Part shown: positions 1 to 64,000 of the stretch, in pieces
How positions within the stretch are numbered: position 1 is the stretch's first letter
Layout: the number at the start of each line of letters is the position of its first letter
Source of the DNA: Bacteroidota bacterium
GTDB taxonomy: Bacteria > Bacteroidota > Ignavibacteria > Kryptoniales > JAKASW01
NCBI GenBank assembly: GCA_023480735.1
Contig: JAMCXB010000047.1
Coordinates: 30,486-94,485 of the forward strand
DNA: 64,000 nucleotides
Reading direction: 5' to 3'
The notes under the pieces: generated by a model
Told to the model about the DNA's origin: nothing
What the model saw: the letters and a program-made list of their open reading frames with translations, nothing else
Databases searched by the model: none
Made by a program: the position numbers and the translations under genes

Positions 1-429
1 CCGCAGCATGACAGGCTTTTCGATGCCTTGTTTGCTCTGAAGCTGGATTTGTACAAGACCAGGTCTGAGCTTGATGCGGCGCTGTCGGAGTATATAAGTG
101 ACCAGGCAGTGAGGCAGCTTTTATTGAAAAATGTCGCGCGTGATGACAACGGGGGATTCAAATGGAAGATAGATATACCGGCAATCCGCAGGAATTACGA
201 GATGATAAACGGGGCCGTTGAATCGAGCCGGCAATTCGAATCTCCGACTCTTTTCATCAGAGGGGGAAAATCGTCTTACATTCTTGACGGCGACACGGAA
301 GAGATAAAGTCAGTTTTCCCGAATGCAGAGTTCGTCACGGTTGAGAATACCGGTCATTGGGTACACGCGGAAGCACCGGGAAAATTCGCGGAGATCGTCA
401 TGGAATTTTTATCGGGGAACATGCGTTAA
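1..429 (+). CDS. alpha/beta-fold hydrolase, C-terminal part (5' end outside window)
   Basis: Frame 1 is open from the window edge. The C-terminal hydrolase-fold motif VENTGHWVHAEAP (catalytic His region) is present. No start codon lies within the window. Confidence 0.8.
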   Translation, partial: PQHDRLFDALFALKLDLYKTRSELDAALSEYISDQAVRQLLLKNVARDDNGGFKWKIDIPAIRRNYEMINGAVESSRQFESPTLFIRGGKSSYILDGDTEEIKSVFPNAEFVTVENTGHWVHAEAPGKFAEIVMEFLSGNMR

Positions 430-580
430 GAAATCAGTTCCCTCAAGCGTAAGCTGTTTGCATGATAGGGCTTGAGGGTTACAACGAGTATGTCTCTGTA
501 TGAATCAATTCCTTCGAGACAAGTTTGAAACTCTTTCAATCACAGTTTAATTTGTTTTTAGGGAAAAATTGGAGGAAGAA

Positions 581-1054
581 ATGGCTGTTGAAATTGGAAA
601 GAAGGCACCTGACTTTAAGCTCTATGATACTGAACGCAAAGAGAGAAGCCTTTCTGAATTTGCAGGCAGGAAGGTGGTTCTCGCATTTTACCCTGGAGCG
701 TTCACGGGTGTCTGTACAAAAGAAATGTGCAATTTTCGGGATACGATGAGCAAATTTAACAACATGAATGCTCAGGTGATCGGTATTAGTGTCGATCCGC
801 CGTTCTCTAACAAGGCGTTTGCCGACCATAACAAACTGAACTTTCCAGTCCTTTCCGACTACAATCGCGCAGCTGTGAAGGCTTACGATTCTTACCACGA
901 AAACTTCATAGGACTGAACGGATATACTGCCGCCAAGCGTGCGGTTTTTGTAATTGACAAGGATGGCATCGTGCGGTATAAGTGGATATCCGATAACCCG
1001 GGCGTCGAGCCTAACTACGACGAAGTCTACAAAGCCGTAGAATCCACGAAGTAG
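581..1054 (+). CDS. peroxiredoxin (AhpC/TSA family)
   Basis: Peroxidatic Cys context AFYPGAFTGVCTKEMC. GGAGGA lies just upstream of ATG 581. The track start TTG 569 is also possible. Confidence 0.88.
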   Translation: MAVEIGKKAPDFKLYDTERKERSLSEFAGRKVVLAFYPGAFTGVCTKEMCNFRDTMSKFNNMNAQVIGISVDPPFSNKAFADHNKLNFPVLSDYNRAAVKAYDSYHENFIGLNGYTAAKRAVFVIDKDGIVRYKWISDNPGVEPNYDEVYKAVESTK

Positions 1055-1171
1055 TCGTGATGCAATCATGATTATCACGGGCTCGCATGAAATGGGCAGG
1101 CCCGCTTTTCCTTAAAGTGATCCGCCGGGAATTCACGGGATTTCATGACCCGGCTTTGAGGATGGAGGAGG

Positions 1172-1672
1172 ATGGATATGACAAAGTCTGGAGTGAAACC
1201 GGCCAAAACGGCGAAAGGTACATTAGATGCTGGCGATAAAGCACCGGACTTCACTCTGAAAAGTGACAAAGAAGAAACCGTCAGCTTATCGCAGTACAAA
1301 GGGAAAAAAGTTGTCCTTTACTTTTATCCAAAGGATGACACGCCGGGTTGTACGAAGGAGGCTTGCTCCTTCCGGGACGGATTTTCAGTTATTCAGAAGA
1401 AGGGTGCGATAGTACTTGGCGTCAGTACCGACTCGGTGGAATCGCACAAGAAGTTCAAGGAAAAATTTCATCTAAATTTCCCTTTGTTGAGCGACGTGGA
1501 TAAGAAAGTAGTCAATGCGTATGGCGTTTGGAAAGAGAAAGCGCTTTACGGAAGAAAATACATGGGCATCGAGCGCACGACTTTCGTCATAGATGAAGAC
1601 GGGAAGATCAAGAGGGTATTTCCGAAAGTGAAAGTTGACGGGCATTATGATGAAGTGCTTGCTGAGCTGTAA
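1172..1672 (+). CDS. bcp: thiol peroxidase Bcp/PrxQ-type peroxiredoxin
   Basis: Signature YFYPKDDTPGCTKEACSFRD with a CxxxxC pair. GGAGGAGG SD upstream. Confidence 0.9.
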   Translation: MDMTKSGVKPAKTAKGTLDAGDKAPDFTLKSDKEETVSLSQYKGKKVVLYFYPKDDTPGCTKEACSFRDGFSVIQKKGAIVLGVSTDSVESHKKFKEKFHLNFPLLSDVDKKVVNAYGVWKEKALYGRKYMGIERTTFVIDEDGKIKRVFPKVKVDGHYDEVLAEL

Positions 1673-1723
1673 CACGGAAACCCCTTTCAGTAAAAATGTG
1701 TAAAATGAAGAAGGCGAAAACTG

Positions 1724-2296
1724 ATGAGTGAAGTAAAGGTGGAGCTTGCCCTTGAGGATCTCATTCGCGAGATGCTGATAAAGCTGGACGAAGATCCGGA
1801 ACGTGAAGGGTTGAAGAAAACCCCATATAGAGTTGCACGAGCCTTTGAGTTCCTGACAAAAGGCTACAAGCAGGACATCGAGACAGTGATGAACAATGCC
1901 ATCTTCGAAGAGAAGTACAGCGAGATGGTGCTTGTAAAGGATATCGATTTCTTCAGCATGTGCGAGCATCACTTACTTCCATTTTTTGGGAAGGTGCACA
2001 TTGCATACATACCGGACGGCAGGATCGTGGGACTCAGCAAAATGCCGCGCATCGTAGAAGTATTTGCGCGACGCCTGCAGGTACAGGAACGCATGACTCA
2101 GGAAATCGCAGAGACTCTGTTTGAGTATCTGCAGCCGCGTGGTGTCGGAGTCGTAATCGAGGCACAGCACCTGTGTATGATGATGCGCGGGGTGGAAAAG
2201 CAAAACTCTGCTGCCACGACGAGTGCGATGATCGGGGAATTCCGGGAAGACGTTAAGACAAGGGACGAGTTTCTGAACCTAATTACTCGCAGGTGA
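1724..2296 (+). CDS. folE: GTP cyclohydrolase I
   Basis: FolE motifs [22 protein letters not shown] and [14 protein letters not shown]. Typical length of 190 aa. Confidence 0.95.
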
Positions 2297-2303
2297 GGAT
2301 GTT

Positions 2304-3011
2304 TTGAAGTTAAGGGATAGAGCCGCCATTGTCACCGGTGCGAGCAGAGGCATCGGCAAAGCAATCGCCGAGCATTACGCTGCCGAAGGAGCGAAGTTAG
2401 TCCTCTGCGCCCGGAACACGGAGCAATTGTTCGGAGTCAGAGATGATTTGAAGAGCCGTGGGGCGGAAGTAGTCGCGGTCGCCGCGGATATGGCCGCGGA
2501 AAAAGACGTTAACAGCCTTATAAGAACCGCGCATGAGGCGTTCGGCAGGATAGATGTGCTGGTAAACAACGCCGGATTTGGCATATTCAAACCGCTCCTT
2601 GAGATGAAGACGGATGAGTTTGATTCACTTTTCAGCGTAAACATGCGCGGCCCTTTTCTCGCAATAAGAGATACCCTTCCTTACATGATCAGTCAAAAGG
2701 ACGGAGTTATAATAAATATCGCATCATTGGCTGCAAAGAACGCGGTCGAGAATGGTGCCGTTTATGCCGCGACGAAATGGGCCATGCTGGGATTCGGCAA
2801 AAGTCTCATGCTTGAAGTGCGGAAATACAACATCAGGGTGGTAACTATCTGTCCCGGTTCCGTCGACACGGACTTCGGCGATCACAATCGACCTGACCGT
2901 GATAAGATCCTCAGGCCCGAAGATGTTGCCGAAGCCGCGGTGCTTGCAGCTTCGCTCCCTGCGCGCTCCATGATGAGCGAAATAGACATGAGACCTACCA
3001 ACCCAAAGTAG
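2304..3011 (+). CDS. short-chain dehydrogenase/reductase (SDR)
   Basis: TGASRGIGKAI cofactor motif, NNAG, and catalytic YAATKW (YxxxK). TTG start. Substrate unknown. Confidence 0.88.
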   Translation: MKLRDRAAIVTGASRGIGKAIAEHYAAEGAKLVLCARNTEQLFGVRDDLKSRGAEVVAVAADMAAEKDVNSLIRTAHEAFGRIDVLVNNAGFGIFKPLLEMKTDEFDSLFSVNMRGPFLAIRDTLPYMISQKDGVIINIASLAAKNAVENGAVYAATKWAMLGFGKSLMLEVRKYNIRVVTICPGSVDTDFGDHNRPDRDKILRPEDVAEAAVLAASLPARSMMSEIDMRPTNPK

Positions 3012-3012
3012 A

Positions 3013-4041
3013 ATGGATCCTTCGCGTGACTTATTCGATGTGACCATAATAGGGAGTGGTCCGGTCGGTTTGTACGGCATCTTCTACGCCAGGCTTCGCG
3101 GAATGAAGGCAAAAATATTGGATGCACTGCCGGAGCTCGGTGGGCAGCTCGTCACCCTATATCCTGAAAAATTCATCTTTGATGTCGCCGGATTTCCAAG
3201 GATACTTGCCAGGGACCTTGCCAAGAATCTCATCGAGCAGGCGCTGTCGCTTGCCCCGACGGTGTGTCTGGGGGCGAAGGTAACCATGTTGAAGACTCAT
3301 GAAGAAGAATCAAAGAGAGTCTTCGAGCTCGTTACCGACGACGGCCTTTCTCATTTCACGAGGTCTGTCGTCCTGACTGCGGGAATCGGCGCTTTCCGGC
3401 CAAAGAGACTCGGTGTACCCGGTATCGTAGAATTCGAGGGAAAAGGTATCCATTATTTCGTCAACGAAAAGAAAATCTTCTGCGACAAGGATATACTCAT
3501 TGTAGGCGGAGGAGATTCGGCCGTAGATTGGGCGCTAAACCTTTCTGGCACTGCGAAGCAGATCACGCTTATTCACCGAAGAGATCAGTTCCGTGCTCAC
3601 GAAGAAAGTGTCAAGGAGTTAATGTCGTCTCCGGTTGCCGTCAAGACATTCCACGAACTGAAAGCAGTCAGTGGAAACTCATCGGTTCAGGAAGCGGTGA
3701 TTTTCGATAACAGAACAGGGGAGGAGCATTCACTCAGAGTCGATGCAATCATCCTGAACCTCGGTTTTCATGCGGACCTTGGTCCGATTAAGCAATGGGG
3801 ATTGGAAATCGATAGGGGCGGCATCAAAGTGAATTATCGGATGGAGACCAGCATGGAGGGGATTTTTGCTGCCGGCGACGTTGCTTCTCATCCTGGAAAA
3901 TTGAAACTGATAAGTACAGGCTTCGGCGAAGTGGCGACTGCCATAAATTTCGCCAAGAATCTAATCGATCCCGGTTCGAAGGTCTTCCCGGGTCATTCCA
4001 GCGATTCACGCAGTCTGCCGTCGCCAAAAGTCGGGCTCTGA
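3013..4041 (+). CDS. ferredoxin-NADP+ reductase, thioredoxin-reductase-like type
   Basis: Two dinucleotide-binding motifs (IIGSGPVGLY and IVGGGDSAVDWA). The TrxR CxxC redox pair is absent. This pattern matches YumC/Chlorobium-type FNR. Confidence 0.85.
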   Translation: MDPSRDLFDVTIIGSGPVGLYGIFYARLRGMKAKILDALPELGGQLVTLYPEKFIFDVAGFPRILARDLAKNLIEQALSLAPTVCLGAKVTMLKTHEEESKRVFELVTDDGLSHFTRSVVLTAGIGAFRPKRLGVPGIVEFEGKGIHYFVNEKKIFCDKDILIVGGGDSAVDWALNLSGTAKQITLIHRRDQFRAHEESVKELMSSPVAVKTFHELKAVSGNSSVQEAVIFDNRTGEEHSLRVDAIILNLGFHADLGPIKQWGLEIDRGGIKVNYRMETSMEGIFAAGDVASHPGKLKLISTGFGEVATAINFAKNLIDPGSKVFPGHSSDSRSLPSPKVGL

Positions 4042-4173
4042 GTTCTTCGGGTCTTCTTTCTCATGATGGTTTGTTAGGGATTGCACCATTCGATATATTC
4101 GTATCAATTTATCCATGAAGTATACTCCTATGCTTATCTTCCGTCGATCGTGAAGTCTAAAAGACTCATTTAA

Positions 4174-5454
4174 ATGCCAGACAGAAGAATATTTCGCTCT
4201 AATTCACGCCTTAAGAAGAACTTTAAGTCGCTGCGTCATTACAATTATCGTTTATACTGGATATCGCAGCTGATTTCAGTCACCGGCACCTGGATGCAGA
4301 ACATTGCGCTCGCGTGGCTCGTCGTTACTCTGACGGGTTCTGCAGTTGCCCTTGGTACAGCTACCGCCCTGCAGTTTCTACCGATTCTCCTCCTTTCCCT
4401 TTTTGCCGGTGTCTTCATCGATCGGTTGCCGAAAAGGAGAATCATCATCGCAACACAGAGCCTATCTGCAGTCCAGGCATTTATCCTGTGGATTCTGGTA
4501 GCATTGAAGGCAATAACACTTTGGGAGATCTATGTCCTTTCACTCTTCATTGGATTTGTCAATGCGCTAGACCAGCCGGGACGGCAGGCATTTGTTGCCG
4601 AGATGGTACCTGATGAAGATGTGGGGAATGCGATTGCGCTTAATTCTCTCCTCTTTAACGCAGCCAGGACAGTCGGGCCTGCGATAGCCGGCGTAACAAT
4701 TGCGCTGGTCGGTGTTGCTTCTAGTTTTCTGATAAATGCGTTGAGTTATTTGGCGATAATCGCTGCCCTTTTGATGATGAGAGTATCACAACTCAGGACC
4801 TTCCCTGCAAGGGTAAGCACGACAATGAAGGAAGGGCTGAAAGAGGGGATTTCATTCGCTGTCAACGATCCCGTGATAGCTTCGATCCTTATAGTTCTAA
4901 TATTTGTGGGGACATTCGGGTACAACTACAGCACGGTTCTTCCGCTGCTGGTCAAGTTCATCATGAGCGGCGGGCCGGAAATGTTCGGGGTGCTGACGGC
5001 AGCCTTAGGCATTGGGTCAATGATTGGTGCATTGTTAGTTGCCGGGCGCCAGCAGCCAACGCGTAAATTTATATACACTTTTGCCATGATATTCGGACTG
5101 ATCGATGTGGCCATGGCCCTTTCAAGGAATTACGCTTTGACGGTAATCCTGCTCGTGGCGCTCGGTATTGCCAGCATTTCGTACATAGCCTCCACCAACA
5201 CCTCGCTGCAGATGAATACTCCGATGCATCTTCGAGGCAGGATAATGGGTCTGTACGTGGTCATCTTCGCGGGTAGCACACCAATAGGAGCTTTGTTCAC
5301 CGGTTTTGTTGCTGAGTGGATAGGTACCGCCCCAATGATATTCATAGAAGGGGTACTGTGTCTTATTGGCGTGTTTGCAGGAGTGGCTTATGTCAGGAGG
5401 AAAGCGGTGGTGGTTCAAAGAGAGGAAGTCCCGGAAAGGTCCGGGACTTCCTGA
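4174..5454 (+). CDS. MFS transporter
   Basis: 426 aa, hydrophobic throughout. The N-terminus YRLYWISQLISVTGTWMQNIALAWLV is typical of the EntS-like MFS subfamily. Confidence 0.85.
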   Translation: MPDRRIFRSNSRLKKNFKSLRHYNYRLYWISQLISVTGTWMQNIALAWLVVTLTGSAVALGTATALQFLPILLLSLFAGVFIDRLPKRRIIIATQSLSAVQAFILWILVALKAITLWEIYVLSLFIGFVNALDQPGRQAFVAEMVPDEDVGNAIALNSLLFNAARTVGPAIAGVTIALVGVASSFLINALSYLAIIAALLMMRVSQLRTFPARVSTTMKEGLKEGISFAVNDPVIASILIVLIFVGTFGYNYSTVLPLLVKFIMSGGPEMFGVLTAALGIGSMIGALLVAGRQQPTRKFIYTFAMIFGLIDVAMALSRNYALTVILLVALGIASISYIASTNTSLQMNTPMHLRGRIMGLYVVIFAGSTPIGALFTGFVAEWIGTAPMIFIEGVLCLIGVFAGVAYVRRKAVVVQREEVPERSGTS

Positions 5455-5466
5455 GGACCCCGGATT

Positions 5467-6057
5467 CTACTTACCCGAATCGGGTGATTGCCAATTTTGC
5501 CGGTTCATCATGTTTGACCGTCCCCACATGTTCATATTTCTGCCCATTCCTCCGCCATTTCTCATCATCTCCATCCTGTTCATCATCATTCCACCTCTAC
5601 CCATACGGCCTTGCCATGCACCTGACATTCTGTTGTGTCTGAACATCATGGGATGCTGAAGAACATCTTTCCATATCTTCTGCTGCTCGGGGGTGAGTAT
5701 CGTGTTAACCTCGAACCATCCCTCGAGCCGGTTTGAGCGAAGTTCACCTTGCAGCTTCGCGATGTCTTGTATCTTTGCTGCGAGCGCGTTCTGGTCCGGA
5801 TTAGTGGCCGAAGCCAGTTCAGCATAGTCTAAGCGGGCATGGGCGATGCTGGCACGTATGTCGATTTGCTTCTGCATCAAGTTCAGCCGTATCTTCTGCA
5901 TCTCAGCCTTCTGCTGATCGGTGAGTTTCAATCTGGCGAAGAGCATCGGGACGTGCATCATCGGCATTTGATGCATTCGTGGCGGTTCAGGCTGTGCCAC
6001 AGCTGCTCCTGCGGCGAACAATAATCCGAGTACTGCTACGATCAATTTGCTTCTCAT
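5467..6057 (-). CDS. periplasmic Spy/CpxP/ZraP-family (LTXXQ) protein with Met-rich tails
   Basis: Signal peptide MRSKLIVAVLGLLFAAGAAVAQ. Two LTxxQ motifs (LTDQQ, LTPEQQ). The segments flanking the helical core are rich in Met, Gly, Asn and Arg. Confidence 0.75.
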   Translation of the reverse strand: MRSKLIVAVLGLLFAAGAAVAQPEPPRMHQMPMMHVPMLFARLKLTDQQKAEMQKIRLNLMQKQIDIRASIAHARLDYAELASATNPDQNALAAKIQDIAKLQGELRSNRLEGWFEVNTILTPEQQKIWKDVLQHPMMFRHNRMSGAWQGRMGRGGMMMNRMEMMRNGGGMGRNMNMWGRSNMMNRQNWQSPDSGK

Positions 6058-6140
6058 TTCAAGACTCCTTTTTGTAAATCTAACCGTTGGACTTCTGATG
6101 ATCCGTTTCGGTTTAATATTTCTAGCTTGAAGCGCTTTTC

Positions 6141-7352
6141 ATGCTTTTTTATATTCAAAAAGTGAGAGCGATTCTACGAGGGAGGCTAGTTATTGATGGT
6201 CTCCATGAAGTCAGTGAAAATATGGGAATCGTTGTAGATGGCGGAACAATTTTGCATGTGGGAAAATATGCTGAGATCGCCCGACACGCAGGCAGCCTTC
6301 CCGTCTACAACTTTGACGGTATACTCTGTCCGGGTTTGATTAATGCACACACGCATCTTGAGCTGTCTTTGTTCAGCAAAGAATCCTTCTCTCACAAGGA
6401 TTTCGTCGAGTGGGTGATCCGGCTTGTAGAGTCAAGATCTTCGGCTTCCTCCAGCGAGACTCATCTAGAGTGCTTGAAGGCAAAGAGGGAGGTTGAAAAG
6501 CGCGGTACTTCTTATTTCGTCAACGTGGGAAATGATTACGATATGAATGTGTCACTCGGCAAGAATCAACTGTTTCAATTCGAACAAATAGGAATAAACG
6601 GGTCTTATGCCGACAAAATACTCGGTCATGCCAGCTCGCTTATAGAGGGCCAGTATGGGGTTGACACTTCATTGGCTGTGCACGCTCCATATTCGGTTTC
6701 GACGGAGTTGATGCGAGGGATTAAAGCATTTAACAATAGCCGGGGGACCATCACATCCATTCATCTCGCGGAGACTGCGGACGAGGTCGAATTCACACGT
6801 TCGGGAAAAGGCCGAATGGCCGACCTTCTTAATCATAGTGTCGGAAAATGGAATTTCACCGTTCCAGGCTTGTCGCCTGTACAATATGTCGACTCTTTGG
6901 GTGTGCTGGATGAAAAAGCCTTGTGTGCTCACTGTGTGTTTGTCGATGACGAAGACGTAAGAATTCTGAAAGACCGTCGGAGCACGGTGGCAGTGTGCAT
7001 AAGGAGTAATCTGGAGCTTTCGGGTGAGAAGCCTCCGTTAGAGAAATTTCGGCGGAACGGGATTCGAATACTCATCGGTACAGATAGCAAGGCAAGTTCC
7101 CCCGACATAGACATGTTCTCAGAGATTGCAGCGTTTTACGACGAGTTTCACGATTTGTTTACTCCATCGGAGATAATTTCCCTCGCAACGGCCGACGCGG
7201 CTGATTTTCTTGGAATCGGCGATCATTACGGACGAATCGCTGCCGGCCTGAATAACTCAATTGTATATGTCCCGTTCGATGGAAATACCGAAGAGGCTTC
7301 CGAGTTTCTGGTCTCAGAAGCTTCTGGAAAGACTGAGGCGGTCGAGATTTGA
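6141..7352 (+). CDS. amidohydrolase-family protein (chlorohydrolase/deaminase-like)
   Basis: Metal-binding HxH motif in PGLINAHTHLELS, a later HLAET, and GTDS. Substrate cannot be assigned. Confidence 0.8.
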   Translation: MLFYIQKVRAILRGRLVIDGLHEVSENMGIVVDGGTILHVGKYAEIARHAGSLPVYNFDGILCPGLINAHTHLELSLFSKESFSHKDFVEWVIRLVESRSSASSSETHLECLKAKREVEKRGTSYFVNVGNDYDMNVSLGKNQLFQFEQIGINGSYADKILGHASSLIEGQYGVDTSLAVHAPYSVSTELMRGIKAFNNSRGTITSIHLAETADEVEFTRSGKGRMADLLNHSVGKWNFTVPGLSPVQYVDSLGVLDEKALCAHCVFVDDEDVRILKDRRSTVAVCIRSNLELSGEKPPLEKFRRNGIRILIGTDSKASSPDIDMFSEIAAFYDEFHDLFTPSEIISLATADAADFLGIGDHYGRIAAGLNNSIVYVPFDGNTEEASEFLVSEASGKTEAVEI

Positions 7353-7753
7353 GCGCGCGGTCCATGCTTGCACTGGTTTTTGCGGTTCTCCTCGGAGTAG
7401 TGGCCTACAAAACCGTGTTCGTCCCGGTCAGTGTGGGCATGGAAAGTTATCCCAAGAAGATTTTCATAAACACCGCGACTCCAGTTGATATCAAAGTAGT
7501 CGCTTTGAACAGAATTGGCTTCCGTATTCCCTTCATGCGCCTTCATGGGAAGTTCATTATACCGGAAGGGGCAACGAAGATACAAGTGCTTAAGACGGAA
7601 GACGATGAAATGATCTTCAGGACAAAGAGTACTGCCGGGAAACTGGTGGTCCTTTATTATACGCCCATCATTCCTTTTCCTGTCGAGATTGTCTTGGACA
7701 TAGAAACTTCAGCGCTGGCATACAGTAAACCTTCCTTACTGATTCCCAGTTAA
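7349..7753 (+). CDS. hypothetical membrane-anchored or secreted protein
   Basis: The ORF overlaps the amidohydrolase stop by 4 nt. N-terminal hydrophobic segment MLALVFAVLLGVVAY. No family recognised. Confidence 0.5.
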   Translation: MSARSMLALVFAVLLGVVAYKTVFVPVSVGMESYPKKIFINTATPVDIKVVALNRIGFRIPFMRLHGKFIIPEGATKIQVLKTEDDEMIFRTKSTAGKLVVLYYTPIIPFPVEIVLDIETSALAYSKPSLLIPS

Positions 7754-7761
7754 GTGCATAG

Positions 7762-9212
<1,451 letters not shown>

Positions 9213-9214
9213 AT

Positions 9215-10420
9215 ATGTCTGAGTTTGACAGCATCGATGTTGCGATTGAAGACATTAGACAGGGCCAGATTGTAATAGTCGTAGATGACGAGGAACGGGA
9301 GAACGAGGGAGACTTTGTTCTCGCTGCAGAAAAAGTGACTCCTCAGGCGGTCAACTTTCTCACAAAACACGCGCGTGGAATAATTTGCGTTTCTCTGTTG
9401 CCCGAACGTGCTGAGCAATTGCAGCTCGATATGATGGTCGGTGACAATACCTCACTTCACCAGACCGCTTTCACGGTAAGCGTGGATGCGGTAAGGGGTA
9501 CCACGACCGGCGTATCCGCTTCCGACCGCGCTACGACGATTCTATCGCTCGTGAACCCGGAGACGGTCCCGTCTGACCTTGCAAGGCCTGGACACATCTT
9601 TCCCCTTCGTGCCGTGAAGGAAGGTGTACTGAGGCGGGCGGGACACACCGAAGCAGCCATAGACCTCGCCAGATTGGCTTCGCTGTATCCGGCAGGAGTC
9701 CTGTGTGAGATTATGAACGATGATGGTACAATGGCACGTGTGCCGCAGCTGATTAAGATTGCCCGTGAGTTCGGGCTGCACATCGTCACGATCAGAGACC
9801 TTATTAATTACAGGATGCAACGCGAGCAGATGGTGAAGAAAATCGTCGTCACCAAGCTGCCTACTCAGTACGGCAACTTCGACCTGCATCTCTATCAGAG
9901 CGTAATTGACAAGAAGGAACATCTCGCGCTTGTCAAAGGCACAATATCCGGCGATGACCCCGTCTTGGTACGGGTGCACTCGGAGTGTCTCACCGGCGAC
10001 GTCTTCGGCTCCAAGAGGTGCGACTGTGGTGAGCAGCTGCATTGCGCGATGAAGAAGGTTGAAAAGGAAGGGACAGGAATAGTCCTTTATATGCGCCAGG
10101 AAGGAAGAGGAATCGGTCTCGTAAACAAGATCAAGGCATACAAGCTGCAGGACGATGGGCATGACACGGTCGAGGCAAACGAAAAGCTTGGATTCAAGGC
10201 CGATCTTCGCGATTACGGTATCGGGGCACAGATACTTGTCGATCTTGGCGTCAGGAAAATCCGTCTCATGACGAACAATCCCAAGAAAATAGTGGGCCTC
10301 GAAGGATATGGGCTTGAGATTGTCGAAAGAATCCCGATAGAAGTCGAGCCGAATGAGGAAAATCAGAAGTATCTCGAGACTAAACGGGATAAGCTAGGTC
10401 ATCTCATCCTCGATCTCTGA
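9215..10420 (+). CDS. ribBA: bifunctional 3,4-dihydroxy-2-butanone-4-phosphate synthase / GTP cyclohydrolase II
   Basis: RibB motif [12 protein letters not shown]. RibA zinc site [18 protein letters not shown]. 401 aa. Confidence 0.95.
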
Positions 10421-10523
10421 AAGGTGCCCGGGGCGCCTCCCGGATGTCCATCTCGGATGATTTGAGAGGGAAAGTTTGCAGGCGCTGGAAATAGTTGTTT
10501 ATAGTTTATTATCTTTAGTCAAA

Positions 10524-10560
10524 GTCCGTCCCCCAGTAAGAGGGACGGACTTTTGTATTT
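10524..10560 (+). terminator. rho-independent terminator after ribBA
   Basis: 9-bp stem gtccgtccc / gggacggac with a 9-nt loop, followed by TTTTGTATTT. Confidence 0.75.
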
Positions 10561-10585
10561 GTATGAAACGAAGTAGGAGGATTCG

Positions 10586-11062
10586 ATGTCGAATAACTTT
10601 GTCTATTTGACAAGAGAAAAATTAGTCGAACTTGAGGCACAGCTCAAGGACATGAAAACCAACGGCAGGTCGGAAGCCGCAAGGAAGATAGCCGAGGCGA
10701 GGTCCCACGGCGATCTTTCGGAGAATTCAGAGTACGATGCCGCCAAAGAAGAAATGCAGATGCTTGAGCTCCGCATTGCCCAGCTGGAACAGACTCTGAC
10801 GAGGACTCGGGTGATGGACCCGGCCGAGGTGCGTACAGACAAAGTCTATATCTTCAGCAGGGTGCATCTGTTGGATATGCTTGCGAACAAGAAGATAGAA
10901 TACCAGCTCGTCTCGACGGAAGAAGCTGACTTGCTGAAGGGGAAGATATCCACCGATTCACCGATAGGAAAAAGCCTTCTCGGCAAAGTAGTGGGAGACG
11001 TTGTTTCGGTGAAAGTGCCCGCCGGTATGAAGCAATATAGAATCCTGGAAATAGGCAGGTAA
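10586..11062 (+). CDS. greA: transcription elongation factor GreA
   Basis: GreA N-terminal coiled coil with GDLSENSEYDAAKEEQ-type motif. 158 aa. AGGAGGA SD. Confidence 0.93.
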   Translation: MSNNFVYLTREKLVELEAQLKDMKTNGRSEAARKIAEARSHGDLSENSEYDAAKEEMQMLELRIAQLEQTLTRTRVMDPAEVRTDKVYIFSRVHLLDMLANKKIEYQLVSTEEADLLKGKISTDSPIGKSLLGKVVGDVVSVKVPAGMKQYRILEIGR

Positions 11063-11571
11063 TGCCCAGGAACCTTGAGTTCAAGGCAAAGATAAATGAG
11101 ATAGTCGCGCTGGAGGAAGCATTCAAGCGGGACGGCGCGTCATTTGTCGAAATCCTCGAGCAGACAGACACGTATTTTGTTGTGCCGCGCGGGAGGCTGA
11201 AGCTCAGGGAAGCGACGGGGAAGAAAGCAGAGCTTATCTTCTATGAGCGGGACGAGAGTTCTCCGGAAGAAATGCGGAGTCTCTATGACGTTGTTCCGGC
11301 GGACCTCAGGATGGGGGAAGTCCTTTCAAAAGCTCTCGGCGTCAAGGTCGTGGTTTCGAAGAAGCGGCGGCTTCTCATGCTGAAGAACGCAAGGATACAT
11401 CTTGACGCGGTAGACGGGCTCGGGGCATACCTGGAATTCGAGGTCATGTCGCAGGGGGACGATGCCGGCGACGCGATTTTGCTTGACAGACTTAAGAGGA
11501 TAGCGGCTCCCTTTGTGGAAAGGGAGATCAATGTGTCTTACAGTGATCTGATAACATTGACACGAGGCTGA
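11062..11571 (+). CDS. CYTH-domain protein (class IV adenylate cyclase / CyaB-like)
   Basis: The N-terminus NLEFKAKI is an ExExK-like strand in which the first Glu is replaced by Asn. ELIFYERDE is also present. About 170 aa, typical for CyaB-like proteins. Confidence 0.7.
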   Translation: MPRNLEFKAKINEIVALEEAFKRDGASFVEILEQTDTYFVVPRGRLKLREATGKKAELIFYERDESSPEEMRSLYDVVPADLRMGEVLSKALGVKVVVSKKRRLLMLKNARIHLDAVDGLGAYLEFEVMSQGDDAGDAILLDRLKRIAAPFVEREINVSYSDLITLTRG

Positions 11572-12166
11572 CTTTCCAGATTACTCGTCAGTGATGGAGC
11601 GAATCCGATTTCCCTGGCAGCAACTCTGTTACGTTTGGATTCAAGATTTCCCTTGTTTAATATTTGGAAGAACCTAGGGTGGACGGGCCCCGGAAGGGGT
11701 CCCGACGGGAGTTTGGAAGGTGAAGGACAAACGGTCGATATGACAAAATGTTGTTCGGGAATAAGGGATGCACAAGTGATAACGGATTCACGCTTTGGAC
11801 GTCACAGCGGTGCTCCCCACAAAGTACAACTACCTAAAGAGCGGGCGCAGAAACTGCGGTTCCCAGTGCTATGGCGAGTCATCGGGTCTGATGACTGACG
11901 AACGGGCAGATATTCTGCTGTTGTGCCTGCTCCAAACCAAACGGAGGGTAAAATGAATTGCGTTACAGTTAAGCAAGCAAAGGATATTCATCCTAATTCT
12001 CAGCCTTGCGCCGCTCCAGTCATGCAGTCAGAAGCTCAACGTTTCGGAATCCCCTACAGCAACAACCGTCCAAAAAGGATCGGATAGTACTTCTACGACT
12101 GCGTCGTCAAAGGAAGTCAAGGGCAATCCAAAGTTATCACCAATTAGGACATCTTCCGTCCAGCCA

Positions 12167-13186
12167 TTGGTTCAATACTACAATGCAGGGGCGACTTATA
12201 ACGGGCCTGAACAGTGGCGGGCCGATCATTACTGTCCGCGATATGGGGTCTTGATGCTCTTTGAAAGCAAGGGCATCACCGGGTCATCATCGGGATGGTC
12301 CACTATGCGAAATCAATATGGGTTCAATGGGATCATCGGGTTGACCCCATCTTATATTGATCAGGCCATATCCGTCGGATATAATTTCAAAAATCTGATC
12401 AGCGGGCTTCCGGATTCTTTGAGCGAATTGAGTTCATGGGTTTCGCTTGCGCTGTCGAAGTATGTCACGAATTTTTATTTTGACGAGCCATGCAATAGCA
12501 ATCACAGTTACTCCCTTGCAACGGCTCGCGATACAATCGGGAGTTTAAGCGGGGGGACTGGAAAGCTCTGGGCGGCCGATTATTGCACTACGGCTCAAAT
12601 GCTCGCCAATGCCTGTCCGACTGACTGCCTGATACAACAATATCCCTACATGGACGATCTCGGCTGCGACAAATATGCTTACACCTTAGGCAGTAGCTGT
12701 AGTCAGGTGATTTCTAATTACACAACGTGGAGAAATTCATTCCCGGACAAGTTCGATTTCATTTGGATCGCCGCCGAGGACGGAGAGACTGGCTGTTATC
12801 AGAACGAGTTTGACTGGATGATTCAAAATGGGGGGATCGGTACTGTTGCTCTATACGTCGATGGGAGTTCAAACTGGTCGGATGTTACGGATTTTTGTCA
12901 GCAGGCATATTCACACGGTTATCTTAACCAGGTATACAGACAGTTCCATTCGGTCTATACATGCCGCTACAATAATGTGAGCTTTCCTCCGGCGTGCTGC
13001 GGTGGGAGCGATTACGGAATGTGGGACGCCTCAACTCAGACTTATATTGAATGCAGCAACCCTAATGGATCCGGCTGCGTGCAAGTGTGGTATCTTACGA
13101 GCAACGTTGATGACAACGGATGGTCCAACCCCACTCCGTACGGATCAACTATCACGTACTTCGGAACAACCAGCCCTTGTCCATAA
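12167..13186 (+). CDS. Cys/Trp/Tyr-rich hypothetical protein, probably a lipoprotein whose true 5' end lies upstream
   Basis: The first canonical start is TTG 12167. The same frame is open from 11957 and there encodes RIFILILSLAPLQSC (lipobox-like) plus a Ser/Thr-rich linker. The only nearby ATG (11953) is in another frame. Confidence 0.6.
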   Translation: MVQYYNAGATYNGPEQWRADHYCPRYGVLMLFESKGITGSSSGWSTMRNQYGFNGIIGLTPSYIDQAISVGYNFKNLISGLPDSLSELSSWVSLALSKYVTNFYFDEPCNSNHSYSLATARDTIGSLSGGTGKLWAADYCTTAQMLANACPTDCLIQQYPYMDDLGCDKYAYTLGSSCSQVISNYTTWRNSFPDKFDFIWIAAEDGETGCYQNEFDWMIQNGGIGTVALYVDGSSNWSDVTDFCQQAYSHGYLNQVYRQFHSVYTCRYNNVSFPPACCGGSDYGMWDASTQTYIECSNPNGSGCVQVWYLTSNVDDNGWSNPTPYGSTITYFGTTSPCP

Positions 13187-13195
13187 GTAAGGGGG

Positions 13196-13867
13196 ATGAA
13201 AATGAAAATGACATTTTATTTATTCTTCGCTTTCTTGCTGCTACTATCCGGAGTGGACTGCAAAGCCCAAGGGAGGCGGATGTACTTCGGCGTGGAATAC
13301 GAGCTTAATCCCACGCCAAGCTTTGTTTTTCACGGTGGAGGAAATCCTGTTAGGTGGGATAATGTTGCACTTTACGCAGGGTATTTCACCGACCGGTATA
13401 CGTCCGTCGAGGCATTTACGACGCTTGGAGAATTCAGTGATCGGAATTACCTGAGCAAAGAGGGCCTCTATTTCCCTGCCGAATATGTCATAACAAAGAA
13501 CGTGGACAGATTCTTATTTGCTACGGCAGGTATTCGGTTGAACCTTGGTTCCAGCTATTCTGCAAGGGGTGTAAGATGGTATTTCTTGTTGGGTACCGAG
13601 GGGATCTTCTTTGGAGCACCGTATCGCGAGAGGAGTATAACTTACTATGATGGCATTCTCGACAGTGTTCTTACGAGGAAATGGGGCTTCCCGATTTTCA
13701 GGTATCAAGGTTGGGGAATAACTCTGCTTGGGTTCAGACTGATTGTGCCGACCCGCTACATAGATCTATCCTGGACCTCACAATTCACGATTCCTGTGCT
13801 TAAATGGGGATGGAACGACATGCCGGATGCCACACTTTTGTCGAGTACGGTAGGAGTCCAGTTTTAG
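13196..13867 (+). CDS. putative outer-membrane beta-barrel protein
   Basis: Signal peptide MKMKMTFYLFFAFLLLLSGVDCKAQ. Alternating aromatic/hydrophobic pattern. C-terminal ...TVGVQF ends in Phe. Confidence 0.6.
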   Translation: MKMKMTFYLFFAFLLLLSGVDCKAQGRRMYFGVEYELNPTPSFVFHGGGNPVRWDNVALYAGYFTDRYTSVEAFTTLGEFSDRNYLSKEGLYFPAEYVITKNVDRFLFATAGIRLNLGSSYSARGVRWYFLLGTEGIFFGAPYRERSITYYDGILDSVLTRKWGFPIFRYQGWGITLLGFRLIVPTRYIDLSWTSQFTIPVLKWGWNDMPDATLLSSTVGVQF

Positions 13868-14886
13868 GGAATCAGCGGCGCCCGATCCGCAATCGAGGCA
13901 GCCAGATCTTCCGGAGGGGGCATTCCTTCCAGGAACCTGTTGAATGCCGCTTCTATTTCTGGAAACGTCTCCAGCCTTACTAACGTCGATCTCAGCGTGG
14001 AGCCGTTCCGGATTCCGTGGACATATCCGTGATAATATTTCCTGAATTCCGTCAGTCCGCGGTGTTCGCCTTTTAACCCTATCTCCATCTTCAGGTGGCG
14101 GAGACAGGTGTCAGCCCGCTCGCGGAAGTCGGCAGGGGGAGGAACGGCGCCGTGTTTAATCAGATGTTTTATATCCCGAAAGATCCATGGATTACTGACG
14201 GCTCCCCTGGCAACCATGACTCCGTCGCACTTTGTTGATTCGAACATATCGAGCGCGTCCTGTGCCGACCGTATGTCGCCGTTGCCTATGATGGGAAGCT
14301 CAGCCATTTCCTTGATGCGCCGGATCCAGTCCCAGTCGGCATCGCCGTCGTGATGCTGCGCCCTCGTGCGTGCATGAATTGTCAGTGCCGATAATCCTTC
14401 GCCTGCGCAAATCTTTGCGACCTCGGGTATCGTAATGGAGTTCGAGTCCCAGCCGAGGCGCGTCTTTAAAGTGACCGGAATTGAAACCGCGCTCTTCACG
14501 GCGTGAATTATCGACTTCATCTGGCCGAGGTCCTTCAGAAGTCCGGCTCCCGCGCCTCGCTGAGCGACTTTGGGAACCCAGCAGCCCGCGTTGATGTCGA
14601 TGAAATCCGGTCCTGCATCTTCTGCCATCCTTGCGGCTTCGGCCATCACGTTCGGATCGCCGCCGAATATCTGGATGCCGACAGGGCGTTCCTTTTCGCT
14701 GGTAATGAGTTTCTGCGTGCTTTTTCTTGCTGAGCGGATCAAACCCTCGGAACTGATGAACTCGGTGTAGACTATGTCCGCCCCGAATTCCTTGCAGATA
14801 AGTCGGAAGCCGAGGTCCGTCACATCCTCCATCGGGGCAAGTGCAACGGGGTTTTCTAATTCGTATTTTCCCAGGTTTATCTTCAT
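13864..14886 (-). CDS. dus: tRNA-dihydrouridine synthase
   Basis: Dus motifs LAPMEDVTDLGFR, DINAGCW (catalytic Cys) and TIHARTR. 340 aa. Confidence 0.92.
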   Translation of the reverse strand: MKINLGKYELENPVALAPMEDVTDLGFRLICKEFGADIVYTEFISSEGLIRSARKSTQKLITSEKERPVGIQIFGGDPNVMAEAARMAEDAGPDFIDINAGCWVPKVAQRGAGAGLLKDLGQMKSIIHAVKSAVSIPVTLKTRLGWDSNSITIPEVAKICAGEGLSALTIHARTRAQHHDGDADWDWIRRIKEMAELPIIGNGDIRSAQDALDMFESTKCDGVMVARGAVSNPWIFRDIKHLIKHGAVPPPADFRERADTCLRHLKMEIGLKGEHRGLTEFRKYYHGYVHGIRNGSTLRSTLVRLETFPEIEAAFNRFLEGMPPPEDLAASIADRAPLIP

Positions 14887-15081
14887 ATTCTGTTCCGCCT
14901 CACAATTTAGGCATAGCGCGCGGGATAGAGCAAGGCGGAAATTGAGAGGTAATTTTGGGGACTACATCCCTCAAAGCTGAGATTTCAAGCGGCTGAGATT
15001 CCAACAAAGCCGCCAACTCAATCGTCCGGTATTCCGGCGAAAGGGGTTCTACTCGGTTTTGTTCTGATGCGCCGAGATGCG

Positions 15082-15111
15082 CTACGGCACAATCTTGTTC
15101 AGCGGATACTC
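15082..15111 (-). repeat. orphan copy of the last 10 codons of hisG (att-like direct repeat, left junction)
   Basis: Reads GAG TAT CCG CTG AAC AAG ATT GTG CCG TAG on the minus strand. 27/30 identical to 24722-24751, with a 22-nt perfect core at 15084-15105. Confidence 0.8.
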
Positions 15112-15116
15112 AAGTT

Positions 15117-15139
15117 GTGCAGGAGCTCTGCTCCTGCAC
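15117..15139. other. perfect hairpin beside the left island junction
   Basis: gtgcaggagc-tct-gctcctgcac: 10-bp perfect stem, 3-nt loop, no U-tract. Confidence 0.6.
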
Positions 15140-15272
15140 CCTGGTCGGAACGCCCCCACCTGAAAATCCTTAGCTTCGTTGGGAGTGGCCTTTTTGGCGC
15201 TTGAATTGTCGGATGATTGAGTCAGCGGAACCGCTCATTTGCCCGCGGCTTTCGCTGAGATATGTACGGCCA

Positions 15273-15306
15273 GTATCAAAACCGAACAGCAGATGTATCA
15301 AAACCG
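15273..15306 (+). promoter_or_regulatory. tandem 12-nt direct repeat upstream of a LuxR-type gene (candidate binding site)
   Basis: gtatcaaaaccg occurs at 15273-15284 and 15295-15306, 22 nt start to start, roughly 190 nt upstream of ATG 15493. Confidence 0.3.
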
Positions 15307-15492
15307 CACACGATATTGGCTCTGAATGCTGGTACTCATTAATCTGGCAGGAATTCAGCGATCTCCAGGCATCACGGCCCGGCAGGGTGTTTGTATGCAA
15401 CTAATCAGAAAGTCGGCCGTTCTCCATCTCATATGGCGGACAATCGGATGAACGGTCAGGTTATGCGTAAGAACATTCGGGAGGATAAGACA

Positions 15493-15738
15493 ATGGGACT
15501 GTCTCAGAATCCGGTGTCAATCGGGGCGGGACTAACCGGCAACGAATCCAAAGTTGCTCGGCTCCTTGCAGAAGGGTTGCGGCGCGAAGAGATCGCGCAA
15601 CAATTGAACGTGAGTATTAGCACAGTCAAATTCCATCTTGAGAATGTGTACAGGAAGCTCGGAGTGCACAACCAGGTAGGAGCGGTGGCTGAGTTCTTGG
15701 GAGACCCGCGTGTAAAGGATGATGGAGATTTGGGATAG
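15493..15738 (+). CDS. GerE/LuxR-type HTH regulator, DNA-binding domain only
   Basis: LTGNESKVARLLAEGLRREEIAQQLNVSISTVKFHLENVYRKLGV. GGGAGG SD before ATG 15493. The track ORF starts at 15391. Confidence 0.8.
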   Translation: MGLSQNPVSIGAGLTGNESKVARLLAEGLRREEIAQQLNVSISTVKFHLENVYRKLGVHNQVGAVAEFLGDPRVKDDGDLG

Positions 15739-15750
15739 TGGAGTACGACG

Positions 15751-15820
15751 AAAACTCACCCGTTTGGGTAGTTGCGCGATCAGGCTGTAGATAGTAAGTT
15801 ATGCCGGTCAAGCCTCGCGG
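15751..15820 (+). repeat. leader block, paralogous to 17866-17935
   Basis: About 48/70 ungapped identities by hand. The core tttgggtRgttgcgcga matches 16/17, and taagttatg is shared. Confidence 0.55.
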
Positions 15821-17009
15821 CAGAGGCCGCGATAATTGGCATCCCCACGCAATGATGGGGATGCCGGGCGAGGACGGAAAAGTGAGCTATTCTGATGAGA
15901 GGCCGGAGTATATTGATGCGGGAGAGCAATCGTGGGGCAATGAAATTCCCGGTAGTAGAATTAGGCTGGAGCGAAAACTGAGGAGATGCATTAAATACAA
16001 GGAATTCTTGTTTGTACTGCTTATTGGAGTGATCTTATTCATCGGTTGCAATAATAATCCAATAAGCTCCGCCAGTTCTCTTTGGACCCAATGTCAGGGG
16101 CTGCCAACCGGTTTGCCTATCACAGGTTTTGCTGCAAGCGGAAGTAATCTGGTTGCGGGGAGTTACAACGCCGTCTTCTCACAAGCTTACATCTTCATTT
16201 CCTTTGACGAAGGTTCAACCTGGCGGTTGGATACCACGTTTCATGCAAAGAATCACTATCCAGGCATTCCCCTTTGGGTCGGCACTCAAGTTACGTTCCT
16301 TTCCGACGGCGCGTACCTCTTTGCCGGGATAGCGGGCGACAGTGGAAACACATACGTCTCCACAGACGGCGGTGCAAGCTGGGTCGAAAGGGATACTAGC
16401 TTTGTTGAAAGTATACTTTCTTTTGCTGCTGAAGGAGGAACCATTTTTGCGGGAACCGGTCGAGGGGTATTCCGATCTACTGACTATGGCATAAGCTGGA
16501 GCGCTGCCAACGCTGGCTTGTATGACTCGCATACAGAGATAGGCCTTGCCGTTAGTGGGATCACGTCTGTTGGCAAAGACATTTTTGCGTGTACCGAGGG
16601 AAATGGAATCTATCGTTCGACGAACGGCGGGGCAAGTTGGGTAAAGGTTAATACCACGCAATTCGATTTTCACAGCCTCGCGCCGATTGGTGCAGAAATC
16701 TTTGCCGGATTTCCCGGAGGTTACTCCAACGGCGGCGTCCTGGGGTCCACGGATAACGGAGCAAATTGGAGGCCTGTCGACGCTGGATTGACGAACCCTT
16801 CAGTCAATGTCCTATGTGCGAACGGTTCTAATCTTTTTGCCGGTACAAACGCAGGGGTATTCCTTTCTTCCAACCTGGGGGAATCCTGGGTAGGTATTTC
16901 AGCGGGGACGAAGATCGATTCATTGGCGGCCATTGCGCTCTTTGCTGGCGGCTCATTCCTTTTTGTAGGAACAGATGAGAGTGGAGCTTGGAGACGTCCG
17001 CTACGCTAA
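15801..17009 (+). CDS. BNR/Asp-box repeat protein, probable lipoprotein
   Basis: Repeated SxDxGxxW boxes (STDGGASW, STDYGISW, STNGGASW, STDNGANW, SSNLGESW). A lipobox-like VILFIGC lies about 80 codons into the ORF, so the true start is uncertain. Confidence 0.75.
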   Translation: MPVKPRGRGRDNWHPHAMMGMPGEDGKVSYSDERPEYIDAGEQSWGNEIPGSRIRLERKLRRCIKYKEFLFVLLIGVILFIGCNNNPISSASSLWTQCQGLPTGLPITGFAASGSNLVAGSYNAVFSQAYIFISFDEGSTWRLDTTFHAKNHYPGIPLWVGTQVTFLSDGAYLFAGIAGDSGNTYVSTDGGASWVERDTSFVESILSFAAEGGTIFAGTGRGVFRSTDYGISWSAANAGLYDSHTEIGLAVSGITSVGKDIFACTEGNGIYRSTNGGASWVKVNTTQFDFHSLAPIGAEIFAGFPGGYSNGGVLGSTDNGANWRPVDAGLTNPSVNVLCANGSNLFAGTNAGVFLSSNLGESWVGISAGTKIDSLAAIALFAGGSFLFVGTDESGAWRRPLR

Positions 17010-17243
17010 AATAAACTCACTGAAAGTCAAAATGAGGATATCTGAAATGAAAAAATAAGGAGGAAGGGATGAGAAAATTCATTTAGCCACAGGCGGCGTA
17101 GCAGCGCCGCCTATAGCAGAAGCGGCAAAATAATCGGCTCAGTATTGGTAATCCACCAGCGGTGGGGTACGCGTGCCTTTTTATTTGCCAGTGATAATTA
17201 CGCAACTATTTTCAGAATTTCAACACTTTGAAGGGAAATAACA

Positions 17244-17835
17244 ATGGGAAAGATAGGAGTAAAAGTAATGCCTCACTGAAAGGGTTATTTCTCTCGCAAA
17301 GGCGCCAAGAACGCAAAGAAATGTTGACGAGCGGTTCGCTTTGCGAGCGGCTTGGCGAGAAACCATAAGTGTGGGGTTACGAGTAAAATACTGGCTTTCG
17401 CTAGCAGCTTTTTTGCTGCTACAGCTTAGCAGCGCTATGATTGCGCAAGGACAACAAGTACTACATGGCACAGTTCCAGCGAGCATCACCAGATTCGGCT
17501 TAAAGCCGGTCTCACGCCTGGATAGTACGAAGCAATTGAATCTCGCAATGTGCCTGCCTGTACGAAACCAGAGTGCATTGAAGAATCTTCTAGGAGAGAT
17601 ATATGATCCGGCCAGCACGGATTATCATCATTATCTAACAGTGGAACAGTTTACCTCACAATTTGGCGCGACGGAATCAGATTACCAGTCGGTGGTTGCC
17701 TTCGCGAAGGCAAATGGATTCACTGTGACTGATACGTCTCCCAATCGCATGATTCTGGATGTGAGCGGAACTGTAGCGAGTATTGAAAAAGCTCTGCACG
17801 TGACGAGTTCTTACGAGACTCCCATCTCACGGATA
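17244..17835 (+). pseudogene. S53 (sedolisin/kumamolisin) peptidase remnant: pro-domain only, 5' end split by a MITE
   Basis: Matches the pro-kumamolisin activation-domain pattern (LGEIYDPASTDYHHYLTVEQFTSQFG...GTVASIEKALHV). The catalytic domain is absent. The 3' breakpoint is approximate. Confidence 0.7.
17265..17380 (+). mobile_element. 116-bp MITE-like element, copy A
   Basis: Differs from copy C at 1 of 116 positions. Imperfect TIR (gtaatgcctcac / gtgtggggttac). 8-bp TSD GAGTAAAA at 17257-17264 and 17381-17388. Confidence 0.8.
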
Positions 17836-17865
17836 ATGCGGATTTGGACTAATTGTGTACGGATA

Positions 17866-17935
17866 AAAAACCGCCCATTTGGGTGGTTGCGCGACCGGAG
17901 GGGACTTCGTAAGTTATGTTTGTCGTGGTTCGCGC
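17866..17935 (+). repeat. leader block, paralogous to 15751-15820
   Basis: See 15751-15820. It lies at the point where S53 homology is lost, upstream of the 18169 gene. Confidence 0.55.
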
Positions 17936-18082
17936 TTAATGGTTCCTCAAGATTGAAATTAGCGGAAATTCAAGAGGAGCGCTTAGTGGCAATGAGAAAT
18001 ACCAAGGTAATCAGTTAAGCAACGGTTCACTGTCACGGCGAGTTCGCAGCATACAACTCAGGGTCGCGTGCCATGCAGTGTT

Positions 18083-18101
18083 GTCGCGTTATTAACGCGA
18101 C
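18083..18101. promoter_or_regulatory. 19-bp perfect inverted repeat (candidate operator)
   Basis: gtcgcgtta-t-taacgcgac, with 9-bp arms, 68 nt upstream of ATG 18169. Confidence 0.35.
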
Positions 18102-18168
18102 GTGATCTTTGTCTGGCTGTAACCGTGTTATGAATGACCACTATCAGCCTAGATACGAAGGAAGGTGT

Positions 18169-19560
18169 ATGAATTGTGGGCCAGTGTTGACAATTAGATT
18201 CCTTTTCTTGGTGTTCGCTTTAATCTTTTCTTATGTGCCAAAGGTTATTCCGCAGGATTTCCAGGTAAGCACCAGTGGAGCTGCAACCCTTTCAGTACAA
18301 GTTGCAAGCGATTCGTCCGGCCGTTTTGTCGTAGTCTGGGATGACGGCCGAAACATCAGGATACCTTATGGCGGGACAGGTAGTGAAGGTGATATCTATG
18401 GTCAAAGATATGACAACAAAGGGGCTCCGGTCGGCAACAATTTTAGAATATCTGATGACAGTTCTGAATGTGACAAATCATTTGCAGCACAATTCTTACC
18501 CCGAATCTCCATGAACAAGAAAGGGGAGTTTGTCGTCGTTTGGATGGACAGTAGGCCAAAGGCTACGCCGGATAATTCAACTGCCCCCCTTGAATTCAAC
18601 GTGTATGCACAACGGTTCGATTCAAGAGGTGAGCCTCTGGGGAGCAATTTCCTGGTGGACAGTCCAGCGATTGGGGGCCAATTGAATCCAGATGTCGTCA
18701 TGAGGAATGACGGCAGTTTTGTTGTTATATGGGTTAATAGTCTTGAAAGTGAAGGTGGGGTTAACAAGGTCTTCAGAGTGTATCTTCAGTCTTTTGATTC
18801 CAAGGGGAGGAAAGTGGGTTTGATTCAGAAGCTGAACCTCTACGCGCAAGAGCCCAGAATAGCGCTTTTCGATGATGGCGATTTTGTCATCGTGGCAGAC
18901 ACACTTGCTCAGGTATTCTCTTTTCCTTCAGATGAGGTGGGAGTTCCTTTCAGGATTTCGAAGGGTTTCACAAGGGTGGTCAAAACCAGCGATGAAAATT
19001 GCACAGATATATATGGGCAGAGATTTAACCTAGATCTGTCCAGGATACGGGGAGACCTAAAGATAAGTCATGAATCAGATAAGTCTGAACAACTTGTTCC
19101 TGCCTGCGCCATGGAAAACAATACCATACAAATTGCTTGGCTTGACGCAAGGGGTATGAGGTACTTCACGAACGTGTACCCTCCACAATTGGAGATCGAT
19201 GTATGGGCTACAATTCAAGATTTTAATAATCCAACTGAGGGGCTTCCGACTCACTGTTCGCAGCCGCCATCGCATATTCCATCCTCTTTCAAGTTCTTTC
19301 AAAGTTATCCTAACCCTACCAATGGTATGGCCGCTTTTGCGTACGATTTACCTGAGGATGGGACCGTGAGACTCACTTTATACAATATCCTAGGGGAGGA
19401 GGTGACGTTACTGGGGGATGAATTTCAAAAAGCAGGGCACTACACCAGAGATTTCATGATTGACAATCTATCCAGCGGCATATATCTCGCAAGATTGTCG
19501 GTTAAGACCATTTCAGGAAGTACTCACACAAGCACAATCAAACTCGTCTTACTTAAGTAA
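18169..19560 (+). CDS. secreted repeat protein with T9SS C-terminal sorting domain
   Basis: Signal peptide MNCGPVLTIRFLFLVFALIFS. Internal repeats of the form GxFVVVWxD...DIYGQRFD..GxPxGxxF. C-terminal YPNPTNG...VRLTLYNILGEEV...GIYLARL matches the Por secretion tail. Confidence 0.8.
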   Translation: MNCGPVLTIRFLFLVFALIFSYVPKVIPQDFQVSTSGAATLSVQVASDSSGRFVVVWDDGRNIRIPYGGTGSEGDIYGQRYDNKGAPVGNNFRISDDSSECDKSFAAQFLPRISMNKKGEFVVVWMDSRPKATPDNSTAPLEFNVYAQRFDSRGEPLGSNFLVDSPAIGGQLNPDVVMRNDGSFVVIWVNSLESEGGVNKVFRVYLQSFDSKGRKVGLIQKLNLYAQEPRIALFDDGDFVIVADTLAQVFSFPSDEVGVPFRISKGFTRVVKTSDENCTDIYGQRFNLDLSRIRGDLKISHESDKSEQLVPACAMENNTIQIAWLDARGMRYFTNVYPPQLEIDVWATIQDFNNPTEGLPTHCSQPPSHIPSSFKFFQSYPNPTNGMAAFAYDLPEDGTVRLTLYNILGEEVTLLGDEFQKAGHYTRDFMIDNLSSGIYLARLSVKTISGSTHTSTIKLVLLK

Positions 19561-19607
19561 GCGTGTGCATTTTGTCGCTCATTCACTGTGAAAAATACGG
19601 AGGAAAA

Positions 19608-19754
19608 ATGAAGACTCTAAAGAGAACCCCTTTTGCTATGTTCCTGATACTTTCAGCAGTCTTTCTTTCCAAAGGAATTTCTTACGGACAATTATCAGGC
19701 GGGAACGGAGCAAAATATACTACTAGGTTTTCGTCAAGCTTATTCGACTTATAA
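19608..19754 (+). CDS. small secreted peptide (48 aa), hypothetical
   Basis: GGAGGA SD 5 nt before the ATG. MKTLKR, a hydrophobic core and then ...QLSGGNGAKYTTRFSSSLFDL. Ends 27 nt before the next start. Confidence 0.45.
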   Translation: MKTLKRTPFAMFLILSAVFLSKGISYGQLSGGNGAKYTTRFSSSLFDL

Positions 19755-19781
19755 TTGGACACTGACGCACCGGAGGTTGAA

Positions 19782-19994
19782 ATGAATGTTGCAGCAGAGC
19801 AACTCAGCAAGCGGGAACAGGAGGTTTTGCGGCTGATTCTGGAGGGATTTGAAAACAAGGCGATTGCAAAGAAGCTTTTCATTAGTGTAAAAACGGTTGA
19901 ATTCCATAAAGAGAATCTTAAACAGAAATTGCAACTGAAAACCAATAGAGAATTGTATGAGTTGAACAATGGTCATATAATATTTGAGGACTGA
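19782..19994 (+). CDS. GerE/LuxR-type HTH regulator, DNA-binding domain only
   Basis: [50 protein letters not shown] before ATG 19782. Confidence 0.8.
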
Positions 19995-20075
19995 ACAGGT
20001 GAGCATTCCATCCAAAGCGATGTCCTCAACGCTTAGCTTTGAACGCGCTATCGAAGGTAAAATAAGGACTTGCCA

Positions 20076-21149
20076 ATGAGAACGCCGAAGATCCTGATTC
20101 TTTTCCTCCTTTCCGGTGCGCCGTTATGCGGCCAGGAACTACCAACCGAAGGCTTATTCGAGTTCAACTCGATCTTTCAGCAGAAGAACATCAGAGTGTC
20201 GGACAGAATCAAAGAGGACTTGAATCTGCAGGGTTCATTTATTCAACAGACCTACTACAATGCAAACAAAGACACGCGGATAGATTCCATTCAACCAATA
20301 AGGCGGGTCTCTACAATTCAATACTTCTCAAATGGTGATCAAAACGTGTTGCAGTTGCTGGACGATGGATCTCACTTTGACGATGGCTCAAGCGACGCAA
20401 TCTACGGAAATGTTTCAATTGGTGAATTCGACCGGTTTCGTACTGATGAATCCACCATCGATGTTCAGTTAGACACGATGGGAATTAATTATTTTATGAT
20501 TTACCCTCGGGTTACTTACTTGCCGGAGCCGCCCACTATAATAATCCCTCAAAATAGTTCCACGGTATCATCGACAATGCCTCAAGTTGCCTGGAGAATA
20601 GACCCGAGAGCAGATGGAGCGGGCGTAATCCTTCTTGCAGGTGCTCCGGTCCTGGGAGAGAAACTGAAAGGCGTAATTTGGCAGGAATCGTTCGCGCAGA
20701 ATGGGAATAGCCTCTTTACGGAAAAGTTGCCGTTCAAGTTGGAAAACAAGAAAGAGTATACGTTGATAATTTGGTCATACACAAACACTAAAGTGGTTGA
20801 TGGCGTCTTGGATCGAGCTGCATATTCGATGGAGTGGAGCAGGTTTCGCGTAGATACCTCACTGCAGAATGGCGATTTGGTTCTCTTGCAAAATTTCCCC
20901 AACCCCTTTAGTTCTGTGACGTTCATTAGTTATGTTTTGCCTAAGGATGGAGACGTTTCGATAAAGATATTTGATGTTTTGGGGAATCAAGTAGCTACAC
21001 TGGTACACGAAAAAGAATCGCAGGGCGAGCACTATGCTGTATGGTGCGGACAGAATGCTCTTGGATGTAACGTCGGCTCGGGTGTGTACCTCTACAATCT
21101 TATTTTCGACCATCACTCAAGAACCGGGAAATTACTACTGCTCAGATAG
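20076..21149 (+). CDS. secreted hypothetical protein with T9SS C-terminal sorting domain
   Basis: Signal peptide MRTPKILILFLLSGAPLCGQ. C-terminal NFPNPFSSVTFISYVLPKDGDVSIKIFDVLGNQVATL...GVYLYNL. Confidence 0.8.
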   Translation: MRTPKILILFLLSGAPLCGQELPTEGLFEFNSIFQQKNIRVSDRIKEDLNLQGSFIQQTYYNANKDTRIDSIQPIRRVSTIQYFSNGDQNVLQLLDDGSHFDDGSSDAIYGNVSIGEFDRFRTDESTIDVQLDTMGINYFMIYPRVTYLPEPPTIIIPQNSSTVSSTMPQVAWRIDPRADGAGVILLAGAPVLGEKLKGVIWQESFAQNGNSLFTEKLPFKLENKKEYTLIIWSYTNTKVVDGVLDRAAYSMEWSRFRVDTSLQNGDLVLLQNFPNPFSSVTFISYVLPKDGDVSIKIFDVLGNQVATLVHEKESQGEHYAVWCGQNALGCNVGSGVYLYNLIFDHHSRTGKLLLLR

Positions 21150-21302
21150 ATAAACAGGAGTTTTCCCCCGTTGTTCTCCTGTCTGCCCAAGGATACCTTT
21201 CATATGCGAAGTGGAGAACCGTGACGGATCGAATCCGGAGCGGGTGCGGCCTGTTTCCGTGGGTTCTCAGGATTGGTAAACCAAAAAAGAACGGAGGTTA
21301 AT

Positions 21303-21797
21303 ATGGGACGAGCTAATTCAATGATTCGCTTTATAGTTGTCCTTGCCGGGATGCTTGCGGTTTCCGCATTGTCGTCATACGCGCAAGAAAGAACCTTGGA
21401 TGATTTAGTAAGAGACTCTCAGGTGATTGTTATTGGTAATGTTAAGAATGTTCAAAGCAAATGGGACAATCAAAAGAGAAACATCTGGACTTACGTCACA
21501 ATTAGCAGCCAAAGCTATCTGAAAGGCGACATTACACAGGGCGAATTGGTGGTTAGAATCCTTGGCGGCGCGGCGAACGATACAAGCCAGTACGTCTCTG
21601 GCAGTCCAAGGTTCGACGTCGGTGAGCATGTCTTGACTTTTCTGGGGAAGGATGTTCAAGATTTCTACTACGTAAACGGTTGGGAAGATGGCAAGTACAC
21701 GTACAGGGATGGTGCTTGGATTGGAAAAAATTCTGAATTCCCCGGGCAACTCGTCACACAAATAAAGTCTATAGTAAAACTTCAATCAAAACAATGA
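21303..21797 (+). CDS. secreted hypothetical protein
   Basis: GGAGG SD. Signal peptide MIRFIVVLAGMLAVSALSSYAQ. No family recognised. Lies immediately upstream of the metalloprotease gene. Confidence 0.6.
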   Translation: MGRANSMIRFIVVLAGMLAVSALSSYAQERTLDDLVRDSQVIVIGNVKNVQSKWDNQKRNIWTYVTISSQSYLKGDITQGELVVRILGGAANDTSQYVSGSPRFDVGEHVLTFLGKDVQDFYYVNGWEDGKYTYRDGAWIGKNSEFPGQLVTQIKSIVKLQSKQ

Positions 21798-21825
21798 ACC
21801 CTCTTAAACAATGAAGGAGTTTTCC

Positions 21826-23976
21826 ATGGCTACGATGAAGAAGTTCGTGCTTTGTGTTATGTTCATCTGGCTCTTGTTTCCCGCTACATCTCTTTACGCC
21901 TACAAGTATGTCGGATATAGATACACAAAGGGCAATTTTCCCGCTTTCTATGTCAATCAGGCGGGTACCCCCGATTGCTCTGGCGAATTCACTGCTATTC
22001 AAAATGCTCTACAGACTTGGAATAATGTAAACACAACCTATGTTGCTTTTCAGTATGGGGGTACAACCACGACAAATACGATGGGACTGGACGGTACAAA
22101 TCTTATGATGTGGGTAGAGAGCGGCTGGCGAACTATATTTCCAGGCAGTAATGCGGTAGCGGTAAATTCCACGTGGTATTCCGGTGGTGTTGCCTACGAA
22201 TCAGATATTCTCTTTAATGGTGAAGACTACACCTGGTCCGATAACGGAGCGGCTGGCAAATATGATGTCAAGGATGTTGCCACCCATGAAATAGGTCACT
22301 CAGTTGGTCTTGACGATCTCTACGACGATACGGACGCCGATAAGACTATGTACGTTTATATTGGGACTGGCGAGACGAAGAAATCAACCCTAGATCCGGA
22401 CGATGAAGACGGTGCTAGGTACGTAAATTTCGAGGCCCAGACCTCAGGTACACTTTCGGAGGACCAGGTCTGGTTGGTATCGCTAGACGGCACCTCCATC
22501 ACGGTCCCCGGGAATTTGACCATACCTTCGGGTCGAACCTTAGACATAGAATCGGGGCTTGCTGTCACTTTCAGCGGCTACTATAAGCTCCGTGTCGAGG
22601 GGGTACTTATAGCCAGTGGTTCTCCGAGTAGTCCGGTCACTTTTCAGGGCAACGGCTCCTCCGGCTCGTGGTTCGGCATCGAATTCTACAATATCTCAAG
22701 TGGTTCGAGCCTCCGCTATTGCACAATAAAGGATGCCAGCTACGGATTGAACCTGATCTCGAGCTCTCTTCCCGCTAATCCCCTCATCATCAGGAACAAT
22801 AACCGCGGAGTCAACTGTACCAACTACAGCGATCCGAGTTTTATGTCGACCGTATTCGACTATAACAACTGGGACGTCTACGGTGATGGTACCTCGACAC
22901 CGCTGCTTGGAACATCGATAGGCCCGGGGTATAACAGTTTCCGCGACCCCGGATACTACCAGATATATTCAACCTATTCCGGTACCATCAGCGCCGAGGG
23001 GAACTGGTGGGGAAGCTCTCCCGCCTATCCCATTGTTACTTCGAATGTGGATTATTCCAACTGGCTTTCCGTTGATCCGAATCCATCCATGAAACAAACA
23101 GGCGGTAAATCCGCCGTTGTCGTCCAGTCCGTATCGCCTTCTTCACCGGGGTTGCAGAACTCTCGGCCAGGCGTCACAAGCTCCGACTCTGGCACAACGC
23201 AACTGGATGCAGCGTATCGTTTGTATCTCGACGGAGATTATGAAAATGCACTCCGGGCTTTTGAAACCGTGACGACAAACTATCCGGATGACTTTGCAGC
23301 CTGCCGCGCCCTGGTTTTTGCCGGGCGGTGCCTCGATAAACTTGTCCGGTCTTCGGATGTTCTCACCGAACTGAACGATGTCTCTGCTGCACAAGCAGGC
23401 ACCAGGGTAAACACATTCGCCGAGGCAAGGCGCACGTATCAATATCTGAAGGAGGGGAAGTACCAGGAAGCGCTTGCGCAAGCCGTGCAGATTGCCGGTT
23501 CGAGCAGCGACACGGCTCTTATGAAGTTCGCGCTTTATGATGCCGGGAGCATCGATTGGTATGACCTTGGTAACAAGGGAGATGGCGAGAAATACTATCG
23601 CCAGTTGATCTCCCGTTTCCCTGGCGATCCGCTCAGCGCTTCTGCACTTGTAGCCATGGGGGAAACCACCTCGCCTTCTGCTCCTCAGCAGCAAGCCAGC
23701 GCTGTAACAGAAGAGAACCAAACAGTACTTGGGAATTATCCCAATCCGTTCAATCCGGCGACTGTGATCTCATACGGTCTTAATAAAGGAGGTCATGTGA
23801 CACTGAGAATCTACGATGTACTTGGAAAGGTTGTCGCAACACTTGTCGATGGTAATGAGAATGCGGGCCAACACAGCGTGCAGTTCAATGGCCAGAACCT
23901 TGCCAGCGGGATTTATCTCTATCGCTTAACTGCACTTGGAGTCGATCAGGTGAAGAAGATGATCCTCATGAAGTGA
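21826..23976 (+). CDS. metzincin-like zinc protease fused to a beta-helix region, a TPR-like region and a T9SS C-terminal domain
   Basis: HEIGHSVGLDD (HExxHxxGxxD) with a downstream KTMY Met-turn candidate. NWWGS motif at the end of parallel-beta-helix-like repeats. C-terminal NYPNPFNPATVISY...RIYDVLGKVVATL...GIYLYRL. Confidence 0.8.
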   Translation: MATMKKFVLCVMFIWLLFPATSLYAYKYVGYRYTKGNFPAFYVNQAGTPDCSGEFTAIQNALQTWNNVNTTYVAFQYGGTTTTNTMGLDGTNLMMWVESGWRTIFPGSNAVAVNSTWYSGGVAYESDILFNGEDYTWSDNGAAGKYDVKDVATHEIGHSVGLDDLYDDTDADKTMYVYIGTGETKKSTLDPDDEDGARYVNFEAQTSGTLSEDQVWLVSLDGTSITVPGNLTIPSGRTLDIESGLAVTFSGYYKLRVEGVLIASGSPSSPVTFQGNGSSGSWFGIEFYNISSGSSLRYCTIKDASYGLNLISSSLPANPLIIRNNNRGVNCTNYSDPSFMSTVFDYNNWDVYGDGTSTPLLGTSIGPGYNSFRDPGYYQIYSTYSGTISAEGNWWGSSPAYPIVTSNVDYSNWLSVDPNPSMKQTGGKSAVVVQSVSPSSPGLQNSRPGVTSSDSGTTQLDAAYRLYLDGDYENALRAFETVTTNYPDDFAACRALVFAGRCLDKLVRSSDVLTELNDVSAAQAGTRVNTFAEARRTYQYLKEGKYQEALAQAVQIAGSSSDTALMKFALYDAGSIDWYDLGNKGDGEKYYRQLISRFPGDPLSASALVAMGETTSPSAPQQQASAVTEENQTVLGNYPNPFNPATVISYGLNKGGHVTLRIYDVLGKVVATLVDGNENAGQHSVQFNGQNLASGIYLYRLTALGVDQVKKMILMK

Positions 23977-24012
23977 TTCCATAACGTAACTTTCATCGAG
24001 AAGGAACTATTT

Positions 24013-24041
24013 GAGGCCCGATTTCTCATAAATCGGGCCTC
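24013..24041 (+). terminator. stem-loop after the metalloprotease gene
   Basis: 12-bp perfect stem gaggcccgattt / aaatcgggcctc with loop ctcat. The U-tract is weak. The stem sequence is shared with 62123-62153. Confidence 0.55.
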
Positions 24042-24138
24042 TCGTTAGCCTATTTCCCCTCGTGTTTTTCCGCACACACAGGATCACCCCCAAGACGTGA
24101 TGAAGACGAAGACAGCGTTCCATTCGGCGCTTCAAAAA

Positions 24139-24588
24139 TCATGTGGATGACTCGATAAGGTCAGATATCTTTTTCAAGGTCCCTGCAGAATGTTTCCCGG
24201 TTCCCGCCTCCAGCCGACGAAGTGTCGCTTCGTCCATTCCTAGTTGGATCGCCAGTTGCTTTCGCGTCATCCCGTGGAGAAGCCTGGACCGAGTGATTTT
24301 CTGGTTCAAGGTGCTTGAGGGGAAAAGATTCCCGGGAATGTATCCCAGGAACTCGATTATCTTCTGGATCTGCCTTATGAGCGGCTCATGATCTCCGGCT
24401 TCCCATCCTACAACGGACATGACATCCACCTGCAGCTGGGCAGCGACCTCCCGCCGGAAGAGTCCGAGATCAAGCCGCCTTTTCCGTATGTGGTCACCAA
24501 AAGTCATAAGTGTCCTCGGATAAGCTTTAGGAAGCGGCTTTTTAGCCTTAATTTCGAGGTGGCAGAATGGCAACGCGGGGATGTCCAT
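24139..24588 (-). CDS. XRE-family transcriptional regulator with two HTH repeats
   Basis: FGDHIRKRRLDLGLFRREVAAQLQVDVMSVVGWE plus a second repeat LLHGMTRKQLAIQLGMDEATLRRLE. The start is ambiguous (24615, 24588 or 24507). Confidence 0.75.
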   Translation of the reverse strand: MDIPALPFCHLEIKAKKPLPKAYPRTLMTFGDHIRKRRLDLGLFRREVAAQLQVDVMSVVGWEAGDHEPLIRQIQKIIEFLGYIPGNLFPSSTLNQKITRSRLLHGMTRKQLAIQLGMDEATLRRLEAGTGKHSAGTLKKISDLIESST

Positions 24589-24721
24589 TCGCTGTGATAG
24601 ACAAATCAAGAGCACTATCTAAGACATGCCGCCCCTACGCTTAGACACTTACCTTGTCTCATGATAGTTCGGGCAACTCTCCGTTCTATTCTCCCAGGAT
24701 TCCGCAATTCCAGGATTCCCC

Positions 24722-24751
24722 TCACGGCACAATCTTGTTCAGCGGGTACTC
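24722..24751 (-). repeat. hisG 3' terminal 30 nt (att-like direct repeat, right junction)
   Basis: GAG TAC CCG CTG AAC AAG ATT GTG CCG TGA. This is the partner of 15082-15111. Confidence 0.8.
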
Positions 24752-25603
24752 GATGATTCCTTCAGCCCCGTTGCGTTTCAATTCCGGGACGATGATCCTT
24801 ACAGTGCGCTCGTCGATTATCGTCTCGATGGCGACCCACTCGTTGTCGTAAAGCGGGGAAACAGTCGGCTTTCGAAGTGCCGGGATTATGCCGATTACTT
24901 TCGGGAGATCCGACTTCCTGATATTCATTTTCAGCCCGACCTTTCCTTCGGCCGCGATCGCTCCCCTCAGCAGTAATGCAATAGTCTCGATTTTCTCACG
25001 CTTCCACTGGTCCTTATAAGCCTCGTTGTTTGCGATAAATCTCGTGGAGGATTGCAGGACGGTATCGATGACGCGGAGGTGGTTCGCGCGTAATGAAGTT
25101 CCGGTTTCTGTCACTTCGACGATGGCATCGGCAAGCTCCGGGACTTTTACCTCGGTTGCACCCCACGAAAATTCCACAGAAGCTTCGACTCCATTGCGTT
25201 GGAGGTACTGCTTCGTGATGTTTACGACTTCCGTGGATATCCGCTTCCCATGCAGGTCCTTCACCGATTTAAACTGCGAGTCTTCCTGAACCGCAAGAAC
25301 CCATCTCACAGGCCGCATGCTTTGTTTTGCATAAACAAGCTCTGCGACTTCTGTAACATCACTGTTGGTCTCGATTATCCAGTCCTTACCGGTCAACCCG
25401 GCGTCGAACGTACCCAGCTCGACATATCTCGCCATTTCCTGGGCACGCACAAGCATGATTTTAAGCTCGTCGTCCTCGACGGTGGGGAAGTAGCTCCTCG
25501 ATGATACCGAAATATTGTAACCGGCTTTCTGAAATAGTGAAAATGTTGATTCCTGGAGACTCCCCTTCGGCAGACCCAGTTTTAACACTTTATCTTTTGA
25601 CAT
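24722..25603 (-). CDS. hisG: ATP phosphoribosyltransferase, long form
   Basis: [13 protein letters not shown]-terminus, the GLTGKDW region, and a C-terminal regulatory domain. 293 aa. Confidence 0.93.
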
Positions 25604-25653
25604 TTTGTTTCGTCCCTTTATTTATACTGTTTGTAGCGAGGAGCTCCGTGTAA

Positions 25654-26568
25654 CTACTTCCTTATGACAAACTCCACACTGTCGGGTTTCACGAATATTA
25701 CTTGCAGTGTAGGAGGGGCCTTGACTTCGGGCTGAACGCGTGATGAACTCGAGTGGATGAGATCGTCGTAGTTTACAGTCACACTCAAAGAATCGGCGGA
25801 AATCTCAGACATTGTGGTGATTCCACCCCTTAGAGTTACGTCCACTGTGGGCGGCAGGAGAAGAATGTTTGCCGAATCGCTATTATTTAGAATTTTGATC
25901 GGAATATCTTTGTAGGTATCTTCTGCAATTTGCTGGACACTCACACTTACATCGACATACTTTGTCCCCAGCGAAAGGATTCCTGTGAGCGTGTCAGAAA
26001 GTGGTATGGTTGTAGTTATTCCATTCATGACTCGTTTGAAACGTCTGGGCTGCGTGTACCATGCGTCAAGTTTACTCACTATGTCACTCGAGCCTATGAC
26101 GGTTACAGAGTCAGGGGAGAGCACTGGAATTCCGACGACCATGAAGCCGCTTCGGGGTTCGACATCAATTTCGGGTATAATGGGGACCTTCTTGGTCGCA
26201 ATTTTATCAAGTGTCATCACTACAGTGTCGGGAGTAAAGCTGATAATATTTGCCGACGAGCCGAAGTCCAACGAATAACCGAGGTCACGACTCGTGATGA
26301 CGATTCTTCTCTTATTAAAATTGGAAAGATCGATGTTTATGCTCGATGTGGTGGAAAGATAAGCGGAAGCTAACTGCCAGCCGGTCCCCCGAACGCGCAC
26401 CAGAATAGACTTTGGGATGGGACTCGCCAGCGCGGTATTGTCGGGGAGACCGCTAACCTTGAACGGGACCCTGATCGCTACCGAGTACTCGTTGTTCATC
26501 GATACGGAGAGCCAGACAAGGATTGAAAGGACCAATGAAGCGATTATTACGTGAGTTTTCTTTTCCAT
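25654..26568 (-). CDS. YbbR-domain protein (CdaR-like)
   Basis: N-terminal TM segment followed by repeated YbbR-like beta modules (V.V.G.P......P..V.V.G pattern). 304 aa. No cdaA gene is adjacent. Confidence 0.7.
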   Translation of the reverse strand: MEKKTHVIIASLVLSILVWLSVSMNNEYSVAIRVPFKVSGLPDNTALASPIPKSILVRVRGTGWQLASAYLSTTSSINIDLSNFNKRRIVITSRDLGYSLDFGSSANIISFTPDTVVMTLDKIATKKVPIIPEIDVEPRSGFMVVGIPVLSPDSVTVIGSSDIVSKLDAWYTQPRRFKRVMNGITTTIPLSDTLTGILSLGTKYVDVSVSVQQIAEDTYKDIPIKILNNSDSANILLLPPTVDVTLRGGITTMSEISADSLSVTVNYDDLIHSSSSRVQPEVKAPPTLQVIFVKPDSVEFVIRK

Positions 26569-26956
26569 TCCTTATCGTGAAACGAGTTGTTCCTCAACGG
26601 AGTATTAAGCATTTGTCGACGGGGTGAGTCCATTTTTGGATGTCCAGCACCCGAATTCTTTTCTCTGTTTGATCTGTTTTATCCCGGGAAATTTGAAATC
26701 CAGTAATTTTCGGGGAATCGAAAATCCTCCCACTAGATCCGTCGTCCAAGTATACAGCGGATAGCTCTGCTCTATCCTGAAATCGACGCTTGGGTTGATT
26801 CACTAACAAGAAAATTTAAACCTGTATGGGTTAATTTCCAAAAGGCGTCACCTAGTCTGCTGAACTTGAGAAGTTAGTTGAGTTACAGCAAGAAAAATAG
26901 CGAATTCTCAAGAAAATGATTGCTATTTGTCCACTCCTTTGGTAACTTTTCGACGA

Positions 26957-27574
26957 ATGAGACTTGCAGTATTTGTGTCTGGTAAGGGCACAAACCTTCT
27001 TAATATTATCAAAAGGAACCAAGAGGGATTTTTAAGGTCGGAAATCATTTTAGTGATTTCCAATCACGAGTGTGAAGCGATAGAGAATTCACAACGTGCT
27101 GGCATTCGGACAAAGATCTTGGACTCGAAGAGTCTTGAGAACGAAATCGAGTTTGGAAACGTACTTCTCGAAGTATTACGGAAGAATCAGATCGAATTTG
27201 TTGTCCTTGCAGGTTTTCTCAAGAAGATCCCCGATGTTGTCGTCAAGTCATTTCAAAATAAGATTATCAATGTGCATCCTGCTCTTCTCCCCTCTTTCGG
27301 AGGCAAGGGGATGTACGGGATGAAGGTCCATCAGGCCGTTATAGACTACGGATGCAAGGTCAGCGGAGCGACTGTCCATCTCGTAGATTCAGAGTATGAC
27401 CACGGACCGGTGATCCTGCAGAGATGCGTGCCCGTTAGTGATGACGATACGGCGGAGACTCTTGCCTCAAAGATCCATCAACTTGAATATGAACTTTTAC
27501 CTGAAGCACTAAAGCTGTTTGAGGAGAATAAGGTTCAGGTAGCAGGAAGAAAGGTGCGAATTTATCTTTCGTGA
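26957..27574 (+). CDS. purN: phosphoribosylglycinamide formyltransferase
   Basis: MRLAVFVSGKGTNL, INVHPALLPSFGG and ATVHLVDSEYDHGP motifs. Confidence 0.92.
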   Translation: MRLAVFVSGKGTNLLNIIKRNQEGFLRSEIILVISNHECEAIENSQRAGIRTKILDSKSLENEIEFGNVLLEVLRKNQIEFVVLAGFLKKIPDVVVKSFQNKIINVHPALLPSFGGKGMYGMKVHQAVIDYGCKVSGATVHLVDSEYDHGPVILQRCVPVSDDDTAETLASKIHQLEYELLPEALKLFEENKVQVAGRKVRIYLS

Positions 27575-29097
27575 AAATAAAGCGTGTATTGGTTAGTGTA
27601 ACGGATAAGACTGGGCTTGCGGAGTTTGCGACTGTTCTGGAGAAACAAGGTGCGGAGATTTTTAGTACGGGCGGCACGCTGAAAGCCCTCCGGGAAGCTG
27701 GAATAAAAGCAAAGAGTATTACCGACGTTACGGGGTTTCCAGAAATCCTTGACGGGAGGGTGAAGACTTTACATCCTGCAGTGTTTGCCGGCATACTGGC
27801 AAAGCGCAATTTGCAGGACCACATGCAACAGCTGGAAAAGCTCAATCTTTCTCTGTTCGATATGGTAGTGGTTAACTTGTACCGCTTCGAGGAGACCGTC
27901 GCCTCAGGAGCGAAGCTTGATACGATTGTGGAGAACATAGACATAGGCGGCCCTTCGCTGATAAGGGCGGCGGCAAAGAATTATGAGGGATGTGCAATCG
28001 TCGTAGATCCGGCGCAGTACACTGAGATCGCGGCGGAGATCGGCAATAACGGGGAAATCGGGTTGCCGTTGATGCAGAAGCTTGCCGCAAAGGCCTTCCA
28101 AAAAGTTGCGGAATACGATGTCGCGATTGCAAGATTCTTCGGCGACCAATTTGGCGGCGACCGCGCGCCTGGGGATCCTCTGTTCCTGGCTGCGCGAAGA
28201 AGCATGGAGTTGCGTTACGGTGAGAATCCTCACCAGTCGGCGGGACACTACGGCGATTTCAAGAAGTACTTTGACCATTTGCACGGGAAAGAGTTGTCCT
28301 ACAACAACCTCGTTGATATGGACGCTGCCCAGAGGGTCGTTCAGGAATTTGAAGCACCCGCTGCCGTGATAATTAAGCATACAAACCCTTGTGGTGTGGC
28401 GATCGCGGAAGATGTCTTTCACGCCTATACCGAGGCGCTGAAGACAGATTCGAAAAGTGCTTTCGGCGGAATAGTCGCTTTTAACAGAAGAGTCGAGTCC
28501 ATGCTTGCGGAGGAGCTCAATCGTATCTTCCTCGAAGTTGTCATTGCTCCCGAGTTTTCAGATGAATCCCTTGAGATACTGAAGAAGAAAAAGGATAGGA
28601 GGCTGGTAATCAGCAGGAACAAACTTCCTGATGATATCCAGGTGCGCTCTTCGTGCGGCGGTTTACTTGCACAGACTTCCGACGATACTGTTGTGAATGC
28701 GAACGACCTGAAGGTTGTGACGAACCGCAGACCGACGGAGCAGGAACTGCGCGATTTGAAGTTTGCATACGCGGTTTGCAAGCATGTAAAATCCAATGCG
28801 ATTGTCTTTGCGAAACACGGAGTGACGCTTGGTGCCGGAGCCGGACAAATGTCCAGAGTCGATTCTGTAAAGATTGCCCGGATGAAGGCAGCGGAAGCAG
28901 GGCTCGATCTAAACGGCAGTGTTGCCGCCTCGGACGCTTTTTTCCCTTTCGCGGATAATGTCGAGGAGATTGCAAAGGCCGGTGCGACCGCAATAATTCA
29001 ACCCGGCGGTTCCGTGAGAGATTCCGAATCTATAGAAGCCGCAAACAAGTTCAACATTTCGATGGTATTCACCGGTATCAGACATTTTAAACATTAG
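27571..29097 (+). CDS. purH: bifunctional AICAR transformylase / IMP cyclohydrolase
   Basis: VLVSVTDKTGL, RVKTLHPAVFAGIL, IKHTNPCG and GAGQMSRVDS motifs. 508 aa. Confidence 0.95.
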   Translation: MKIKRVLVSVTDKTGLAEFATVLEKQGAEIFSTGGTLKALREAGIKAKSITDVTGFPEILDGRVKTLHPAVFAGILAKRNLQDHMQQLEKLNLSLFDMVVVNLYRFEETVASGAKLDTIVENIDIGGPSLIRAAAKNYEGCAIVVDPAQYTEIAAEIGNNGEIGLPLMQKLAAKAFQKVAEYDVAIARFFGDQFGGDRAPGDPLFLAARRSMELRYGENPHQSAGHYGDFKKYFDHLHGKELSYNNLVDMDAAQRVVQEFEAPAAVIIKHTNPCGVAIAEDVFHAYTEALKTDSKSAFGGIVAFNRRVESMLAEELNRIFLEVVIAPEFSDESLEILKKKKDRRLVISRNKLPDDIQVRSSCGGLLAQTSDDTVVNANDLKVVTNRRPTEQELRDLKFAYAVCKHVKSNAIVFAKHGVTLGAGAGQMSRVDSVKIARMKAAEAGLDLNGSVAASDAFFPFADNVEEIAKAGATAIIQPGGSVRDSESIEAANKFNISMVFTGIRHFKH

Positions 29098-29109
29098 AAG
29101 AGCGCAGCA

Positions 29110-30135
29110 ATGGGATTCTTCGGACTTTTGTCAAACGATCTTGCGATCGATCTGGGAACAGCGAACACGCTCATCTGGATGCGTTCCAAAGGAGTGGTTC
29201 TAAGAGAACCTTCCATAGTCGCGTTCGATAAGAATACGAAGCGTATCGTCGCGATAGGGCATGAAGCCAGAGAGATGCTTGGAAGAACGCACAGGGATAT
29301 ACAGGTCATACGTCCCATGCGTGACGGCGTGATAGCAGATTTTGAAATTGCGGAAGGAATGCTTCGCGCCTTCATAAAAAAAGTTCACGCGGGCATGCTC
29401 CCCAGCAGGAGAATTGTCATCAGTGTCCCGAGCGGAATAACCGAGGTCGAGAAGAGGGCCGTTCGCGACGCCTCCGAACACGCCGGCGCGAAGGAAGTGC
29501 ATCTTATCGCGGAACCGATGGCTGCCGCTATCGGAATCGGGCTGGACGTCGACGCTCCCGTCGGGAACATGGTCATCGATATCGGCGGCGGTACAACTGA
29601 GATCGCCGTGATTGCGCTGTCGGGAATTGTGAACGAGGAATCGATTCGCATCGCCGGCGACGAGATGAACAATGCAATCATACAGTTTTTCAAGAAGAAT
29701 CATAACATCCTGATCGGCGAGCGCACGGCAGAGGCGATAAAATGTGAAGTTGGCTCCGCCATGCCTTTGAAGGAAGAAATCACGATCCAGGTTAAGGGGC
29801 GCGACCTGGTCGCAGGCATCCCGAAGACTACGGAAGTGAGCTCAGCAGAAATTCGAGACGCGCTGAATGAACCCGTAGGTGCAATTGTGGATGCCGTGAA
29901 GATATCTCTGGAGCGTACGCCTCCCGAGCTCTCCGCGGATATTCTGGACCGCGGAATAATGTTGTCGGGCGGCGGTGCGCTTCTCAAGGGGCTCGACGAA
30001 CGAATAAGAATGGAAACGAACCTTCCGGTTCATGTTGCCGAGGATCCTTTGACTGCCGTGGTGCGCGGCGTTGGAAAAGTCCTGGATAAGATAAACGAAT
30101 TCTCGAAAGTCTTGATAAAGAGCAGGCGTTACTGA
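29110..30135 (+). CDS. mreB: rod shape-determining protein MreB
   Basis: LAIDLGTANTLIW, DIGGGTTEIAV and LSGGGALLKGLD motifs. Confidence 0.95.
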   Translation: MGFFGLLSNDLAIDLGTANTLIWMRSKGVVLREPSIVAFDKNTKRIVAIGHEAREMLGRTHRDIQVIRPMRDGVIADFEIAEGMLRAFIKKVHAGMLPSRRIVISVPSGITEVEKRAVRDASEHAGAKEVHLIAEPMAAAIGIGLDVDAPVGNMVIDIGGGTTEIAVIALSGIVNEESIRIAGDEMNNAIIQFFKKNHNILIGERTAEAIKCEVGSAMPLKEEITIQVKGRDLVAGIPKTTEVSSAEIRDALNEPVGAIVDAVKISLERTPPELSADILDRGIMLSGGGALLKGLDERIRMETNLPVHVAEDPLTAVVRGVGKVLDKINEFSKVLIKSRRY

Positions 30136-30147
30136 CGGAAATCTGGA

Positions 30148-30984
30148 ATGTTTACATGGATTTCTGAGTTCTTCAGTCTGGCGAAGAACTATTTTATTTT
30201 TGCACTCCTTCTGGCTCTGTCCCTTTTCCTGATATCAACGAACCACAACTCTTACACAAGAGGGTTGCAGGCTGCCGGTCTTGTGACAACGGCCTATCTG
30301 GAAGCCGGGGTTCAGCACGTTGCAGACTACTTCCTTCTCTCCTCGAGGAACAAAGAGCTCCTGAAAGAGAATGCCCGGCTGATCGACACGGTCGCCAAAA
30401 CTCATCTTGCGCTCGACGAGAACGAGCAACTCAGGCAAATGTTGAACCTGAAAAGTCAGTCCACAACCCCGCTTATTTCCGGAACCGTAGTCGGCCGTTC
30501 TTCTGATGGCGGAAGGGACTTCTTGACTCTCAACATCGGAAGCGATGAGGGCGTTCGTATCGGAGATCCCGTTGTCAACGGAAGCGGCCTGGTAGGCATC
30601 ATTTCCAACGTAAGCGGTAAGTTTTCACTGGTGCGGACTCTGTTGGATGCCGATAGTAGGATTGCGGCGCGGCTGGTGGACGCCACTGCCGATGGACTGA
30701 TTGAGGCCGGCAGCTATGGCGAGCTGAAGATGAGCAATGTTGCCAGGAGGCATGATGTCAAGAAGGGCGATATCGTGGAGACCTCCACCCTGAGCAGTCT
30801 TGTACCGCCCGGAATAGTAATCGGGATGGTTTCAAAGGCAACGGACAGGACGGGAAATATATTCAAGGATATTACAGTAAAACCCGCAGTTGATTTCAGC
30901 TCCATTTTCGCGGCATTTGTCATGCAATACGAACCTCCCGCGGCCGCGGTGAAGCTTGAAAAAGAAGCCATCAAGAAGAAATGA
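30148..30984 (+). CDS. mreC: rod shape-determining protein MreC
   Basis: N-terminal TM segment, coiled coil, GSGLVGIISNV motif. Sits in the mreBCD order. Confidence 0.88.
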   Translation: MFTWISEFFSLAKNYFIFALLLALSLFLISTNHNSYTRGLQAAGLVTTAYLEAGVQHVADYFLLSSRNKELLKENARLIDTVAKTHLALDENEQLRQMLNLKSQSTTPLISGTVVGRSSDGGRDFLTLNIGSDEGVRIGDPVVNGSGLVGIISNVSGKFSLVRTLLDADSRIAARLVDATADGLIEAGSYGELKMSNVARRHDVKKGDIVETSTLSSLVPPGIVIGMVSKATDRTGNIFKDITVKPAVDFSSIFAAFVMQYEPPAAAVKLEKEAIKKK

Positions 30985-31469
30985 CAAAGAGAATTATTGT
31001 TTACATTGTCATCGGTACGATTTCCATACTGCTCCAGAAATTTCTGGACAATTTCGCTTCGTTGGGTTCCGTAGCGCCCCAGTTCGTCCTGTTATTCGTC
31101 ATCTATCTTTCTCTTCGGGAAGGACAGCTTTTCGGCACTGCCGGAGGATTTATTGCCGGTCTTGCCAATGACATGCTGGTCACTCATTTCATCGGCTTCA
31201 CTTGTCTTGTCGGTGTCCTTGCCGGCTTCATCTCAGGCTTCTTCTACAGAGAAAGCGAAGTAGACCTGGCGGGAAGGACCCTTAACTTTGCATGGATATC
31301 GGCCGTTACATTGTTTCTCACCGAATTGTTGGCGCTGCCGATTATTGCAGCCGGAGAATTGAACTATTTCTATGTTTTCTTGAAATTCACACTTGGGACG
31401 ACCGTATATACTTCAGTTTTTGCGATGATTATAGTTTTTGTCAACGGGAAAAAGAGCCGCTATGTTTGA
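30981..31469 (+). CDS. mreD: rod shape-determining protein MreD
   Basis: Small polytopic membrane protein. Assigned by its position between mreC and mrdA. Confidence 0.8.
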   Translation: MTKRIIVYIVIGTISILLQKFLDNFASLGSVAPQFVLLFVIYLSLREGQLFGTAGGFIAGLANDMLVTHFIGFTCLVGVLAGFISGFFYRESEVDLAGRTLNFAWISAVTLFLTELLALPIIAAGELNYFYVFLKFTLGTTVYTSVFAMIIVFVNGKKSRYV

Positions 31470-33276
31470 CGCGGAGTTCGGGTCGCGTTCACGATCTCTG
31501 ATGATGCGGGGAGTTGTTGTCCTGGCATTGCTCGCGATAGGAGTGAAGCTCGGAGATATGCAGCTGGTGAATGAAGTCATCTATGGCAAGAAATCGGAAG
31601 ACATCACCACGAGGATTTTCGTTCAGCAGCCGCTCCGCGGCGAAATATTCGACCGCAACGGCAACGTGATGGTGGAAAACGGTCCCGCATACGAAGTTTC
31701 CATAATCCCGAACGAGTTCAAAAATGATCAGATAGGTCCTCTGGCAAACCTTCTTCAGATGGACAGCGTGGACATAGCCAAGCGAATCAGGATCGGTAAG
31801 ACCATATCTCCATACCTTCCGGTCAGGTTGAAGCGTGATATTTCTTTTGCAGCCCTGTCCGCCATTGAGGAACATCTTAAGGATTTTAGCGGGGTCTACT
31901 TCGATATACAACCGAAACGGGTTTATGTCGGCAAAGCAAGGGCAGCGCACATCCTTGGGTTTACAAAGGAGATTTCTGAGAGGCAACTGGAGACGCTTGG
32001 CGACTATTATCAGCCGGGCGACATCGTCGGATACAACGGACTCGAGGCTAGTTACGAGACAATTCTTCGTGGACAGAAGGGGTACAAGTATCTTGCGGTA
32101 AACGCACAGGGACAGGTGATGGGGAGTTATGACGACGGCAGGCTTGATGTCCCCTCTCAGGACGGTGATGATTTGTACCTTTCGGTCGATGAAGGTCTGC
32201 AAGCGATGGCAGAATCGCTTATGGTGGGAAGGCGTGGTGCGGTCGTCGCGCTCGATCCAAACAATGGGCAGGTACTTGCGATGACGAGTGCGCCGGATTT
32301 CGATCCGTCTGTTTTTTCAGGTTATACTTCGAGAGCGGAGTGGAACAAACTAGTCAACAATCCGGATCATCCGTTGTTCAACAGAGCTACTATGGCAGCA
32401 CTTCCTCCCGGGTCCACATTCAAGATGGTACTCGCAACTGCCGCGCTCGAAGGAAACGTAATCGATACAAACTGGACGATTCATTGCACTGGGTCTATGC
32501 TCTACGGGGGAAGAATATTTCACTGTGACAAGGCGCACGGGACGGTCAACATTATCAAAGCAATTGAGGTGTCGTGCAACGTGTTTTTCTATAACCTGAT
32601 GCTTAAAGTTGGTTTCCAGGCATGGACAAAATACGGCAGGATATACGGCTTCGGCGAGAAAACAGGCATCGATTTGGAAGACGAGAGCCCTGGAATAATG
32701 CCATCCGAGCACTATTTCAACCAGATTTTCGGAAAGGATCACTGGACTAACGGTTATCTTCTCAGTCTGGCGATTGGCCAGGGGGAAGTGAGCGCTACTC
32801 CGCTTCAAATGGCTGCTTACACAATGGCTATTGCCAACTTCGGCAAATACTACCAGCCGCATCTTGTCAGATATATCCGCAACCAGAGAACCGGAAAGAT
32901 CTATTACACGCAATACAGCGAGCGCACACTTCCTATAAGCAGAGAGGTGCTGGGCAAGGTCCGGGAGGGGATGTACTATGTTGTAAACGGCGACCGCGGT
33001 ACCGGAGTCGCTGCACGCATACCGGGCGTCGTAGTGGCAGGAAAAACCGGGACGGCGCAAAACCCCCACGGCAAGGATCACGCTTGGTTCGTTGCATTCG
33101 CTCCGTTCGACAACCCTAAAATCGCAATTGCCGTACTCGTTGAGAACGCAGGTTACGGCGGAGCAGTAGCTGCCCCTATAGCCAGGCAACTGATACAGTA
33201 TTATCTAAACGAGCGAAAGTCGGCGCCGGAGACAGAACCTTCGAACGGAATTGTCGCAGACGCCGCGGTGCACTGA
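31462..33276 (+). CDS. mrdA: penicillin-binding protein 2 (peptidoglycan transpeptidase)
   Basis: PGSTFK (SxxK), SCN (SxN) and KTGTA (KTG) motifs. ATG 31462 overlaps the mreD stop. Confidence 0.93.
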   Translation: MFDAEFGSRSRSLMMRGVVVLALLAIGVKLGDMQLVNEVIYGKKSEDITTRIFVQQPLRGEIFDRNGNVMVENGPAYEVSIIPNEFKNDQIGPLANLLQMDSVDIAKRIRIGKTISPYLPVRLKRDISFAALSAIEEHLKDFSGVYFDIQPKRVYVGKARAAHILGFTKEISERQLETLGDYYQPGDIVGYNGLEASYETILRGQKGYKYLAVNAQGQVMGSYDDGRLDVPSQDGDDLYLSVDEGLQAMAESLMVGRRGAVVALDPNNGQVLAMTSAPDFDPSVFSGYTSRAEWNKLVNNPDHPLFNRATMAALPPGSTFKMVLATAALEGNVIDTNWTIHCTGSMLYGGRIFHCDKAHGTVNIIKAIEVSCNVFFYNLMLKVGFQAWTKYGRIYGFGEKTGIDLEDESPGIMPSEHYFNQIFGKDHWTNGYLLSLAIGQGEVSATPLQMAAYTMAIANFGKYYQPHLVRYIRNQRTGKIYYTQYSERTLPISREVLGKVREGMYYVVNGDRGTGVAARIPGVVVAGKTGTAQNPHGKDHAWFVAFAPFDNPKIAIAVLVENAGYGGAVAAPIARQLIQYYLNERKSAPETEPSNGIVADAAVH

Positions 33277-34496
33277 TGTTCGACTTTTTTAAAGAATCGT
33301 TCGACTATAAGACTTTTTTCCTGGCTCTGACCCTGGCTTGCATCGGGGTGCTGGCGGTCAACAGTGCCACCTACAACTCAGGGATGCACGAGTTCTTCGT
33401 GAGAGATATTGTTTGGCAGGGTGCGGGAGTTATTATTGCGCTCACAATAATGTTCCTTTCCAACAGGTTCCTTCAGAATAGTGCATATTTCTTCTACGCG
33501 CTGACTATTCTACTTCTCGTATTCGTCCTTGTTGCGGGCAAACGGGTGGCAAGTCACACGAGCTGGTTAGGCTTCCTTGGCATCGGCGGCCAGCCTTCTG
33601 AACTCGCAAAAGTTGCTTCGATTCTATGTCTCTCCAAGTTTCTTTCCGAGAATGGAAATGAACGTCCTCAGTGGCAGGTGATCATGATTTCAGCGGGGAT
33701 AGTCGGTTTGCCGATGATTCTCACTATGCTTCAACCCGACCTCGGTACGACCATCGTTTATCTGGCGATTTTCTTCCCTATTCTGTTCTGGGCGGGATTG
33801 CCGCCCATCGTGGTGGTTGCGTTAGTCGCCCCGATAGCCATTGTCATTGCCGAGTTTACCGGGACCGCCGTGCTTCTCATTACGGTGGTTGCGTTCGGAG
33901 TCCTGTTTTTCATACTGAGTCGCAAGAAGCTTTTTGCAATAACGCTAAGCTTCGTCGCGGTTTCGTTCGGACTCTTCATGGAATATTTCTACAAGAAGCT
34001 CCTTCAGCCTCATCAGCAGAAGCGGATACAGATTTTCCTCAATCCGAGCCTCGATCCGCAGGGAGCGGGGTACAATGCGCTCCAGGCCCGAGTTGCTATC
34101 GGCAGCGGGGGATTGTTTGGGAAGGGGTATCTGCGCGGCGCCCAAACGCAGCTGAATTTTGTCCCGGCGCGCTGGACCGACTTTATCTTCACCGTGATTG
34201 GTGAGGAGTTCGGTTTTCTCGGTGCCGCGGTAACTTTGCTGGTATTTGGTGCACTCTTTTTCAGAGGCGTCAAGATTGCAGAAATGGTGAAGACCAAATT
34301 CGCGAGCCTTGCCGCGATAGGGATTACCTCAGTATTGCTCTTCCATGTTTTCATAAACATCGGAATGAATATCAACCTCGCACCTATAGTCGGCATCCCC
34401 CTGCCTTTTATAAGCTACGGAGGCTCGTCTGCCCTATCCGATTGGATGATGGTCGGAATTCTCCTAAATTTCTATGCACACAGGAAGGAACATTAG
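33276..34496 (+). CDS. rodA: rod shape-determining protein RodA (SEDS family)
   Basis: FtsW/RodA/SpoVE-family motifs (QPSELAK, DFIFTVIGEEFG, PLPFISYGGSS). Follows mrdA. Confidence 0.92.
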   Translation: MFDFFKESFDYKTFFLALTLACIGVLAVNSATYNSGMHEFFVRDIVWQGAGVIIALTIMFLSNRFLQNSAYFFYALTILLLVFVLVAGKRVASHTSWLGFLGIGGQPSELAKVASILCLSKFLSENGNERPQWQVIMISAGIVGLPMILTMLQPDLGTTIVYLAIFFPILFWAGLPPIVVVALVAPIAIVIAEFTGTAVLLITVVAFGVLFFILSRKKLFAITLSFVAVSFGLFMEYFYKKLLQPHQQKRIQIFLNPSLDPQGAGYNALQARVAIGSGGLFGKGYLRGAQTQLNFVPARWTDFIFTVIGEEFGFLGAAVTLLVFGALFFRGVKIAEMVKTKFASLAAIGITSVLLFHVFINIGMNINLAPIVGIPLPFISYGGSSALSDWMMVGILLNFYAHRKEH

Positions 34497-34499
34497 AGG

Positions 34500-35060
34500 A
34501 TGATTCTCACAGACAAGCAGATTCTGGAGGAGATAGGAAAGGGTAGTATAGTAATTGAACCCTTTGACAGGAAATACCTGGGTTCGAACTCTTACGATGT
34601 GCATCTTGCCGATACGATGGCCATATATAAAGACGATATACTCGACGCCAGGAAACATAATAAGCTTATCACTTTTAAGATACATGATCATCAGGGGTTT
34701 CTTTTGCTGCCGGGGAGACTATATCTCGCCGTGACTCAGGAATATACGGAGACTCACAAATTCGTGCCGTTCCTCGAAGGCAAGTCTAGCATTGGCAGGC
34801 TGGGAATCGACATCCACTCTACTGCAGGCAAAGGGGATATCGGTTACTGCAATACATGGACGCTGGAGATAAGCGTGAAACAGCCCGTCAGGATTTATCC
34901 TGGCATGCCGATCGGGCAGCTGATATATTTCGAAGTCAGCGGCGAGGTCCTCGTGCCGTACAATAAGAAGAAGACGGCGAAATACAACCGCAAAACAAAA
35001 CAGCCGGTGGAGTCCATGATGTGGAAGAACTTCGATTCAAAGATTCTTGGTTCGAAATGA
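34500..35060 (+). CDS. dcd: dCTP deaminase
   Basis: MILTDKQI N-terminus, GSNSYDV, EGKSSIGRLG. 186 aa. Confidence 0.9.
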   Translation: MILTDKQILEEIGKGSIVIEPFDRKYLGSNSYDVHLADTMAIYKDDILDARKHNKLITFKIHDHQGFLLLPGRLYLAVTQEYTETHKFVPFLEGKSSIGRLGIDIHSTAGKGDIGYCNTWTLEISVKQPVRIYPGMPIGQLIYFEVSGEVLVPYNKKKTAKYNRKTKQPVESMMWKNFDSKILGSK

Positions 35061-35854
35061 GTTTCAAGAAGCTTTCCGATTCAATACTGAAACATGGCAG
35101 CAACCTATGTGTCGGACTTGACCCGGCGGTTGAAAAAATACCTGAGTTTCTATTCGAATACGAGGATGCGGTTCTCGAATTCAACACGCGAATAATCGAG
35201 GCGACTCAGGATGCCGTATGCGCCTACAAATTGAATACGGCGTTTTATGAATCACTCGGTGAAAAAGGATGGTCAACTTTTGGCGAGACCATCGCGCGTA
35301 TTCCCGACGATGTATATGTCATAGCCGATTGCAAACGCAGCGATATCGGAAACAGCGCTAGACAATATGCTCACACCTTCTTCAATTATTTTGACGCAGA
35401 TGCAGCCACAGTGAATCCTTACATGGGGTATGATTCGCTTGAGCCTTTCTTGAGCTATAAAGGTAAGGATATTTTTGCCCTGGTCGTCACGTCGAATCAG
35501 GGTGCACATGATTTTCAGCTTCGCGATTTCGGCGGAAAGAGATTGTACGAACTTGTGCTCGAGAAGATTTCTGAATGGAATGTAAACAAGAATATAGGTG
35601 CGGTTGTCGGCGCGACAAAGTCGGAGCAGCTGCTGACAATAAGAGATGAATATCCGGGTATTCCCATTCTCATTCCGGGTGTCGGTACCCAGGGAGGTGC
35701 GGTTGAAGATGTTGCTCGAGTCATCTCCAGTGACGGTGCGCCGGTCATAGTAAATGTCAGCCGCGATATAATTTTTGCCGGAGCCGACGAAAAGTTCGCG
35801 AAAAAAGTAAGAGAAAAGGCGCTATTCTATAATGCGCTTCTAAGACGAGAATGA
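35057..35854 (+). CDS. pyrF: orotidine-5'-phosphate decarboxylase (type 2)
   Basis: NLCVGLDP, DCKRSDIGNS and PGVGTQGG motifs. ATG 35057 overlaps the dcd stop (ATGA). Confidence 0.9.
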   Translation: MSFKKLSDSILKHGSNLCVGLDPAVEKIPEFLFEYEDAVLEFNTRIIEATQDAVCAYKLNTAFYESLGEKGWSTFGETIARIPDDVYVIADCKRSDIGNSARQYAHTFFNYFDADAATVNPYMGYDSLEPFLSYKGKDIFALVVTSNQGAHDFQLRDFGGKRLYELVLEKISEWNVNKNIGAVVGATKSEQLLTIRDEYPGIPILIPGVGTQGGAVEDVARVISSDGAPVIVNVSRDIIFAGADEKFAKKVREKALFYNALLRRE

Positions 35855-36294
35855 AATTCTTTCTTAAGAAATGTCTGAAATGGTTCTTGTTTCTTCTTTT
35901 TACCTTCCTCTTTTTCTCTTTGCCTGTTTATCTGCAGAAGGAAGAGAAAAGCAGGGATTCCAGACAGACCCGGATTGCATCGGAATCTGCCGGAAATCAG
36001 TCCCCCTCCGTTTTTTATTTTGACTTCGCTCCCGGTTCTTTAAGACAGAAGGTCACAGGCGACTCGACTGCTATTTGGATTTCAGCAAGGTCCGATTCCT
36101 CCGTCAAATATGTGTTCCTGTACGTCAATGGAGAAAAACAGGACATGGCCGTTATTTCGGATACAGCGCGCGTAGAATTTCCGAGGGTATATCTGAAAGA
36201 GGGAATAAACGAGATTGCTGTTGTTCTGCAGAATCGAAACGGCGTAGTCCTGGCGGTAAGAAAAGCTACGATCTTCTCGGATAAGAAAACGTAA
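35851..36294 (+). CDS. hypothetical secreted or membrane-anchored protein
   Basis: N-terminal hydrophobic WFLFLLFTFLFFSLPVYL. No family recognised. Confidence 0.5.
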   Translation: MKFFLKKCLKWFLFLLFTFLFFSLPVYLQKEEKSRDSRQTRIASESAGNQSPSVFYFDFAPGSLRQKVTGDSTAIWISARSDSSVKYVFLYVNGEKQDMAVISDTARVEFPRVYLKEGINEIAVVLQNRNGVVLAVRKATIFSDKKT

Positions 36295-36299
36295 AGCCA

Positions 36300-37802
36300 A
36301 TGCCCTCCCTCCAAGCGGTTCATCCGGAAGATTTGTCGGAGTTCCAGCTAAAGGAGCTTTTCAAGAACAGAATGTTCAACTCTTCACTTAAGTCCGTCTC
36401 CGGGATGGAGGTGGAGATTATCAGGACAGGGGAGCCCAACTATGATGCCGGTCCGGACTTCAGGCGCGCGGTGATCCGCATCAACGGCACATTGATGCGC
36501 GGCGATGTCGAACTTCACAGGTTGAACTCCGATTGGTATTCGCACAAACATCACACGGACAGGAATTATAATTCAGTTATCCTCCATGTGGTAGGTGAAT
36601 ACAATGAGGTACGCGACTGCCTGACTTGTTCCGGAAGGAAGATAGAAAACCTGGAACTTCCCCGGTTTCTCACGGATGAAGCAATAAGCTTCCTGGCTCG
36701 TCTGGATTCAGAAGAGAGGATGATTCGTATAAGATGTGCGGGTCAGACCGACGGGATACCCCGTCAGGACAAGATTGAATACCTGAATTTGCTGGGTGAG
36801 AAACGGTTTGCACACAAAGTAAACAAGTTTGAAGATAGATTGAAAGATATCGTAGATGAGAACCGCCCCGTAGTATTCGAAGCCAGGCAGAAATATTTCA
36901 GAGATTTTAGTGAGCTCCAGATAGTGCACGGAACGTACGACAAATCGGAGCTTCAGGAGGAATCATATTGGGATCAGCTTCTGTATGAAGGAATGTTGGA
37001 AGGACTGGGCTACAGCAAGAACACGACACCGTTTAGAAAACTCGCCCGCTCTGTCGCGCTCTCCTTTCTTAAGGAACATTCGAACGGTGATAGGAATATT
37101 ATCGAGGCGATACTCTTCGGTGCGTCCGGCCTTTTGCCGCAGGATCTTAGCGGGTTCGACGAGGAGTCCAGGACCTATTGTGAAGGACTTGCTCAAATAT
37201 GGCAGGGATTAAAGAAGAAATATAAGCGGGAGTACATGGACAGATCGGAATGGCTCTTTTTCAAGCTCCGTCCTCAGAACTTCCCCACTATCCGAATTGC
37301 CGGAGCTAGCCATCTTCTTTCAAATCTAATGAGCGGTTATCATGCTATGGAATTGACAGGATGGGCCGCCACGAAAGGGGAGAGTGAGTTGTTGGTGTCG
37401 TGGCGAAGATTTCTAACCGTTCCATCTCAGGATTTTTGGAGCCGCCACTTTGTCTTTGGTACCCCCGCAACCGCCGATGTCAGGATGCTCATCGGTTCGA
37501 GTCGTGCCGAGGAGATTATCATAAATATTTTGCTGCCGATGGTCTATCTGCGCGGAAGAATCTTCGATAATCCGATACTTCAGGAACGAGGAATGAAGAT
37601 ATACGTCAATCACAGACCGACCGCTGACAACAATATTACATTGATGATGAAAGATGCCCTATTCGGCGGCGACAATGTGTTCAACACGGTTCAGGCGCAA
37701 CAGGGCGCGCTTCATATATACCGTACTCTCTGTTCGGAAAAGCGATGCTCAAGATGCAAGATCGGCAAGGCAGTCTATGGCGGGAGAAAGTCTGCCGCTT
37801 AA
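36300..37802 (+). CDS. DUF2851-family protein
   Basis: The N-terminal pattern GEPNYDAGPDFRRAVIRINGTLMRGDVELHRLNSDWYSHKHHTDRNYNSVILHVV matches DUF2851 as I recall it. Confidence 0.75.
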   Translation: MPSLQAVHPEDLSEFQLKELFKNRMFNSSLKSVSGMEVEIIRTGEPNYDAGPDFRRAVIRINGTLMRGDVELHRLNSDWYSHKHHTDRNYNSVILHVVGEYNEVRDCLTCSGRKIENLELPRFLTDEAISFLARLDSEERMIRIRCAGQTDGIPRQDKIEYLNLLGEKRFAHKVNKFEDRLKDIVDENRPVVFEARQKYFRDFSELQIVHGTYDKSELQEESYWDQLLYEGMLEGLGYSKNTTPFRKLARSVALSFLKEHSNGDRNIIEAILFGASGLLPQDLSGFDEESRTYCEGLAQIWQGLKKKYKREYMDRSEWLFFKLRPQNFPTIRIAGASHLLSNLMSGYHAMELTGWAATKGESELLVSWRRFLTVPSQDFWSRHFVFGTPATADVRMLIGSSRAEEIIINILLPMVYLRGRIFDNPILQERGMKIYVNHRPTADNNITLMMKDALFGGDNVFNTVQAQQGALHIYRTLCSEKRCSRCKIGKAVYGGRKSAA

Positions 37803-37835
37803 GACCCAAGGAAAAAAAGGGGAACTGGTTATCCT

Positions 37836-38594
37836 CTATTTCTTGTCCTTGATTTCATTGAGGAGCTTTGAAGCTTCGACCTTCAATGAATCGTCGTCCT
37901 GTTCTCGCTGCGGCATCCCCGAGAGTGCCTGAAGCTGTTCACGGGCATCTTTATATTCATCTTCGCGAACGTAGGCTCTGGCAAGATCGTACCGGAACAT
38001 GATGAAATTCGGATCAAGCGAAATGGCCTTTCTGTAGAACTTTATCGCGTCCTTCATATTCCCCCAGGATAGCCCAAGCGGCCACAGAAATATCGAAGGC
38101 TTTTCGGCTAGTTTCGCGTGAGTCCTGCCGAGGACGTAGTAAGCAATTGCGTTATCCGGATCCAGCTTGATAGCCTGCTCGCAGTCGCTTCGTACCTTCT
38201 TGACTATCGGCGCGACGCTGAACACACCCTTGAAAAGGGCAATCTTTCCGTTGGCGACCGCCCGGTACGTGTAAGCCATTGAGCTTTTCGGATTTGTCAT
38301 GACGGCGCTATCGGCGTAATCGTACGCCAGCGTGTACGTCTCCAGCTGTGCTTTTTTCTGTTGGTCCGTTGTTACGGGCATGTGATCGGCAATATGCGTC
38401 TCAACCCGGCACAGTCTCCACAACACTGGAGAGCTGTGGGGGTATTCCTGGTTGGCTTTCAGGAGGATTTCCAAAGCCCCATTGTTATCGAACCTGTCAA
38501 AAATGGCATCGCTTTGGCTGATAAGTTCCTGCAGACTCTGGGTAGAGAATGCGGTAAGACAAAGCACAGCGATAGACAGTGCCAGAGACTTCAT
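37836..38594 (-). CDS. secreted TPR-repeat protein
   Basis: Signal peptide MKSLALSIAVLCLTAFSTQS. TPR-like AxxYYxLGxxxxxxxxxxxAixxyxkAixLdP repeats. Confidence 0.75.
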   Translation of the reverse strand: MKSLALSIAVLCLTAFSTQSLQELISQSDAIFDRFDNNGALEILLKANQEYPHSSPVLWRLCRVETHIADHMPVTTDQQKKAQLETYTLAYDYADSAVMTNPKSSMAYTYRAVANGKIALFKGVFSVAPIVKKVRSDCEQAIKLDPDNAIAYYVLGRTHAKLAEKPSIFLWPLGLSWGNMKDAIKFYRKAISLDPNFIMFRYDLARAYVREDEYKDAREQLQALSGMPQREQDDDSLKVEASKLLNEIKDKK

Positions 38595-38625
38595 TCGGAC
38601 CTCCGTTTACTTATTAGTGAAACTA

Positions 38626-39228
38626 TCAGTCGCCGAGCTGAAGCCGCCTAATTTCATCGCGGAGTTTTGCTGCCCTCTCATAATCCTCGCGGCCCACTGC
38701 ATCGGTCAATTCTTTCTGAAGCTGTTCCATCTTGGACTCTTTGGTATAAGCCGGCGTTTGTTCACGGCTTTTCTTCGGATGCTCACCCTGCGACTCGATT
38801 TGTTGTTCGCCCTCTTCGGTCTCCGGCATCGTCGACGCCTCTTCCATCACAGTTTCCGATACGTAAATCGGAACGCCGAATCTTATTGCGATTGCAATCG
38901 CATCGCTTGGCCGTGCATCTATTTCATGGTTTACAGAATTGCCTTCTACATTGAGTCGAGCAAAGAAAGTCCCCTCGCGAAGCTCGCTGACTACTACATC
39001 CGAAAGAGTGGTGCCAAGGGAATCGAGAACGTTCTTTACAAGGTCGTGCGTGAGTGGTCTTGGAGGTTTTATTCCTTCAAGCTCAAGTGCTATTGCCTGT
39101 GCTTCGAACTGCCCGATTATTATAGGCAGCCTTCGCTCACCGCTTACTTCTTTCAAAATAAGTGCATAAGCACCAGGGCTTGACGGACTGGGCGAAAGCC
39201 CAAGTATGTCTACCATCACCTTATCCAA
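38626..39228 (-). CDS. bifunctional nuclease (BFN/DUF151) with C-terminal UVR motif
   Basis: RRLPIIIGQFEAQAIALELEGIKPPRPLTHDL, plus the C-terminal EDYERAAKLRDEIRRLQ. Confidence 0.85.
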   Translation of the reverse strand: MDKVMVDILGLSPSPSSPGAYALILKEVSGERRLPIIIGQFEAQAIALELEGIKPPRPLTHDLVKNVLDSLGTTLSDVVVSELREGTFFARLNVEGNSVNHEIDARPSDAIAIAIRFGVPIYVSETVMEEASTMPETEEGEQQIESQGEHPKKSREQTPAYTKESKMEQLQKELTDAVGREDYERAAKLRDEIRRLQLGD

Positions 39229-39267
39229 GCATCTATCTCCTCATTCATCGACAATTTGTGGAATACC

Positions 39268-40248
39268 TCAGTCTTTTCCAAGAGCCTTTTTCATCTGTGC
39301 CGACAATTCGGGAATCACTTCGAACGCATCACCGACAATTCCATAATCGGCGACCTGAAAGATCGGCGCGTCTTTGTCTTTGTTGATGGCAACTATGAAT
39401 TTTGAGGATGACATTCCCGCCAGATGCTGGATGGCGCCGGAGATTGCGACCGCTACGTAGAGGGAAGGAGAGACAGTCTTACCGGTTTGTCCAACCTGGT
39501 CTTCGTGGGGTCTCCATCCCGCATCTACCGCGGCTCTCGAAGCGCCGACCGCAGCGCCGAGAACATCCGCAAGATCTTCAATCATCTTGAAGTTATCCGG
39601 GCCGCCGAGACCTCGTCCGCCTGAAACTATGATATTCGCCTCGGTCAGGTCGGGACGTCCGGCCTTCGTAAACGTGACGCCGATCACCTTGGATAGAAAA
39701 TCCGAATCCTGCAGACTCAGATTCAGCCTCTCGACAGTGGCAGCGGTGCCGTTGGCGCCGCCAGGACTGAAGACGTTCGGTCGCAGAGTAAAGACCTTTC
39801 TGGGCGAATTAATCTTAAGATCTATCAGGCCTTTTCCAGCGTAGACAGGACGCGTGGCAACTATGGAACCGCCCTCTCCCTTCAACGCGATGCAGTCCGC
39901 AGCAAGCCCGGCTTTCAGTCTGCCCGCGACTCTCGGTGCGAGATCCTTTCCCATCGCACTGGCGGGAAAGAGCACTATGTCTGCGGAAAGGGATTCCGCC
40001 GCGTCAGAAACCACCTTGGCGTATGCCGTCGTAGAATAGAGGCTTAGCCTTTCACCCTCTGCTGCATAGACCTTGCCGATGCCAAAGCCACCCAGTTCTG
40101 AAGCATCCTTCTCTACCCCGTTGCCTATTACCAGGCCGACAGCTTCCGCCCCGATCTGACCGGCCAATTGTACCGCCGCGTGCGCCACTTCGAATGCAAC
40201 TTTTTTCAATTTCCCGTCGCGCTGTTCCGCAAATGCAAGAATTCTCAT
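39268..40248 (-). CDS. etfA: electron transfer flavoprotein subunit alpha
   Basis: The C-terminal FAD-binding region ([28 protein letters not shown]) is typical of EtfA. Confidence 0.93.
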
Positions 40249-40266
40249 TTCAGCACCTGATAAAGT

Positions 40267-41019
40267 TTAGATTACTTTTGCTTCTTCGTGAAGGAGTCTG
40301 ACCAGTTCTGGTACTGCAGACTTGTCTGTACCAAGTATCTTTCCAGCCTGTTTAGCAGGCGGCTTCTTCATTTCAGCAACCTCGGTTAGTGGCTCTACAG
40401 CCGAAGGCGCGACCTCCTGTATTGGCTTTGACTTTGCCGCCATGATTCCTTTCAGCGAAGGGTATCGAGGTTCGTTCAACCCCTTCTGGGCGGAAATTAC
40501 ACAGGGCATCGTCAGTTCAACGGTTTCCTTTCCACCCTCAATCTCTCTCTCGCAGGTAACCTTCCTCGCATTTTCATCGACATCCAATTTCACCACAACT
40601 GACGCCGAAGGAAGCCCAAGCATCTCTGCTGCCATTGTTCCAACTGCCGCATCGTCATAGTCTATCGACTGTTTTCCGAAGAGAATCATGTCTGCCCCCG
40701 CATCTTTGAGGACGAAAGCGATCATTGAGGCGACCGCATATGAGTCGCCGATATTATCGGTTTTTACGTGGATTCCTCTGTCGCCCCCCATAGCGAGTGC
40801 CTTCCTGAGCACCTCCTTCACGGAGTCGCCTCCGACGGAGACATAAGTGACTTCGGCGCCGTTCTTATCTTTCAGCTGTAATGCGGCTTCAACAGCAAAT
40901 TCATCATAAGGATTGAGGATTAGATTGACTTCGGAACGGTCAATCGATTTGCCGTCCTGACCGATTTTGACCTTTGTTTCAGTATCCGGAACCTGGTTGA
41001 CGCAAACGAAAAGCTTCAT
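40267..41019 (-). CDS. etfB: electron transfer flavoprotein subunit beta
   Basis: MKLFVCVNQVPDTE..., LNPYDEFAVEAAL, LILFGKQSIDYD. Adjacent to etfA. Confidence 0.93.
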   Translation of the reverse strand: MKLFVCVNQVPDTETKVKIGQDGKSIDRSEVNLILNPYDEFAVEAALQLKDKNGAEVTYVSVGGDSVKEVLRKALAMGGDRGIHVKTDNIGDSYAVASMIAFVLKDAGADMILFGKQSIDYDDAAVGTMAAEMLGLPSASVVVKLDVDENARKVTCEREIEGGKETVELTMPCVISAQKGLNEPRYPSLKGIMAAKSKPIQEVAPSAVEPLTEVAEMKKPPAKQAGKILGTDKSAVPELVRLLHEEAKVI

Positions 41020-41173
41020 TTGGCACCTCCTTCTGGATTTGTGGTAAGTGTTTAGGAAAATTTAGTCTCATGCATGAAAAACTTCAAGGGTAATAAGGGA
41101 TGCCGCCGCGATATGAGGCCTGCCCCTTCTAAACAACTGTGTGGAAATCCGGCCTCGGGATTTGCTTCGTCAC

Positions 41174-41289
41174 GTAACCCCTCACTTATGGTTTCTTGCC
41201 AAGCCGCTCGCAAAGCGAACCGCTCGTCAACATTTCTTTGCGTTCTTGGCGCCTTTGCGAGAGAAATAACCCTTTCAGTGAGGCATTAC
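41174..41289 (-). mobile_element. 116-bp MITE-like element, copy B
   Basis: 114/116 identical to copy A in reverse complement. 9-bp TSD CTTCGTCAC at 41165-41173 and 41290-41298. TIR 10/12. Confidence 0.8.
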
Positions 41290-41346
41290 CTTCGTCACGG
41301 CTTTGCACATTGCTTAAAAACGGAGGAATAGATATATTTTTTTAGA

Positions 41347-42390
41347 ATGGCAGAGGATGATAGACATAATGCTTTCACGCTATTCGAAAAGAGACTCAAA
41401 AAATCCCTGGTCGTAGACGACCGCTATTCCGTACTGGATTTCAGACCCACCAGCACTTACCTGCATATTCTTACCGATTCCATCTCAAATGCGACTCGCA
41501 TTTCAAAGATGTACCAAAAAGAAACATCAGCCTTCAAGATAAAGGTAGTTCTTCTTCCGGACGGAACTGTTGGCAAAACCACGAAGGGAATTTGTCACGT
41601 TGGCGTATCTCCGGTCAGAAAAGATTGCCGTTCTGCGAGTGAACAGGTTACACAGGTGCTGTATGGAGAGACATTCGATGCGCTTCAGATTAAGGATGAC
41701 TGGGCAAGGGTGAGGTTGGATGCCGACGGCTACATCGGTTGGGTTTCGCTGGGACAGGTCACTCTTTTTGAGAAGGATGCCTTTTATGATTTCCAGGCTT
41801 TGCCGAAGGTATATGTGAGCCATAAGGCTTTTGGGCTCCTTCAAAAACCCGGCAAGGATTCGGCAGTATTACGCGAGGTGGTCTATGGCACTGGCCTTAG
41901 CATAGTCCGCAGCCGGGGCAGATTTCTGGAAGTCAGACTTCCCGACGGAGGAACTGCCTTCGCGGCGAAATCGGGGGTCAACAGCTCCGCGGCAGCAAAG
42001 GAGTTCTCATTGAAGGGACTGTTCGAGACAGCATACAGCTTCCAGGGGATTTCTTATGCCTGGGGAGGAAGAAGTGTTAAGGGATTCGATTGCTCGGGAT
42101 TCGTACAGTCGGTGTTCAGGTTGAATGGCATTGAGCTGCCGCGGGACTCAGGGACTCAATTCTCAACTGGTGTTTCCGTCGGGAAGGATATCGGAAGGCT
42201 CAAAGCGGGAGATTTGTTGTTTTTTTCTTCGAATGGAGATAAAATTACTCATGTCGCGGTGTATGTAGGTAAAAACAAACAATTCATACATTCTTCGGGT
42301 TATGTAAGGATCAACAGCTTTGATCCCAAGAGAAAAGATTTCAGTGAAAAACTTCTATCAACTTTCGTCGGTGCATCTAGAGTAATTTGA
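41347..42390 (+). CDS. NlpC/P60 (C40) peptidase with N-terminal SH3-like domains
   Basis: Catalytic-Cys context YAWGGRSVKGFDCSGFVQSVF and a downstream THVAVYVG His. Confidence 0.88.
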   Translation: MAEDDRHNAFTLFEKRLKKSLVVDDRYSVLDFRPTSTYLHILTDSISNATRISKMYQKETSAFKIKVVLLPDGTVGKTTKGICHVGVSPVRKDCRSASEQVTQVLYGETFDALQIKDDWARVRLDADGYIGWVSLGQVTLFEKDAFYDFQALPKVYVSHKAFGLLQKPGKDSAVLREVVYGTGLSIVRSRGRFLEVRLPDGGTAFAAKSGVNSSAAAKEFSLKGLFETAYSFQGISYAWGGRSVKGFDCSGFVQSVFRLNGIELPRDSGTQFSTGVSVGKDIGRLKAGDLLFFSSNGDKITHVAVYVGKNKQFIHSSGYVRINSFDPKRKDFSEKLLSTFVGASRVI

Positions 42391-42576
42391 TGAAAAGGAG
42401 GTGTTGACGTCTTCAGCCATTATGAGCATCAGATCGAACGAGACGATCACGACAAGAAATACGGAAAAGTATTACTTCTTAATCAAAATTATGAACCGCT
42501 AACAATCTGCAGCTGGAAGAAAGCGGTAATTCTGCTTTATCTGGGGAAAGCGGAGCTAATAGAAAGATATGACGGC

Positions 42577-42960
42577 ATGATCCTGCGCTCCGTGTCAACG
42601 AGTTTGCCGATGCCGAGCATTGTCAGGCTGTCGGTATTCTACAGGGTGCCTCACAAGCGAGTGATTCTAACGAGGAAGAATATACTGCGCAGGGATGGTA
42701 ATAGATGTCAGTACTGCGGCCGCGGCGATCTTCCTCTGACTGTCGATCACGTCATTCCGAAGACTCGTGGGGGCGAAGAAACCTGGGAGAACCTCGTCTG
42801 CGCCTGCATGAAGTGCAACAACAAGAAGGGAGACCGGACTCCCGAAGAAGCTGGATTGAAGCTAATGTCTGTTCCGCGCAGACCGAGCCATGTGGCGTTC
42901 ATCCGTCATTTTGTCGGAAGAATTGACGAGAAATGGAAGCCATACCTTTTTATGAAGTAG
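42577..42960 (+). CDS. HNH endonuclease (5' end unresolved)
   Basis: HNH core CQYCG...LTVDHVIPKTRGG...NLVCACMKCNNKKG. The conserved family N-terminus VLLLNQNYEPLTICSWKKAVILLYLGKAELIE is encoded in-frame upstream (from about 42469), but no ATG, GTG or TTG precedes it in that frame. Confidence 0.75.
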   Translation: MILRSVSTSLPMPSIVRLSVFYRVPHKRVILTRKNILRRDGNRCQYCGRGDLPLTVDHVIPKTRGGEETWENLVCACMKCNNKKGDRTPEEAGLKLMSVPRRPSHVAFIRHFVGRIDEKWKPYLFMK

Positions 42961-42985
42961 AAATATTTCGTAAATTGGACGCACA

Positions 42986-43972
42986 ATGCCGAAAAAGAAA
43001 ATCATCCTCAGCGGGATGCGTCCAACCGGTAAGTTGCATCTCGGCCACTGGGCCGGTGCGCTTGAGAATTGGGTTGCGCTCCAGAACGACGGCGGTTATT
43101 CCAATTACCATCTTATCGCCGACTACCATGCCCTGACGACCAAACTGGACACGTCGCACATCTACGAATATTCATTCGAAATGCTTCTCGACTGGCTTGC
43201 GGCCGGAATCGACCCCGATCACAGTCCTGTGTTCAGACAATCGCAGATAAAAGAACATACCGAGCTTCATCTGATTTTCTCGATGTTGATTACGAAATCA
43301 AGGCTCGAAAGAAATCCTACGTTGAAAGAACAAGTGCGCGACCTGGAACTCGGGCCGATCAGTTACGGCTATCTTGGCTATCCGGTGCTGCAGGCGGGCG
43401 ACATACTCCTGTACAAAGGAGAAGTGGTGCCGGTCGGGGAAGACCAGCTTCCCCACATTGAGATAACGCGTGAGATCGCGCGGGACTTCAACCGGCAATA
43501 TGCGAACGTCTTCCCGGAGCCTGAGGGGAAACTCACACAGTTTTCCCGTTTGCCGGGACTCGACGGCAAGAGAATGAGTAAATCATTAGGGAACACGATT
43601 CTCCTTTCCGATCCAGCCGAGGAAGTCACGAAGAAGATGAAAAAGGCCGTTACAGATCCCCAGAAGGTCCGCAAGGGCGACCCCGGAAGGCCCGATGTAT
43701 GTCTCGTTTTCACATATCATAAGAAGTTTAACTCATCCGAAGAACAAGAGATCCGACGCGGCTGCGAGAGTGGTCAGCTCGGCTGCGTCGATTGTAAGTT
43801 GCGTGCGGCCGAAAGGATAAATCAGTTTCTCGATCCCTTCAGGGAGCGCCGCAAACGTTACGAAAGCGCACCGGAAGAAATCGAGAAGATTCTTAAGAAC
43901 GGTGAGGACCAGGCCCGGGAAGTTGCCGGAAAGACGATGCACGATGTTCACCAAGCCATGAAGATGGGATGA
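42986..43972 (+). CDS. trpS: tryptophan--tRNA ligase
   Basis: Class I motifs GKLHLGH (HIGH-like) and KMSKS. 328 aa. Confidence 0.95.
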   Translation: MPKKKIILSGMRPTGKLHLGHWAGALENWVALQNDGGYSNYHLIADYHALTTKLDTSHIYEYSFEMLLDWLAAGIDPDHSPVFRQSQIKEHTELHLIFSMLITKSRLERNPTLKEQVRDLELGPISYGYLGYPVLQAGDILLYKGEVVPVGEDQLPHIEITREIARDFNRQYANVFPEPEGKLTQFSRLPGLDGKRMSKSLGNTILLSDPAEEVTKKMKKAVTDPQKVRKGDPGRPDVCLVFTYHKKFNSSEEQEIRRGCESGQLGCVDCKLRAAERINQFLDPFRERRKRYESAPEEIEKILKNGEDQAREVAGKTMHDVHQAMKMG

Positions 43973-44718
43973 CTTACAGAGTAAAACTTGACGATTTCGA
44001 GGGTCCGCTTGACCTCCTTCTCTTTTTTATTAAGAGAGATCAGCTTGACATATACGATATTCCGATCGCGAGAATAACGCGTGAGTTTCTGGATTACGTC
44101 CACTACATGCAAATGCTGGACCTTGAGGTGGCCGGTGACTTCATAGTGATGGCGGCGACGCTGATGCAGATAAAAGTGCGGATGCTGCTTCCCCACGAAG
44201 AAGGAATTGATGATCTCATCGAGGAAGATCCACGTAAGGGTCTTGCCGACAGGCTTGCTGAATACGCCCGCTTCAAAGAGGCGGCTCACAATTTTGCCTA
44301 CCTCGAGGAAGAAGGGGGGAAGCTCCATTACCGGATCTTCTTTAAGCAGGATGAGAGACAATACGTGTCACCCGAGGACGACGACCTGAAGGACATGACA
44401 CTGATTGACCTTATCACCGCGTTCAAGCGGGCAATGGACAGGCTGGAAACTACGCCGTATCACAACATCCAGAGATTGAACATCACTATCGAAGAGCAAA
44501 TTGAATTCGTGTTGGATTCACTCAAAGAGAAGTCTGCCCTTCATTTCGTCGAATTGGCTGCTCAGATTCACGAACGGATCAGACTTGTCGTAACTTTTAT
44601 TGCTCTTCTTGAACTGATAAAAAGGAACATACTACGAGTTCAAACGAGCGGCGGGTTCAACGATTTTATAATATCGAAATATGAGGCGCTAGAAGATATT
44701 AATGTCTTACCTTCCTGA
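43969..44718 (+). CDS. scpA: segregation and condensation protein A
   Basis: FEGPLDLLLFFIKRDQLDIYDIPIARIT is the hallmark ScpA N-terminus. Confidence 0.92.
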   Translation: MTYRVKLDDFEGPLDLLLFFIKRDQLDIYDIPIARITREFLDYVHYMQMLDLEVAGDFIVMAATLMQIKVRMLLPHEEGIDDLIEEDPRKGLADRLAEYARFKEAAHNFAYLEEEGGKLHYRIFFKQDERQYVSPEDDDLKDMTLIDLITAFKRAMDRLETTPYHNIQRLNITIEEQIEFVLDSLKEKSALHFVELAAQIHERIRLVVTFIALLELIKRNILRVQTSGGFNDFIISKYEALEDINVLPS

Positions 44719-46111
44719 CGAAGAAGAGAAATCAGAAAATAGTGATAACCATCTTGACGGCGAGAGAAACCAACATCGCCGCGAGGTGATAGACAATGAG
44801 CCGGCACATGACGACGAAATCACACCGCACCCTGCCGACAATGTCGATTTCTCTGAATTCGCACAAGGGGCGGATGAAGAGCAATTGGAGTCGAGCGGGT
44901 CGGAATCTGCAGCCGGATTGACACCTTCTTTTGAATCAGGTGATCCAGCAAACGGGGAAGGTGAACACGGAGCGGACGAGAGTTGCCCCGGATTTGAACA
45001 ACCAGAATATAATACCAGGTCAGGGTTGAGAATCTTCAACGGTACAGACGAGACCGCTCCCCAACCGGAATCGGTAGGGGGTGCGATCGGGGAAGATAGT
45101 AATCCGGTAAGCGATGAGGATAACGCCGCTGAACCGGTGCAGCCGGATGAGACTGTTCAAGAATCACCTGATGAGAACATTGAGAAGGCTGCCGAAGAAG
45201 GGGAGCCTGTCGAAGCTTCACAGACAGAAGGTGAAGAACAGCATCAACCAAACCCGCAGGATGGGAAAACAGAGCCTGCCATCACCGACGAAAATGTCGC
45301 TGAATCGGCCGAAGAAGCGAATTCCGACGAAGAGAAGAAGGCAGAACTGGTTGACAGGACGCTTGACGGCATAGGAGAAATTGTGAAGGCTGACGAGGAA
45401 GTCGAGGGTGCGGAAGCTGATCTCAGAGAAGAAAGCGTCGATGAGCTGGCACACATCATCGAAGCGATAGTCTTTGCTTCCGACGAGCCGCTTACAGCCA
45501 ACACGATAAAGTCCGTTCTGGATGCCTCTCATACTTTCGGGCGTCTCAATGCCGACATGATTTCGGACCGCATCAACGCGCTTAACAATAAGTATGAGTC
45601 TGAAGGGAGCGGTTTCCGGATTGTCGAGATCGCCAACGGATACCAGTTCGCGACTCGGAAGGAAATGGCACAGTGGGTGTCCAATCTCTTCAAGGAGAGA
45701 TCCAAACGGAAGCTGTCCACATCGGCTCTCGAGTCCCTGGCGATTATTGCCTATAAGCAGCCGATAACGAAGCCGGAGATAGAGTCTATAAGAGGTGTCA
45801 ACGTCGATTACGTACTCCACAACTTGTTGGAGAAAGAACTCGTGACTGTTGTTGGCCGAGCCGAAACGGTCGGCAGGCCGCTTCTCTACGGTACCACGCA
45901 GAAATTCCTGAAAATCTTTGCGCTGAAGAGTCTCGATGACCTGCCGAAACTCCGCGAGATCGATGAGATTATCAAGGAGATTAAGAGCAAAGGTGCGGAG
46001 GAGTCGATCCAGCTGGAGATAACGGCGTTGAGCGATCAGACGCCTTCGGAAGACAAGGCTGAAGCGGAAGCGAAGCCAGAAAATAGAGAAGACAATGCCA
46101 CAGACAGGTGA
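44702..46111 (+). CDS. scpB: segregation and condensation protein B with a long acidic N-terminal extension
   Basis: The ScpB core starts near IIEAIVFASDEPL and continues with GYQFATR...AYKQPITKPEIESIRGV. It is preceded by roughly 240 aa of D/E-rich low-complexity sequence. Confidence 0.88.
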   Translation: MSYLPDEEEKSENSDNHLDGERNQHRREVIDNEPAHDDEITPHPADNVDFSEFAQGADEEQLESSGSESAAGLTPSFESGDPANGEGEHGADESCPGFEQPEYNTRSGLRIFNGTDETAPQPESVGGAIGEDSNPVSDEDNAAEPVQPDETVQESPDENIEKAAEEGEPVEASQTEGEEQHQPNPQDGKTEPAITDENVAESAEEANSDEEKKAELVDRTLDGIGEIVKADEEVEGAEADLREESVDELAHIIEAIVFASDEPLTANTIKSVLDASHTFGRLNADMISDRINALNNKYESEGSGFRIVEIANGYQFATRKEMAQWVSNLFKERSKRKLSTSALESLAIIAYKQPITKPEIESIRGVNVDYVLHNLLEKELVTVVGRAETVGRPLLYGTTQKFLKIFALKSLDDLPKLREIDEIIKEIKSKGAEESIQLEITALSDQTPSEDKAEAEAKPENREDNATDR

Positions 46112-46850
46112 CGGTTCCTCACGATCTCTCGTTCGAATAAACAAGTATCTTTCCTCGTCCGGTGTTACTTCGCGTCGGAAAGCGGATGAATTGATATCTT
46201 CAGGTAGAGTAAAGGTAAATGGCAGTATTGTCAAAGAACTTGGGACGAAGATTGACCCGGGCAGAGACAAGATAGAAGTTGACGGCAAGGGTGTGCGGTC
46301 GGCGACCCACCTCGTGTACATACTTCTGAATAAACCGAAGGATGCCGTTACTACGTTGCGCGACGAAAAAGGCAGGAGAAGTGTCCTGGATGTCGTGAAT
46401 GTAAGAGAGCGCGTTTATCCGGTGGGGAGGCTTGACCGCAATACGACGGGCACTCTTCTGCTGACAAACGACGGCGAGCTTGCAAATCGTCTGATGCACC
46501 CGAGGCATCTGGTCCTGAAGGTCTACAAGGCTACCCTGGATAGACCGATAAGAGAACGTGAAATGATGAGGTTAAAGAAGGGTGTCCCCATTGACGGCTC
46601 CTTGGTCGTGCCGGATGACCTCTATGTATTGCCTGACAGCGCAGGCCTCGAAGTAGGAATTGCGGTCCACGAGGGGAAGCATCATCTTGTCAAGCGAATT
46701 TTCGAATCAATAGACATCCGGGTTGTTCAACTTGACCGGCATTCCTACGCCGGGCTGACTCATCGCGGCCTTCAACGCGGTGGCTGGCGGAACCTCACAA
46801 AGAGAGAGATTGATTCAATACGAAAACTCGTTGAACTTCCCACGCCTTGA
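46095..46850 (+). CDS. pseudouridine synthase (RsuA/RluB family)
   Basis: S4 domain (RINKYLSSSGVTSRRKADELI) and catalytic motif GRLDRNTTGTLLLTNDG. Confidence 0.9.
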   Translation: MPQTGDGSSRSLVRINKYLSSSGVTSRRKADELISSGRVKVNGSIVKELGTKIDPGRDKIEVDGKGVRSATHLVYILLNKPKDAVTTLRDEKGRRSVLDVVNVRERVYPVGRLDRNTTGTLLLTNDGELANRLMHPRHLVLKVYKATLDRPIREREMMRLKKGVPIDGSLVVPDDLYVLPDSAGLEVGIAVHEGKHHLVKRIFESIDIRVVQLDRHSYAGLTHRGLQRGGWRNLTKREIDSIRKLVELPTP

Positions 46851-47013
46851 AAAGGATTAGCATCCTTGTTTGGCTGCTCCCTAAGATTGCCGATGCAGCG
46901 GCCTCTCAAGAGTCAAAGCCCCTCATTCTTGGACATCACTTCTCGGTTCCGAAGGGTGCAATCGATGGTCAACACGAGTCCGCGTGCGCTTCACTCTGCA
47001 ATTTCCCTGGAAG

Positions 47014-47736
47014 ATGAAGGATATCTCCTGGTTCGTTTCAGTTTGCTCCAGCAATGGCCTCACGGTCAGTGAAAATCAGGCCGCCAAGTTCGAGGCATAC
47101 AGGCGGCTTCTCGTCGATTGGAACCGCCGGATAAATCTCATGTCGAGAAAAGACGAGGAAAACTTTTATCCGAAGCATGCGATTAATTGCATCTCATTCC
47201 TCTTTAAAAGTAACCTGAAGCCCGGAGCGAAGATTTTGGATCTTGGTACCGGCGGCGGTTTGCCGGGAATACCGTTGAAGATTCTCAACCCTGACCTGAA
47301 CCTCTGTCTGGTAGACTCCATTGCAAAGAAGACTACTGCAGTCTCGTCAATCTCCGGTGAGTTGGATCTGGCCAACGTGGAGGTAGTGACTGGGAGAGCC
47401 GAGGAACTTGCAAAAACAGATGAATTTAAGGGGCAGTTTGATTATGTTATTAGCCGTGCGGCAGGAAAGTTGGGCGAATTAGCCAAATGGTCACGAGGAT
47501 TTCTGAAGGGAGCGGAAGTCCGAATCGGCAGCACCATTCCAGCCGGAACGCTTATTGTATTGAAGGGTGGCGAGCTTACGGACGAATTGAAGCACGCCAG
47601 GAATCTGAAGTTCGTCGAATCTATATCGGTAGACGAGATTACTTTCGACGGAATGGATGAATTAGATAACAAGGATAAAAAACTGGTTGTCGTAGAATAT
47701 AGAAAAGCAGATGCGTCGGTTTGGAGGATAAATTGA
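47014..47736 (+). CDS. rsmG: 16S rRNA (guanine527-N7)-methyltransferase
   Basis: [11 protein letters not shown] and the SAM motif [17 protein letters not shown]. The track ORF starts at 46984. Confidence 0.9.
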
Positions 47737-49247
47737 ACGAGCATGAAGAATATCTTCAGGAACAAAATGATCTTACCAAGAGAAGACTTGAAGAACTCGA
47801 AGAGCTCAAGGGGAAGGGCGCCAATCCGTACGCATACGGTTTTGATGTCACCAGGTATTCTTCGGACATCCTGAAATCCTTCAGAGATGATTTACCAGCC
47901 GAGGATGTCTCGGTCGCCGGTAGAATAATGTCCGTAAGGAGGATGGGGAAGGCTTCGTTCTGTCATCTGCAGGATTCCAAAGGGCGGATCCAGATCTACC
48001 TGAAGCGTGATGATCTCGGGGATACATATGATATGTTCAAGCTGATGGACATCGGGGACTTTATCGGTGTTAATGGGTTCGTGTTTCGGACAAAGACGGG
48101 CGAGGTATCAATTCACGCTAAACGACTGGAGCTTCTGACAAAGTCGGTCCGCCCGCTTCCTATAGTGAAGGAGAAGACAGATGAGCAGGGCAACAAGACT
48201 GTCTACGATCCGTTCTCGGATAAGGAACTTAGATACCGTCAGCGGTATGTTGACCTCGTGGTAAATCCGGAAGTGAGGAGCGTTTTTGAAAAGAGGGCAA
48301 AGATTGTAAGTTCGGTACGAAAGTTTTTGGATGATAAGGGTTACCTGGAGGTAGAGACTCCGGTTCTACAACCGCTTTACGGCGGTGCGTCTGCGAGGCC
48401 GTTCGTGACCCACCATAATGCGCTTGACGTCGATCTATTCCTTCGGATATCTGATGAACTCTATCTGAAGAGGCTGATCGTGGGCGGTCTCGAAGGCGTC
48501 TACGAGATCGGCAAGGATTTTCGCAATGAGGGGATGGACAAGTCACATAACCCTGAATTCAGCATGCTGGAACTATATGTTGCTTTCAAGGATTACAACT
48601 GGATGATGAATCTTGTGGAAGAGCTTGTCCATTCCGTGGTTGTAAGCGTGGCGGGAAGCCCGAAGATTAAGGTCGGTGCAAACGAGATCGATCTCACGCC
48701 TCCCTGGAAAAGAATTACGATGCTCGATTCGATTAATGAAGTGACCGGTGAGGACCTGACAGGTAAGAGCGAGGTTGAACTGGCCGGCATTGCAAGGGAG
48801 CATCGCATTGAAGTCGAGCCTTCAATGGGATACGGCAAGATTATCGACGCAATCTTCTCGGAGCTCGTCGAACCCAGGCTGATTCAGCCCACGTTCATCA
48901 CAGATTATCCAGTAGAGATGTCGCCTTTGGCAAAGCGGCACCGCTCCAAGCCCGGATTAGTCGAAAGGTTCGAGCTTATATGCAACGGCCACGAACTCGC
49001 GAACGCGTTCAGTGAATTGAACGATCCACTGGATCAGCGTTCCCGTTTCGAAGACCAGGCGCGTTTGAAGGCTCGGGGCGACGAAGAAGCGATGGTGATC
49101 GATGAGGATTTTCTGCGTGCGCTCGAATACGGGATGCCTCCGACTGCCGGCCTGGGAATAGGAATAGACCGATTGACTATGATCCTGGCAAACCAGGCGT
49201 CTATTCGCGACGTGATCTTCTTTCCACAAATGAAACCTGAGAAATAA
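47721..49247 (+). CDS. lysS: lysine--tRNA ligase (class II)
   Basis: OB-fold N-domain and class II motifs (FRNEG, [12 protein letters not shown], GLGIGIDRL). Start assigned to a TTG. Confidence 0.94.
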
Positions 49248-49265
49248 CTGAGCGCGAGTCTGCGG

Positions 49266-51386
49266 ATGAAAACTATCAATCTTGTCCTCGGTATACACAA
49301 TCATCAGCCCATCGGCAACTTCGACCATGTTCTGGAAGACGGTTACCAGAAGGCTTACAAACCGTTCCTGGATATACTCGGGAAGTTTCCGAAGATCAAA
49401 GTCTCGCAGCACTACACCGGCTTCTTGCTGGAGTGGCTGAAGGACAATCATCGAGAGATATTCACCGTGCTGAACGGACTTGTCAAGTCAGGGCAGGTCG
49501 ATTTGATGACCGGCGGATTTTACGAGCCGATCCTTGCAATCATACCCGATAAAGACAAATTGGGACAGATACGCAAGCTCAGCAGCTATATAGAAAAAAA
49601 CTTCGGTCAAACCCCGACCGGCATGTGGCTCGCCGAGCGGGTCTGGGAGCAGCATATTGTGAAGCCGATTGCTGATTCTGGGGTTAAATGGGTCGTGATT
49701 GACGATACTCATTTCAAGTATGTTGGGTTGAAGGATGAGGACCTTCTCGGTTACTATGTTACCGAAGAACAGGGCAAGACTGCAAACATTTTCCCGATCA
49801 GCAAGATGCTGAGATACACGATTCCGTTCCAGACGGTAGAGAAGACCATCGAATTCCTGCATTCCATCGCAAGCGAAGACGGCGACAGGATTGCCGTTTA
49901 CGCGGACGACGGTGAAAAGTTCGGCATCTGGCCGAATACTTATAAACATGTCTATCAAGACGGTTGGCTTGAGAAGTTTTTCTCCGCTCTCGAAGCGAAT
50001 TCGGATTGGATTAAGATAATTCATTTTTCAGAGGCGTTGGAGAAGATCAAGCCGATTGGGCGTGTGTATCTCCAAAACGCTTCGTATGCCGAAATGCTTC
50101 AATGGGCTCTTCCGCCGGAACTATTCCTGAAGTATGAGGAGTTTGAGAACAAGCTGAAGAACGCCGAGCTTTTTGATCGATACGAGGAGTTTGTACGCGG
50201 CGGATATTGGAGGAACTTTCTTGCCAAGTATCCCGAATCCAACAATATCCACAAGAAAATGATAAGGCTTTCCGAGCGGGCGCATTCCCTCGAGCACAAG
50301 GGCGTCAAAGTGGATCGCGTTCTCGACAAGATATGGGCTTCCCAATGCAACGATCCATATTGGCACGGCATCTTCGGCGGTCTTTATCTGCCGAATCTGC
50401 GCTACCCAGTGTACAAGAGTCTGATCCAGGCGGAAGTTGAATTGGACCGGCTAGAGCACAAGCCGAAGCTAACCGTGTCTCATGAAGACTTCGACAAGGA
50501 TGGCAGCGAAGAAGTATTGGTCGAGTCAAATGTCCTTGACGCATATTTCAGACCGGAGGAAGGGGGTGCGTTGTTCGAGCTGGACTATAAGCCGGTGCCG
50601 TTCAACTTACTCGATATCCTTAGCAGGCGTCCGGAGGGTTACCATCAAAGGCTAACACAGCGAGTGAAACCGGAGGCGGAGGGCGGTGCAATACACAGTA
50701 TCCATGATATGGTTGTATCGAAAGAATCGGGGCTAGAGAAACTGCTGAACTACGATTGGTACCGCCGCGCGTCTTTCATAGACCACTTTGTCGGGAAGTC
50801 CACGTTAGAGGAATTCGTCGCCGCGAAATACGAAGAGCTCGGCGATTTTGTGAACCAACCGTACACTCGGAAGATTGTACACAGGGGAAACAAGGTTCAC
50901 CTGCAATTTTCGAGAGATGGTTTTGTAAAGACCGCAGGAAAGTTGCCGGTTCGTCTTACCAAGAGTTTTGAATTCAAATCCGGCTCGGCCGCGATTGTCT
51001 GTCAGTATCAGCTTCAAAATCTGGGCACGGCGCCCATAGATGCCGATTTCGGTGTTGAATTCAATTTCGGTTTGATGGCCGGGGATGCGCACGATAGGTA
51101 CTACAAGATAAATGGCTCCAAACCCGCCGACTCCAGGTTGAGAAGCTCGGGTTATACGGAAGGAGTCAGCACGGTGTCCCTTACTGACGAATGGCAGGGT
51201 TTGGAAGTAACAATTGAGGTGGATAGCCCTAAGGTCCTGTGGCGATTTCCTATTGAAACGGTTTCGTTGTCTGAGTCCGGATTCGAGAGGGTTTACCAAA
51301 GCTCCGTGATCTTTCTGCATTCCAGAATAAGGCTGGAAAAGGATTACGGCATGGAGTTTAGGCTCGGCATAAGGAAAGTCAGGTAG
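49266..51386 (+). CDS. glycoside hydrolase family 57 enzyme (alpha-amylase / 4-alpha-glucanotransferase-like)
   Basis: The N-terminus LVLGIHNHQPIGNF and the WLAERVW and DDGEKFG regions are characteristic of GH57. Long C-terminal extension. Confidence 0.88.
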   Translation: MKTINLVLGIHNHQPIGNFDHVLEDGYQKAYKPFLDILGKFPKIKVSQHYTGFLLEWLKDNHREIFTVLNGLVKSGQVDLMTGGFYEPILAIIPDKDKLGQIRKLSSYIEKNFGQTPTGMWLAERVWEQHIVKPIADSGVKWVVIDDTHFKYVGLKDEDLLGYYVTEEQGKTANIFPISKMLRYTIPFQTVEKTIEFLHSIASEDGDRIAVYADDGEKFGIWPNTYKHVYQDGWLEKFFSALEANSDWIKIIHFSEALEKIKPIGRVYLQNASYAEMLQWALPPELFLKYEEFENKLKNAELFDRYEEFVRGGYWRNFLAKYPESNNIHKKMIRLSERAHSLEHKGVKVDRVLDKIWASQCNDPYWHGIFGGLYLPNLRYPVYKSLIQAEVELDRLEHKPKLTVSHEDFDKDGSEEVLVESNVLDAYFRPEEGGALFELDYKPVPFNLLDILSRRPEGYHQRLTQRVKPEAEGGAIHSIHDMVVSKESGLEKLLNYDWYRRASFIDHFVGKSTLEEFVAAKYEELGDFVNQPYTRKIVHRGNKVHLQFSRDGFVKTAGKLPVRLTKSFEFKSGSAAIVCQYQLQNLGTAPIDADFGVEFNFGLMAGDAHDRYYKINGSKPADSRLRSSGYTEGVSTVSLTDEWQGLEVTIEVDSPKVLWRFPIETVSLSESGFERVYQSSVIFLHSRIRLEKDYGMEFRLGIRKVR

Positions 51387-51577
51387 GTTTCGGAGTTCAC
51401 TGGTTATGTCCTTTTAACGCTCTCCGCGAGTAACCCGATTGTTCCTCCCTTGTTGGCGATTGGTGCTTATTTTATATTCAACTGCTGACGGAGATGGAGC
51501 GAGGACAGAGATTTTAATGAGGGCGACTGGAGAAAGCGTTGGTAATATGGTCGGAGTAATCCTTGAAAGGAAAACAT

Positions 51578-53197
51578 ATGAAGTTTCTTAAGAGTAAACT
51601 GTCTACCACTGCTGCGATCCTTCTGGTTATTGTGGGGATACTCATCGGCACACAGATACAAAATGTGTTCAGCGGCGACAGTATTTATGAACAGCTCGAA
51701 AAGTTCAAAGACGTACTCAGCCTTGCGGACAAATATTATGTCGATAACGTCGATACGCAGAAATTGGTTGACGCCGCGATAAATGGCATGCTTGATCAAC
51801 TGGATCCCCACTCTGTGTATATACCGGCAAAGGATGTTCCGCAGATCTCGGAGGATTTCCGCGGATCGTTCGATGGGATCGGCATCGAATATGACGTAGT
51901 GAACGACACGCTCCTTGTGGTTTCACCAATAGCGGGCGGGCCGAGTGAAATGGTCGGAATTCAAGCCGGAGACAAGATAATCGCGATCGACGGAAAGTCA
52001 GCAATTGGAATTACACGTGATGAAGTCGTGAAGAAGCTGCGCGGTCCTAAGGGCACTAAGGTTACGATTACCGTCGTCCGCGCTGGTGTCGACAAGCCGA
52101 TGGATTTTCAGATTACGCGCGACAAGATTCCTATATATTCTGTGACTACCGCTTTTATGGTCAACTCTGAGGTCGGATACGTCTACATAAATCGATTTGC
52201 GGAGACAACGACCGAAGAGCTTGATACTGCACTCGCAAGATTGAAGGCCCAGGGGATGAAAGAACTGGTTCTTGACCTGCGCGACAACCCGGGCGGCCTT
52301 CTGGATCAAGCCGTAGAGGTTGCAAGTGAATTCATACCGAGGGGCAAGACCATCGTTTACACCAAAGGCCGCATTCCGCAAGCTAATGAGACATTCCCTT
52401 CAGTCGGAGGCAGTTATCAGAAACTCCCGTTGATTGTTCTGGTAAATGGCGGCTCCGCATCTGCAAGTGAAATCGTATCCGGCGCCCTTCAGGATTTGGA
52501 CAGGGGACTGATAGTCGGCGAGACCACGTTCGGGAAGGGACTCGTCCAACGTCAGTTTCTCTTGAGCGACGGGTCGGCGGTAAGGATAACCATTGCCCGT
52601 TATTATACACCGAGCGGTCGGCTCATTCAAAGGCCTTACGGGAAAAACCGCGCGAAGTATTTCATGGCTCCGGAAGAAATTGACAGCGCTGAAGTGTCAG
52701 GTGCAAACTACATGCATACGCTCGAGGTCAAGAGCGATTCAGGCAGACCGGTTTTCCGGACCGCTTCGGGCAGGAAGGTCTACGGTGGTGGAGGAATAAC
52801 ACCTGACTATATTGTGAAGATGGAAAGCGCACCTGGTTTCATCTACCAGTTCCGTGTGAAGCAGGTGTTTCTTGAATATGTCGACAGCCATGTCAGCAAG
52901 AACCAGGATAAAATGCGCCAGGAATACGGCACCTCTGAGAATTTCGAACAGAAATTTCAGGTTAGCGAAAGAATGCTGAATGATCTCTATGCACAGGCGG
53001 AGAAGGACGGAATAAAGGTCAAGAAGGAAGAGTACGAAAAGGGCAGCAAGTACATCGCCGCCCTCCTCAAGGCTCAGATTGCCCGCAACATTTGGGGAAA
53101 CAATGGATGGTACAGAGTTATGCTTGCATTAGACAACCAGTTCCAGAAGGCGCTGACACTTTTCCCTGAAGCCAAAAAGATATCCGGTTTGAAATAG
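51578..53197 (+). CDS. ctp: S41 carboxyl-terminal processing peptidase
   Basis: PDZ region (GIQAGDKIIAIDG), LDLRDNPGG, catalytic GGSASASEI and TFGKG motifs. Confidence 0.92.
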   Translation: MKFLKSKLSTTAAILLVIVGILIGTQIQNVFSGDSIYEQLEKFKDVLSLADKYYVDNVDTQKLVDAAINGMLDQLDPHSVYIPAKDVPQISEDFRGSFDGIGIEYDVVNDTLLVVSPIAGGPSEMVGIQAGDKIIAIDGKSAIGITRDEVVKKLRGPKGTKVTITVVRAGVDKPMDFQITRDKIPIYSVTTAFMVNSEVGYVYINRFAETTTEELDTALARLKAQGMKELVLDLRDNPGGLLDQAVEVASEFIPRGKTIVYTKGRIPQANETFPSVGGSYQKLPLIVLVNGGSASASEIVSGALQDLDRGLIVGETTFGKGLVQRQFLLSDGSAVRITIARYYTPSGRLIQRPYGKNRAKYFMAPEEIDSAEVSGANYMHTLEVKSDSGRPVFRTASGRKVYGGGGITPDYIVKMESAPGFIYQFRVKQVFLEYVDSHVSKNQDKMRQEYGTSENFEQKFQVSERMLNDLYAQAEKDGIKVKKEEYEKGSKYIAALLKAQIARNIWGNNGWYRVMLALDNQFQKALTLFPEAKKISGLK

Positions 53198-53492
53198 TTT
53201 TTCTATCCCGGCACAGGGCCCTTTATCGGGCCCTCGTGCCAAATTGGAAAGCATGGAGTTTCCGATTAACCGGCAAAATGACCAAACCTCCCTGACTCTG
53301 CGGCTTGATCCCGGTGCGTATGGTATGCCAGCGCGGTGAAAGAGTGTGTTGCAGTCGCCGGCTTAGGTCTGACATAAGCCCTCGCTAAGTAAAAAACATT
53401 TCCCGAGATGAAAGAAAAGACAAATTGCCGTGTCCCGGACAACCCGGACCGACAGTACATCTCGATGTAAGTCACTGAATAGGATATCAGTC

Positions 53493-54392
53493 ATGAGACT
53501 CAAGAAACAAAATATGAAAAGAAGGATTATCAGGATATTCTCGATGACGACCGCAGCGTTAGTTGTCTCGGTCCTGGTGCTGAGATCAGTTTACGCCATT
53601 TCATTGTTCCATGGTGTGACCGACAAAATGGAAAATTCGGGCTGGGTTCGCGCCAACTCCGATTCCGTTGTACAGACCGGAGAGGAGCTGACCTACGAAG
53701 CGAGCTACCTCATCTTTAAAATCGGTGCAGTCAAATTTCACGTGTTGGGAAGGACGGTTTATGACAGCATTCCTGCTTATGAACTTCGCGCGGAAATAGA
53801 TTCTTACAGCGGGATACCGTTTGTGAACCTCCATGCTATTTACATCACTTACGCAGATGCAAGGACCCTCATGTGTATCTTCACTTCGAACAGCCAGAAG
53901 GAAAGAGACGGCTGGCTCTACACCAGCTGTAATTTGCACTATGCCAAGGGAAAGGCGGACTGGCAGCAATCCAAAAATGGCATACTCATGAAAGACGTCG
54001 AGTATCCGCTGGACAAAGATTATACCGACGGCCTGAGCTTTTTCTACTACTTGAGAGAGGCGAGCAAGACCGCGGATGGAAGGAGGACGAAGATGACCAT
54101 ACCCATTGTGGTTGATACCGTCCGTTCGTCGGTGGTCTTGACTATCAATGAGAAGAAAGAACCCTGCAATGTCACCGCATATAAATTTCCTATCGAGGCG
54201 TACCGAATGTCGGGGCACATCAATTTTACCGGCTTCTTCGGGGTTACCGGAGGGTTCACCGGTTGGATAAGTGCGGACAGTGCGGAAGTGCCGTTGAAGG
54301 GAGATGTGAACGTTATACTGGGGAGTGTCGTCGTCAAACTGAAAGACGTCAAGAGAAACGGCTGGATTCCGCCGAGGAGCAAGGACGAATGA
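53493..54392 (+). CDS. DUF3108-like secreted protein
   Basis: Signal/TM segment, then the GEELTYEASYLIFKIGAVKFHV pattern typical of DUF3108 as I recall it. Confidence 0.6.
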   Translation: MRLKKQNMKRRIIRIFSMTTAALVVSVLVLRSVYAISLFHGVTDKMENSGWVRANSDSVVQTGEELTYEASYLIFKIGAVKFHVLGRTVYDSIPAYELRAEIDSYSGIPFVNLHAIYITYADARTLMCIFTSNSQKERDGWLYTSCNLHYAKGKADWQQSKNGILMKDVEYPLDKDYTDGLSFFYYLREASKTADGRRTKMTIPIVVDTVRSSVVLTINEKKEPCNVTAYKFPIEAYRMSGHINFTGFFGVTGGFTGWISADSAEVPLKGDVNVILGSVVVKLKDVKRNGWIPPRSKDE

Positions 54393-54907
54393 TACTGAGC
54401 TATATGAACAAAGTTCCAAAGCTGCATGAAACCGTCTACATCGCTGAAGGCGCACAGATAATCGGGGATGTTACGGTCGGCAAGGATGCGAGCATTTGGT
54501 TTAATGCCGTGGTGCGGGGAGACGTGAATTACATAACAATTGGAGATCGTACCAACATCCAGGACAATACCGTTATACATGTTACACACGAAAAATTCCC
54601 GACCATTATAGCTTCTAACGTCACCGTAGGCCATGCGGCAGTCATTCACGGGTGCATAATCGAGGATTTCTGCCTGATTGGAATGGGAGCAATACTGCTG
54701 GACCATTGCCGGATCGGCAATCACAGTATCGTAGCGGCAGGTGCCCTTGTGCGCGAAGGATTCCATGTCCCTCCGAAGAGCCTTGTTGCAGGTGTCCCTG
54801 CTCGGATCGTGAGGGAATTAAGGGAGGATGAAATAGTCAGGCTGCAAGATTCAGCACAACACTATGTGGACTACGTTTCTAATTACAGGAAGCATTCATC
54901 CACTTGA
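54389..54907 (+). CDS. gamma-carbonic-anhydrase-like hexapeptide-repeat protein
   Basis: YIAEGAQIIGDVTVGKDASIWFNAVVRGDVNYITIGDRTNIQDNTVIHV. ATG 54389 overlaps the upstream stop. Confidence 0.88.
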   Translation: MILSYMNKVPKLHETVYIAEGAQIIGDVTVGKDASIWFNAVVRGDVNYITIGDRTNIQDNTVIHVTHEKFPTIIASNVTVGHAAVIHGCIIEDFCLIGMGAILLDHCRIGNHSIVAAGALVREGFHVPPKSLVAGVPARIVRELREDEIVRLQDSAQHYVDYVSNYRKHSST

Positions 54908-55134
54908 AATAGTGGAGCGAATTTAAGCTTGAAGTTCCCGCGGCTCGGTCGCGGACGCCGGGTCGGCGTATATAGCGGGAACAACACAACGTGTATCGAG
55001 TTCTATACCGTTCCCCCATTCGCATCGAGGTCCAATACATGACATCCCTTTCCAGTTCGGATGTCTGTGAGGTCACGCATTCGTAATCTCCTCTATCAAA
55101 TCTTGAATTTAGTCGCGAACATTGGTATGTTCTC

Positions 55135-58100
55135 GTGGAGGTTGAGTCAGTGAACGCGATTAAAAAGGTCGTGCTTTTCGCAGCGTTCTTTACGACTGCG
55201 GCGAGTTTTGCCCAGGTGGACGAGTTTGGAAAGAATAAGGTCCAGTACCGCTCGTTCGACTGGTATTTCATCCAATCAAAACACTTCGATGTGTTCTTCT
55301 ATCCGCAGGAATACTACCTGGCGGAGTTTGCAGCGAAGGCCGCTGAATCCGCTTATGAATCCATAAGTTCTGATATCCGTTACGATATCACCAATCGCAT
55401 TCCGATAGTAGTATACTCTTCACATAATGACTGGCAGCAGACCAACGTTGTGTCCGCATACATGGAAGAAGGGGTCGGCGGAGTAACAGAGTTATTCAAG
55501 AACAGAGTCGTTGTGCCGTTCGAGGGGTCATATCAGCTGTTCCGTCACGTCATTCACCACGAACTCGTGCATGCCGTTCTAAATGACATGTACTACGGCG
55601 GATCTATTCAATCGGTCATTACGAACAACATTACCCTGCAGCTGCCCATGTGGTTCAATGAGGGGCTTGCCGAGTATGAATCATTGCGGTGGAATACGAG
55701 CTCAGATATGTTCATGCTGGATGCGACTATCAACGAGAACATTGTTCCGATAGATAGGCTGAACGGGTACTTTGCATATCGTGGGGGACAGTCTGTGTGG
55801 TGGTACATCGCGAACAAGTACGGTGAGCAGAAGATCTCCGAAATCCTTAGTCGCATAAGAACAACCCGCAGCGTGGAACAGGGATTCCGGAGTGCGCTCG
55901 GAATAGACCTGAAAGAGCTTTCGAAGCGGTGGGAGCATGAACAGAAAGTGCTCTACTGGCCCCAAATCGCCGAACGAAAACGCCCGGAGGATTTTGCAAA
56001 GCGACTGACCGATCACAAGGACATTGGAGATTTCTACAATACCAGTCCGGCCATTTCTCCGCAGGGAGACAAGATTGTTTTTATCTCCGACCGGGACGAT
56101 TACATGAGCATATATTTGATGGACGCGGCGGATGGAAAGATAATTAAGAAACTGGTTGACGGCCAATCCAGCAGAAATTTCGAGGAATTGCACCTGCTCA
56201 CCCCGGGATTAACATGGTCACCGGACGGAAAAGACGTTGCCATTGCCGTCAAGAGCGGTTCGCACGATGCAATTGCACTCATAGAGACGGAGACGGGAAA
56301 GGTTCGTGAAATCTCTCTGGATAAACTAGACGGCATTTTCTCCGTGTCCTGGTCGCCGGATGGAGACAGGCTTGTGTTTGTCGGAAACACGGCACATCAA
56401 TCGGATATCTACCTGTATGATCTGAAGACCGAAGTCCTGGCGAATCTGACTAATGATGTCTTCAGTGACTCGGACCCGAGCTGGTCTCCTGACGGAGGGA
56501 CTATATACTTCGTGAGCGACAGGGGAAAGTATTTAATGAAGAGCGACGTCCCAGGGGACTTCAAGATGTGGAACCATAATTTTAATCAGGCCCACATCTA
56601 TTCAGTCAACATTGCATCGGGAATAGTTGAAAGGGTAACGGATTCGGAAATTGGAGAGGAGACTTATCCCGTCGCGGCTCCGGATGGGAAACACCTGTAC
56701 TACGTCTCCGACAAGAGCGGCATCTTCAATCTTTATTACATGGATTTAACGACTAAGAAGAGCCAACCGATGACAAATTCTATCGCTGGAATTTATCAGT
56801 TTTCCATTTCAAAGGACGGTTCGAAGCTGGCTTTTTCCAGCCTCGATAACGGCGGCTTCGATATTTTCATGCTGAAGGCTCCTAACGATCATCTCCTGAC
56901 AGATGACAAGGTCCCGCTGACTCAGTATGCCAGGATGGAAATGGCGGAGAGGACTGCGTCCGAAGCGAAGAGTGCACAGCCGGAAAAACAAAAAGACCTG
57001 GCGGTTGAGAAGAGAACGGTTTCAGATTCTTCCGTCGTGGATACCTCGCAGGTGAAGAGCCTGTATGGAAAGGATATACAGGTTGATTTGAGCAATTATG
57101 TGTTCGGAGAAAGCTCAAAGACCGACAGCCTGTTTTCGGTGCCTAACTTCAACGACAATTTCAACATAGAGGGAAACGTAGACAGTTCGGGAAATTTCCT
57201 CGCGCAGAAATACAAAATCGCATTCACCCCCGATATCGTTTACGGGAATGCAGGATACAACAGCTTCTTCGGAGTGCAGGGGACCACGTTAATGGCGTTC
57301 AGCGACATGCTCGGTAATCACCAGATTTTTCTGTACACCGATCTGGTGGTCGACCTGAAAAACAGCGACTTCGCTTTTCAATATAATTACCTTCCTTCGC
57401 GAGTCGGATATTCCATAACCGGCTCTCATATCGCCCGGTTCTTGTATCTTGATTCTCCCTATTATTCGGGATACTACGACTTGTATCGGTTTCAGAGTTA
57501 CGGAATCTCACTTGCCGCATCTTATCCTCTGGACAGGTTCAACAGGTTGGAAACGGGGTTAAGTTGGCTGAGTCTAACGCGTGAAAATATTGACGAGCCC
57601 TACGAACCTGCACAGAACAGAGTATTATTTGTACCGACTCTCCGGTATATACATGACAACTCATTCTTCGGATATATCGCCCCGATAAACGGTTCACGCT
57701 ATTACGCATATCTATACGGGACTCCGAAAGTCGGGGAGCAGGGGATAAGTTTCGTGACTGGCATGTTCGACTATCGCGACTACATCAAGCTCTCAGGACA
57801 GTTGTATACATTTGCCTGGCGGCTGTTCGCGGGCACGTCCACAGGAGCAAACCCGCAGAAATTCTTTATTGGCGGAACGGAAAATTGGATCAACGTCAGG
57901 TTCGATGGAGATTTCATTCCGATTAAGAATGCGGAAGATCTGGAATTCCTCACGCCAGTTGTTCCGATGCGCGGGTACAATTACAACGCCAAATTCGGGA
58001 ACAACTTCGCTCTATTGAATATGGAACTCAGGTTCCCAATGCTGGGAATATTCACAGCCGGTCCGATTCCACTTCTCGAGACGCTTTTCGGCACGGCGTT

Positions 58101-58335
58101 CGTTGATGTCGGTTCAGCCTGGGGATATGACTGGAACAACAATTATGTGAAGTTCCAGGCCTTCGATCACGATTTGAACGGCGATCTGGAAACGAGGGAC
58201 CTGCTGGTCGGCACAGGTACGGGCGTGAGAATGGTGTTCCTCTATTTCCTTGTCAGGCTCGACATCGCATGGAGCTACAACCTGCAGCACTTCTCGAGGC
58301 CGCAGTATTACTTTTCACTCGGGTACGATTTCTAA
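55135..58335 (+). CDS. outer-membrane fusion protein: HExxH N-domain, PD40-type beta-propeller repeats and an Omp85-like C-terminal beta-barrel
   Basis: Signal peptide ...FFTTAASFAQ. HHELVHAV. Six or more xSPDG-type repeats (TWSPDGKDVAIAV, SWSPDGDRLVFVG, SWSPDGGTIYFVSDR and others). The C-terminal barrel ends YYFSLGYDF. Confidence 0.8.
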   Translation: MEVESVNAIKKVVLFAAFFTTAASFAQVDEFGKNKVQYRSFDWYFIQSKHFDVFFYPQEYYLAEFAAKAAESAYESISSDIRYDITNRIPIVVYSSHNDWQQTNVVSAYMEEGVGGVTELFKNRVVVPFEGSYQLFRHVIHHELVHAVLNDMYYGGSIQSVITNNITLQLPMWFNEGLAEYESLRWNTSSDMFMLDATINENIVPIDRLNGYFAYRGGQSVWWYIANKYGEQKISEILSRIRTTRSVEQGFRSALGIDLKELSKRWEHEQKVLYWPQIAERKRPEDFAKRLTDHKDIGDFYNTSPAISPQGDKIVFISDRDDYMSIYLMDAADGKIIKKLVDGQSSRNFEELHLLTPGLTWSPDGKDVAIAVKSGSHDAIALIETETGKVREISLDKLDGIFSVSWSPDGDRLVFVGNTAHQSDIYLYDLKTEVLANLTNDVFSDSDPSWSPDGGTIYFVSDRGKYLMKSDVPGDFKMWNHNFNQAHIYSVNIASGIVERVTDSEIGEETYPVAAPDGKHLYYVSDKSGIFNLYYMDLTTKKSQPMTNSIAGIYQFSISKDGSKLAFSSLDNGGFDIFMLKAPNDHLLTDDKVPLTQYARMEMAERTASEAKSAQPEKQKDLAVEKRTVSDSSVVDTSQVKSLYGKDIQVDLSNYVFGESSKTDSLFSVPNFNDNFNIEGNVDSSGNFLAQKYKIAFTPDIVYGNAGYNSFFGVQGTTLMAFSDMLGNHQIFLYTDLVVDLKNSDFAFQYNYLPSRVGYSITGSHIARFLYLDSPYYSGYYDLYRFQSYGISLAASYPLDRFNRLETGLSWLSLTRENIDEPYEPAQNRVLFVPTLRYIHDNSFFGYIAPINGSRYYAYLYGTPKVGEQGISFVTGMFDYRDYIKLSGQLYTFAWRLFAGTSTGANPQKFFIGGTENWINVRFDGDFIPIKNAEDLEFLTPVVPMRGYNYNAKFGNNFALLNMELRFPMLGIFTAGPIPLLETLFGTAFVDVGSAWGYDWNNNYVKFQAFDHDLNGDLETRDLLVGTGTGVRMVFLYFLVRLDIAWSYNLQHFSRPQYYFSLGYDF

Positions 58336-58416
58336 TAAGGTCCTGGTATCCGATTCGGAATCTCATTGCGTCAGCAGGGGGCTGAAAAAGAAATGCATGC
58401 TTAGAAAATATTGGGA

Positions 58417-58609
58417 CACGAAGTTACAGGAAGGAAGCACGAAGTTGCACAACGCAAAAACACCTGGTGTAACTTCGTGACATACTTTGTGCCTGCACAC
58501 CCTGCCTTCGCCGAAGCGGACTGCCTGCACGCCTGTGTGTTGAACACTGTGGCGCGTAAACACGAAGCGTTTCTCGTAGTCAGGCTACGCGCCGGCAGGC
58601 ACACAGGTG
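58417..58609. other. densely structured intergenic segment between convergent genes
   Basis: cacgaagtt (58438-58446) pairs with aacttcgtg (58471-58479). ggcgcgta (58551-58558) pairs with tacgcgcc (58586-58593), and this stem is nested inside cgcctgtgtg (58530-58539) pairing with cacacaggtg (58600-58609). Confidence 0.4.
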
Positions 58610-58643
58610 TGATGCTTGTTCCCTGCATCCCTCTCGGCTCGAT

Positions 58644-60053
58644 CTAAGCTTGTTTTGCCTCCCGAGCTCGTGCTGATCGCCAATAAAGGTACGCCGGCAC
58701 TCCAAGCAGTACCAGCCCGAGTCCGAACAATGAATCGCGTGGATCGGTGACTACAGTGTTAATCACGAACCATACTGCCACGATCACGAAGATGATCGGT
58801 ACAAACGGATAACCGAGTGTTTTGTAAGGACGCGGAGCATCCGGCCGTTTCTTGCGCAGCACAAAAATCCCGAACGTACCGATCGCGTAGAATAGCCATG
58901 AAGCGAATATGACGTAAGTAAAAAGCTGGTCGTAAGTGCCGGTGAGTGTCAGTACCGATGCCCAGAATCCCTGGACGAGAAGCGAAACGTGCGGGGTCTT
59001 GTACTTAGGATGCACTGAAGAGATCTTTTTGAAGAACAAACCGTCTTTGGCCATCGCGAAATATACTCTCGCCGTCGTCATCGTCGTTGCGTTCACCGTT
59101 CCGAACGTGGAAATCATTACGGCGACGGCAATCAACGCCGCGCCGTTAGAACCGAAGAACGTGGAGATCGCATCCGAGGCGACCAGCTGCGAATGTGCCA
59201 TCTGATGGATCGGAAGGACGTACATGTAAGCAAGATTCGCGAACACGTAGATGACAATAACGGAGATTGTTCCGGCTATCAGCGCGATAGGAATATTTCT
59301 TTGAGCGTTCTTCACTTCACCTGAAAGGTAAGTGACGCTGTTCCACCCGTCATATGCCCAGAGGACTGCGACCAGCGCGATGCCGAACGCACTGATCAGC
59401 CCGCCGGATGCGGAATGGAAAGCGCCGAAGAACGGAGTGTACAGATGCCCGGCATGCGTGCCGAAGGCGAAGCACGTTACGACGATCCCCGTGATCGCCA
59501 GTACTTTCAGAGTAGTGAAAAGCTGTTGAATAAACCCGCCGAACTGCACGCCGAAATAGTTCACCGTCATGACGAACGTGATGGCTCCAATCGCAACGAG
59601 CTTGATGCCGACTTCAGGCATCACGAAGAGTCCGAAGTTAAGCTGGAGAGTGTTCAGTCCCGGAAAGAAGAAGCCGAGATATTTTGCGAAGGCCACTGCT
59701 ATCGCTGCGATAGATCCGGTCTGGTAAACAATGAAGGTGGTCCATCCGTAAAGGAAGGCGATGAAGTCGTTGTAGATCTCGCGGAAGTAGACGTACTGCC
59801 CGCCCGCTGCCGGTATCATGCCTGCGATCTCTGCGTTCGTGAGTGCGCCCGCCAGTGAAAGGAGTCCGCCGAAGACCCAGACTGCGATAATCCACCCGGC
59901 ATCGCCGAGAGTCAGTGCGATCTTTTGCGGGACAAGGAATATTCCCGAGCCGATGATCGATCCGACAACGACCGCAATCGCAGTGGGGAGCCCGAGCCTG
60001 TTGGCAAGTTTCGGTTGTTCTGCTTCATTCATAAGTATGCCCGTCTGTTTCAT
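58644..60053 (-). CDS. APC-family amino acid permease
   Basis: 469 aa polytopic protein. The N-terminal GLPTAIAVVVGSIIGSGIF motif is typical of amino acid permeases. Confidence 0.9.
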   Translation of the reverse strand: MKQTGILMNEAEQPKLANRLGLPTAIAVVVGSIIGSGIFLVPQKIALTLGDAGWIIAVWVFGGLLSLAGALTNAEIAGMIPAAGGQYVYFREIYNDFIAFLYGWTTFIVYQTGSIAAIAVAFAKYLGFFFPGLNTLQLNFGLFVMPEVGIKLVAIGAITFVMTVNYFGVQFGGFIQQLFTTLKVLAITGIVVTCFAFGTHAGHLYTPFFGAFHSASGGLISAFGIALVAVLWAYDGWNSVTYLSGEVKNAQRNIPIALIAGTISVIVIYVFANLAYMYVLPIHQMAHSQLVASDAISTFFGSNGAALIAVAVMISTFGTVNATTMTTARVYFAMAKDGLFFKKISSVHPKYKTPHVSLLVQGFWASVLTLTGTYDQLFTYVIFASWLFYAIGTFGIFVLRKKRPDAPRPYKTLGYPFVPIIFVIVAVWFVINTVVTDPRDSLFGLGLVLLGVPAYLYWRSARAREAKQA

Positions 60054-60218
60054 TTAGTTTAGGACAGCGAAGGCATGACGAGCCTCCGTATAGTACTTCA
60101 GATTATCTATTTAGTTGCTTTTGATAATGATTGAAACAGTGAAATGAAATCCCTCGGACGTTAGGATGGCCCTCCGGTTTCGAGCGTCTGGAGCAAACAA
60201 AATCCCGCGTGACTGCGT

Positions 60219-60521
60219 TTACTCCCTGACCTCCGCAAAAAATATTTGCACCACATCTCTCGCAAAGCCCATGAGATCCTTTGCGGAAGCCATCCCCTCG
60301 GGTGAAACGATAGCGGTGTTGAGGGCATTTTGATCATCGAAATACATCTCAGCCATTCTGTAGAATTGCGGCTGGGTCATGGGAGCGCCTGTAACCTTCG
60401 AGATTTCGATTCGCTTCATGCCGGGCATTTTATTGATTAGAGGAAGATGGACGTTTTCATAGTGCTCCTCGAACGAAGTTGGGTCAGTCGGTTTCTTGAA
60501 AAGCGCAACCAGCTTCACCAC
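60219..60521 (-). CDS. EthD-family protein
   Basis: VKLVALFKKPTDPTSFEEHYENVHLPL...MAEMYFDD matches the EthD (TIGR02118-like) pattern. GTG start with AGGAG SD. The longer track ORF (to 60608) runs into repeat DNA. Confidence 0.8.
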   Translation of the reverse strand: MVKLVALFKKPTDPTSFEEHYENVHLPLINKMPGMKRIEISKVTGAPMTQPQFYRMAEMYFDDQNALNTAIVSPEGMASAKDLMGFARDVVQIFFAEVRE

Positions 60522-60596
60522 GGGCGGCTCCTGTTTTTTGTTTTGAGAATATAGACCCGACGCATGGAAAACGCAACAAGCGGGTTCGCTGTGTTG

Positions 60597-60731
60597 GTAA
60601 TGGGGCACTTATCGCGTTATTTTCTCGCAAGGGCGCAAAGCCCGCAAAGAAAAACAACTATTTCTCCGACGGAGTCCTTCCGAGAATCTCGCTTTGCGTA
60701 CCCGGCGAGCTTTGTCCCGGCAGGGGACGAC
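60597..60731 (+). repeat. possible degenerate relative of the 116-bp MITE
   Basis: Starts with gtaatg. Shares gttatttct, cgcaaRgg, cgcaaagaaa, tcgctttgcg and ggcgag blocks in the same order. No TSD found, and the 3' boundary is uncertain. Confidence 0.35.
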
Positions 60732-60787
60732 TTCGTCGCGAGAGACGTACCTGAGCGGATACCTATGTTGACAGAAAAGAAAAACTC

Positions 60788-62086
60788 GTGTATCTTAAAA
60801 AAGCTTTTGCTAAAGGTAAGGTAGTGAGTCAGGGAGCTCAATACATACACATGTTGCGAAGTTCGATAAGACTATTACGCAACTGCTACCGGGCATACAG
60901 CTCGGGTATTCCGGAGTACAATCAAAGCTACTGCGATTTCGGCAACAACGCTGGGGATCAATATGGGCTGAATAGCGTTCACGACAATTATCCTTACAAC
61001 GCTGCTGTAGGGCTCTCTTATCCCTCCGACCCAGCTGCCCTGACTGCGTATAAGAACTGGTGGGGAAGCAATCCCCCTGATGCGTCACTCTTCTACTGTT
61101 CTTCTGCCTGTCAGCTGAATAACGGCAACTCCCTTTCTTCCGACCCATGATCCGGGATACCGCTGCCGTCAGTTGAAACCAAAGGTAACCTTGCCGCACA
61201 TGTTATAGCTTCGGTGAAATCACAGCCCGATGCCGTCGCGGAATCTATGGCTCAGTCCGCCAAAGTCTCCGGCCCCATTTCCACGGACTCGCTATCTGCA
61301 GGGACCCAGCTCCGATCACAGGGGAAATTCAAAGAGGCTAAGGACTTCTTCAAATCATACTTAGGCAGACATCCCGACAATCAGGCGGCTTATGTTTATC
61401 TATATAGTTGTGCAGACACGGGAACGACCCCGGATATAGTTGAATACTTCAAGTCGTTGCCAAAACAGGCTGCCAGGGCACACAAACTTCTTCTGGCTAA
61501 TCTGTATCTGAGGGAAGGGAATACGCAGGCTGCGAAGAACGTGAACAATGATATCATTGCGGCAAACCCAAAGACTTCGCTTGCCGAGAGGGCGAAGCTC
61601 AATAACTTTTACATTGCGTTGTACAATGACAATGATCCGCAAACGGCATCTTCGATTCTAAACGACATTGAACAAAGTTCGTCTCTATCTACGACGATGG
61701 AAATATCGGATGCCGAGCATTCACTCGCTGTCTATGTCGGCCCTAAAACCGGAACGATGCCACGTGCAAGCTTTAAGCGGTCAGCCAACAGCTCTCAGGA
61801 TCTAACAACTAGCGATCTTCAAGAGCAAAGCGGCTTGCTGGAAAATTATCCGAATCCCTTTAACCCATCGACAACAATACGCTACCAGCTTCCGAAGCCG
61901 GGAATGGTGAGTGTCAAGGTTTATGACGTTCTCGGACAGGAGGTGGCGACTCTGGTCAACAGCTATCAGGAGTCGGGCACTCACACAGTCAACTTCAATG
62001 GCGATCATCTCGCGAGCGGCATCTACTTCTACCGGCTGACCGCACCGGGAATTACAATCGTCAAGAAGATGTTGATGACGAAGTGA
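60788..62086 (+). pseudogene. 5'-truncated, TGA-interrupted paralog of the island beta-helix/TPR/T9SS protein
   Basis: The two track ORFs (60788-61150 and 61214-62086) share one frame and are separated only by TGA 61148-61150. The domain order NWWGS..., TPR-like, NYPNPFNP tail mirrors the C-terminal half of the 21826-23976 protein. No protease domain is present. Confidence 0.65.
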
Positions 62087-62122
62087 TGTAGTAGAGCATC
62101 TTTTCAATCCCAAGTGATTGTT

Positions 62123-62153
62123 CGAGGCCCGATTCCCAATGAGTCGGGCCTCG
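62123..62153 (+). terminator. stem-loop after the T9SS-tail pseudogene
   Basis: 10-bp stem cgaggcccga / tcgggcctcg. The stem sequence is shared with 24013-24041. Confidence 0.5.
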
Positions 62154-62185
62154 CCTTTAAGTACCCCGGAGCCCCGTGTCCGCTG

Positions 62186-62301
62186 GTAATGCCTCACTGA
62201 AAGGGTTATTTCTCTCGCAAAGGCGCCAAGAACGCAAAGAAATGTTGACGAGCGGTTCGCTTTGCGAGCGGCTTGGCGAGAAACCATAAGTGTGGGATTA
62301 C
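62186..62301 (+). mobile_element. 116-bp MITE-like element, copy C
   Basis: 115/116 identical to copy A. Flanked by GTCCGCTg (62178-62185) and GTCCGCTa (62302-62309). Ends 66 nt upstream of nuoA. Confidence 0.8.
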
Positions 62302-62367
62302 GTCCGCTATTCCTTCTCCTTTGATTTTTACGTCCCCGTTGTTTAGATTTTTTAAAACGAGATTGAA

Positions 62368-62724
62368 ATGCTGAAGAATTACATCCCGATTTTTCTCTTA
62401 ATTGCAGTCGCTGCCGTTCTTGGCATAGTCATGGCAAATATCAACCGCCTGCTCGGCCCGCATGTCCCGACTCAGGAGAAGCTCTCCACGTATGAAAGCG
62501 GTATGGAGCCGATAAGGACTGCACGCGAACGTTTCACCGTAAGATTTTATCTCGTTGCAATTCTCTTCATATTATTCGATGTGGAAATTGTGTTTATGTA
62601 TCCCTGGGCGGTGAACTTTATGTCCCTGGGATGGTTTGGATTTATAGAGATGTTGACATTCGTTGTCATACTTTTGATCGGATATTATTATGTGATTAAG
62701 AAAGGAGCTTTGCAATGGCAGTAA
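62368..62724 (+). CDS. nuoA: NADH-quinone oxidoreductase subunit A
   Basis: Three TM segments with the YESGMEP...[25 protein letters not shown] motif. Confidence 0.93.
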
Positions 62725-63224
62725 ATAGATCGAATGAGAATGAGGGCTTCATAACGACTCGTGTCGATGCTCTTTTCAGCTGGTCCTTGAAAAATTCTCT
62801 CTGGCCGATGCCGCTGGGCATTTCGTGCTGTGCAATAGAAATGATGGCTTTCGTTGGCCCGCGTTTCGACGTGAGCCGTTTTGGTGCGGAAGTATTCAGG
62901 TTTTCACCCCGACAGAGCGATCTGCTGATCGTGGCAGGAACGACGACTTTTAAAATGGCCAAAGTCGTCCGCAAGATTTACGATCAGATGCCGGAACCCA
63001 AATGGGTTATCTCGATGGGCGTTTGCGCTTCAAGTGGCGGAATGTACCGCTCGTACTCTGTTGTGCAGGGAATAGATCAATTCCTTCCTGTAGACATTTA
63101 TGTCGCAGGCTGTCCTCCCCGTCCGGATTCCTTGATTAAGGCACTAATGGAGATTCAGAAAAAAATACAATCCGGAGAAGCTAGCATTCCCGAACATGAA
63201 CGCGAAAAAGTCCTGGTGGAATAA
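62715..63224 (+). CDS. nuoB: NADH-quinone oxidoreductase subunit B
   Basis: Fe-S ligand motifs [18 protein letters not shown] and GCPPRP. Confidence 0.95.
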
Positions 63225-63230
63225 CCCAAT

Positions 63231-63782
63231 ATGAAAGAGAAAATCGAGGAGAAACTTCGAGCGGCCTTCGGAGACGACATCCTGGCCGTGGTCGAATTTA
63301 AAGATGAATTGACTGTCGAAGTCAAACGCGAGAGAATTGCGGACGCCTGCAAGTTTCTGAAAGAAGATCCCGAGCTAAGCTTCAATTACCTGTCCGATGT
63401 TTGCGGCGCAGACATGCTGGACTTCGAGGACCTCTCTTCGCGCAAATCATATTTGGCCGTGGAACACGAGCATCGACCCGAACAGGTACCGGTTGGAGAG
63501 AGATTCCAGGTTATTTACAACATGATATCTCTAAAAAACAGGTCAAGGGTCAGACTCAAAGTGAAGGTGGACGGAGAAAATCCCGTTTGCCCGAGTATCA
63601 CATCCGTTTTTAAATCCGCAGATTGGTACGAGAGGGAGACCTACGACATGTTCGGGATTACCTTCGAAGGGCACCCTGACATGAGAAGGATCTACATGCC
63701 CGAGGAATATGAGTATTATCCGCTTCGAAAGGACTTTCCTCTTATGGGTGTTCCCGGCTCAATCCCTCTCCCGAGAAAATAA
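63231..63782 (+). CDS. nuoC: NADH-quinone oxidoreductase subunit C
   Basis: [23 protein letters not shown] motif. Confidence 0.93.
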
Positions 63783-63793
63783 GGCTTGCAAAA

Positions 63794-64000
63794 ATGAGCA
63801 CAACTTCTGAAAACAAGCGAGAGATATCACAAATACTCAAGACTCTCGAAGATAGAGACACGAATGTTGTAGTCGAGGATCCGCTCGAGAACTACATGGT
63901 TCTCAACATGGGGCCGCAGCATCCGGCGACACACGGCGTTCTCCGGCTGCTCGTCAAATTGGAGGGTGAGACAGTCGTTGACTGCATCCCCGAGATGGGC
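63794..64000 (+). CDS. nuoD: NADH-quinone oxidoreductase subunit D, N-terminal part (3' end outside window)
   Basis: My translation from ATG 63794 gives ...[25 protein letters not shown], the hallmark NuoD N-terminus. Still open at the window edge. Confidence 0.9.

Follow-up and report, generated by a model that had tools for sequence, protein, structure and literature searches.

How did a 9.6-kb block of accessory genes come to lie between the 3' end of hisG and a second, isolated copy of that same end? The locus lies in a window of 64,000 nt (the whole stretch of DNA that we analyzed) from a metagenome-assembled genome of an uncultured member of the Kryptoniota. The copy inside the gene, tcacggcacaatcttgttcagcgggtactc (24722-24751, minus strand), consists of the last nine codons of hisG and its TGA stop and forms an attL-like junction. 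The orphan copy, ctacggcacaatcttgttcagcggatactc (15082-15111, minus strand), forms an attR-like junction. The two are in the same orientation, match at 27 of 30 positions, and share an exact 22-nt core that begins at 15084 and 24724. Read on the minus strand, both give E-Y-P-L-N-K-I-V-P-stop. They differ at TAT/TAC, a synonymous change, and at TAG/TGA, where one stop replaces another; every one of the three differences is thus silent, as expected if both copies were coding-shaped before they were joined.

We asked whether this repeat could be fortuitous. Alignment of the copies shows an abrupt loss of similarity on either side, and about ten HisG codons account for all protein-level similarity at the orphan by tblastn, a 17-aa extension being noise. 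With up to three mismatches allowed, the 22-nt core matches two sites in the window, both of them the known copies, and none in 100 shuffles; exact direct repeats of at least 16 nt number three in the entire window. When the last 60 nt of hisG were searched against the 10 kb downstream in 83 other hisG loci, no duplicate was found (0/83) and the longest match was 16 nt. By the shuffles and the 83-locus comparison, the duplication is far beyond chance, and it exactly brackets the intervening DNA. A first-pass annotation of the sequence had described the repeat, its silent differences and its sharp boundaries, and realignment reproduced each of them.

The same annotation proposed that the 9,610 nt between the copies (15112-24721) had been inserted between hisG and dus and had supplied hisG with a replacement 3' end. 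The gene order mreB-purH-purN-ybbR-hisG-dus is kept in four related Kryptoniota genomes (L001-L004), in which dus, a tRNA dihydrouridine synthase gene (13864-14886, minus strand, in the window), follows the hisG stop directly, starting 18-150 nt past it, and no island gene lies between the two in any of the four. The segment is thus a lineage-specific insertion, and the empty site is at hand. In the window, hisG (24722-25603, minus strand) is intact and encodes a long-form ATP phosphoribosyltransferase with HisG_C, 84-89% identical to those of the four relatives. The orphan holds its native position relative to dus, 195 nt upstream, as expected of the original hisG end, so that hisG itself now has an imported end, in keeping with the proposed replacement. 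The stretch retained between the orphan stop and dus (14887-15081) corresponds to the ancestral hisG-dus spacer and includes most of a twofold GATGCGC direct repeat at 15067-15083. The 30-nt copies are 90% identical to each other, whereas hisG of the nearest relative is 70-81% identical in DNA, which points to a recent event and a very close source for the second copy. The last ten hisG codons of the relatives differ at several silent sites. Sliding DNA identity of hisG to the four relatives is flat (68-81%) and carries no mosaic signal, although these genomes are too distant to give power, and HisG identity is not anomalous against that of the neighboring proteins. The five genomes are roughly equidistant from one another.

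Composition also sets the island apart, as a check suggested in the first-pass annotation had anticipated. Its GC content is 48.1%, against 49.7% in the remaining window, and its tetranucleotide distance is 0.0137, whereas 71 other segments of 9.6 kb average 0.0079 and reach 0.0095 at most. We scanned all called genes and all stop-to-stop segments of at least 40 aa between 15040 and 24790 in six frames against Pfam, with E values up to 1. There was no match to Phage_integrase, Resolvase, Recombinase, rve, or DDE families, confirming the reported absence of a recombinase down to the level of remnants, and no excisionase, transfer, or replication gene or remnant in the island's six frames. Terminal inverted repeats are lacking at the island ends, and blastn found no similarity of the island to phage or plasmid records. 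The island has no mobile-element hallmark gene, and its cargo is neither phage- nor plasmid-like.

We confirmed the reported gene content, a small peptide gene excepted, by domain and gene analysis; all genes are on the plus strand except the last. A GerE/LuxR-type regulator consisting of the HTH alone (15391-15738) heads the first module, and the stretch at 15270-15311 upstream of it is conserved 5' of the GerE gene in L093. It is followed by a BNR/sortilin-type repeat protein with a lipobox-like N-terminus (15801-17009), 66% identical to a BNR protein that precedes an S53 gene in L092. Next come a truncated S53 peptidase gene (17341-18018), in which the pro-kumamolisin activation domain alone is left and whose L092 homologue extends to 984 aa, and a secreted protein with a Por_Secre_tail C-terminal sorting domain of the T9SS (18109-19560). 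A second GerE/LuxR-type HTH-only regulator (19755-19994) heads the second module, ahead of another secreted protein with a Por_Secre_tail T9SS sorting domain (20070-21149), a protein that matches no family and has an N-terminus resembling a signal peptide (21273-21797), and an M10 metalloprotease (21811-23976) that has TPR repeats and ends in a T9SS tail (Por_Secre_tail). The C-terminal 491 aa of this protease share 76-79% identity with P0122 and P0123, whose genes lie at different chromosomal sites, and 78% with the product of an L094 gene. A tandem-HTH XRE regulator gene (24139-24615, minus strand, likely start 24588) converges on the protease gene. Its product gives sub-threshold matches to generic HTH models (RstR, 45.9 bits against a cutoff of 80; VC1465, 19.2 against 70), and homologues with 57-70% identity flank equivalent modules in relatives.

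The cargo is made of modules typical of the lineage: a GerE regulator, a BNR protein, a T9SS-secreted protease, and a tandem-HTH XRE regulator, often accompanied elsewhere by a conserved ORF comprising only the ComM C terminus. The best relatives of the island proteins are in Kryptoniota genomes, where homologous modules occupy other chromosomal sites with no bracketing repeats and no ICE or IME genes. The island has also received a 116-nt MITE-like repeat that is native to this genome (17265-17380, plus strand), flanked by the target duplication GAGTAAAA at 17257-17264 and 17381-17388. Two further copies lie in core-genome spacers of the window, match it at 97.5-100% identity, and have target duplications of their own; these duplications, of 8-9 bp, indicate active transposition in the genome.

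Two structures had been noted just inside the junctions, and both are real. A perfect hairpin with a 10-bp stem and a 3-nt loop (15117-15139) begins 5 nt into the island from the orphan copy; it is unique in the window and is not terminator-like, because no T-run follows the stem. On the other side, CCAGGATTCC occurs twice in tandem (24694-24703 and 24710-24719) directly past the end of hisG, within the 133 nt that separate it from the XRE gene. The suggestion that they serve as recombinase or regulator sites fared less well: the junction-proximal stretches (15112-15270 and 24589-24721) are conserved in no homologous module elsewhere.

As the mechanism of acquisition we tentatively favor, at a probability of roughly 45%, one that left a CIME-like remnant of a circular element integrated by a site-specific recombinase that is now absent. 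Circular DNA bearing its own version of the final ~30 nt of hisG would have undergone reciprocal, Campbell-type recombination with the chromosomal hisG end. The enzyme would most likely have been site-specific and of the tyrosine type, and, not being encoded by the island, either lost or acting in trans. A crossover inside the identical 22-nt core would leave hisG closing in imported sequence with a TGA stop, and would displace the original, TAG-terminated end by 9.6 kb together with the former hisG-dus spacer. The outcome would be a non-autonomous, CIME-like island that carries an XRE regulator and two gene sets, each headed by GerE, for T9SS-secreted proteins and proteases. When a tyrosine integrase acts on a conserved gene, the standard result is a 22-30-nt direct repeat at that gene's 3' end, with frame and stop restored. 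The first-pass annotation had likewise read the locus as site-specific integration into the hisG 3' end; the insertion, its exact bracketing, its deviant composition and the missing recombinase bear out part of this, while site-specific recombination itself is a tentative reading.

Several observations count against such integration. With spacers of just 133 nt and 280 nt at the two junctions, an integrase gene could have been lost only without leaving a scar. Similarity ends precisely with the stop codon, a limit that an att core does not require. The cargo is lineage-native, the sequence adjacent to the junctions is unconserved, and no attP-bearing element or second occupied hisG end was found among metagenome and viral contigs and the 83 hisG loci. 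The exact 22-mer core occurred in three unrelated hisG genes (58% amino acid identity) in metagenome contigs and in no viral contig.

The main rival dispenses with a dedicated recombinase, and we regard it as possible but doubtful. A chromosomal fragment from a closely related donor, with modules lying downstream of hisG, would have been imported by anchoring on hisG homology. This could proceed by homology-facilitated illegitimate recombination (HFIR), in which homologous recombination in or upstream of hisG is combined with an illegitimate junction placed 30 nt ahead of the resident stop. Alternatively, a circle could integrate by RecA-dependent recombination, using the short stretch of hisG homology. 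Both routes would orphan the resident hisG 3' end. An island of lineage-native modules without one mobile-element gene speaks for such import. Judged from the sequence, the silent differences and the halt of similarity at the stop codon would fit two orthologous hisG alleles joined in this way as well as they fit an att core. L094 offers a second recombinase-less case, an AbiEi/AbiEii pair with a ~300-nt repeat on both sides, 85-93% identical, that duplicates the 3' portion of the adjacent gene and the DNA downstream of it. However, import requires a donor with modules beside hisG, and none appeared in the 83 hisG loci or in protein-context look-ups; a donor that also had dus on the far side would have recombined homologously at both ends and left no duplication. 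The flat identity profile of hisG shows no mosaic tract, but with relatives this distant the comparison lacks the power to weigh on import. The homology available here, 22-30 nt, is about as short as RecA-dependent exchange allows. HFIR is recognized by the orphaned 3' gene ends that it leaves in Rhs and T6SS loci, but it occurs less often than homologous recombination by orders of magnitude (PMC5361080).

Three further explanations seem far less probable. A transposon or insertion sequence was rejected, there being no transposase, no inverted repeats at the ends, and a duplication of 30 nt where these elements make short ones (2-14 bp). The same features weigh against the broader idea that the repeat was made at insertion, by transposition or staggered-break repair, and that its copies later diverged by three mutations. 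Direct repeats exactly flanking the insertion and the active transposition attested by the MITE copies would suit it, but 30 nt far exceeds known transposon target duplications, and if one copy had been free of constraint since the duplication, all three differences, the two-step TAG/TGA change among them, would seldom be silent (a simple calculation gives ~0.06); we consider this idea very improbable. Just as improbable, in our view, is an ancestral island, preserved in the window in its old state and lost from the relatives by a deletion such as recombination between the repeats would cause. With five genomes about equidistant, parsimony alone allows a single deletion on the branch to the four relatives. 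Yet a non-functional 30-nt orphan could not have remained 27/30 identical where functional hisG DNA is 70-81% identical, and the deviant composition and the modules at other loci in other genomes also argue against deletion. Least credible is an assembly artefact or chance match, in which DNA of another organism, or a free circle, was threaded in through the shared 22-mer. The source is a metagenome-assembled genome, and an exact 22-nt repeat could make a junction in a small-k assembly graph. Against this, near-identical copies of the island's MITE, with separate target duplications, lie in core spacers elsewhere in the window, and the island proteins have their closest relatives in Kryptoniota genomes. 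Chance is excluded by the shuffles and the hisG comparison, and even a threaded circle would imply an element bearing the hisG core.

A broader possibility, which we think unlikely, is that in Kryptoniota and Ignavibacteria-like bacteria, modules of T9SS-secreted proteins move between chromosomal sites as recombinase-less cassettes that enter the 3' ends of genes and orphan those ends. The 30-nt footprint at hisG and the ~300-nt one, from the ComM-C ORF, around the AbiE pair in L094 would then reflect one process, trans-acting or homology-driven. Were acquisition without a recombinase to prove right, such cargo would spread by host recombination rather than by classical mobile elements, with a bearing on how detectors of mobile elements overlook accessory DNA in poorly studied phyla. 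The locus is in any case a clean, datable example of an uncultured Kryptoniota genome acquiring sets of secreted degradative enzymes, with the insertion point resolved to the base and an empty site for comparison. Its main yield at present is that hisG joins the gene ends able to carry an island. It also draws attention to the ComM-C-only/XRE gene pair, which is conserved.

How does the island compare with known systems? To our knowledge, hisG is not a recorded target of such elements. IMEX (Xer-dependent integrative elements) integrate at the chromosomal dif site and are flanked by dif-like sites; we rejected this class, the repeat being the coding end of hisG and not a dif site. CIMEs (cis-mobilizable elements), defined for streptococcal ICE/IME sites, keep attL and attR and have lost the genes for integration and transfer (PMC5704250). 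The hisG island resembles them in its flanking attL/attR-like direct repeats, which include the 3' end of a conserved gene, in a target gene kept intact by the imported end, and in the absence of integration and transfer genes. Unlike CIMEs, it has no known related ICE or IME at the same site and no pseudogene remnant of one, and neither phage or plasmid similarity nor ICE/IME genes in homologous modules indicate decay from such an element; its cargo consists of chromosomal-type modules of the host lineage. HFIR leaves orphaned 3' regions in Rhs/CDI loci and in Vibrio cholerae T6SS effector-immunity arrays (PMC5361080). As there, imported DNA at the hisG locus separates an intact gene from a displaced piece of its own 3' end, no recombinase is present, and the imported genes share the functional class of native ones. 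Those loci, however, have a long constant 5' anchor region and serial arrays, whereas at hisG a housekeeping gene would have served as anchor, just 30 nt are left as remnant, and the event is single. Compared with islands and ICEs that tyrosine integrases insert at tRNA or protein-coding 3' ends, the defining integrase is missing, as are excision and transfer functions, but the junction geometry, the 22-30-nt direct repeats duplicating the target, the restored gene, the unoccupied site in relatives, and the deviant composition are all shared. The hisG island is a real but fairly ordinary genomic island.

Realignment placed the hisG-end repeat exactly where the first-pass annotation had described it, as two 30-nt copies that are identical at 27 of 30 positions and share a 22-nt exact core (from 15084 and 24724). 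The in-gene copy (24722-24751, tcacggcacaatcttgttcagcgggtactc), read on the minus strand, comprises the final nine codons and the TGA stop of HisG, a 293-aa protein with HisG and HisG_C domains. The orphan copy (15082-15111, ctacggcacaatcttgttcagcggatactc) is still readable on the minus strand as the same C-terminal peptide plus stop, and the codons that differ are TAT/TAC and TAG/TGA; both Tyr codons are in use at the hisG ends of four related genomes (L001-L004), where the stop is TGA or TAA. Alignment of the two copies breaks off immediately at either side, and a protein-level search around the orphan copy found no further HisG sequence beyond its end. The match between the two sites is not due to chance, because (i) the core, allowing up to 3 mismatches, occurs at only two sites in the window and in none of 100 shuffles; (ii) the whole window holds only three exact direct repeats of at least 16 nt; and (iii) across 83 other hisG loci, the 10 kb downstream of the gene held at most a 16-nt copy of its final 60 nt.

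The junctions carry two further features that had been pointed out from the sequence, a hairpin with a 10-bp stem (15117-15139) and a tandem CCAGGATTCC (24694-24719), and both are real. We rejected the hairpin as a terminator, as no T-run follows it and a terminator scan gave no call, and CCAGGATTCC as a dispersed motif, as the window shows no enrichment for it. Just past the stop of both hisG-end copies lies a short tandem direct repeat, GATGCGC twice after the orphan stop (15067-15083) and GGAATCCTGG twice after the in-gene stop (24694-24719), which may be coincidence. Compared with homologous modules elsewhere, only the window has the junction-adjacent stretches 15112-15270 and 24589-24721; DNA similarity to those modules ends at the XRE start and the GerE upstream region.

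A HisG protein scan with one genome per species returned four relatives, one Candidatus Kryptoniota and three same-clade 'uncultured Bacteroidetes' MAGs, whose HisG is 84-89% identical to that of the window. All four share the gene order mreB-purH-purN-ybbR-hisG-dus, then greA, with cyaB after it in three. None has island genes between hisG and dus, and the distance from hisG stop to dus start is 18-150 nt; the empty site that the first-pass annotation had suggested looking for, with dus following the hisG stop directly, thus exists in all four relatives. In the window, 195 nt separate dus from the orphan copy upstream, which therefore sits where the original hisG end was, so that hisG now ends in imported sequence. 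Because the two copies are 90% identical, versus 70-81% DNA identity for the hisG of the nearest relative, the insertion is recent on the timescale of these genomes. The relatives' final ten hisG codons show several silent-site differences. For a transfer of hisG itself, a low-power comparison showed no identity anomaly and no mosaic signal.

Pfam and NCBIfam assignments largely bore out the described gene content of the 9,610 nt between the copies (15112-24721). The island holds two GerE-only regulators (15391-15738 and 19755-19994), one BNR-repeat protein and an S53 peptidase gene of which only the pro-domain remains. Three proteins carry T9SS (type IX secretion system) sorting domains, and one of these is an M10 metalloprotease that also has TPR repeats. 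A signal-peptide protein without a family match and a tandem-HTH XRE regulator, whose gene converges on that of the protease, complete the set. Each GerE regulator appears to head a co-oriented set of secreted-protein genes, with the XRE at the far end, as in modules elsewhere. Most likely, the island would add regulated extracellular proteolytic or glycan-binding capacity, exported via the T9SS. The S53 gene is already broken, and a MITE is inserted beside it. About 75 nt past the stop of T9SS-tailed genes are conserved among paralogues and across genomes (23977-24050 and 62087-62159 in the window; 12956-13029 in L092, a related cargo locus) and may serve as a common terminator or regulatory element.

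The reported lack of a recombinase also held. A six-frame domain search of all stop-to-stop segments of at least 40 aa in 15040-24790, with E up to 1, turned up no mobile-element domain of any kind, integrases, resolvases and transposases included, and the non-coding gaps of the island are too short to conceal an integrase. DNA searches of phage and plasmid records gave no match to the island, Rfam gave no matches in the window, and PADLOC returned generic HTH matches only.

The composition check proposed for the island showed that it deviates from the rest of the window, with a tetranucleotide distance of 0.0137 compared to a mean of 0.0079 (sd 0.0007) and a maximum of 0.0095 for 71 other 9.6-kb windows. 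GC content is 48.1% versus 49.7%, and GC3 lies at 0.46-0.55 for most island genes, against a usual value of about 0.57 in the window. The amino-acid bias of the secreted proteins may be a partial source of this deviation, and we therefore count composition as supportive only.

A MITE-like repeat of 116 nt is found within the island (17265-17380, plus strand) and in core-genome spacers (62186-62301, plus strand; 41173-41292, minus strand), with a partial copy at 60597-60652. The three full-length copies are 97.5-100% identical, have imperfect 12-nt terminal inverted repeats (GTAATGCCTCAC...GTGTGGGGTTAC), fold stably (z about -3) and are each flanked by their own 8-9-bp target duplication (GAGTAAAA; GTCCGCT; GTGACGAAG). 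The repeat has no Rfam match and is absent from the relatives' loci compared. The repeat implies a recently active transposase somewhere in the genome, and its presence in both island and core spacers places island and flanks in the same genome. We also observed a second lineage-specific insertion at 11572-13863, between cyaB and dus, with two genes (12167-13186 and 13196-13867) that have no family match and are missing in three of the four relatives; the fourth, L004, has a T9SS gene there. No bracketing repeats were found at this spot. The stretch from hisG through dus to cyaB is a hotspot of variation.

Comparison with other loci shows that the island cargo is native to the lineage. Homologues of the island XRE in Kryptoniota genomes are 57-70% identical and always adjoin BNR and T9SS genes. 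One contig, L093, carries a compact GerE, BNR, S8/T9SS protease and convergent XRE set with the architecture of the island. The right end of the island is most closely matched on L094, another contig of the same genome, where an XRE of 70% identity converges with an M10/T9SS gene of 78% identity. At L089, a GerE gene, two small genes and an M10-TPR-T9SS gene are flanked by cation-efflux and glycosyltransferase genes, and at L092 three BNR genes and an S53-TPR-T9SS gene lie between other housekeeping genes. A single 984-aa gene of L092 (9630-12955) matches the broken S53 gene (17341-18018) at its N-terminus and, over its C-terminal 491 aa, the C-terminal part of the M10 protein (22500-23976). 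The island is thus mosaic, with two or more such modules joined to the XRE. In L089 this C-terminal TPR/T9SS block is fused to an M10 domain and has therefore been swapped between protease heads. No bracketing repeats were found at the homologous modules of L089, L092, L093, L085 and L095.

XRE regulators of the island's tandem-HTH family also occur in a conserved divergent pair with a 137-167-aa Mg_chelatase_C ORF that covers no more of ComM/YifB than the C-terminal ~135 residues (three copies in L084/L096; L093 16067-16814; L094 9228-9899; L095 9574-10504; L097 9507-10444). For the 139-167-aa ORFs of this type next to XRE homologues in relatives, we rejected a reading as att remnants, in which tandem integrations would have left behind duplicates of the comM 3' end, because the pair also occurs singly, without comM nearby (L095, L097). 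The short ORF is a gene family of its own, since its short-only relatives, which number in the thousands, share 70-96% identity with it and the nearest full-length ComM only 52-61%. The window XRE has no ComM-C partner, and the hisG end lies in the partner's place. In L084, a complete long-read genome, a 3.1-kb segmental duplication (2030-5164 and 13566-16703, 97.7% identical) within the T9SS cargo module array starts at the exact stop codon of a ComM-C ORF. In L094, an AbiEi/AbiEii toxin-antitoxin pair lies between ~300-nt direct duplicates (about 7246-7539 and 9102-9413) that are 85-93% identical and consist of the 3' part of the adjoining ComM-C ORF and ~150 nt downstream. No recombinase was found near the pair. 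This insertion is a second 'orphaned 3' end' case, in a related genome.

We considered two main routes for the arrival of the island, which fit the junctions equally well. The repeat length, the location at a gene 3' end and the restoration of the gene are textbook marks of site-specific integration, and our leading reading (probability roughly 0.45) is that a circle was integrated by a site-specific recombinase, with the crossover inside the 22-nt core; the recombinase gene would since have been lost, or the enzyme would have acted in trans. The other, which we hold to be somewhat less probable, is that chromosomal DNA from a close relative, anchored by hisG homology, entered by an illegitimate far join or by RecA-dependent integration on short homology and orphaned the resident 3' end, a process already put forward to explain series of orphaned 3' regions at Rhs and T6SS loci (PMC5361080). 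In its favour, the island holds no mobile-element gene or remnant, the cargo is of chromosomal type, the similarity of the copies stops at the exact stop codon with only silent differences between them, and the AbiE pair of L094 offers a second recombinase-less case. However, such events are rare, and a donor with the modules already beside hisG is required; none was found in the HisG scan of relatives or among the 83 hisG loci. The 22-mer core does match three metagenome contigs (L081-L083), two of which (L081 and L083) carry the orphan copy at 30/30. Their hisG genes, at 58% aa identity and with unrelated flanks, led us to reject them as donors, and the matches are expected codon coincidences because thousands of hisG genes end in PLNKIVP.

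Plain target-site duplication, an ancestral island lost elsewhere and an assembly artefact share what probability remains. A 30-nt remnant without constraint could not have survived across the relatives' divergence, which argues against an ancestral island, and the MITE-like copies that tie the island to the flanking genome argue against an artefact. A broader proposal, that T9SS cargo modules of this lineage spread as recombinase-less cassettes and leave orphaned gene ends behind, seems to us improbable.

The hisG island is real and well delimited, and its kind is familiar. Readings as a transposon, an integron or an Xer-dependent element (IMEX) were rejected because their defining features fail. 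Autonomous integrated islands are defined by an integrase, which the hisG island lacks, and cis-mobilizable elements (CIMEs), which by definition retain attL and attR without integration and transfer genes (PMC5704250), derive from a parent ICE or IME, of which it holds no remnant. With both absent, we liken the island to known classes and assign it firmly to none: its nearest known categories are CIME-like decayed islands and the orphaned 3' ends produced by homology-facilitated illegitimate recombination (HFIR).

What the first reader, a model, noticed from the sequence alone, without database searches (positions are those of the whole stretch)
17265..17380. New 116-bp MITE-like element family: three near-identical copies with TIRs and 7-9 bp target-site duplications
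The copies are at 17265-17380 (+), 41174-41289 (-) and 62186-62301 (+). By hand alignment, A and C differ at 1 position and B differs from A at 2.

The termini form an imperfect inverted repeat: GTAATGCCTCAC at one end, and GTAACCCCTCAC as the reverse complement of the other end in copy B. The match is 10/12 in B and C and 9/12 in A.

Every copy is flanked by a direct duplication of host DNA:
- GAGTAAAA at 17257-17264 and 17381-17388
- CTTCGTCAC at 41165-41173 and 41290-41298
- GTCCGCT(g/a) at 62178-62185 and 62302-62309

The element has no transposase ORF, so it is non-autonomous. Its interior carries mutually complementary blocks (ctcgcaaag/ctttgcgag and gcgccaag/cttggcg) arranged so that they cannot all pair at once, which suggests alternative folds if it is transcribed. 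The GTAATG terminus and 8-9 bp duplications faintly recall IS1-family ends, but that resemblance is too short to count as evidence.
Basis: seen in the sequence. Interest (0 to 1): 0.7.

Follow-up and report, generated by a model that had tools for sequence, protein, structure and literature searches.

The report
New MITE family, 8-bp target duplications
The three 116-bp repeats are real copies of a small, non-coding "hitch-hiker" transposon (a MITE) that has recently jumped around the genomes of two uncultured Bacteroidota/Kryptonia-like bacteria; this is a previously undescribed family, but an ordinary kind of element.

Summary
Three copies sit at the stated coordinates, with 0-2 mismatches, imperfect inverted ends and flanking duplications.

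Fourteen more complete copies occur in a second genome, MAG WY2.bin60. They fall into length classes of 104, 116, 118, 119 and 121 bp. Of the 17 complete copies, 15 have exact flanking duplications: 11 of 8 bp, 3 of 9 bp and 1 of 7 bp. All duplicated sequences differ. One further copy has an 8-bp duplication with one mismatch, and one has none.

Two related genomes carry clean empty sites with a single copy of the target, for copies A and B. Copy A interrupts a signal-peptide coding sequence that is intact in the relative.

A 165-bp sister family shares the same ends, has an 8-bp duplication, and also has an empty site. A decayed relative lies at 60597-60752.

This is therefore a genuine MITE moved in trans by a DDE transposase. 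The exact GTAA...TTAC termini and the 8-bp duplication fit the IS66 family better than IS1. No autonomous parent was found, so that assignment is an inference (about 0.5).

The "alternative folds" are a by-product of a 5-bp deletion: the 121-bp form is one near-perfect hairpin.

Verdict: a new member of a known kind, of modest interest.

The parts
17265..17380 (+). MITE copy A (116 bp). It is inserted 7 codons into a signal-peptide coding sequence.
17257..17264. Left copy of the 8-bp target-site duplication GAGTAAAA. The right copy is at 17381-17388.
   Evidence: Relative L039 has a single CAGTAAAA at this position.
17244..17264 (+). First 7 codons (MGKIGVK) of the gene interrupted by copy A. 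The reading frame resumes at 17389 (YWLSLAAF...).
   Evidence: The L039 ortholog reads MKKTAVKYWLSVTAF... without interruption.
41174..41289 (-). MITE copy B (116 bp), in the divergent intergenic region between etfB and an NlpC/P60 gene.
41165..41173. Left copy of the 9-bp target-site duplication CTTCGTCAC. The right copy is at 41290-41298.
   Evidence: L020 has one CTTCGTCAC followed by the same right flank.
62186..62301 (+). MITE copy C (116 bp). It lies 99 bp after a T9SS-cargo gene and 66 bp before nuoA.
62178..62185 (.). Left copy of the 8-bp duplication, GTCCGCTG. The right copy at 62302-62309 is GTCCGCTA (one mismatch).
60597..60752 (+). Decayed older relative of the family. The left 57 nt are recognisably homologous (GTAATGGGGCACTTATCGCGTTATTTTCTCGCAAGGGCGCAAAG...). 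The right end is eroded. The right boundary is approximate.
   Evidence: nhmmer E = 1.8e-5, sequence, alignment.

Best explanation
[quoted passage not shown] A DDE transposase encoded elsewhere binds the roughly 13-30 bp imperfect terminal inverted repeats (GTAATGCCTCACT... and ...AGTGAGGGGTTAC). It cuts at the exact GTAA/TTAC termini and joins them to target DNA cut with an 8-bp stagger, occasionally 7 or 9 bp. Repair of that stagger creates the flanking duplication.

Shown:
- repetition, terminal inverted repeats and lack of coding capacity
- fixed-length duplications of unrelated sequence
- empty orthologous sites
- mostly intergenic location, but one insertion inside a coding sequence
- presence in two divergent lineages at 98-100% identity
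- a sister family with the same ends

Inferred:
- The mobilising enzyme belongs to the IS66 family, possibly its single-ORF ISBst12 group. This rests on the GTAA termini and the 8-bp duplication (sub-claim probability about 0.5).
- The near-identity between lineages reflects recent activity and horizontal spread of the element or its helper.
For: Copies and duplications.
- Three window copies with 0-2 mismatches.
- 16 exact left-end hits in genome contigs, all in MAG WY2.bin60, 14 of them complete.
- Duplication tally over 17 complete copies: 11 exact 8 bp, 3 of 9 bp, 1 of 7 bp, 1 of 8 bp with one mismatch, and 1 with none. All duplicated sequences differ.

Empty sites.
- L020 (GCA_023474965.1, about 80-83% nucleotide identity) has a single CTTCGTCAC, and homology resumes exactly at window 41290.
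- L039 has a single CAGTAAAA and an intact coding sequence where copy A sits.

Independent support.
- A Logan contig breaks 31 nt into copy A, as expected for a multi-copy repeat.
- Independent assemblies reproduce the MAG insertions.
- The sister 165-bp element has terminal repeats GTAATGCCTTACT / GTAATGCCTCACT, an 8-bp duplication GCCGGGAT and an empty site in L030.
- The element folds as a rod-like hairpin.

IS66 signature in the literature.
- The inverted repeat begins GTAAGCG and the direct repeats are 8 bp (PMC11946415).
- ISPa75 has GTAACCGTCCGGGCA (PMC12888890).
- ISDge4, of the ISBst12 group, has GTAACTGCTCAGCA with an 8-bp direct repeat (PMC12898284).
Against: No autonomous element with these ends was found.
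- None in the window or in about 378 kb of related loci. A crude IS66 motif scan was also negative.
- None in plasmids, viral contigs or JGI metagenome contigs, where the only two hits are unrelated 21-nt matches.

The ends share only GTAA, and partly GTAAC..CTCA, with published IS66 ends. They do not carry the canonical GTAAGCG.

One copy (L010) has no duplication.

Two MAG hits (L005, L009) are cut by the end of the stored chunk. Whether they are MITEs or a full-length element is unknown.
Confidence: 0.85

Rival explanations
1. It is a MITE, but it is mobilised by a transposase of another family that makes 8-9 bp duplications (IS1, IS1595, ISL3, IS6 or IS256) or by an undescribed family. On this view the GTAA termini are coincidental.
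For: No parent was found. The left end preceded by G (GGTAATG-CTC) resembles the IS1 right inverted repeat as I recall it. The ends lack the canonical IS66 GTAAGCG.
Against: The duplications abut GTAA and TTAC directly. The base before GTAATG varies among the 17 copies, so there is no GG terminus as in IS1, IS6 or ISL3. The right end, GTAACCCC, does not fit GGnnnTG. The modal duplication is 8 bp, not the 9 bp usual for IS1. Among ISfinder families as I recall them, only IS66 and ISBst12 are listed with GTAA ends.
Confidence: 0.35
2. It is a non-mobile repeated palindrome (REP/BIME/REPIN-like) or a small structured RNA gene family conserved for function.
For: The element forms a stable hairpin (z -3.7 to -6.9), lies mostly between genes, and is highly conserved between two lineages.
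Against: REP and REPIN elements do not make target duplications and tend to occur in arrays. Here 15 of 17 copies have exact 7-9 bp duplications of unrelated sequence, and relatives have empty sites with a single target copy. There is no Rfam match. One copy sits inside a coding sequence. No promoter-like site lies inside the element, and the one weak terminator-like hit (62292-62307) merely overlaps the last bases of copy C.
Confidence: 0.02
3. It is an assembly or binning artefact that creates repeated 116-bp blocks.
For: The source is a metagenome-assembled genome.
Against: The same insertions appear in independent assemblies: Logan, ENA MEGAHIT, NCBI MAGs and JGI. The three window copies lie on one contiguous sequence, and each has its own duplication.
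Confidence: 0.01

Closest known systems
Bacterial MITEs in general (for example Correia/NEMIS of Neisseria, RUP of Streptococcus pneumoniae, Nezha of cyanobacteria, MITE-Aba12 of Acinetobacter)
   Same: Size of about 100-170 bp, terminal inverted repeats, no coding capacity, rod-like hairpin, dispersed and mostly intergenic copies, fixed-length target duplication, length variants produced by internal deletions and duplications.
   Different: The sequence is unrelated to any of these. The duplication is 8 bp, whereas Correia and RUP give TA and Aba12 gives 9 bp. The host is an uncultured Bacteroidota/Kryptonia-like lineage. The helper element is unidentified.
IS66 family, including the single-ORF ISBst12 group (for example ISDge4, ISPa75, ISPsko1)
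   Same: Both termini begin exactly 5'-GTAA. The target duplication is 8 bp, occasionally 9. The right end GTAACCCCTCACT matches the ISDge4 end GTAACTGCTCAGCA at 9 of 13 positions (PMC12898284).
   Different: There is no transposase gene. The canonical GTAAGCG is not present. No IS66-type element with matching ends was recovered, so the relation rests on two short features.
IS1 family
   Same: 8-9 bp duplications. The left end resembles GGTAATG.CTC when the flanking base happens to be G.
   Different: The flanking base is not conserved. The right end does not fit GGnnnTG. The modal duplication is 8 bp rather than 9.

Membership tests
MITE (non-autonomous DDE transposon derivative) | Short (under about 300 bp) with no transposase coding capacity | tested here: met
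   Copies are 104-121 bp. Only short open frames of 38 codons or fewer run through the unit.
MITE (non-autonomous DDE transposon derivative) | Terminal inverted repeats | tested here: met
   GTAATGCCTCACT against GTAACCCCTCACT, 11/13 in most copies. Similarity extends with gaps to about 30 bp.
MITE (non-autonomous DDE transposon derivative) | Target-site duplication of characteristic length and of differing sequence at each copy | tested here: met
   15 of 17 copies have exact duplications (11 of 8 bp, 3 of 9 bp, 1 of 7 bp). One more has 7 of 8 matching, and one has none.
MITE (non-autonomous DDE transposon derivative) | Multiple dispersed copies | tested here: met
   Three intact copies and one decayed copy in the window. 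One truncated copy lies on another contig of the same MAG (P0124). At least 16 copies are spread over 14 contigs of WY2.bin60.
MITE (non-autonomous DDE transposon derivative) | Empty orthologous or paralogous sites with a single copy of the target | tested here: met
   L020 for copy B, L039 for copy A, and L030 for the 165-bp sister family. Copy C was not tested.
MITE (non-autonomous DDE transposon derivative) | A cognate autonomous IS with the same terminal repeats | tested here: inconclusive
   Not found in the window, 378 kb of loci, plasmids, viral contigs or JGI contigs. Two MAG hits are cut off (L005, L009). The complete genomes could not be scanned.
IS66 family derivative | Termini begin 5'-GTAA | tested here: met
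   Both ends of all 17 copies, and of the 165-bp sister element, start with GTAA and abut the duplication directly.
IS66 family derivative | 8-bp (8-9 bp) direct repeats | tested here: met
   The modal length is 8 bp. The family feature is stated in PMC11946415 and PMC12898284.
IS66 family derivative | 20-30 bp inverted repeat with the canonical start GTAAGCG | tested here: not met
   The ends read GTAATGC and GTAACCC. Published members also deviate: GTAACCG in ISPa75 (PMC12888890) and GTAACTG in ISDge4 (PMC12898284). This weakens the assignment but does not exclude it.
IS66 family derivative | An IS66-type DDE transposase (PF03050) in the same genome that recognises these ends | not testable with these tools
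   The whole MAGs cannot be listed. A crude motif scan of the held sequence was negative.
IS1 family derivative | GGnnnTG at both termini | tested here: not met
   The base before GTAATG varies (a, c, g or t). The right end is GTAACCC.
REP/BIME/REPIN | No target duplication, often arranged in arrays, associated with a RAYT gene | tested here: not met
   Duplications are present and the copies are isolated singletons.
Any Rfam RNA family | Covariance-model match | tested here: not met
   No hit at gathering threshold in the window. At E <= 1 the only hit is a chance mir-15 match in the flank.

The most novel reading that the evidence does not exclude
The two families, the 104-121 bp one and the 165-bp one, are the visible footprint of an IS66/ISBst12-type transposon that has recently moved horizontally between divergent Kryptonia-like Bacteroidota. 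The MITEs are 98-100% identical while neighbouring orthologous proteins are only 65-76% identical. The parent is absent from, or unassembled in, every one of 185,579 species-representative genomes. The more radical version is that the helper is a transposase type not yet catalogued.
Probability: 0.3. Interest if true: 0.4.

Novelty: new member of a known kind. Interest (0 to 1): 0.3.

Why it matters
The finding documents recent transposition, gene disruption and probable horizontal spread of mobile DNA in an uncultured hot-spring-type FCB lineage, for which almost no mobile-element biology is described.

If the IS66 link is confirmed, the two MITE families give a minimal natural definition of the DNA ends that an IS66/ISBst12 transposase recognises. 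The mechanism of that family is still poorly understood.

There are also practical uses. The element explains contig breaks in k-mer assemblies of these organisms. It explains spurious 'hypothetical protein' and fusion gene calls (P0121-P0124). It could also serve as a strain-typing marker.

Tried and rejected
1. Parent IS by DNA.
- The left-end 20-mer in genome contigs returned only MITE-sized copies in one MAG.
- The same 20-mer in JGI metagenome contigs returned two unrelated 21-nt matches.
- A degenerate terminal-repeat pattern in viral contigs gave 0 hits.
- The whole MITE against plasmids gave only chance 34-nt hits.
- Terminal-repeat pairs and GTAA...TTAC pairs with an 8-bp duplication, up to 4 kb apart, in all held DNA gave only MITEs.

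2. Parent by protein. A regex for IS66 transposase motifs recalled from memory, run on 378 kb in six frames, found nothing. This is a weak negative.

3. Six-frame peptide trick. Concatenated MITE open frames were used as a protein query. This found more assemblies of the same insertions and one truncated copy, but no parent.

4. Synteny between the MAG's MITE loci and the window, to look for empty sites. Only paralogous T9SS/BNR domains matched.

5. Exact look-ups of NuoA and EtfB were not on record, so the empty site for copy C remained untested.

6. An apparent 132-bp length difference between L040 and L041 turned out to be a gene-calling difference. The DNA is identical.

7. Scans for promoters or terminators inside the element found nothing meaningful.

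8. No covariation analysis was attempted. The copies are too similar to carry any signal.

Full report
**Observation**

They differ from copy A by 0, 2 and 1 positions. No shuffle of the window gives a match. The flanking duplications are present as described:
- GAGTAAAA for copy A
- CTTCGTCAC for copy B
- GTCCGCTG / GTCCGCTA for copy C

The termini are imperfect inverted repeats, matching at 9-10 of 12 positions.

**Host**

The window is a housekeeping chromosomal region. It carries purH, PBP2/rodA, lysS, scpAB, etfAB, nuoABC and many T9SS-sorted proteins. Its proteins belong to an NCBI MAG labelled 'Bacteroidetes bacterium', with locus tag M1469_ and a contig of 137,671 bp. The nearest LysS relatives, at 90% identity, are unnamed Bacteroidota MAGs. 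Named hits further down the list are Candidatus Kryptonia/Kryptoniota and Ignavibacteria.

**More copies**

The left-end 20-mer occurs at 16 places among 185,579 species-representative genomes. All 16 are in one MAG, WY2.bin60 (JAKAGT01), on 14 contigs. Fourteen are complete. Two are cut by the end of the stored chunk (L005, L009).

The alignment of 17 complete copies shows positions 1-73 and the last about 30 nt almost invariant. All length variation is confined to one internal spot:
- The 121-bp form has ...GCTTTGCGAGCTTTGCGG...
- The 116-bp form lacks CTTTG.
- The 104-bp form has lost 12 further bases between two GCTT repeats.
- Single 118-bp and 119-bp variants also exist.

**Target-site duplications**

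| Duplication | Copies |
|---|---|
| 8 bp, exact | 11 |
| 9 bp, exact | 3 |
| 7 bp, exact | 1 |
| 8 bp, one mismatch (copy C) | 1 |
| none (L010) | 1 |

All duplicated sequences are different. An independent blind scan looked for any GTAA...TTAC pair up to 4 kb apart flanked by an identical 8-mer. In about 378 kb it returned only these elements and one other, described below.

**Empty sites**

1. Locus L020 (GCA_023474965.1) is syntenic with window 37.7-59.5 kb at 79-83% nucleotide identity. It reads ...CTGGG CTTCGTCAC GGCTTCGCACATTGCTT.... That is one copy of the 9-mer followed by the window's right flank, and the BLAST alignment resumes exactly at window 41290.

2. Locus L039 (Logan SRR31012007) is 100% identical to the window over the 116 bp upstream. 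It then reads ATGAAAAAGACAG CAGTAAAA TATTGGCTTTC..., with one copy of the target and no element. Its open reading frame, MKKTAVKYWLSVTAFLLLQLGSAMIAQG..., continues for at least 1027 codons.

Copy A therefore sits seven codons into a signal-peptide coding sequence. Element plus duplication add 124 bp, which shifts the frame.

A Logan contig of the window's own strain stops 31 nt into copy A, the k-mer length. That is the behaviour of a multi-copy repeat.

**Distribution and age**

Using the MITE's open frames as a protein query retrieved spurious gene calls over MITE copies.
- In ENA, JGI and three further NCBI MAGs, the contigs are 99-100% identical to WY2.bin60 and carry the same insertions. 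Those insertions are therefore fixed in that species.
- One hit, P0124 (MCL5267406.1), is a truncated variant on another contig of the window's own MAG.

The two host lineages are not close. The ortholog of the gene upstream of copy A is 65% identical in protein, and the next gene 76%. Yet the 116-bp copies differ by about 1 base between lineages. The closer relatives L020 and L039 lack the element at the tested sites. This patchy pattern of near-identical copies points to recent activity and probably horizontal acquisition. That conclusion is an inference.

**Relatives of the family**

A profile search found two further elements.

1. A decayed element at window 60597-60752. Its left 57 nt are clearly homologous and its right end is eroded.

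2. A 165-bp element in L028/L029 at 8907-9071. It has the same ends (GTAATGCCTTACT... and ...AGTGAGGCATTAC), a different interior and an exact 8-bp duplication, GCCGGGAT. A sister strain, L030, has the empty site with a single GTCGGGAC.

Two families with one set of ends imply one helper transposase that reads the first 13-25 bp or so.

**Structure**

As single-stranded RNA or DNA the unit is one rod-like hairpin. Folding energies as RNA:

| Form | Free energy (kcal/mol) | z-score |
|---|---|---|
| 116 nt | -43.3 | -3.7 |
| 121 nt | -54.5 | -6.9 |

In the 121-bp form both blocks pair. This is deletion history, not a riboswitch-like alternative fold.

There is no Rfam match. No sigma-70-like promoter lies inside the element, and the only terminator-like hit is a weak 5-pair stem at the edge of copy C.

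**Which transposase?**

No autonomous element was found in any searchable collection. The termini are the only clue. The duplications abut GTAA and TTAC directly and the neighbouring base varies, so the element ends are 5'-GTAA...TTAC-3'.

Published descriptions of IS66 give a 20-30 bp inverted repeat starting GTAAGCG and characteristic 8-bp direct repeats. They also note members in Bacteroidetes/Chlorobi (PMC11946415). Variants include GTAACCGTCCGGGCA in ISPa75 (PMC12888890) and GTAACTGCTCAGCA with an 8-bp repeat in ISDge4 of the single-ORF ISBst12 group (PMC12898284). The last matches the MITE's right end, GTAACCCCTCACT, at 9 of 13 positions.

From my own recollection of the ISfinder family table, IS66/ISBst12 is the only family listed with GTAA ends and 8-9 bp repeats. 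IS1 ends are GGnnnTG, which the right end fails and which the left end meets only when the flank happens to be G.

I therefore favour an IS66-family helper at about 0.5. Another or unknown 8-bp family stands at about 0.35. The remainder is left open.

**Verdict**

This is a genuine, previously undescribed MITE family with a sister family in uncultured Bacteroidota/Kryptonia-like genomes. The mechanism is that of a standard DDE-transposon derivative. It is a new member of a known kind and of modest interest. The main open point is the missing parent.

Noticed in passing
window 17244-23976: The gene interrupted by copy A is also rearranged. Compared with the intact ortholog of at least 1027 aa in L039, only aa 6-146 (window 17383-17805) and aa 608-1026 (window 22501-23757, inside the 721-aa M10 + T9SS-tail ORF) are present. 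About 4.7 kb of other T9SS-cargo genes lies between them. The N-terminal piece with a Pro-kumamolisin activation domain is thus a gene remnant. The end of the MITE also supplies an in-frame GTG at 17371 (VGLRVKYWLS...).
   Followed up: partly
window 60597-60752: A decayed fourth relative of the MITE lies in a roughly 1-kb stretch without recognisable genes, upstream of the T9SS gene at 61214. Its flanks, CTGTGTTG and CTGAGCGG, match at 5 of 8 positions and may be an eroded duplication.
   Followed up: partly
L028/L029 8907-9071; empty in L030 at about 9290: A second MITE family of 165 bp has the same terminal repeats, an 8-bp duplication GCCGGGAT and an unrelated interior. It sits in a toxin-antitoxin-rich, strain-variable island (MNT/HEPN, DUF4258/DUF2283) of the WY2.bin60 species.
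   Followed up: yes
window 45016-45044 and 47270-47298: A perfect 29-nt inverted repeat, CAGGTCAGGGTTGAGAATCTTCAACGGTA, with arms 2.2 kb apart. The arm in gidB/rsmG is native, since L020 has it with 6 substitutions. The other arm lies in the acidic, length-variable N-terminal region of ScpB. It could be a templated insertion or an assembly artefact. It is too long to be chance.
   Followed up: partly
window 15084-15111 and 24724-24751: A 28-nt direct repeat with 27 of 28 positions identical (ACGGCACAATCTTGTTCAGCGG[A/G]TACTC), 9.6 kb apart. Its nature is unknown.
   Followed up: no
L018 2453-2472 / L019 421-440 (JGI Ga0129299_1026215, Ga0209101_1018091): These are the only JGI metagenome hits to the left-end 20-mer. 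They share just 21 nt and then diverge. They lie in a GC-rich, structured-looking non-coding stretch with no Rfam match. They are probably a chance match.
   Followed up: partly
L028-L036 about 5001-5573; L024-L027; L037-L038: Gene callers have produced 'proteins' that read through MITE copies: P0121 and P0123, annotated hypothetical, and P0122, a nucleotidyltransferase fusion. P0124 in the window's own MAG is annotated as a DUF5615 PIN-like protein. All are annotation artefacts caused by the element's open frames.
   Followed up: yes
window 42577-42960 and L020, L022, L023: A small HNH endonuclease gene is conserved between the NlpC/P60 gene and the tRNA-synt_1b gene (Trp/Tyr-tRNA synthetase class) in all four related genomes.
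   Followed up: no

Follow-up and report, generated by a model that had tools for sequence, protein, structure and literature searches.

The window, as we call the whole stretch of 64,000 nucleotides analysed here, carries between dus and hisG a strain-specific island of 9.6 kb. In this island lies the 5' part of a gene for an S53 peptidase, which is interrupted directly behind its start and ends before a catalytic domain is reached. The features found in the gene and directly downstream of it are listed below; L numbers denote contigs with related loci.

17244..17264, plus strand: start codon and codons 1-7 (MGKIGVK) of the S53 gene, severed from the remainder; assigned from the sequence, and aligned with the ATG/GTG start and the n-region of six orthologs
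17257..17264, no strand: left copy of the target duplication (TSD), GAGTAAAA; AGTAAAA is single in the intact ortholog L061
17265..17380, plus strand: MITE copy A, 116 nt, termini GTAATGCCTCAC and GTGTGGGGTTAC, long hairpin; defined from three copies in the window, absent from L061 and L001
17381..17388, no strand: right TSD copy, GAGTAAAA, read from the sequence
17389..17806, plus strand: S53 remnant, codons 8-146, with the h- and c-regions of the signal peptide and then the Pro-kumamolisin activation domain; from Pfam and 93.9% nucleotide and 92% amino acid identity to L061 3034-3458
17805..17852, plus strand: 3' remnant of a LuxR/GerE-type gene, EFLRDSHLTDNADLD and stop, its last 15 codons, out of the S53 frame; from DNA alignment to LuxR 3' ends
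17866..17930, no strand: conserved post-LuxR motif, hairpin AACCGCCCATTTGGGTGGTT and about 40 nt; further copies at 15751-15810, the only other one in the window, and at L061 94-160

The inserted element and the original 5' end

Close orthologs of the truncated gene were reached by way of homologs of the upstream BNR-repeat protein and the contigs that carry them. Direct searches with the fragment returned one related contig, L001 (64% amino acid identity), and a metagenome scan with the degenerate pattern GQQVLHGTVP found nothing beyond this already known contig. The scan of the genome collection contained no close ortholog of the S53 remnant, only distant S53 genes from peat Verrucomicrobiota and Acidobacteriota with at most 60% amino acid identity. 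Homologs that were all short had first suggested a stand-alone pro-domain family, a candidate that was rejected because these homologs are contig-end fragments or frameshifted full-length genes.

In L061 (Logan SRR31012007) the syntenic BNR gene (92.5% nucleotide identity) is followed by an uninterrupted S53 ORF of at least 1027 codons, which starts MKKTAVKYWLSVTAFLLLQLGSAMIAQGQQVLHGTVP with its ATG at the same codon. Blastn pairs L061 1810-3040 with window positions 16034-17264 and L061 3034-3458 with 17382-17806 (92.5-93.9% identity), and the two alignments overlap by the 7 nt AGTAAAA. L061 has this heptamer once and the window twice, as results from an empty site and a target duplication. 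The alignment with L001, whose gene starts with a GTG preceded by AGGAGG and located seven codons before TAC, is interrupted at the insertion site by a gap of exactly 124 nt. The empty site is thus visible at the DNA level in both relatives.

Positions 17244-17264 read ATG GGA AAG ATA GGA GTA AAA, with a Shine-Dalgarno-like GAAGGGA upstream of the ATG. In-silico excision of 17265-17388, that is the element and one copy of GAGTAAAA (124 nt, 3x41+1), yields the in-frame sequence MGKIGVKYWLSLAAFLLLQLSSAMIAQGQQ...; the join in the empty allele would read ...GGAGTAAAA-TACTGG... and the reconstruction translates as MGKIGVKYWLSLAAFLLLQLSSAMIAQGQQVLHGTVP.... The restored N-terminus, MGKIGVKYWLSLAAFLLLQLSS..., leads into the Pro-kumamolisin activation domain. 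The initial annotation had located the ATG and codons 1-7 at these positions, had joined them in frame by removal of 124 nt and had noted that a gain not divisible by three cuts off the start, all of which the sequence and its translation confirm. The start itself is also correct: six orthologous genes (L061, L069, L001, L062, L067 and L070) have their Met start at the position aligned with the reconstructed ATG, and their N-termini align with the reconstructed protein without a gap at the junction. The statement that the only starts left lie inside the element needs to be narrowed. It applies upstream of the junction, where TTG 17341 and GTG 17371, both within the element, are the only in-frame starts; downstream of the junction, a TTG in the h-region (found by reading) and an ATG at about 17437 (scored) are in frame as well, and products from these two would be without a signal peptide.

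A signal peptide is predicted for the reconstructed protein, supported by inspection and by the N-terminus conserved in six orthologs. The n-region contains two lysines (computed charge +2), the h-region has an 11-residue hydrophobic core with a mean Kyte-Doolittle value of 2.26 and the c-region contains SSA/MIA, as read from the translation. PF09286 is matched by residues 47-147, which cover model positions 5-105 of 143 (E=6.9e-23; 81.9 bits, the cutoff being 23.5), so that the suggested pro-kumamolisin-type domain passes the Pfam threshold. The intact L061 protein aligns with pro-kumamolisin (PDB 1t1e) through both the pro- and the catalytic domain (E=2.9e-44), and its translation shows, by inspection, the motifs EVCLDIEM and GTSCAAPLWAG. 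The S53 catalytic domain is present in the orthologs L061 and L069, and the T9SS sorting domain (Por_Secre_tail, PF18962) is found at the C-terminus of L062 (E=1.3e-9) and L069, which argues for a sorting domain in the ancestral S53 gene as well. In the window copy the sorting domain is missing with the deleted part. Compared with its intact orthologs, the ancestral S53 protein was probably a cargo of type IX secretion.

The element that separates codon 7 from codon 8 has two further copies in the window.

41174..41289, minus strand: MITE copy B, 9-bp TSD GTGACGAAG; from copy comparison, junction reproduced in Logan contig L060
62186..62301, plus strand: MITE copy C, TSD GTCCGCT(G/A) (8 bp, one mismatch); from copy comparison

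Copy A reads GTAATGCC...GGGGTTAC from end to end (17265-17380). The three copies in the 64-kb window are 98-100% identical, with none expected by chance, and copies B and C differ by one or two substitutions. A three-way alignment shows identity beginning and stopping at the same bases in all of them, and each is flanked by its own duplication of 8-9 bp. The terminal inverted repeats agree at 9/12 positions (GTAATGCCTCAC against the reverse complement GTAACCCCACAC), and the element folds into a long imperfect hairpin in which pairing spans most of its length (z=-3.5 against shuffles). These features, namely shared boundaries, individual TSDs, near-identical copies and a hairpin, define a MITE. 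The empty site in relatives together with the TSD confirms the transposition that the initial annotation had deduced from the reconstruction, and is orthogonal proof that a previously undescribed 116-nt element transposes in an uncultured Bacteroidota lineage.

The left junction of copy A is matched base for base in an independent Logan assembly (L066, run SRR10244963), so the insertion is not an artefact of the MAG assembly; this contig stops 28 nt into the copy. Logan contigs L060 and L066 end 27-28 nt inside copies B and A, respectively, which is typical of contig breaks caused by repeats. Copy B is located between an NlpC/P60 gene and etfB, 58 nt upstream of the former, and copy C lies about 100 nt past the stop of a TPR/T9SS gene (61214-62086), upstream of nuoB. 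Empty sites for copies B and C were not recovered: one of the flanking proteins was found only in the same strain, on a contig whose site is filled, and the other is not on record. Rfam and tRNA scans of the window gave no matches.

The 3' junction

Identity with L061 (94%) and L001 reaches position 17806 (...CACGTGACGA) and then vanishes. This junction, 17806/17807, is seen in this contig only. According to tblastn the S53 catalytic domain with its Ser-Glu-Asp triad is absent from the whole 64-kb window, and the S53 copy is therefore a gene fragment and not a functional member of the family. The truncation at the 3' end and the lack of a following catalytic domain, both already noted in the initial annotation, thus stand. 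Two details of that description have to be corrected: homology had been said to end at 17815-17840, which is 10-30 nt downstream of the true end, and the segment 17866-17935 had been called a repeat block. With up to 3 mismatches allowed, no second copy of 17866-17909 was found in the window, and self-BLAST with 17800-18180 revealed no long repeat; the segment is the conserved post-LuxR motif and not a transposon.

Directly behind the breakpoint, 48 nt at 17805-17852 match the last part of the LuxR/GerE gene at 15391-15738 (...AEFLGDPRVKDDGDLG and stop) and also a LuxR 3' end that opens the L061 contig. The two sides of the junction share a microhomology of 2 nt, GA. Since the end of a LuxR gene follows the breakpoint immediately, the junction points to a deletion that fused S53 codon 146 to the end of a downstream regulator, and the length of the L061 gene implies a loss of at least about 3 kb. 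We infer the ancestral gene order, S53, LuxR and then a 483-aa T9SS gene, from the remnant, because the L061 contig ends inside its S53 gene. The motif of about 60 nt that comes next is found directly 3' of LuxR/GerE genes and upstream of genes for secreted proteins; it has no Rfam match. Its hairpin AACCGCCCATTTGGGTGGTT shows one apparently compensatory change in L061, from C-G to T-A, and is followed by a T-run on the minus strand.

Metagenome assembly might have produced one or both lesions as artefacts, for instance by a chimeric join or a collapsed repeat. The window does come from a MAG, and the flanks of the island are 99% and 81% identical to relatives, respectively. However, the MITE is bordered by a clean 8-bp TSD, the assembly of SRR10244963 reproduces the left junction and then breaks within the repeat, with copy B behaving likewise, and the 2 nt shared at the deletion junction are far below any assembler k-mer. 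Assembly artefacts are thus an extremely unlikely source of the lesions.

Just as improbable is a reading in which the S53 gene was split and not deleted. About 4.7 kb (17807-22500) would have been inserted, and the 3' part would survive as the C-terminal 490 amino acids of the ORF at 21811-23976. Residues 608-1026 of the L061 S53 protein are indeed 77% identical to residues 231-649 of this ORF, which encodes an M10 protein, and at the nucleotide level identity is 79.7% (window 22567-23757). But synonymous sites of this module are more diverged from L061 (dS 0.80) than those of the S53 N-terminus (0.19) or the BNR gene (0.26), which indicates a much earlier divergence and thus a paralog; the tail of the M10 ORF was rejected as the lost S53 3' end on these grounds. 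In addition, the homology shared by the M10 and S53 proteins sets in precisely where the catalytic domain ends, the ORF 21811-23976 is intact and has its own predicted signal peptide and an M10 matrixin domain, and the DNA directly 3' of the breakpoint is the end of a LuxR gene and not a foreign insert.

The M10 T9SS protein (21811-23976) shares over residues 231-721 its entire C-terminal beta-helix-like/TPR/sorting-tail module with the S53 orthologs, with counterparts at L061 4841-6097 and L062 10972-12444. The M10 protein and the S53 orthologs are paralogs that combine a common tail with swapped protease heads.

In a third alternative, expression of the remnant continues, now as a new gene. 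GTG 17371 or TTG 17341, supplied by the MITE, would then start a secreted stand-alone pro-domain, MGLRVKYWLSLAAF..., with a rebuilt signal peptide, and the product could be, for instance, a protease inhibitor or a chaperone. The ORF 17341-18018 is open across 225 amino acids; the N-terminus that starts at GTG 17371 has an n-region charge of +2 and a hydrophobic core identical to the original one, and the TSD recreates the V-K codons. Several observations speak against such a gene. The pro-domain ends at model position 105 of 143, and the final 70 residues would be derived from the out-of-frame LuxR remnant and intergenic DNA. No Shine-Dalgarno-like sequence precedes the internal starts 17341 and 17371, whereas one is present at the original ATG and in the orthologs. 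Furthermore, none of the three products, from TTG 17341, GTG 17371 and ATG 17437, occurs in a collection of 15 billion proteins in which the neighbouring genes of the contig are present. We regard expression as a new gene as very unlikely.

By far the best explanation, in which we place high confidence, is an S53 pseudogene hit twice, by the MITE insertion and by an independent 3' deletion. On this reading, 17244-17806 is what is left of a dead gene that encoded a secreted serine peptidase of the S53 (sedolisin/kumamolisin) type. The 116-nt non-autonomous MITE inserted between codons 7 and 8 and duplicated the 8 bp GAGTAAAA; the net gain of 124 nt shifted the frame and split the ATG and the n-region from the rest of the signal peptide. 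An illegitimate deletion at the GA microhomology, with an estimated size of at least about 3 kb, took away the final quarter of the pro-domain, all of the catalytic domain and the C-terminal beta-helix/TPR/T9SS-tail module. The same deletion removed most of the downstream LuxR-type regulator, with S53 codon 146 becoming joined to the last 15 codons of the regulator.

The remnant has a pN/pS of about 0.24. Compared with L061, its dS is 0.185 and its omega 0.22; compared with L001, pN is 0.20 and pS 0.76, which is saturated. The neighbouring BNR gene has similar divergence values. The S53 gene was thus under purifying selection until recently, for nearly the whole of its history, and together with the 98-100% identity of the MITE copies this points to a recent inactivation, from which we infer that neither lesion is old. 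The locus represents ordinary gene decay, a known process, and the correct annotation is a pseudogene and not a hypothetical protein of 225 amino acids.

The island and the S53 genes of related lineages

The island (15112-24723) is absent from at least 10 related contigs, in which hisG adjoins dus directly (81-99% identity). Comparison with these relatives defines its boundaries, a 28-nt direct repeat that corresponds to the last nine hisG codons.

15084..15111, no strand: left boundary, 28 nt that repeat the hisG 3' end; this is the original end and keeps the TAG stop of the relatives
24724..24751, no strand: right boundary, 28-nt repeat with 1 mismatch, the present hisG 3' end

Besides the S53 remnant and the BNR gene (protein MCL5268040.1; the neighbouring DusB is MCL5268038.1), the island contains two LuxR genes, what remains of a third one, an XRE-type regulator and three proteins with T9SS tails, the M10 paralog among them. 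Pfam gave no hit for a 174-aa island ORF. The gene decay inside an island that the initial annotation had proposed is thus found in DNA that relatives lack. The left flank is 89-99% and the right flank 81-85% identical to relatives; since the right flank is far more divergent than the left, the island may also have arisen when a divergent donor supplied the DNA for a homologous replacement. The first 78 or so codons (15801-16033) of the 402-aa BNR ORF have no counterpart in L061, where homology begins at 16034, and BNR orthologs have 333-341 amino acids. Probably the BNR start has been annotated too far upstream; alternatively, a further mosaic junction lies here.

The syntenic S53 gene can be read in seven lineages. 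It is intact only in L061 and L069 and disrupted in 5/7 (4/6 if the lineage of the window is excluded), by the following lesions.

Lineage of the window: MITE insertion and 3' deletion
L001: TAG at codon 141 (1399-1401) and a -1 frameshift near codon 176 (about 1505)
L062-L065 (four contigs): 89 nt inserted at about codon 57 (L062 9227-9315), including two CCCCGCCGCAAGCGGCGGGG hairpins
L067 (3592-3594) and L068 (3030-3032), from two samples: change of TAT to TAA within the conserved DFRAAY motif
L070: a frameshift close to codon 271 (about 8240)

All lesions differ and thus arose independently. This recurrent disruption is an observation made in seven lineages, with an uncontrolled background rate of pseudogenes, and not a demonstrated trend; the pattern fits relaxed selection as well as a selected loss of the secreted enzyme. 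The lesions are mostly recent and the coding sequence is otherwise under purifying selection, and a loss that is recurrent and selected, and not accidental, is a tentative reading that we consider unlikely. If it were true, an extracellular "public-good" protease would have been lost adaptively and repeatedly in natural populations (Black Queen or cheater dynamics), or, alternatively, members of this uncultured Bacteroidota clade would have escaped from something that targets a surface-exposed enzyme. Should a proper survey confirm disruption in 5/7, the locus would exemplify how an extracellular enzyme is lost repeatedly in nature, and this recurrence across lineages is the only part of the analysis that might repay further work.

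The lesion in L062 contains a small element of 77 nt (9227-9303) that is unrelated to the MITE, carries two copies of the palindrome CCCCGCCGCAAGCGGCGGGG and is flanked by an imperfect 13-nt duplication. No copy of it was found in the window or in the other loci.

Comparison with known systems

In its form the 116-nt element resembles the MITEs known to inactivate bacterial genes (Correia elements, ERIC/RUP-type and IS-derived elements): it is small, non-coding and hairpin-forming and has terminal inverted repeats. Like known MITEs it has TSDs, several near-identical copies and an empty site in relatives. It differs from them in its sequence, for which nothing related was found in plasmid or viral collections (one short plasmid match was at chance level), in Rfam or in about 0.6 Mb of related loci.

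A target duplication of 8 bp is typical of the IS66 family. Both termini of the element start with GTAA (GTAATGCC and GTAACCCC), and IS66 inverted repeats have been published as GTAAGCG... and GTAACCG... (PMC12888890). The agreement is limited to 4-5 terminal bases, and one MITE copy has a duplication of 9 bp. IS66 transposase genes (tnpA/B/C) were not found within the window, nor was an autonomous partner element, and the terminal 20-mer had no further match there. Because no partner was found, IS66-family elements as a possible source of the MITE ends are a lead and not a claim of membership.

The island is similar to those integrated at the 3' ends of housekeeping genes with att-like repeats in that it is absent from relatives, is bordered by a 28-nt direct repeat and has left the old hisG 3' end at its far side. 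Unlike such islands, it shows no integrase or recombinase by Pfam among the island ORFs scanned, and its target is hisG and not a tRNA gene.

As in other S53 peptidases (sedolisins; pro-kumamolisin 1t1e), PF09286 is present in the remnant, where it follows a predicted N-terminal signal peptide, but the window copy is without pro-domain model positions 106-143 and the entire catalytic domain. The orthologs also differ from kumamolisin: they are 800 to over 1027 amino acids long and carry an additional beta-helix-like/TPR module and a C-terminal T9SS sorting domain.
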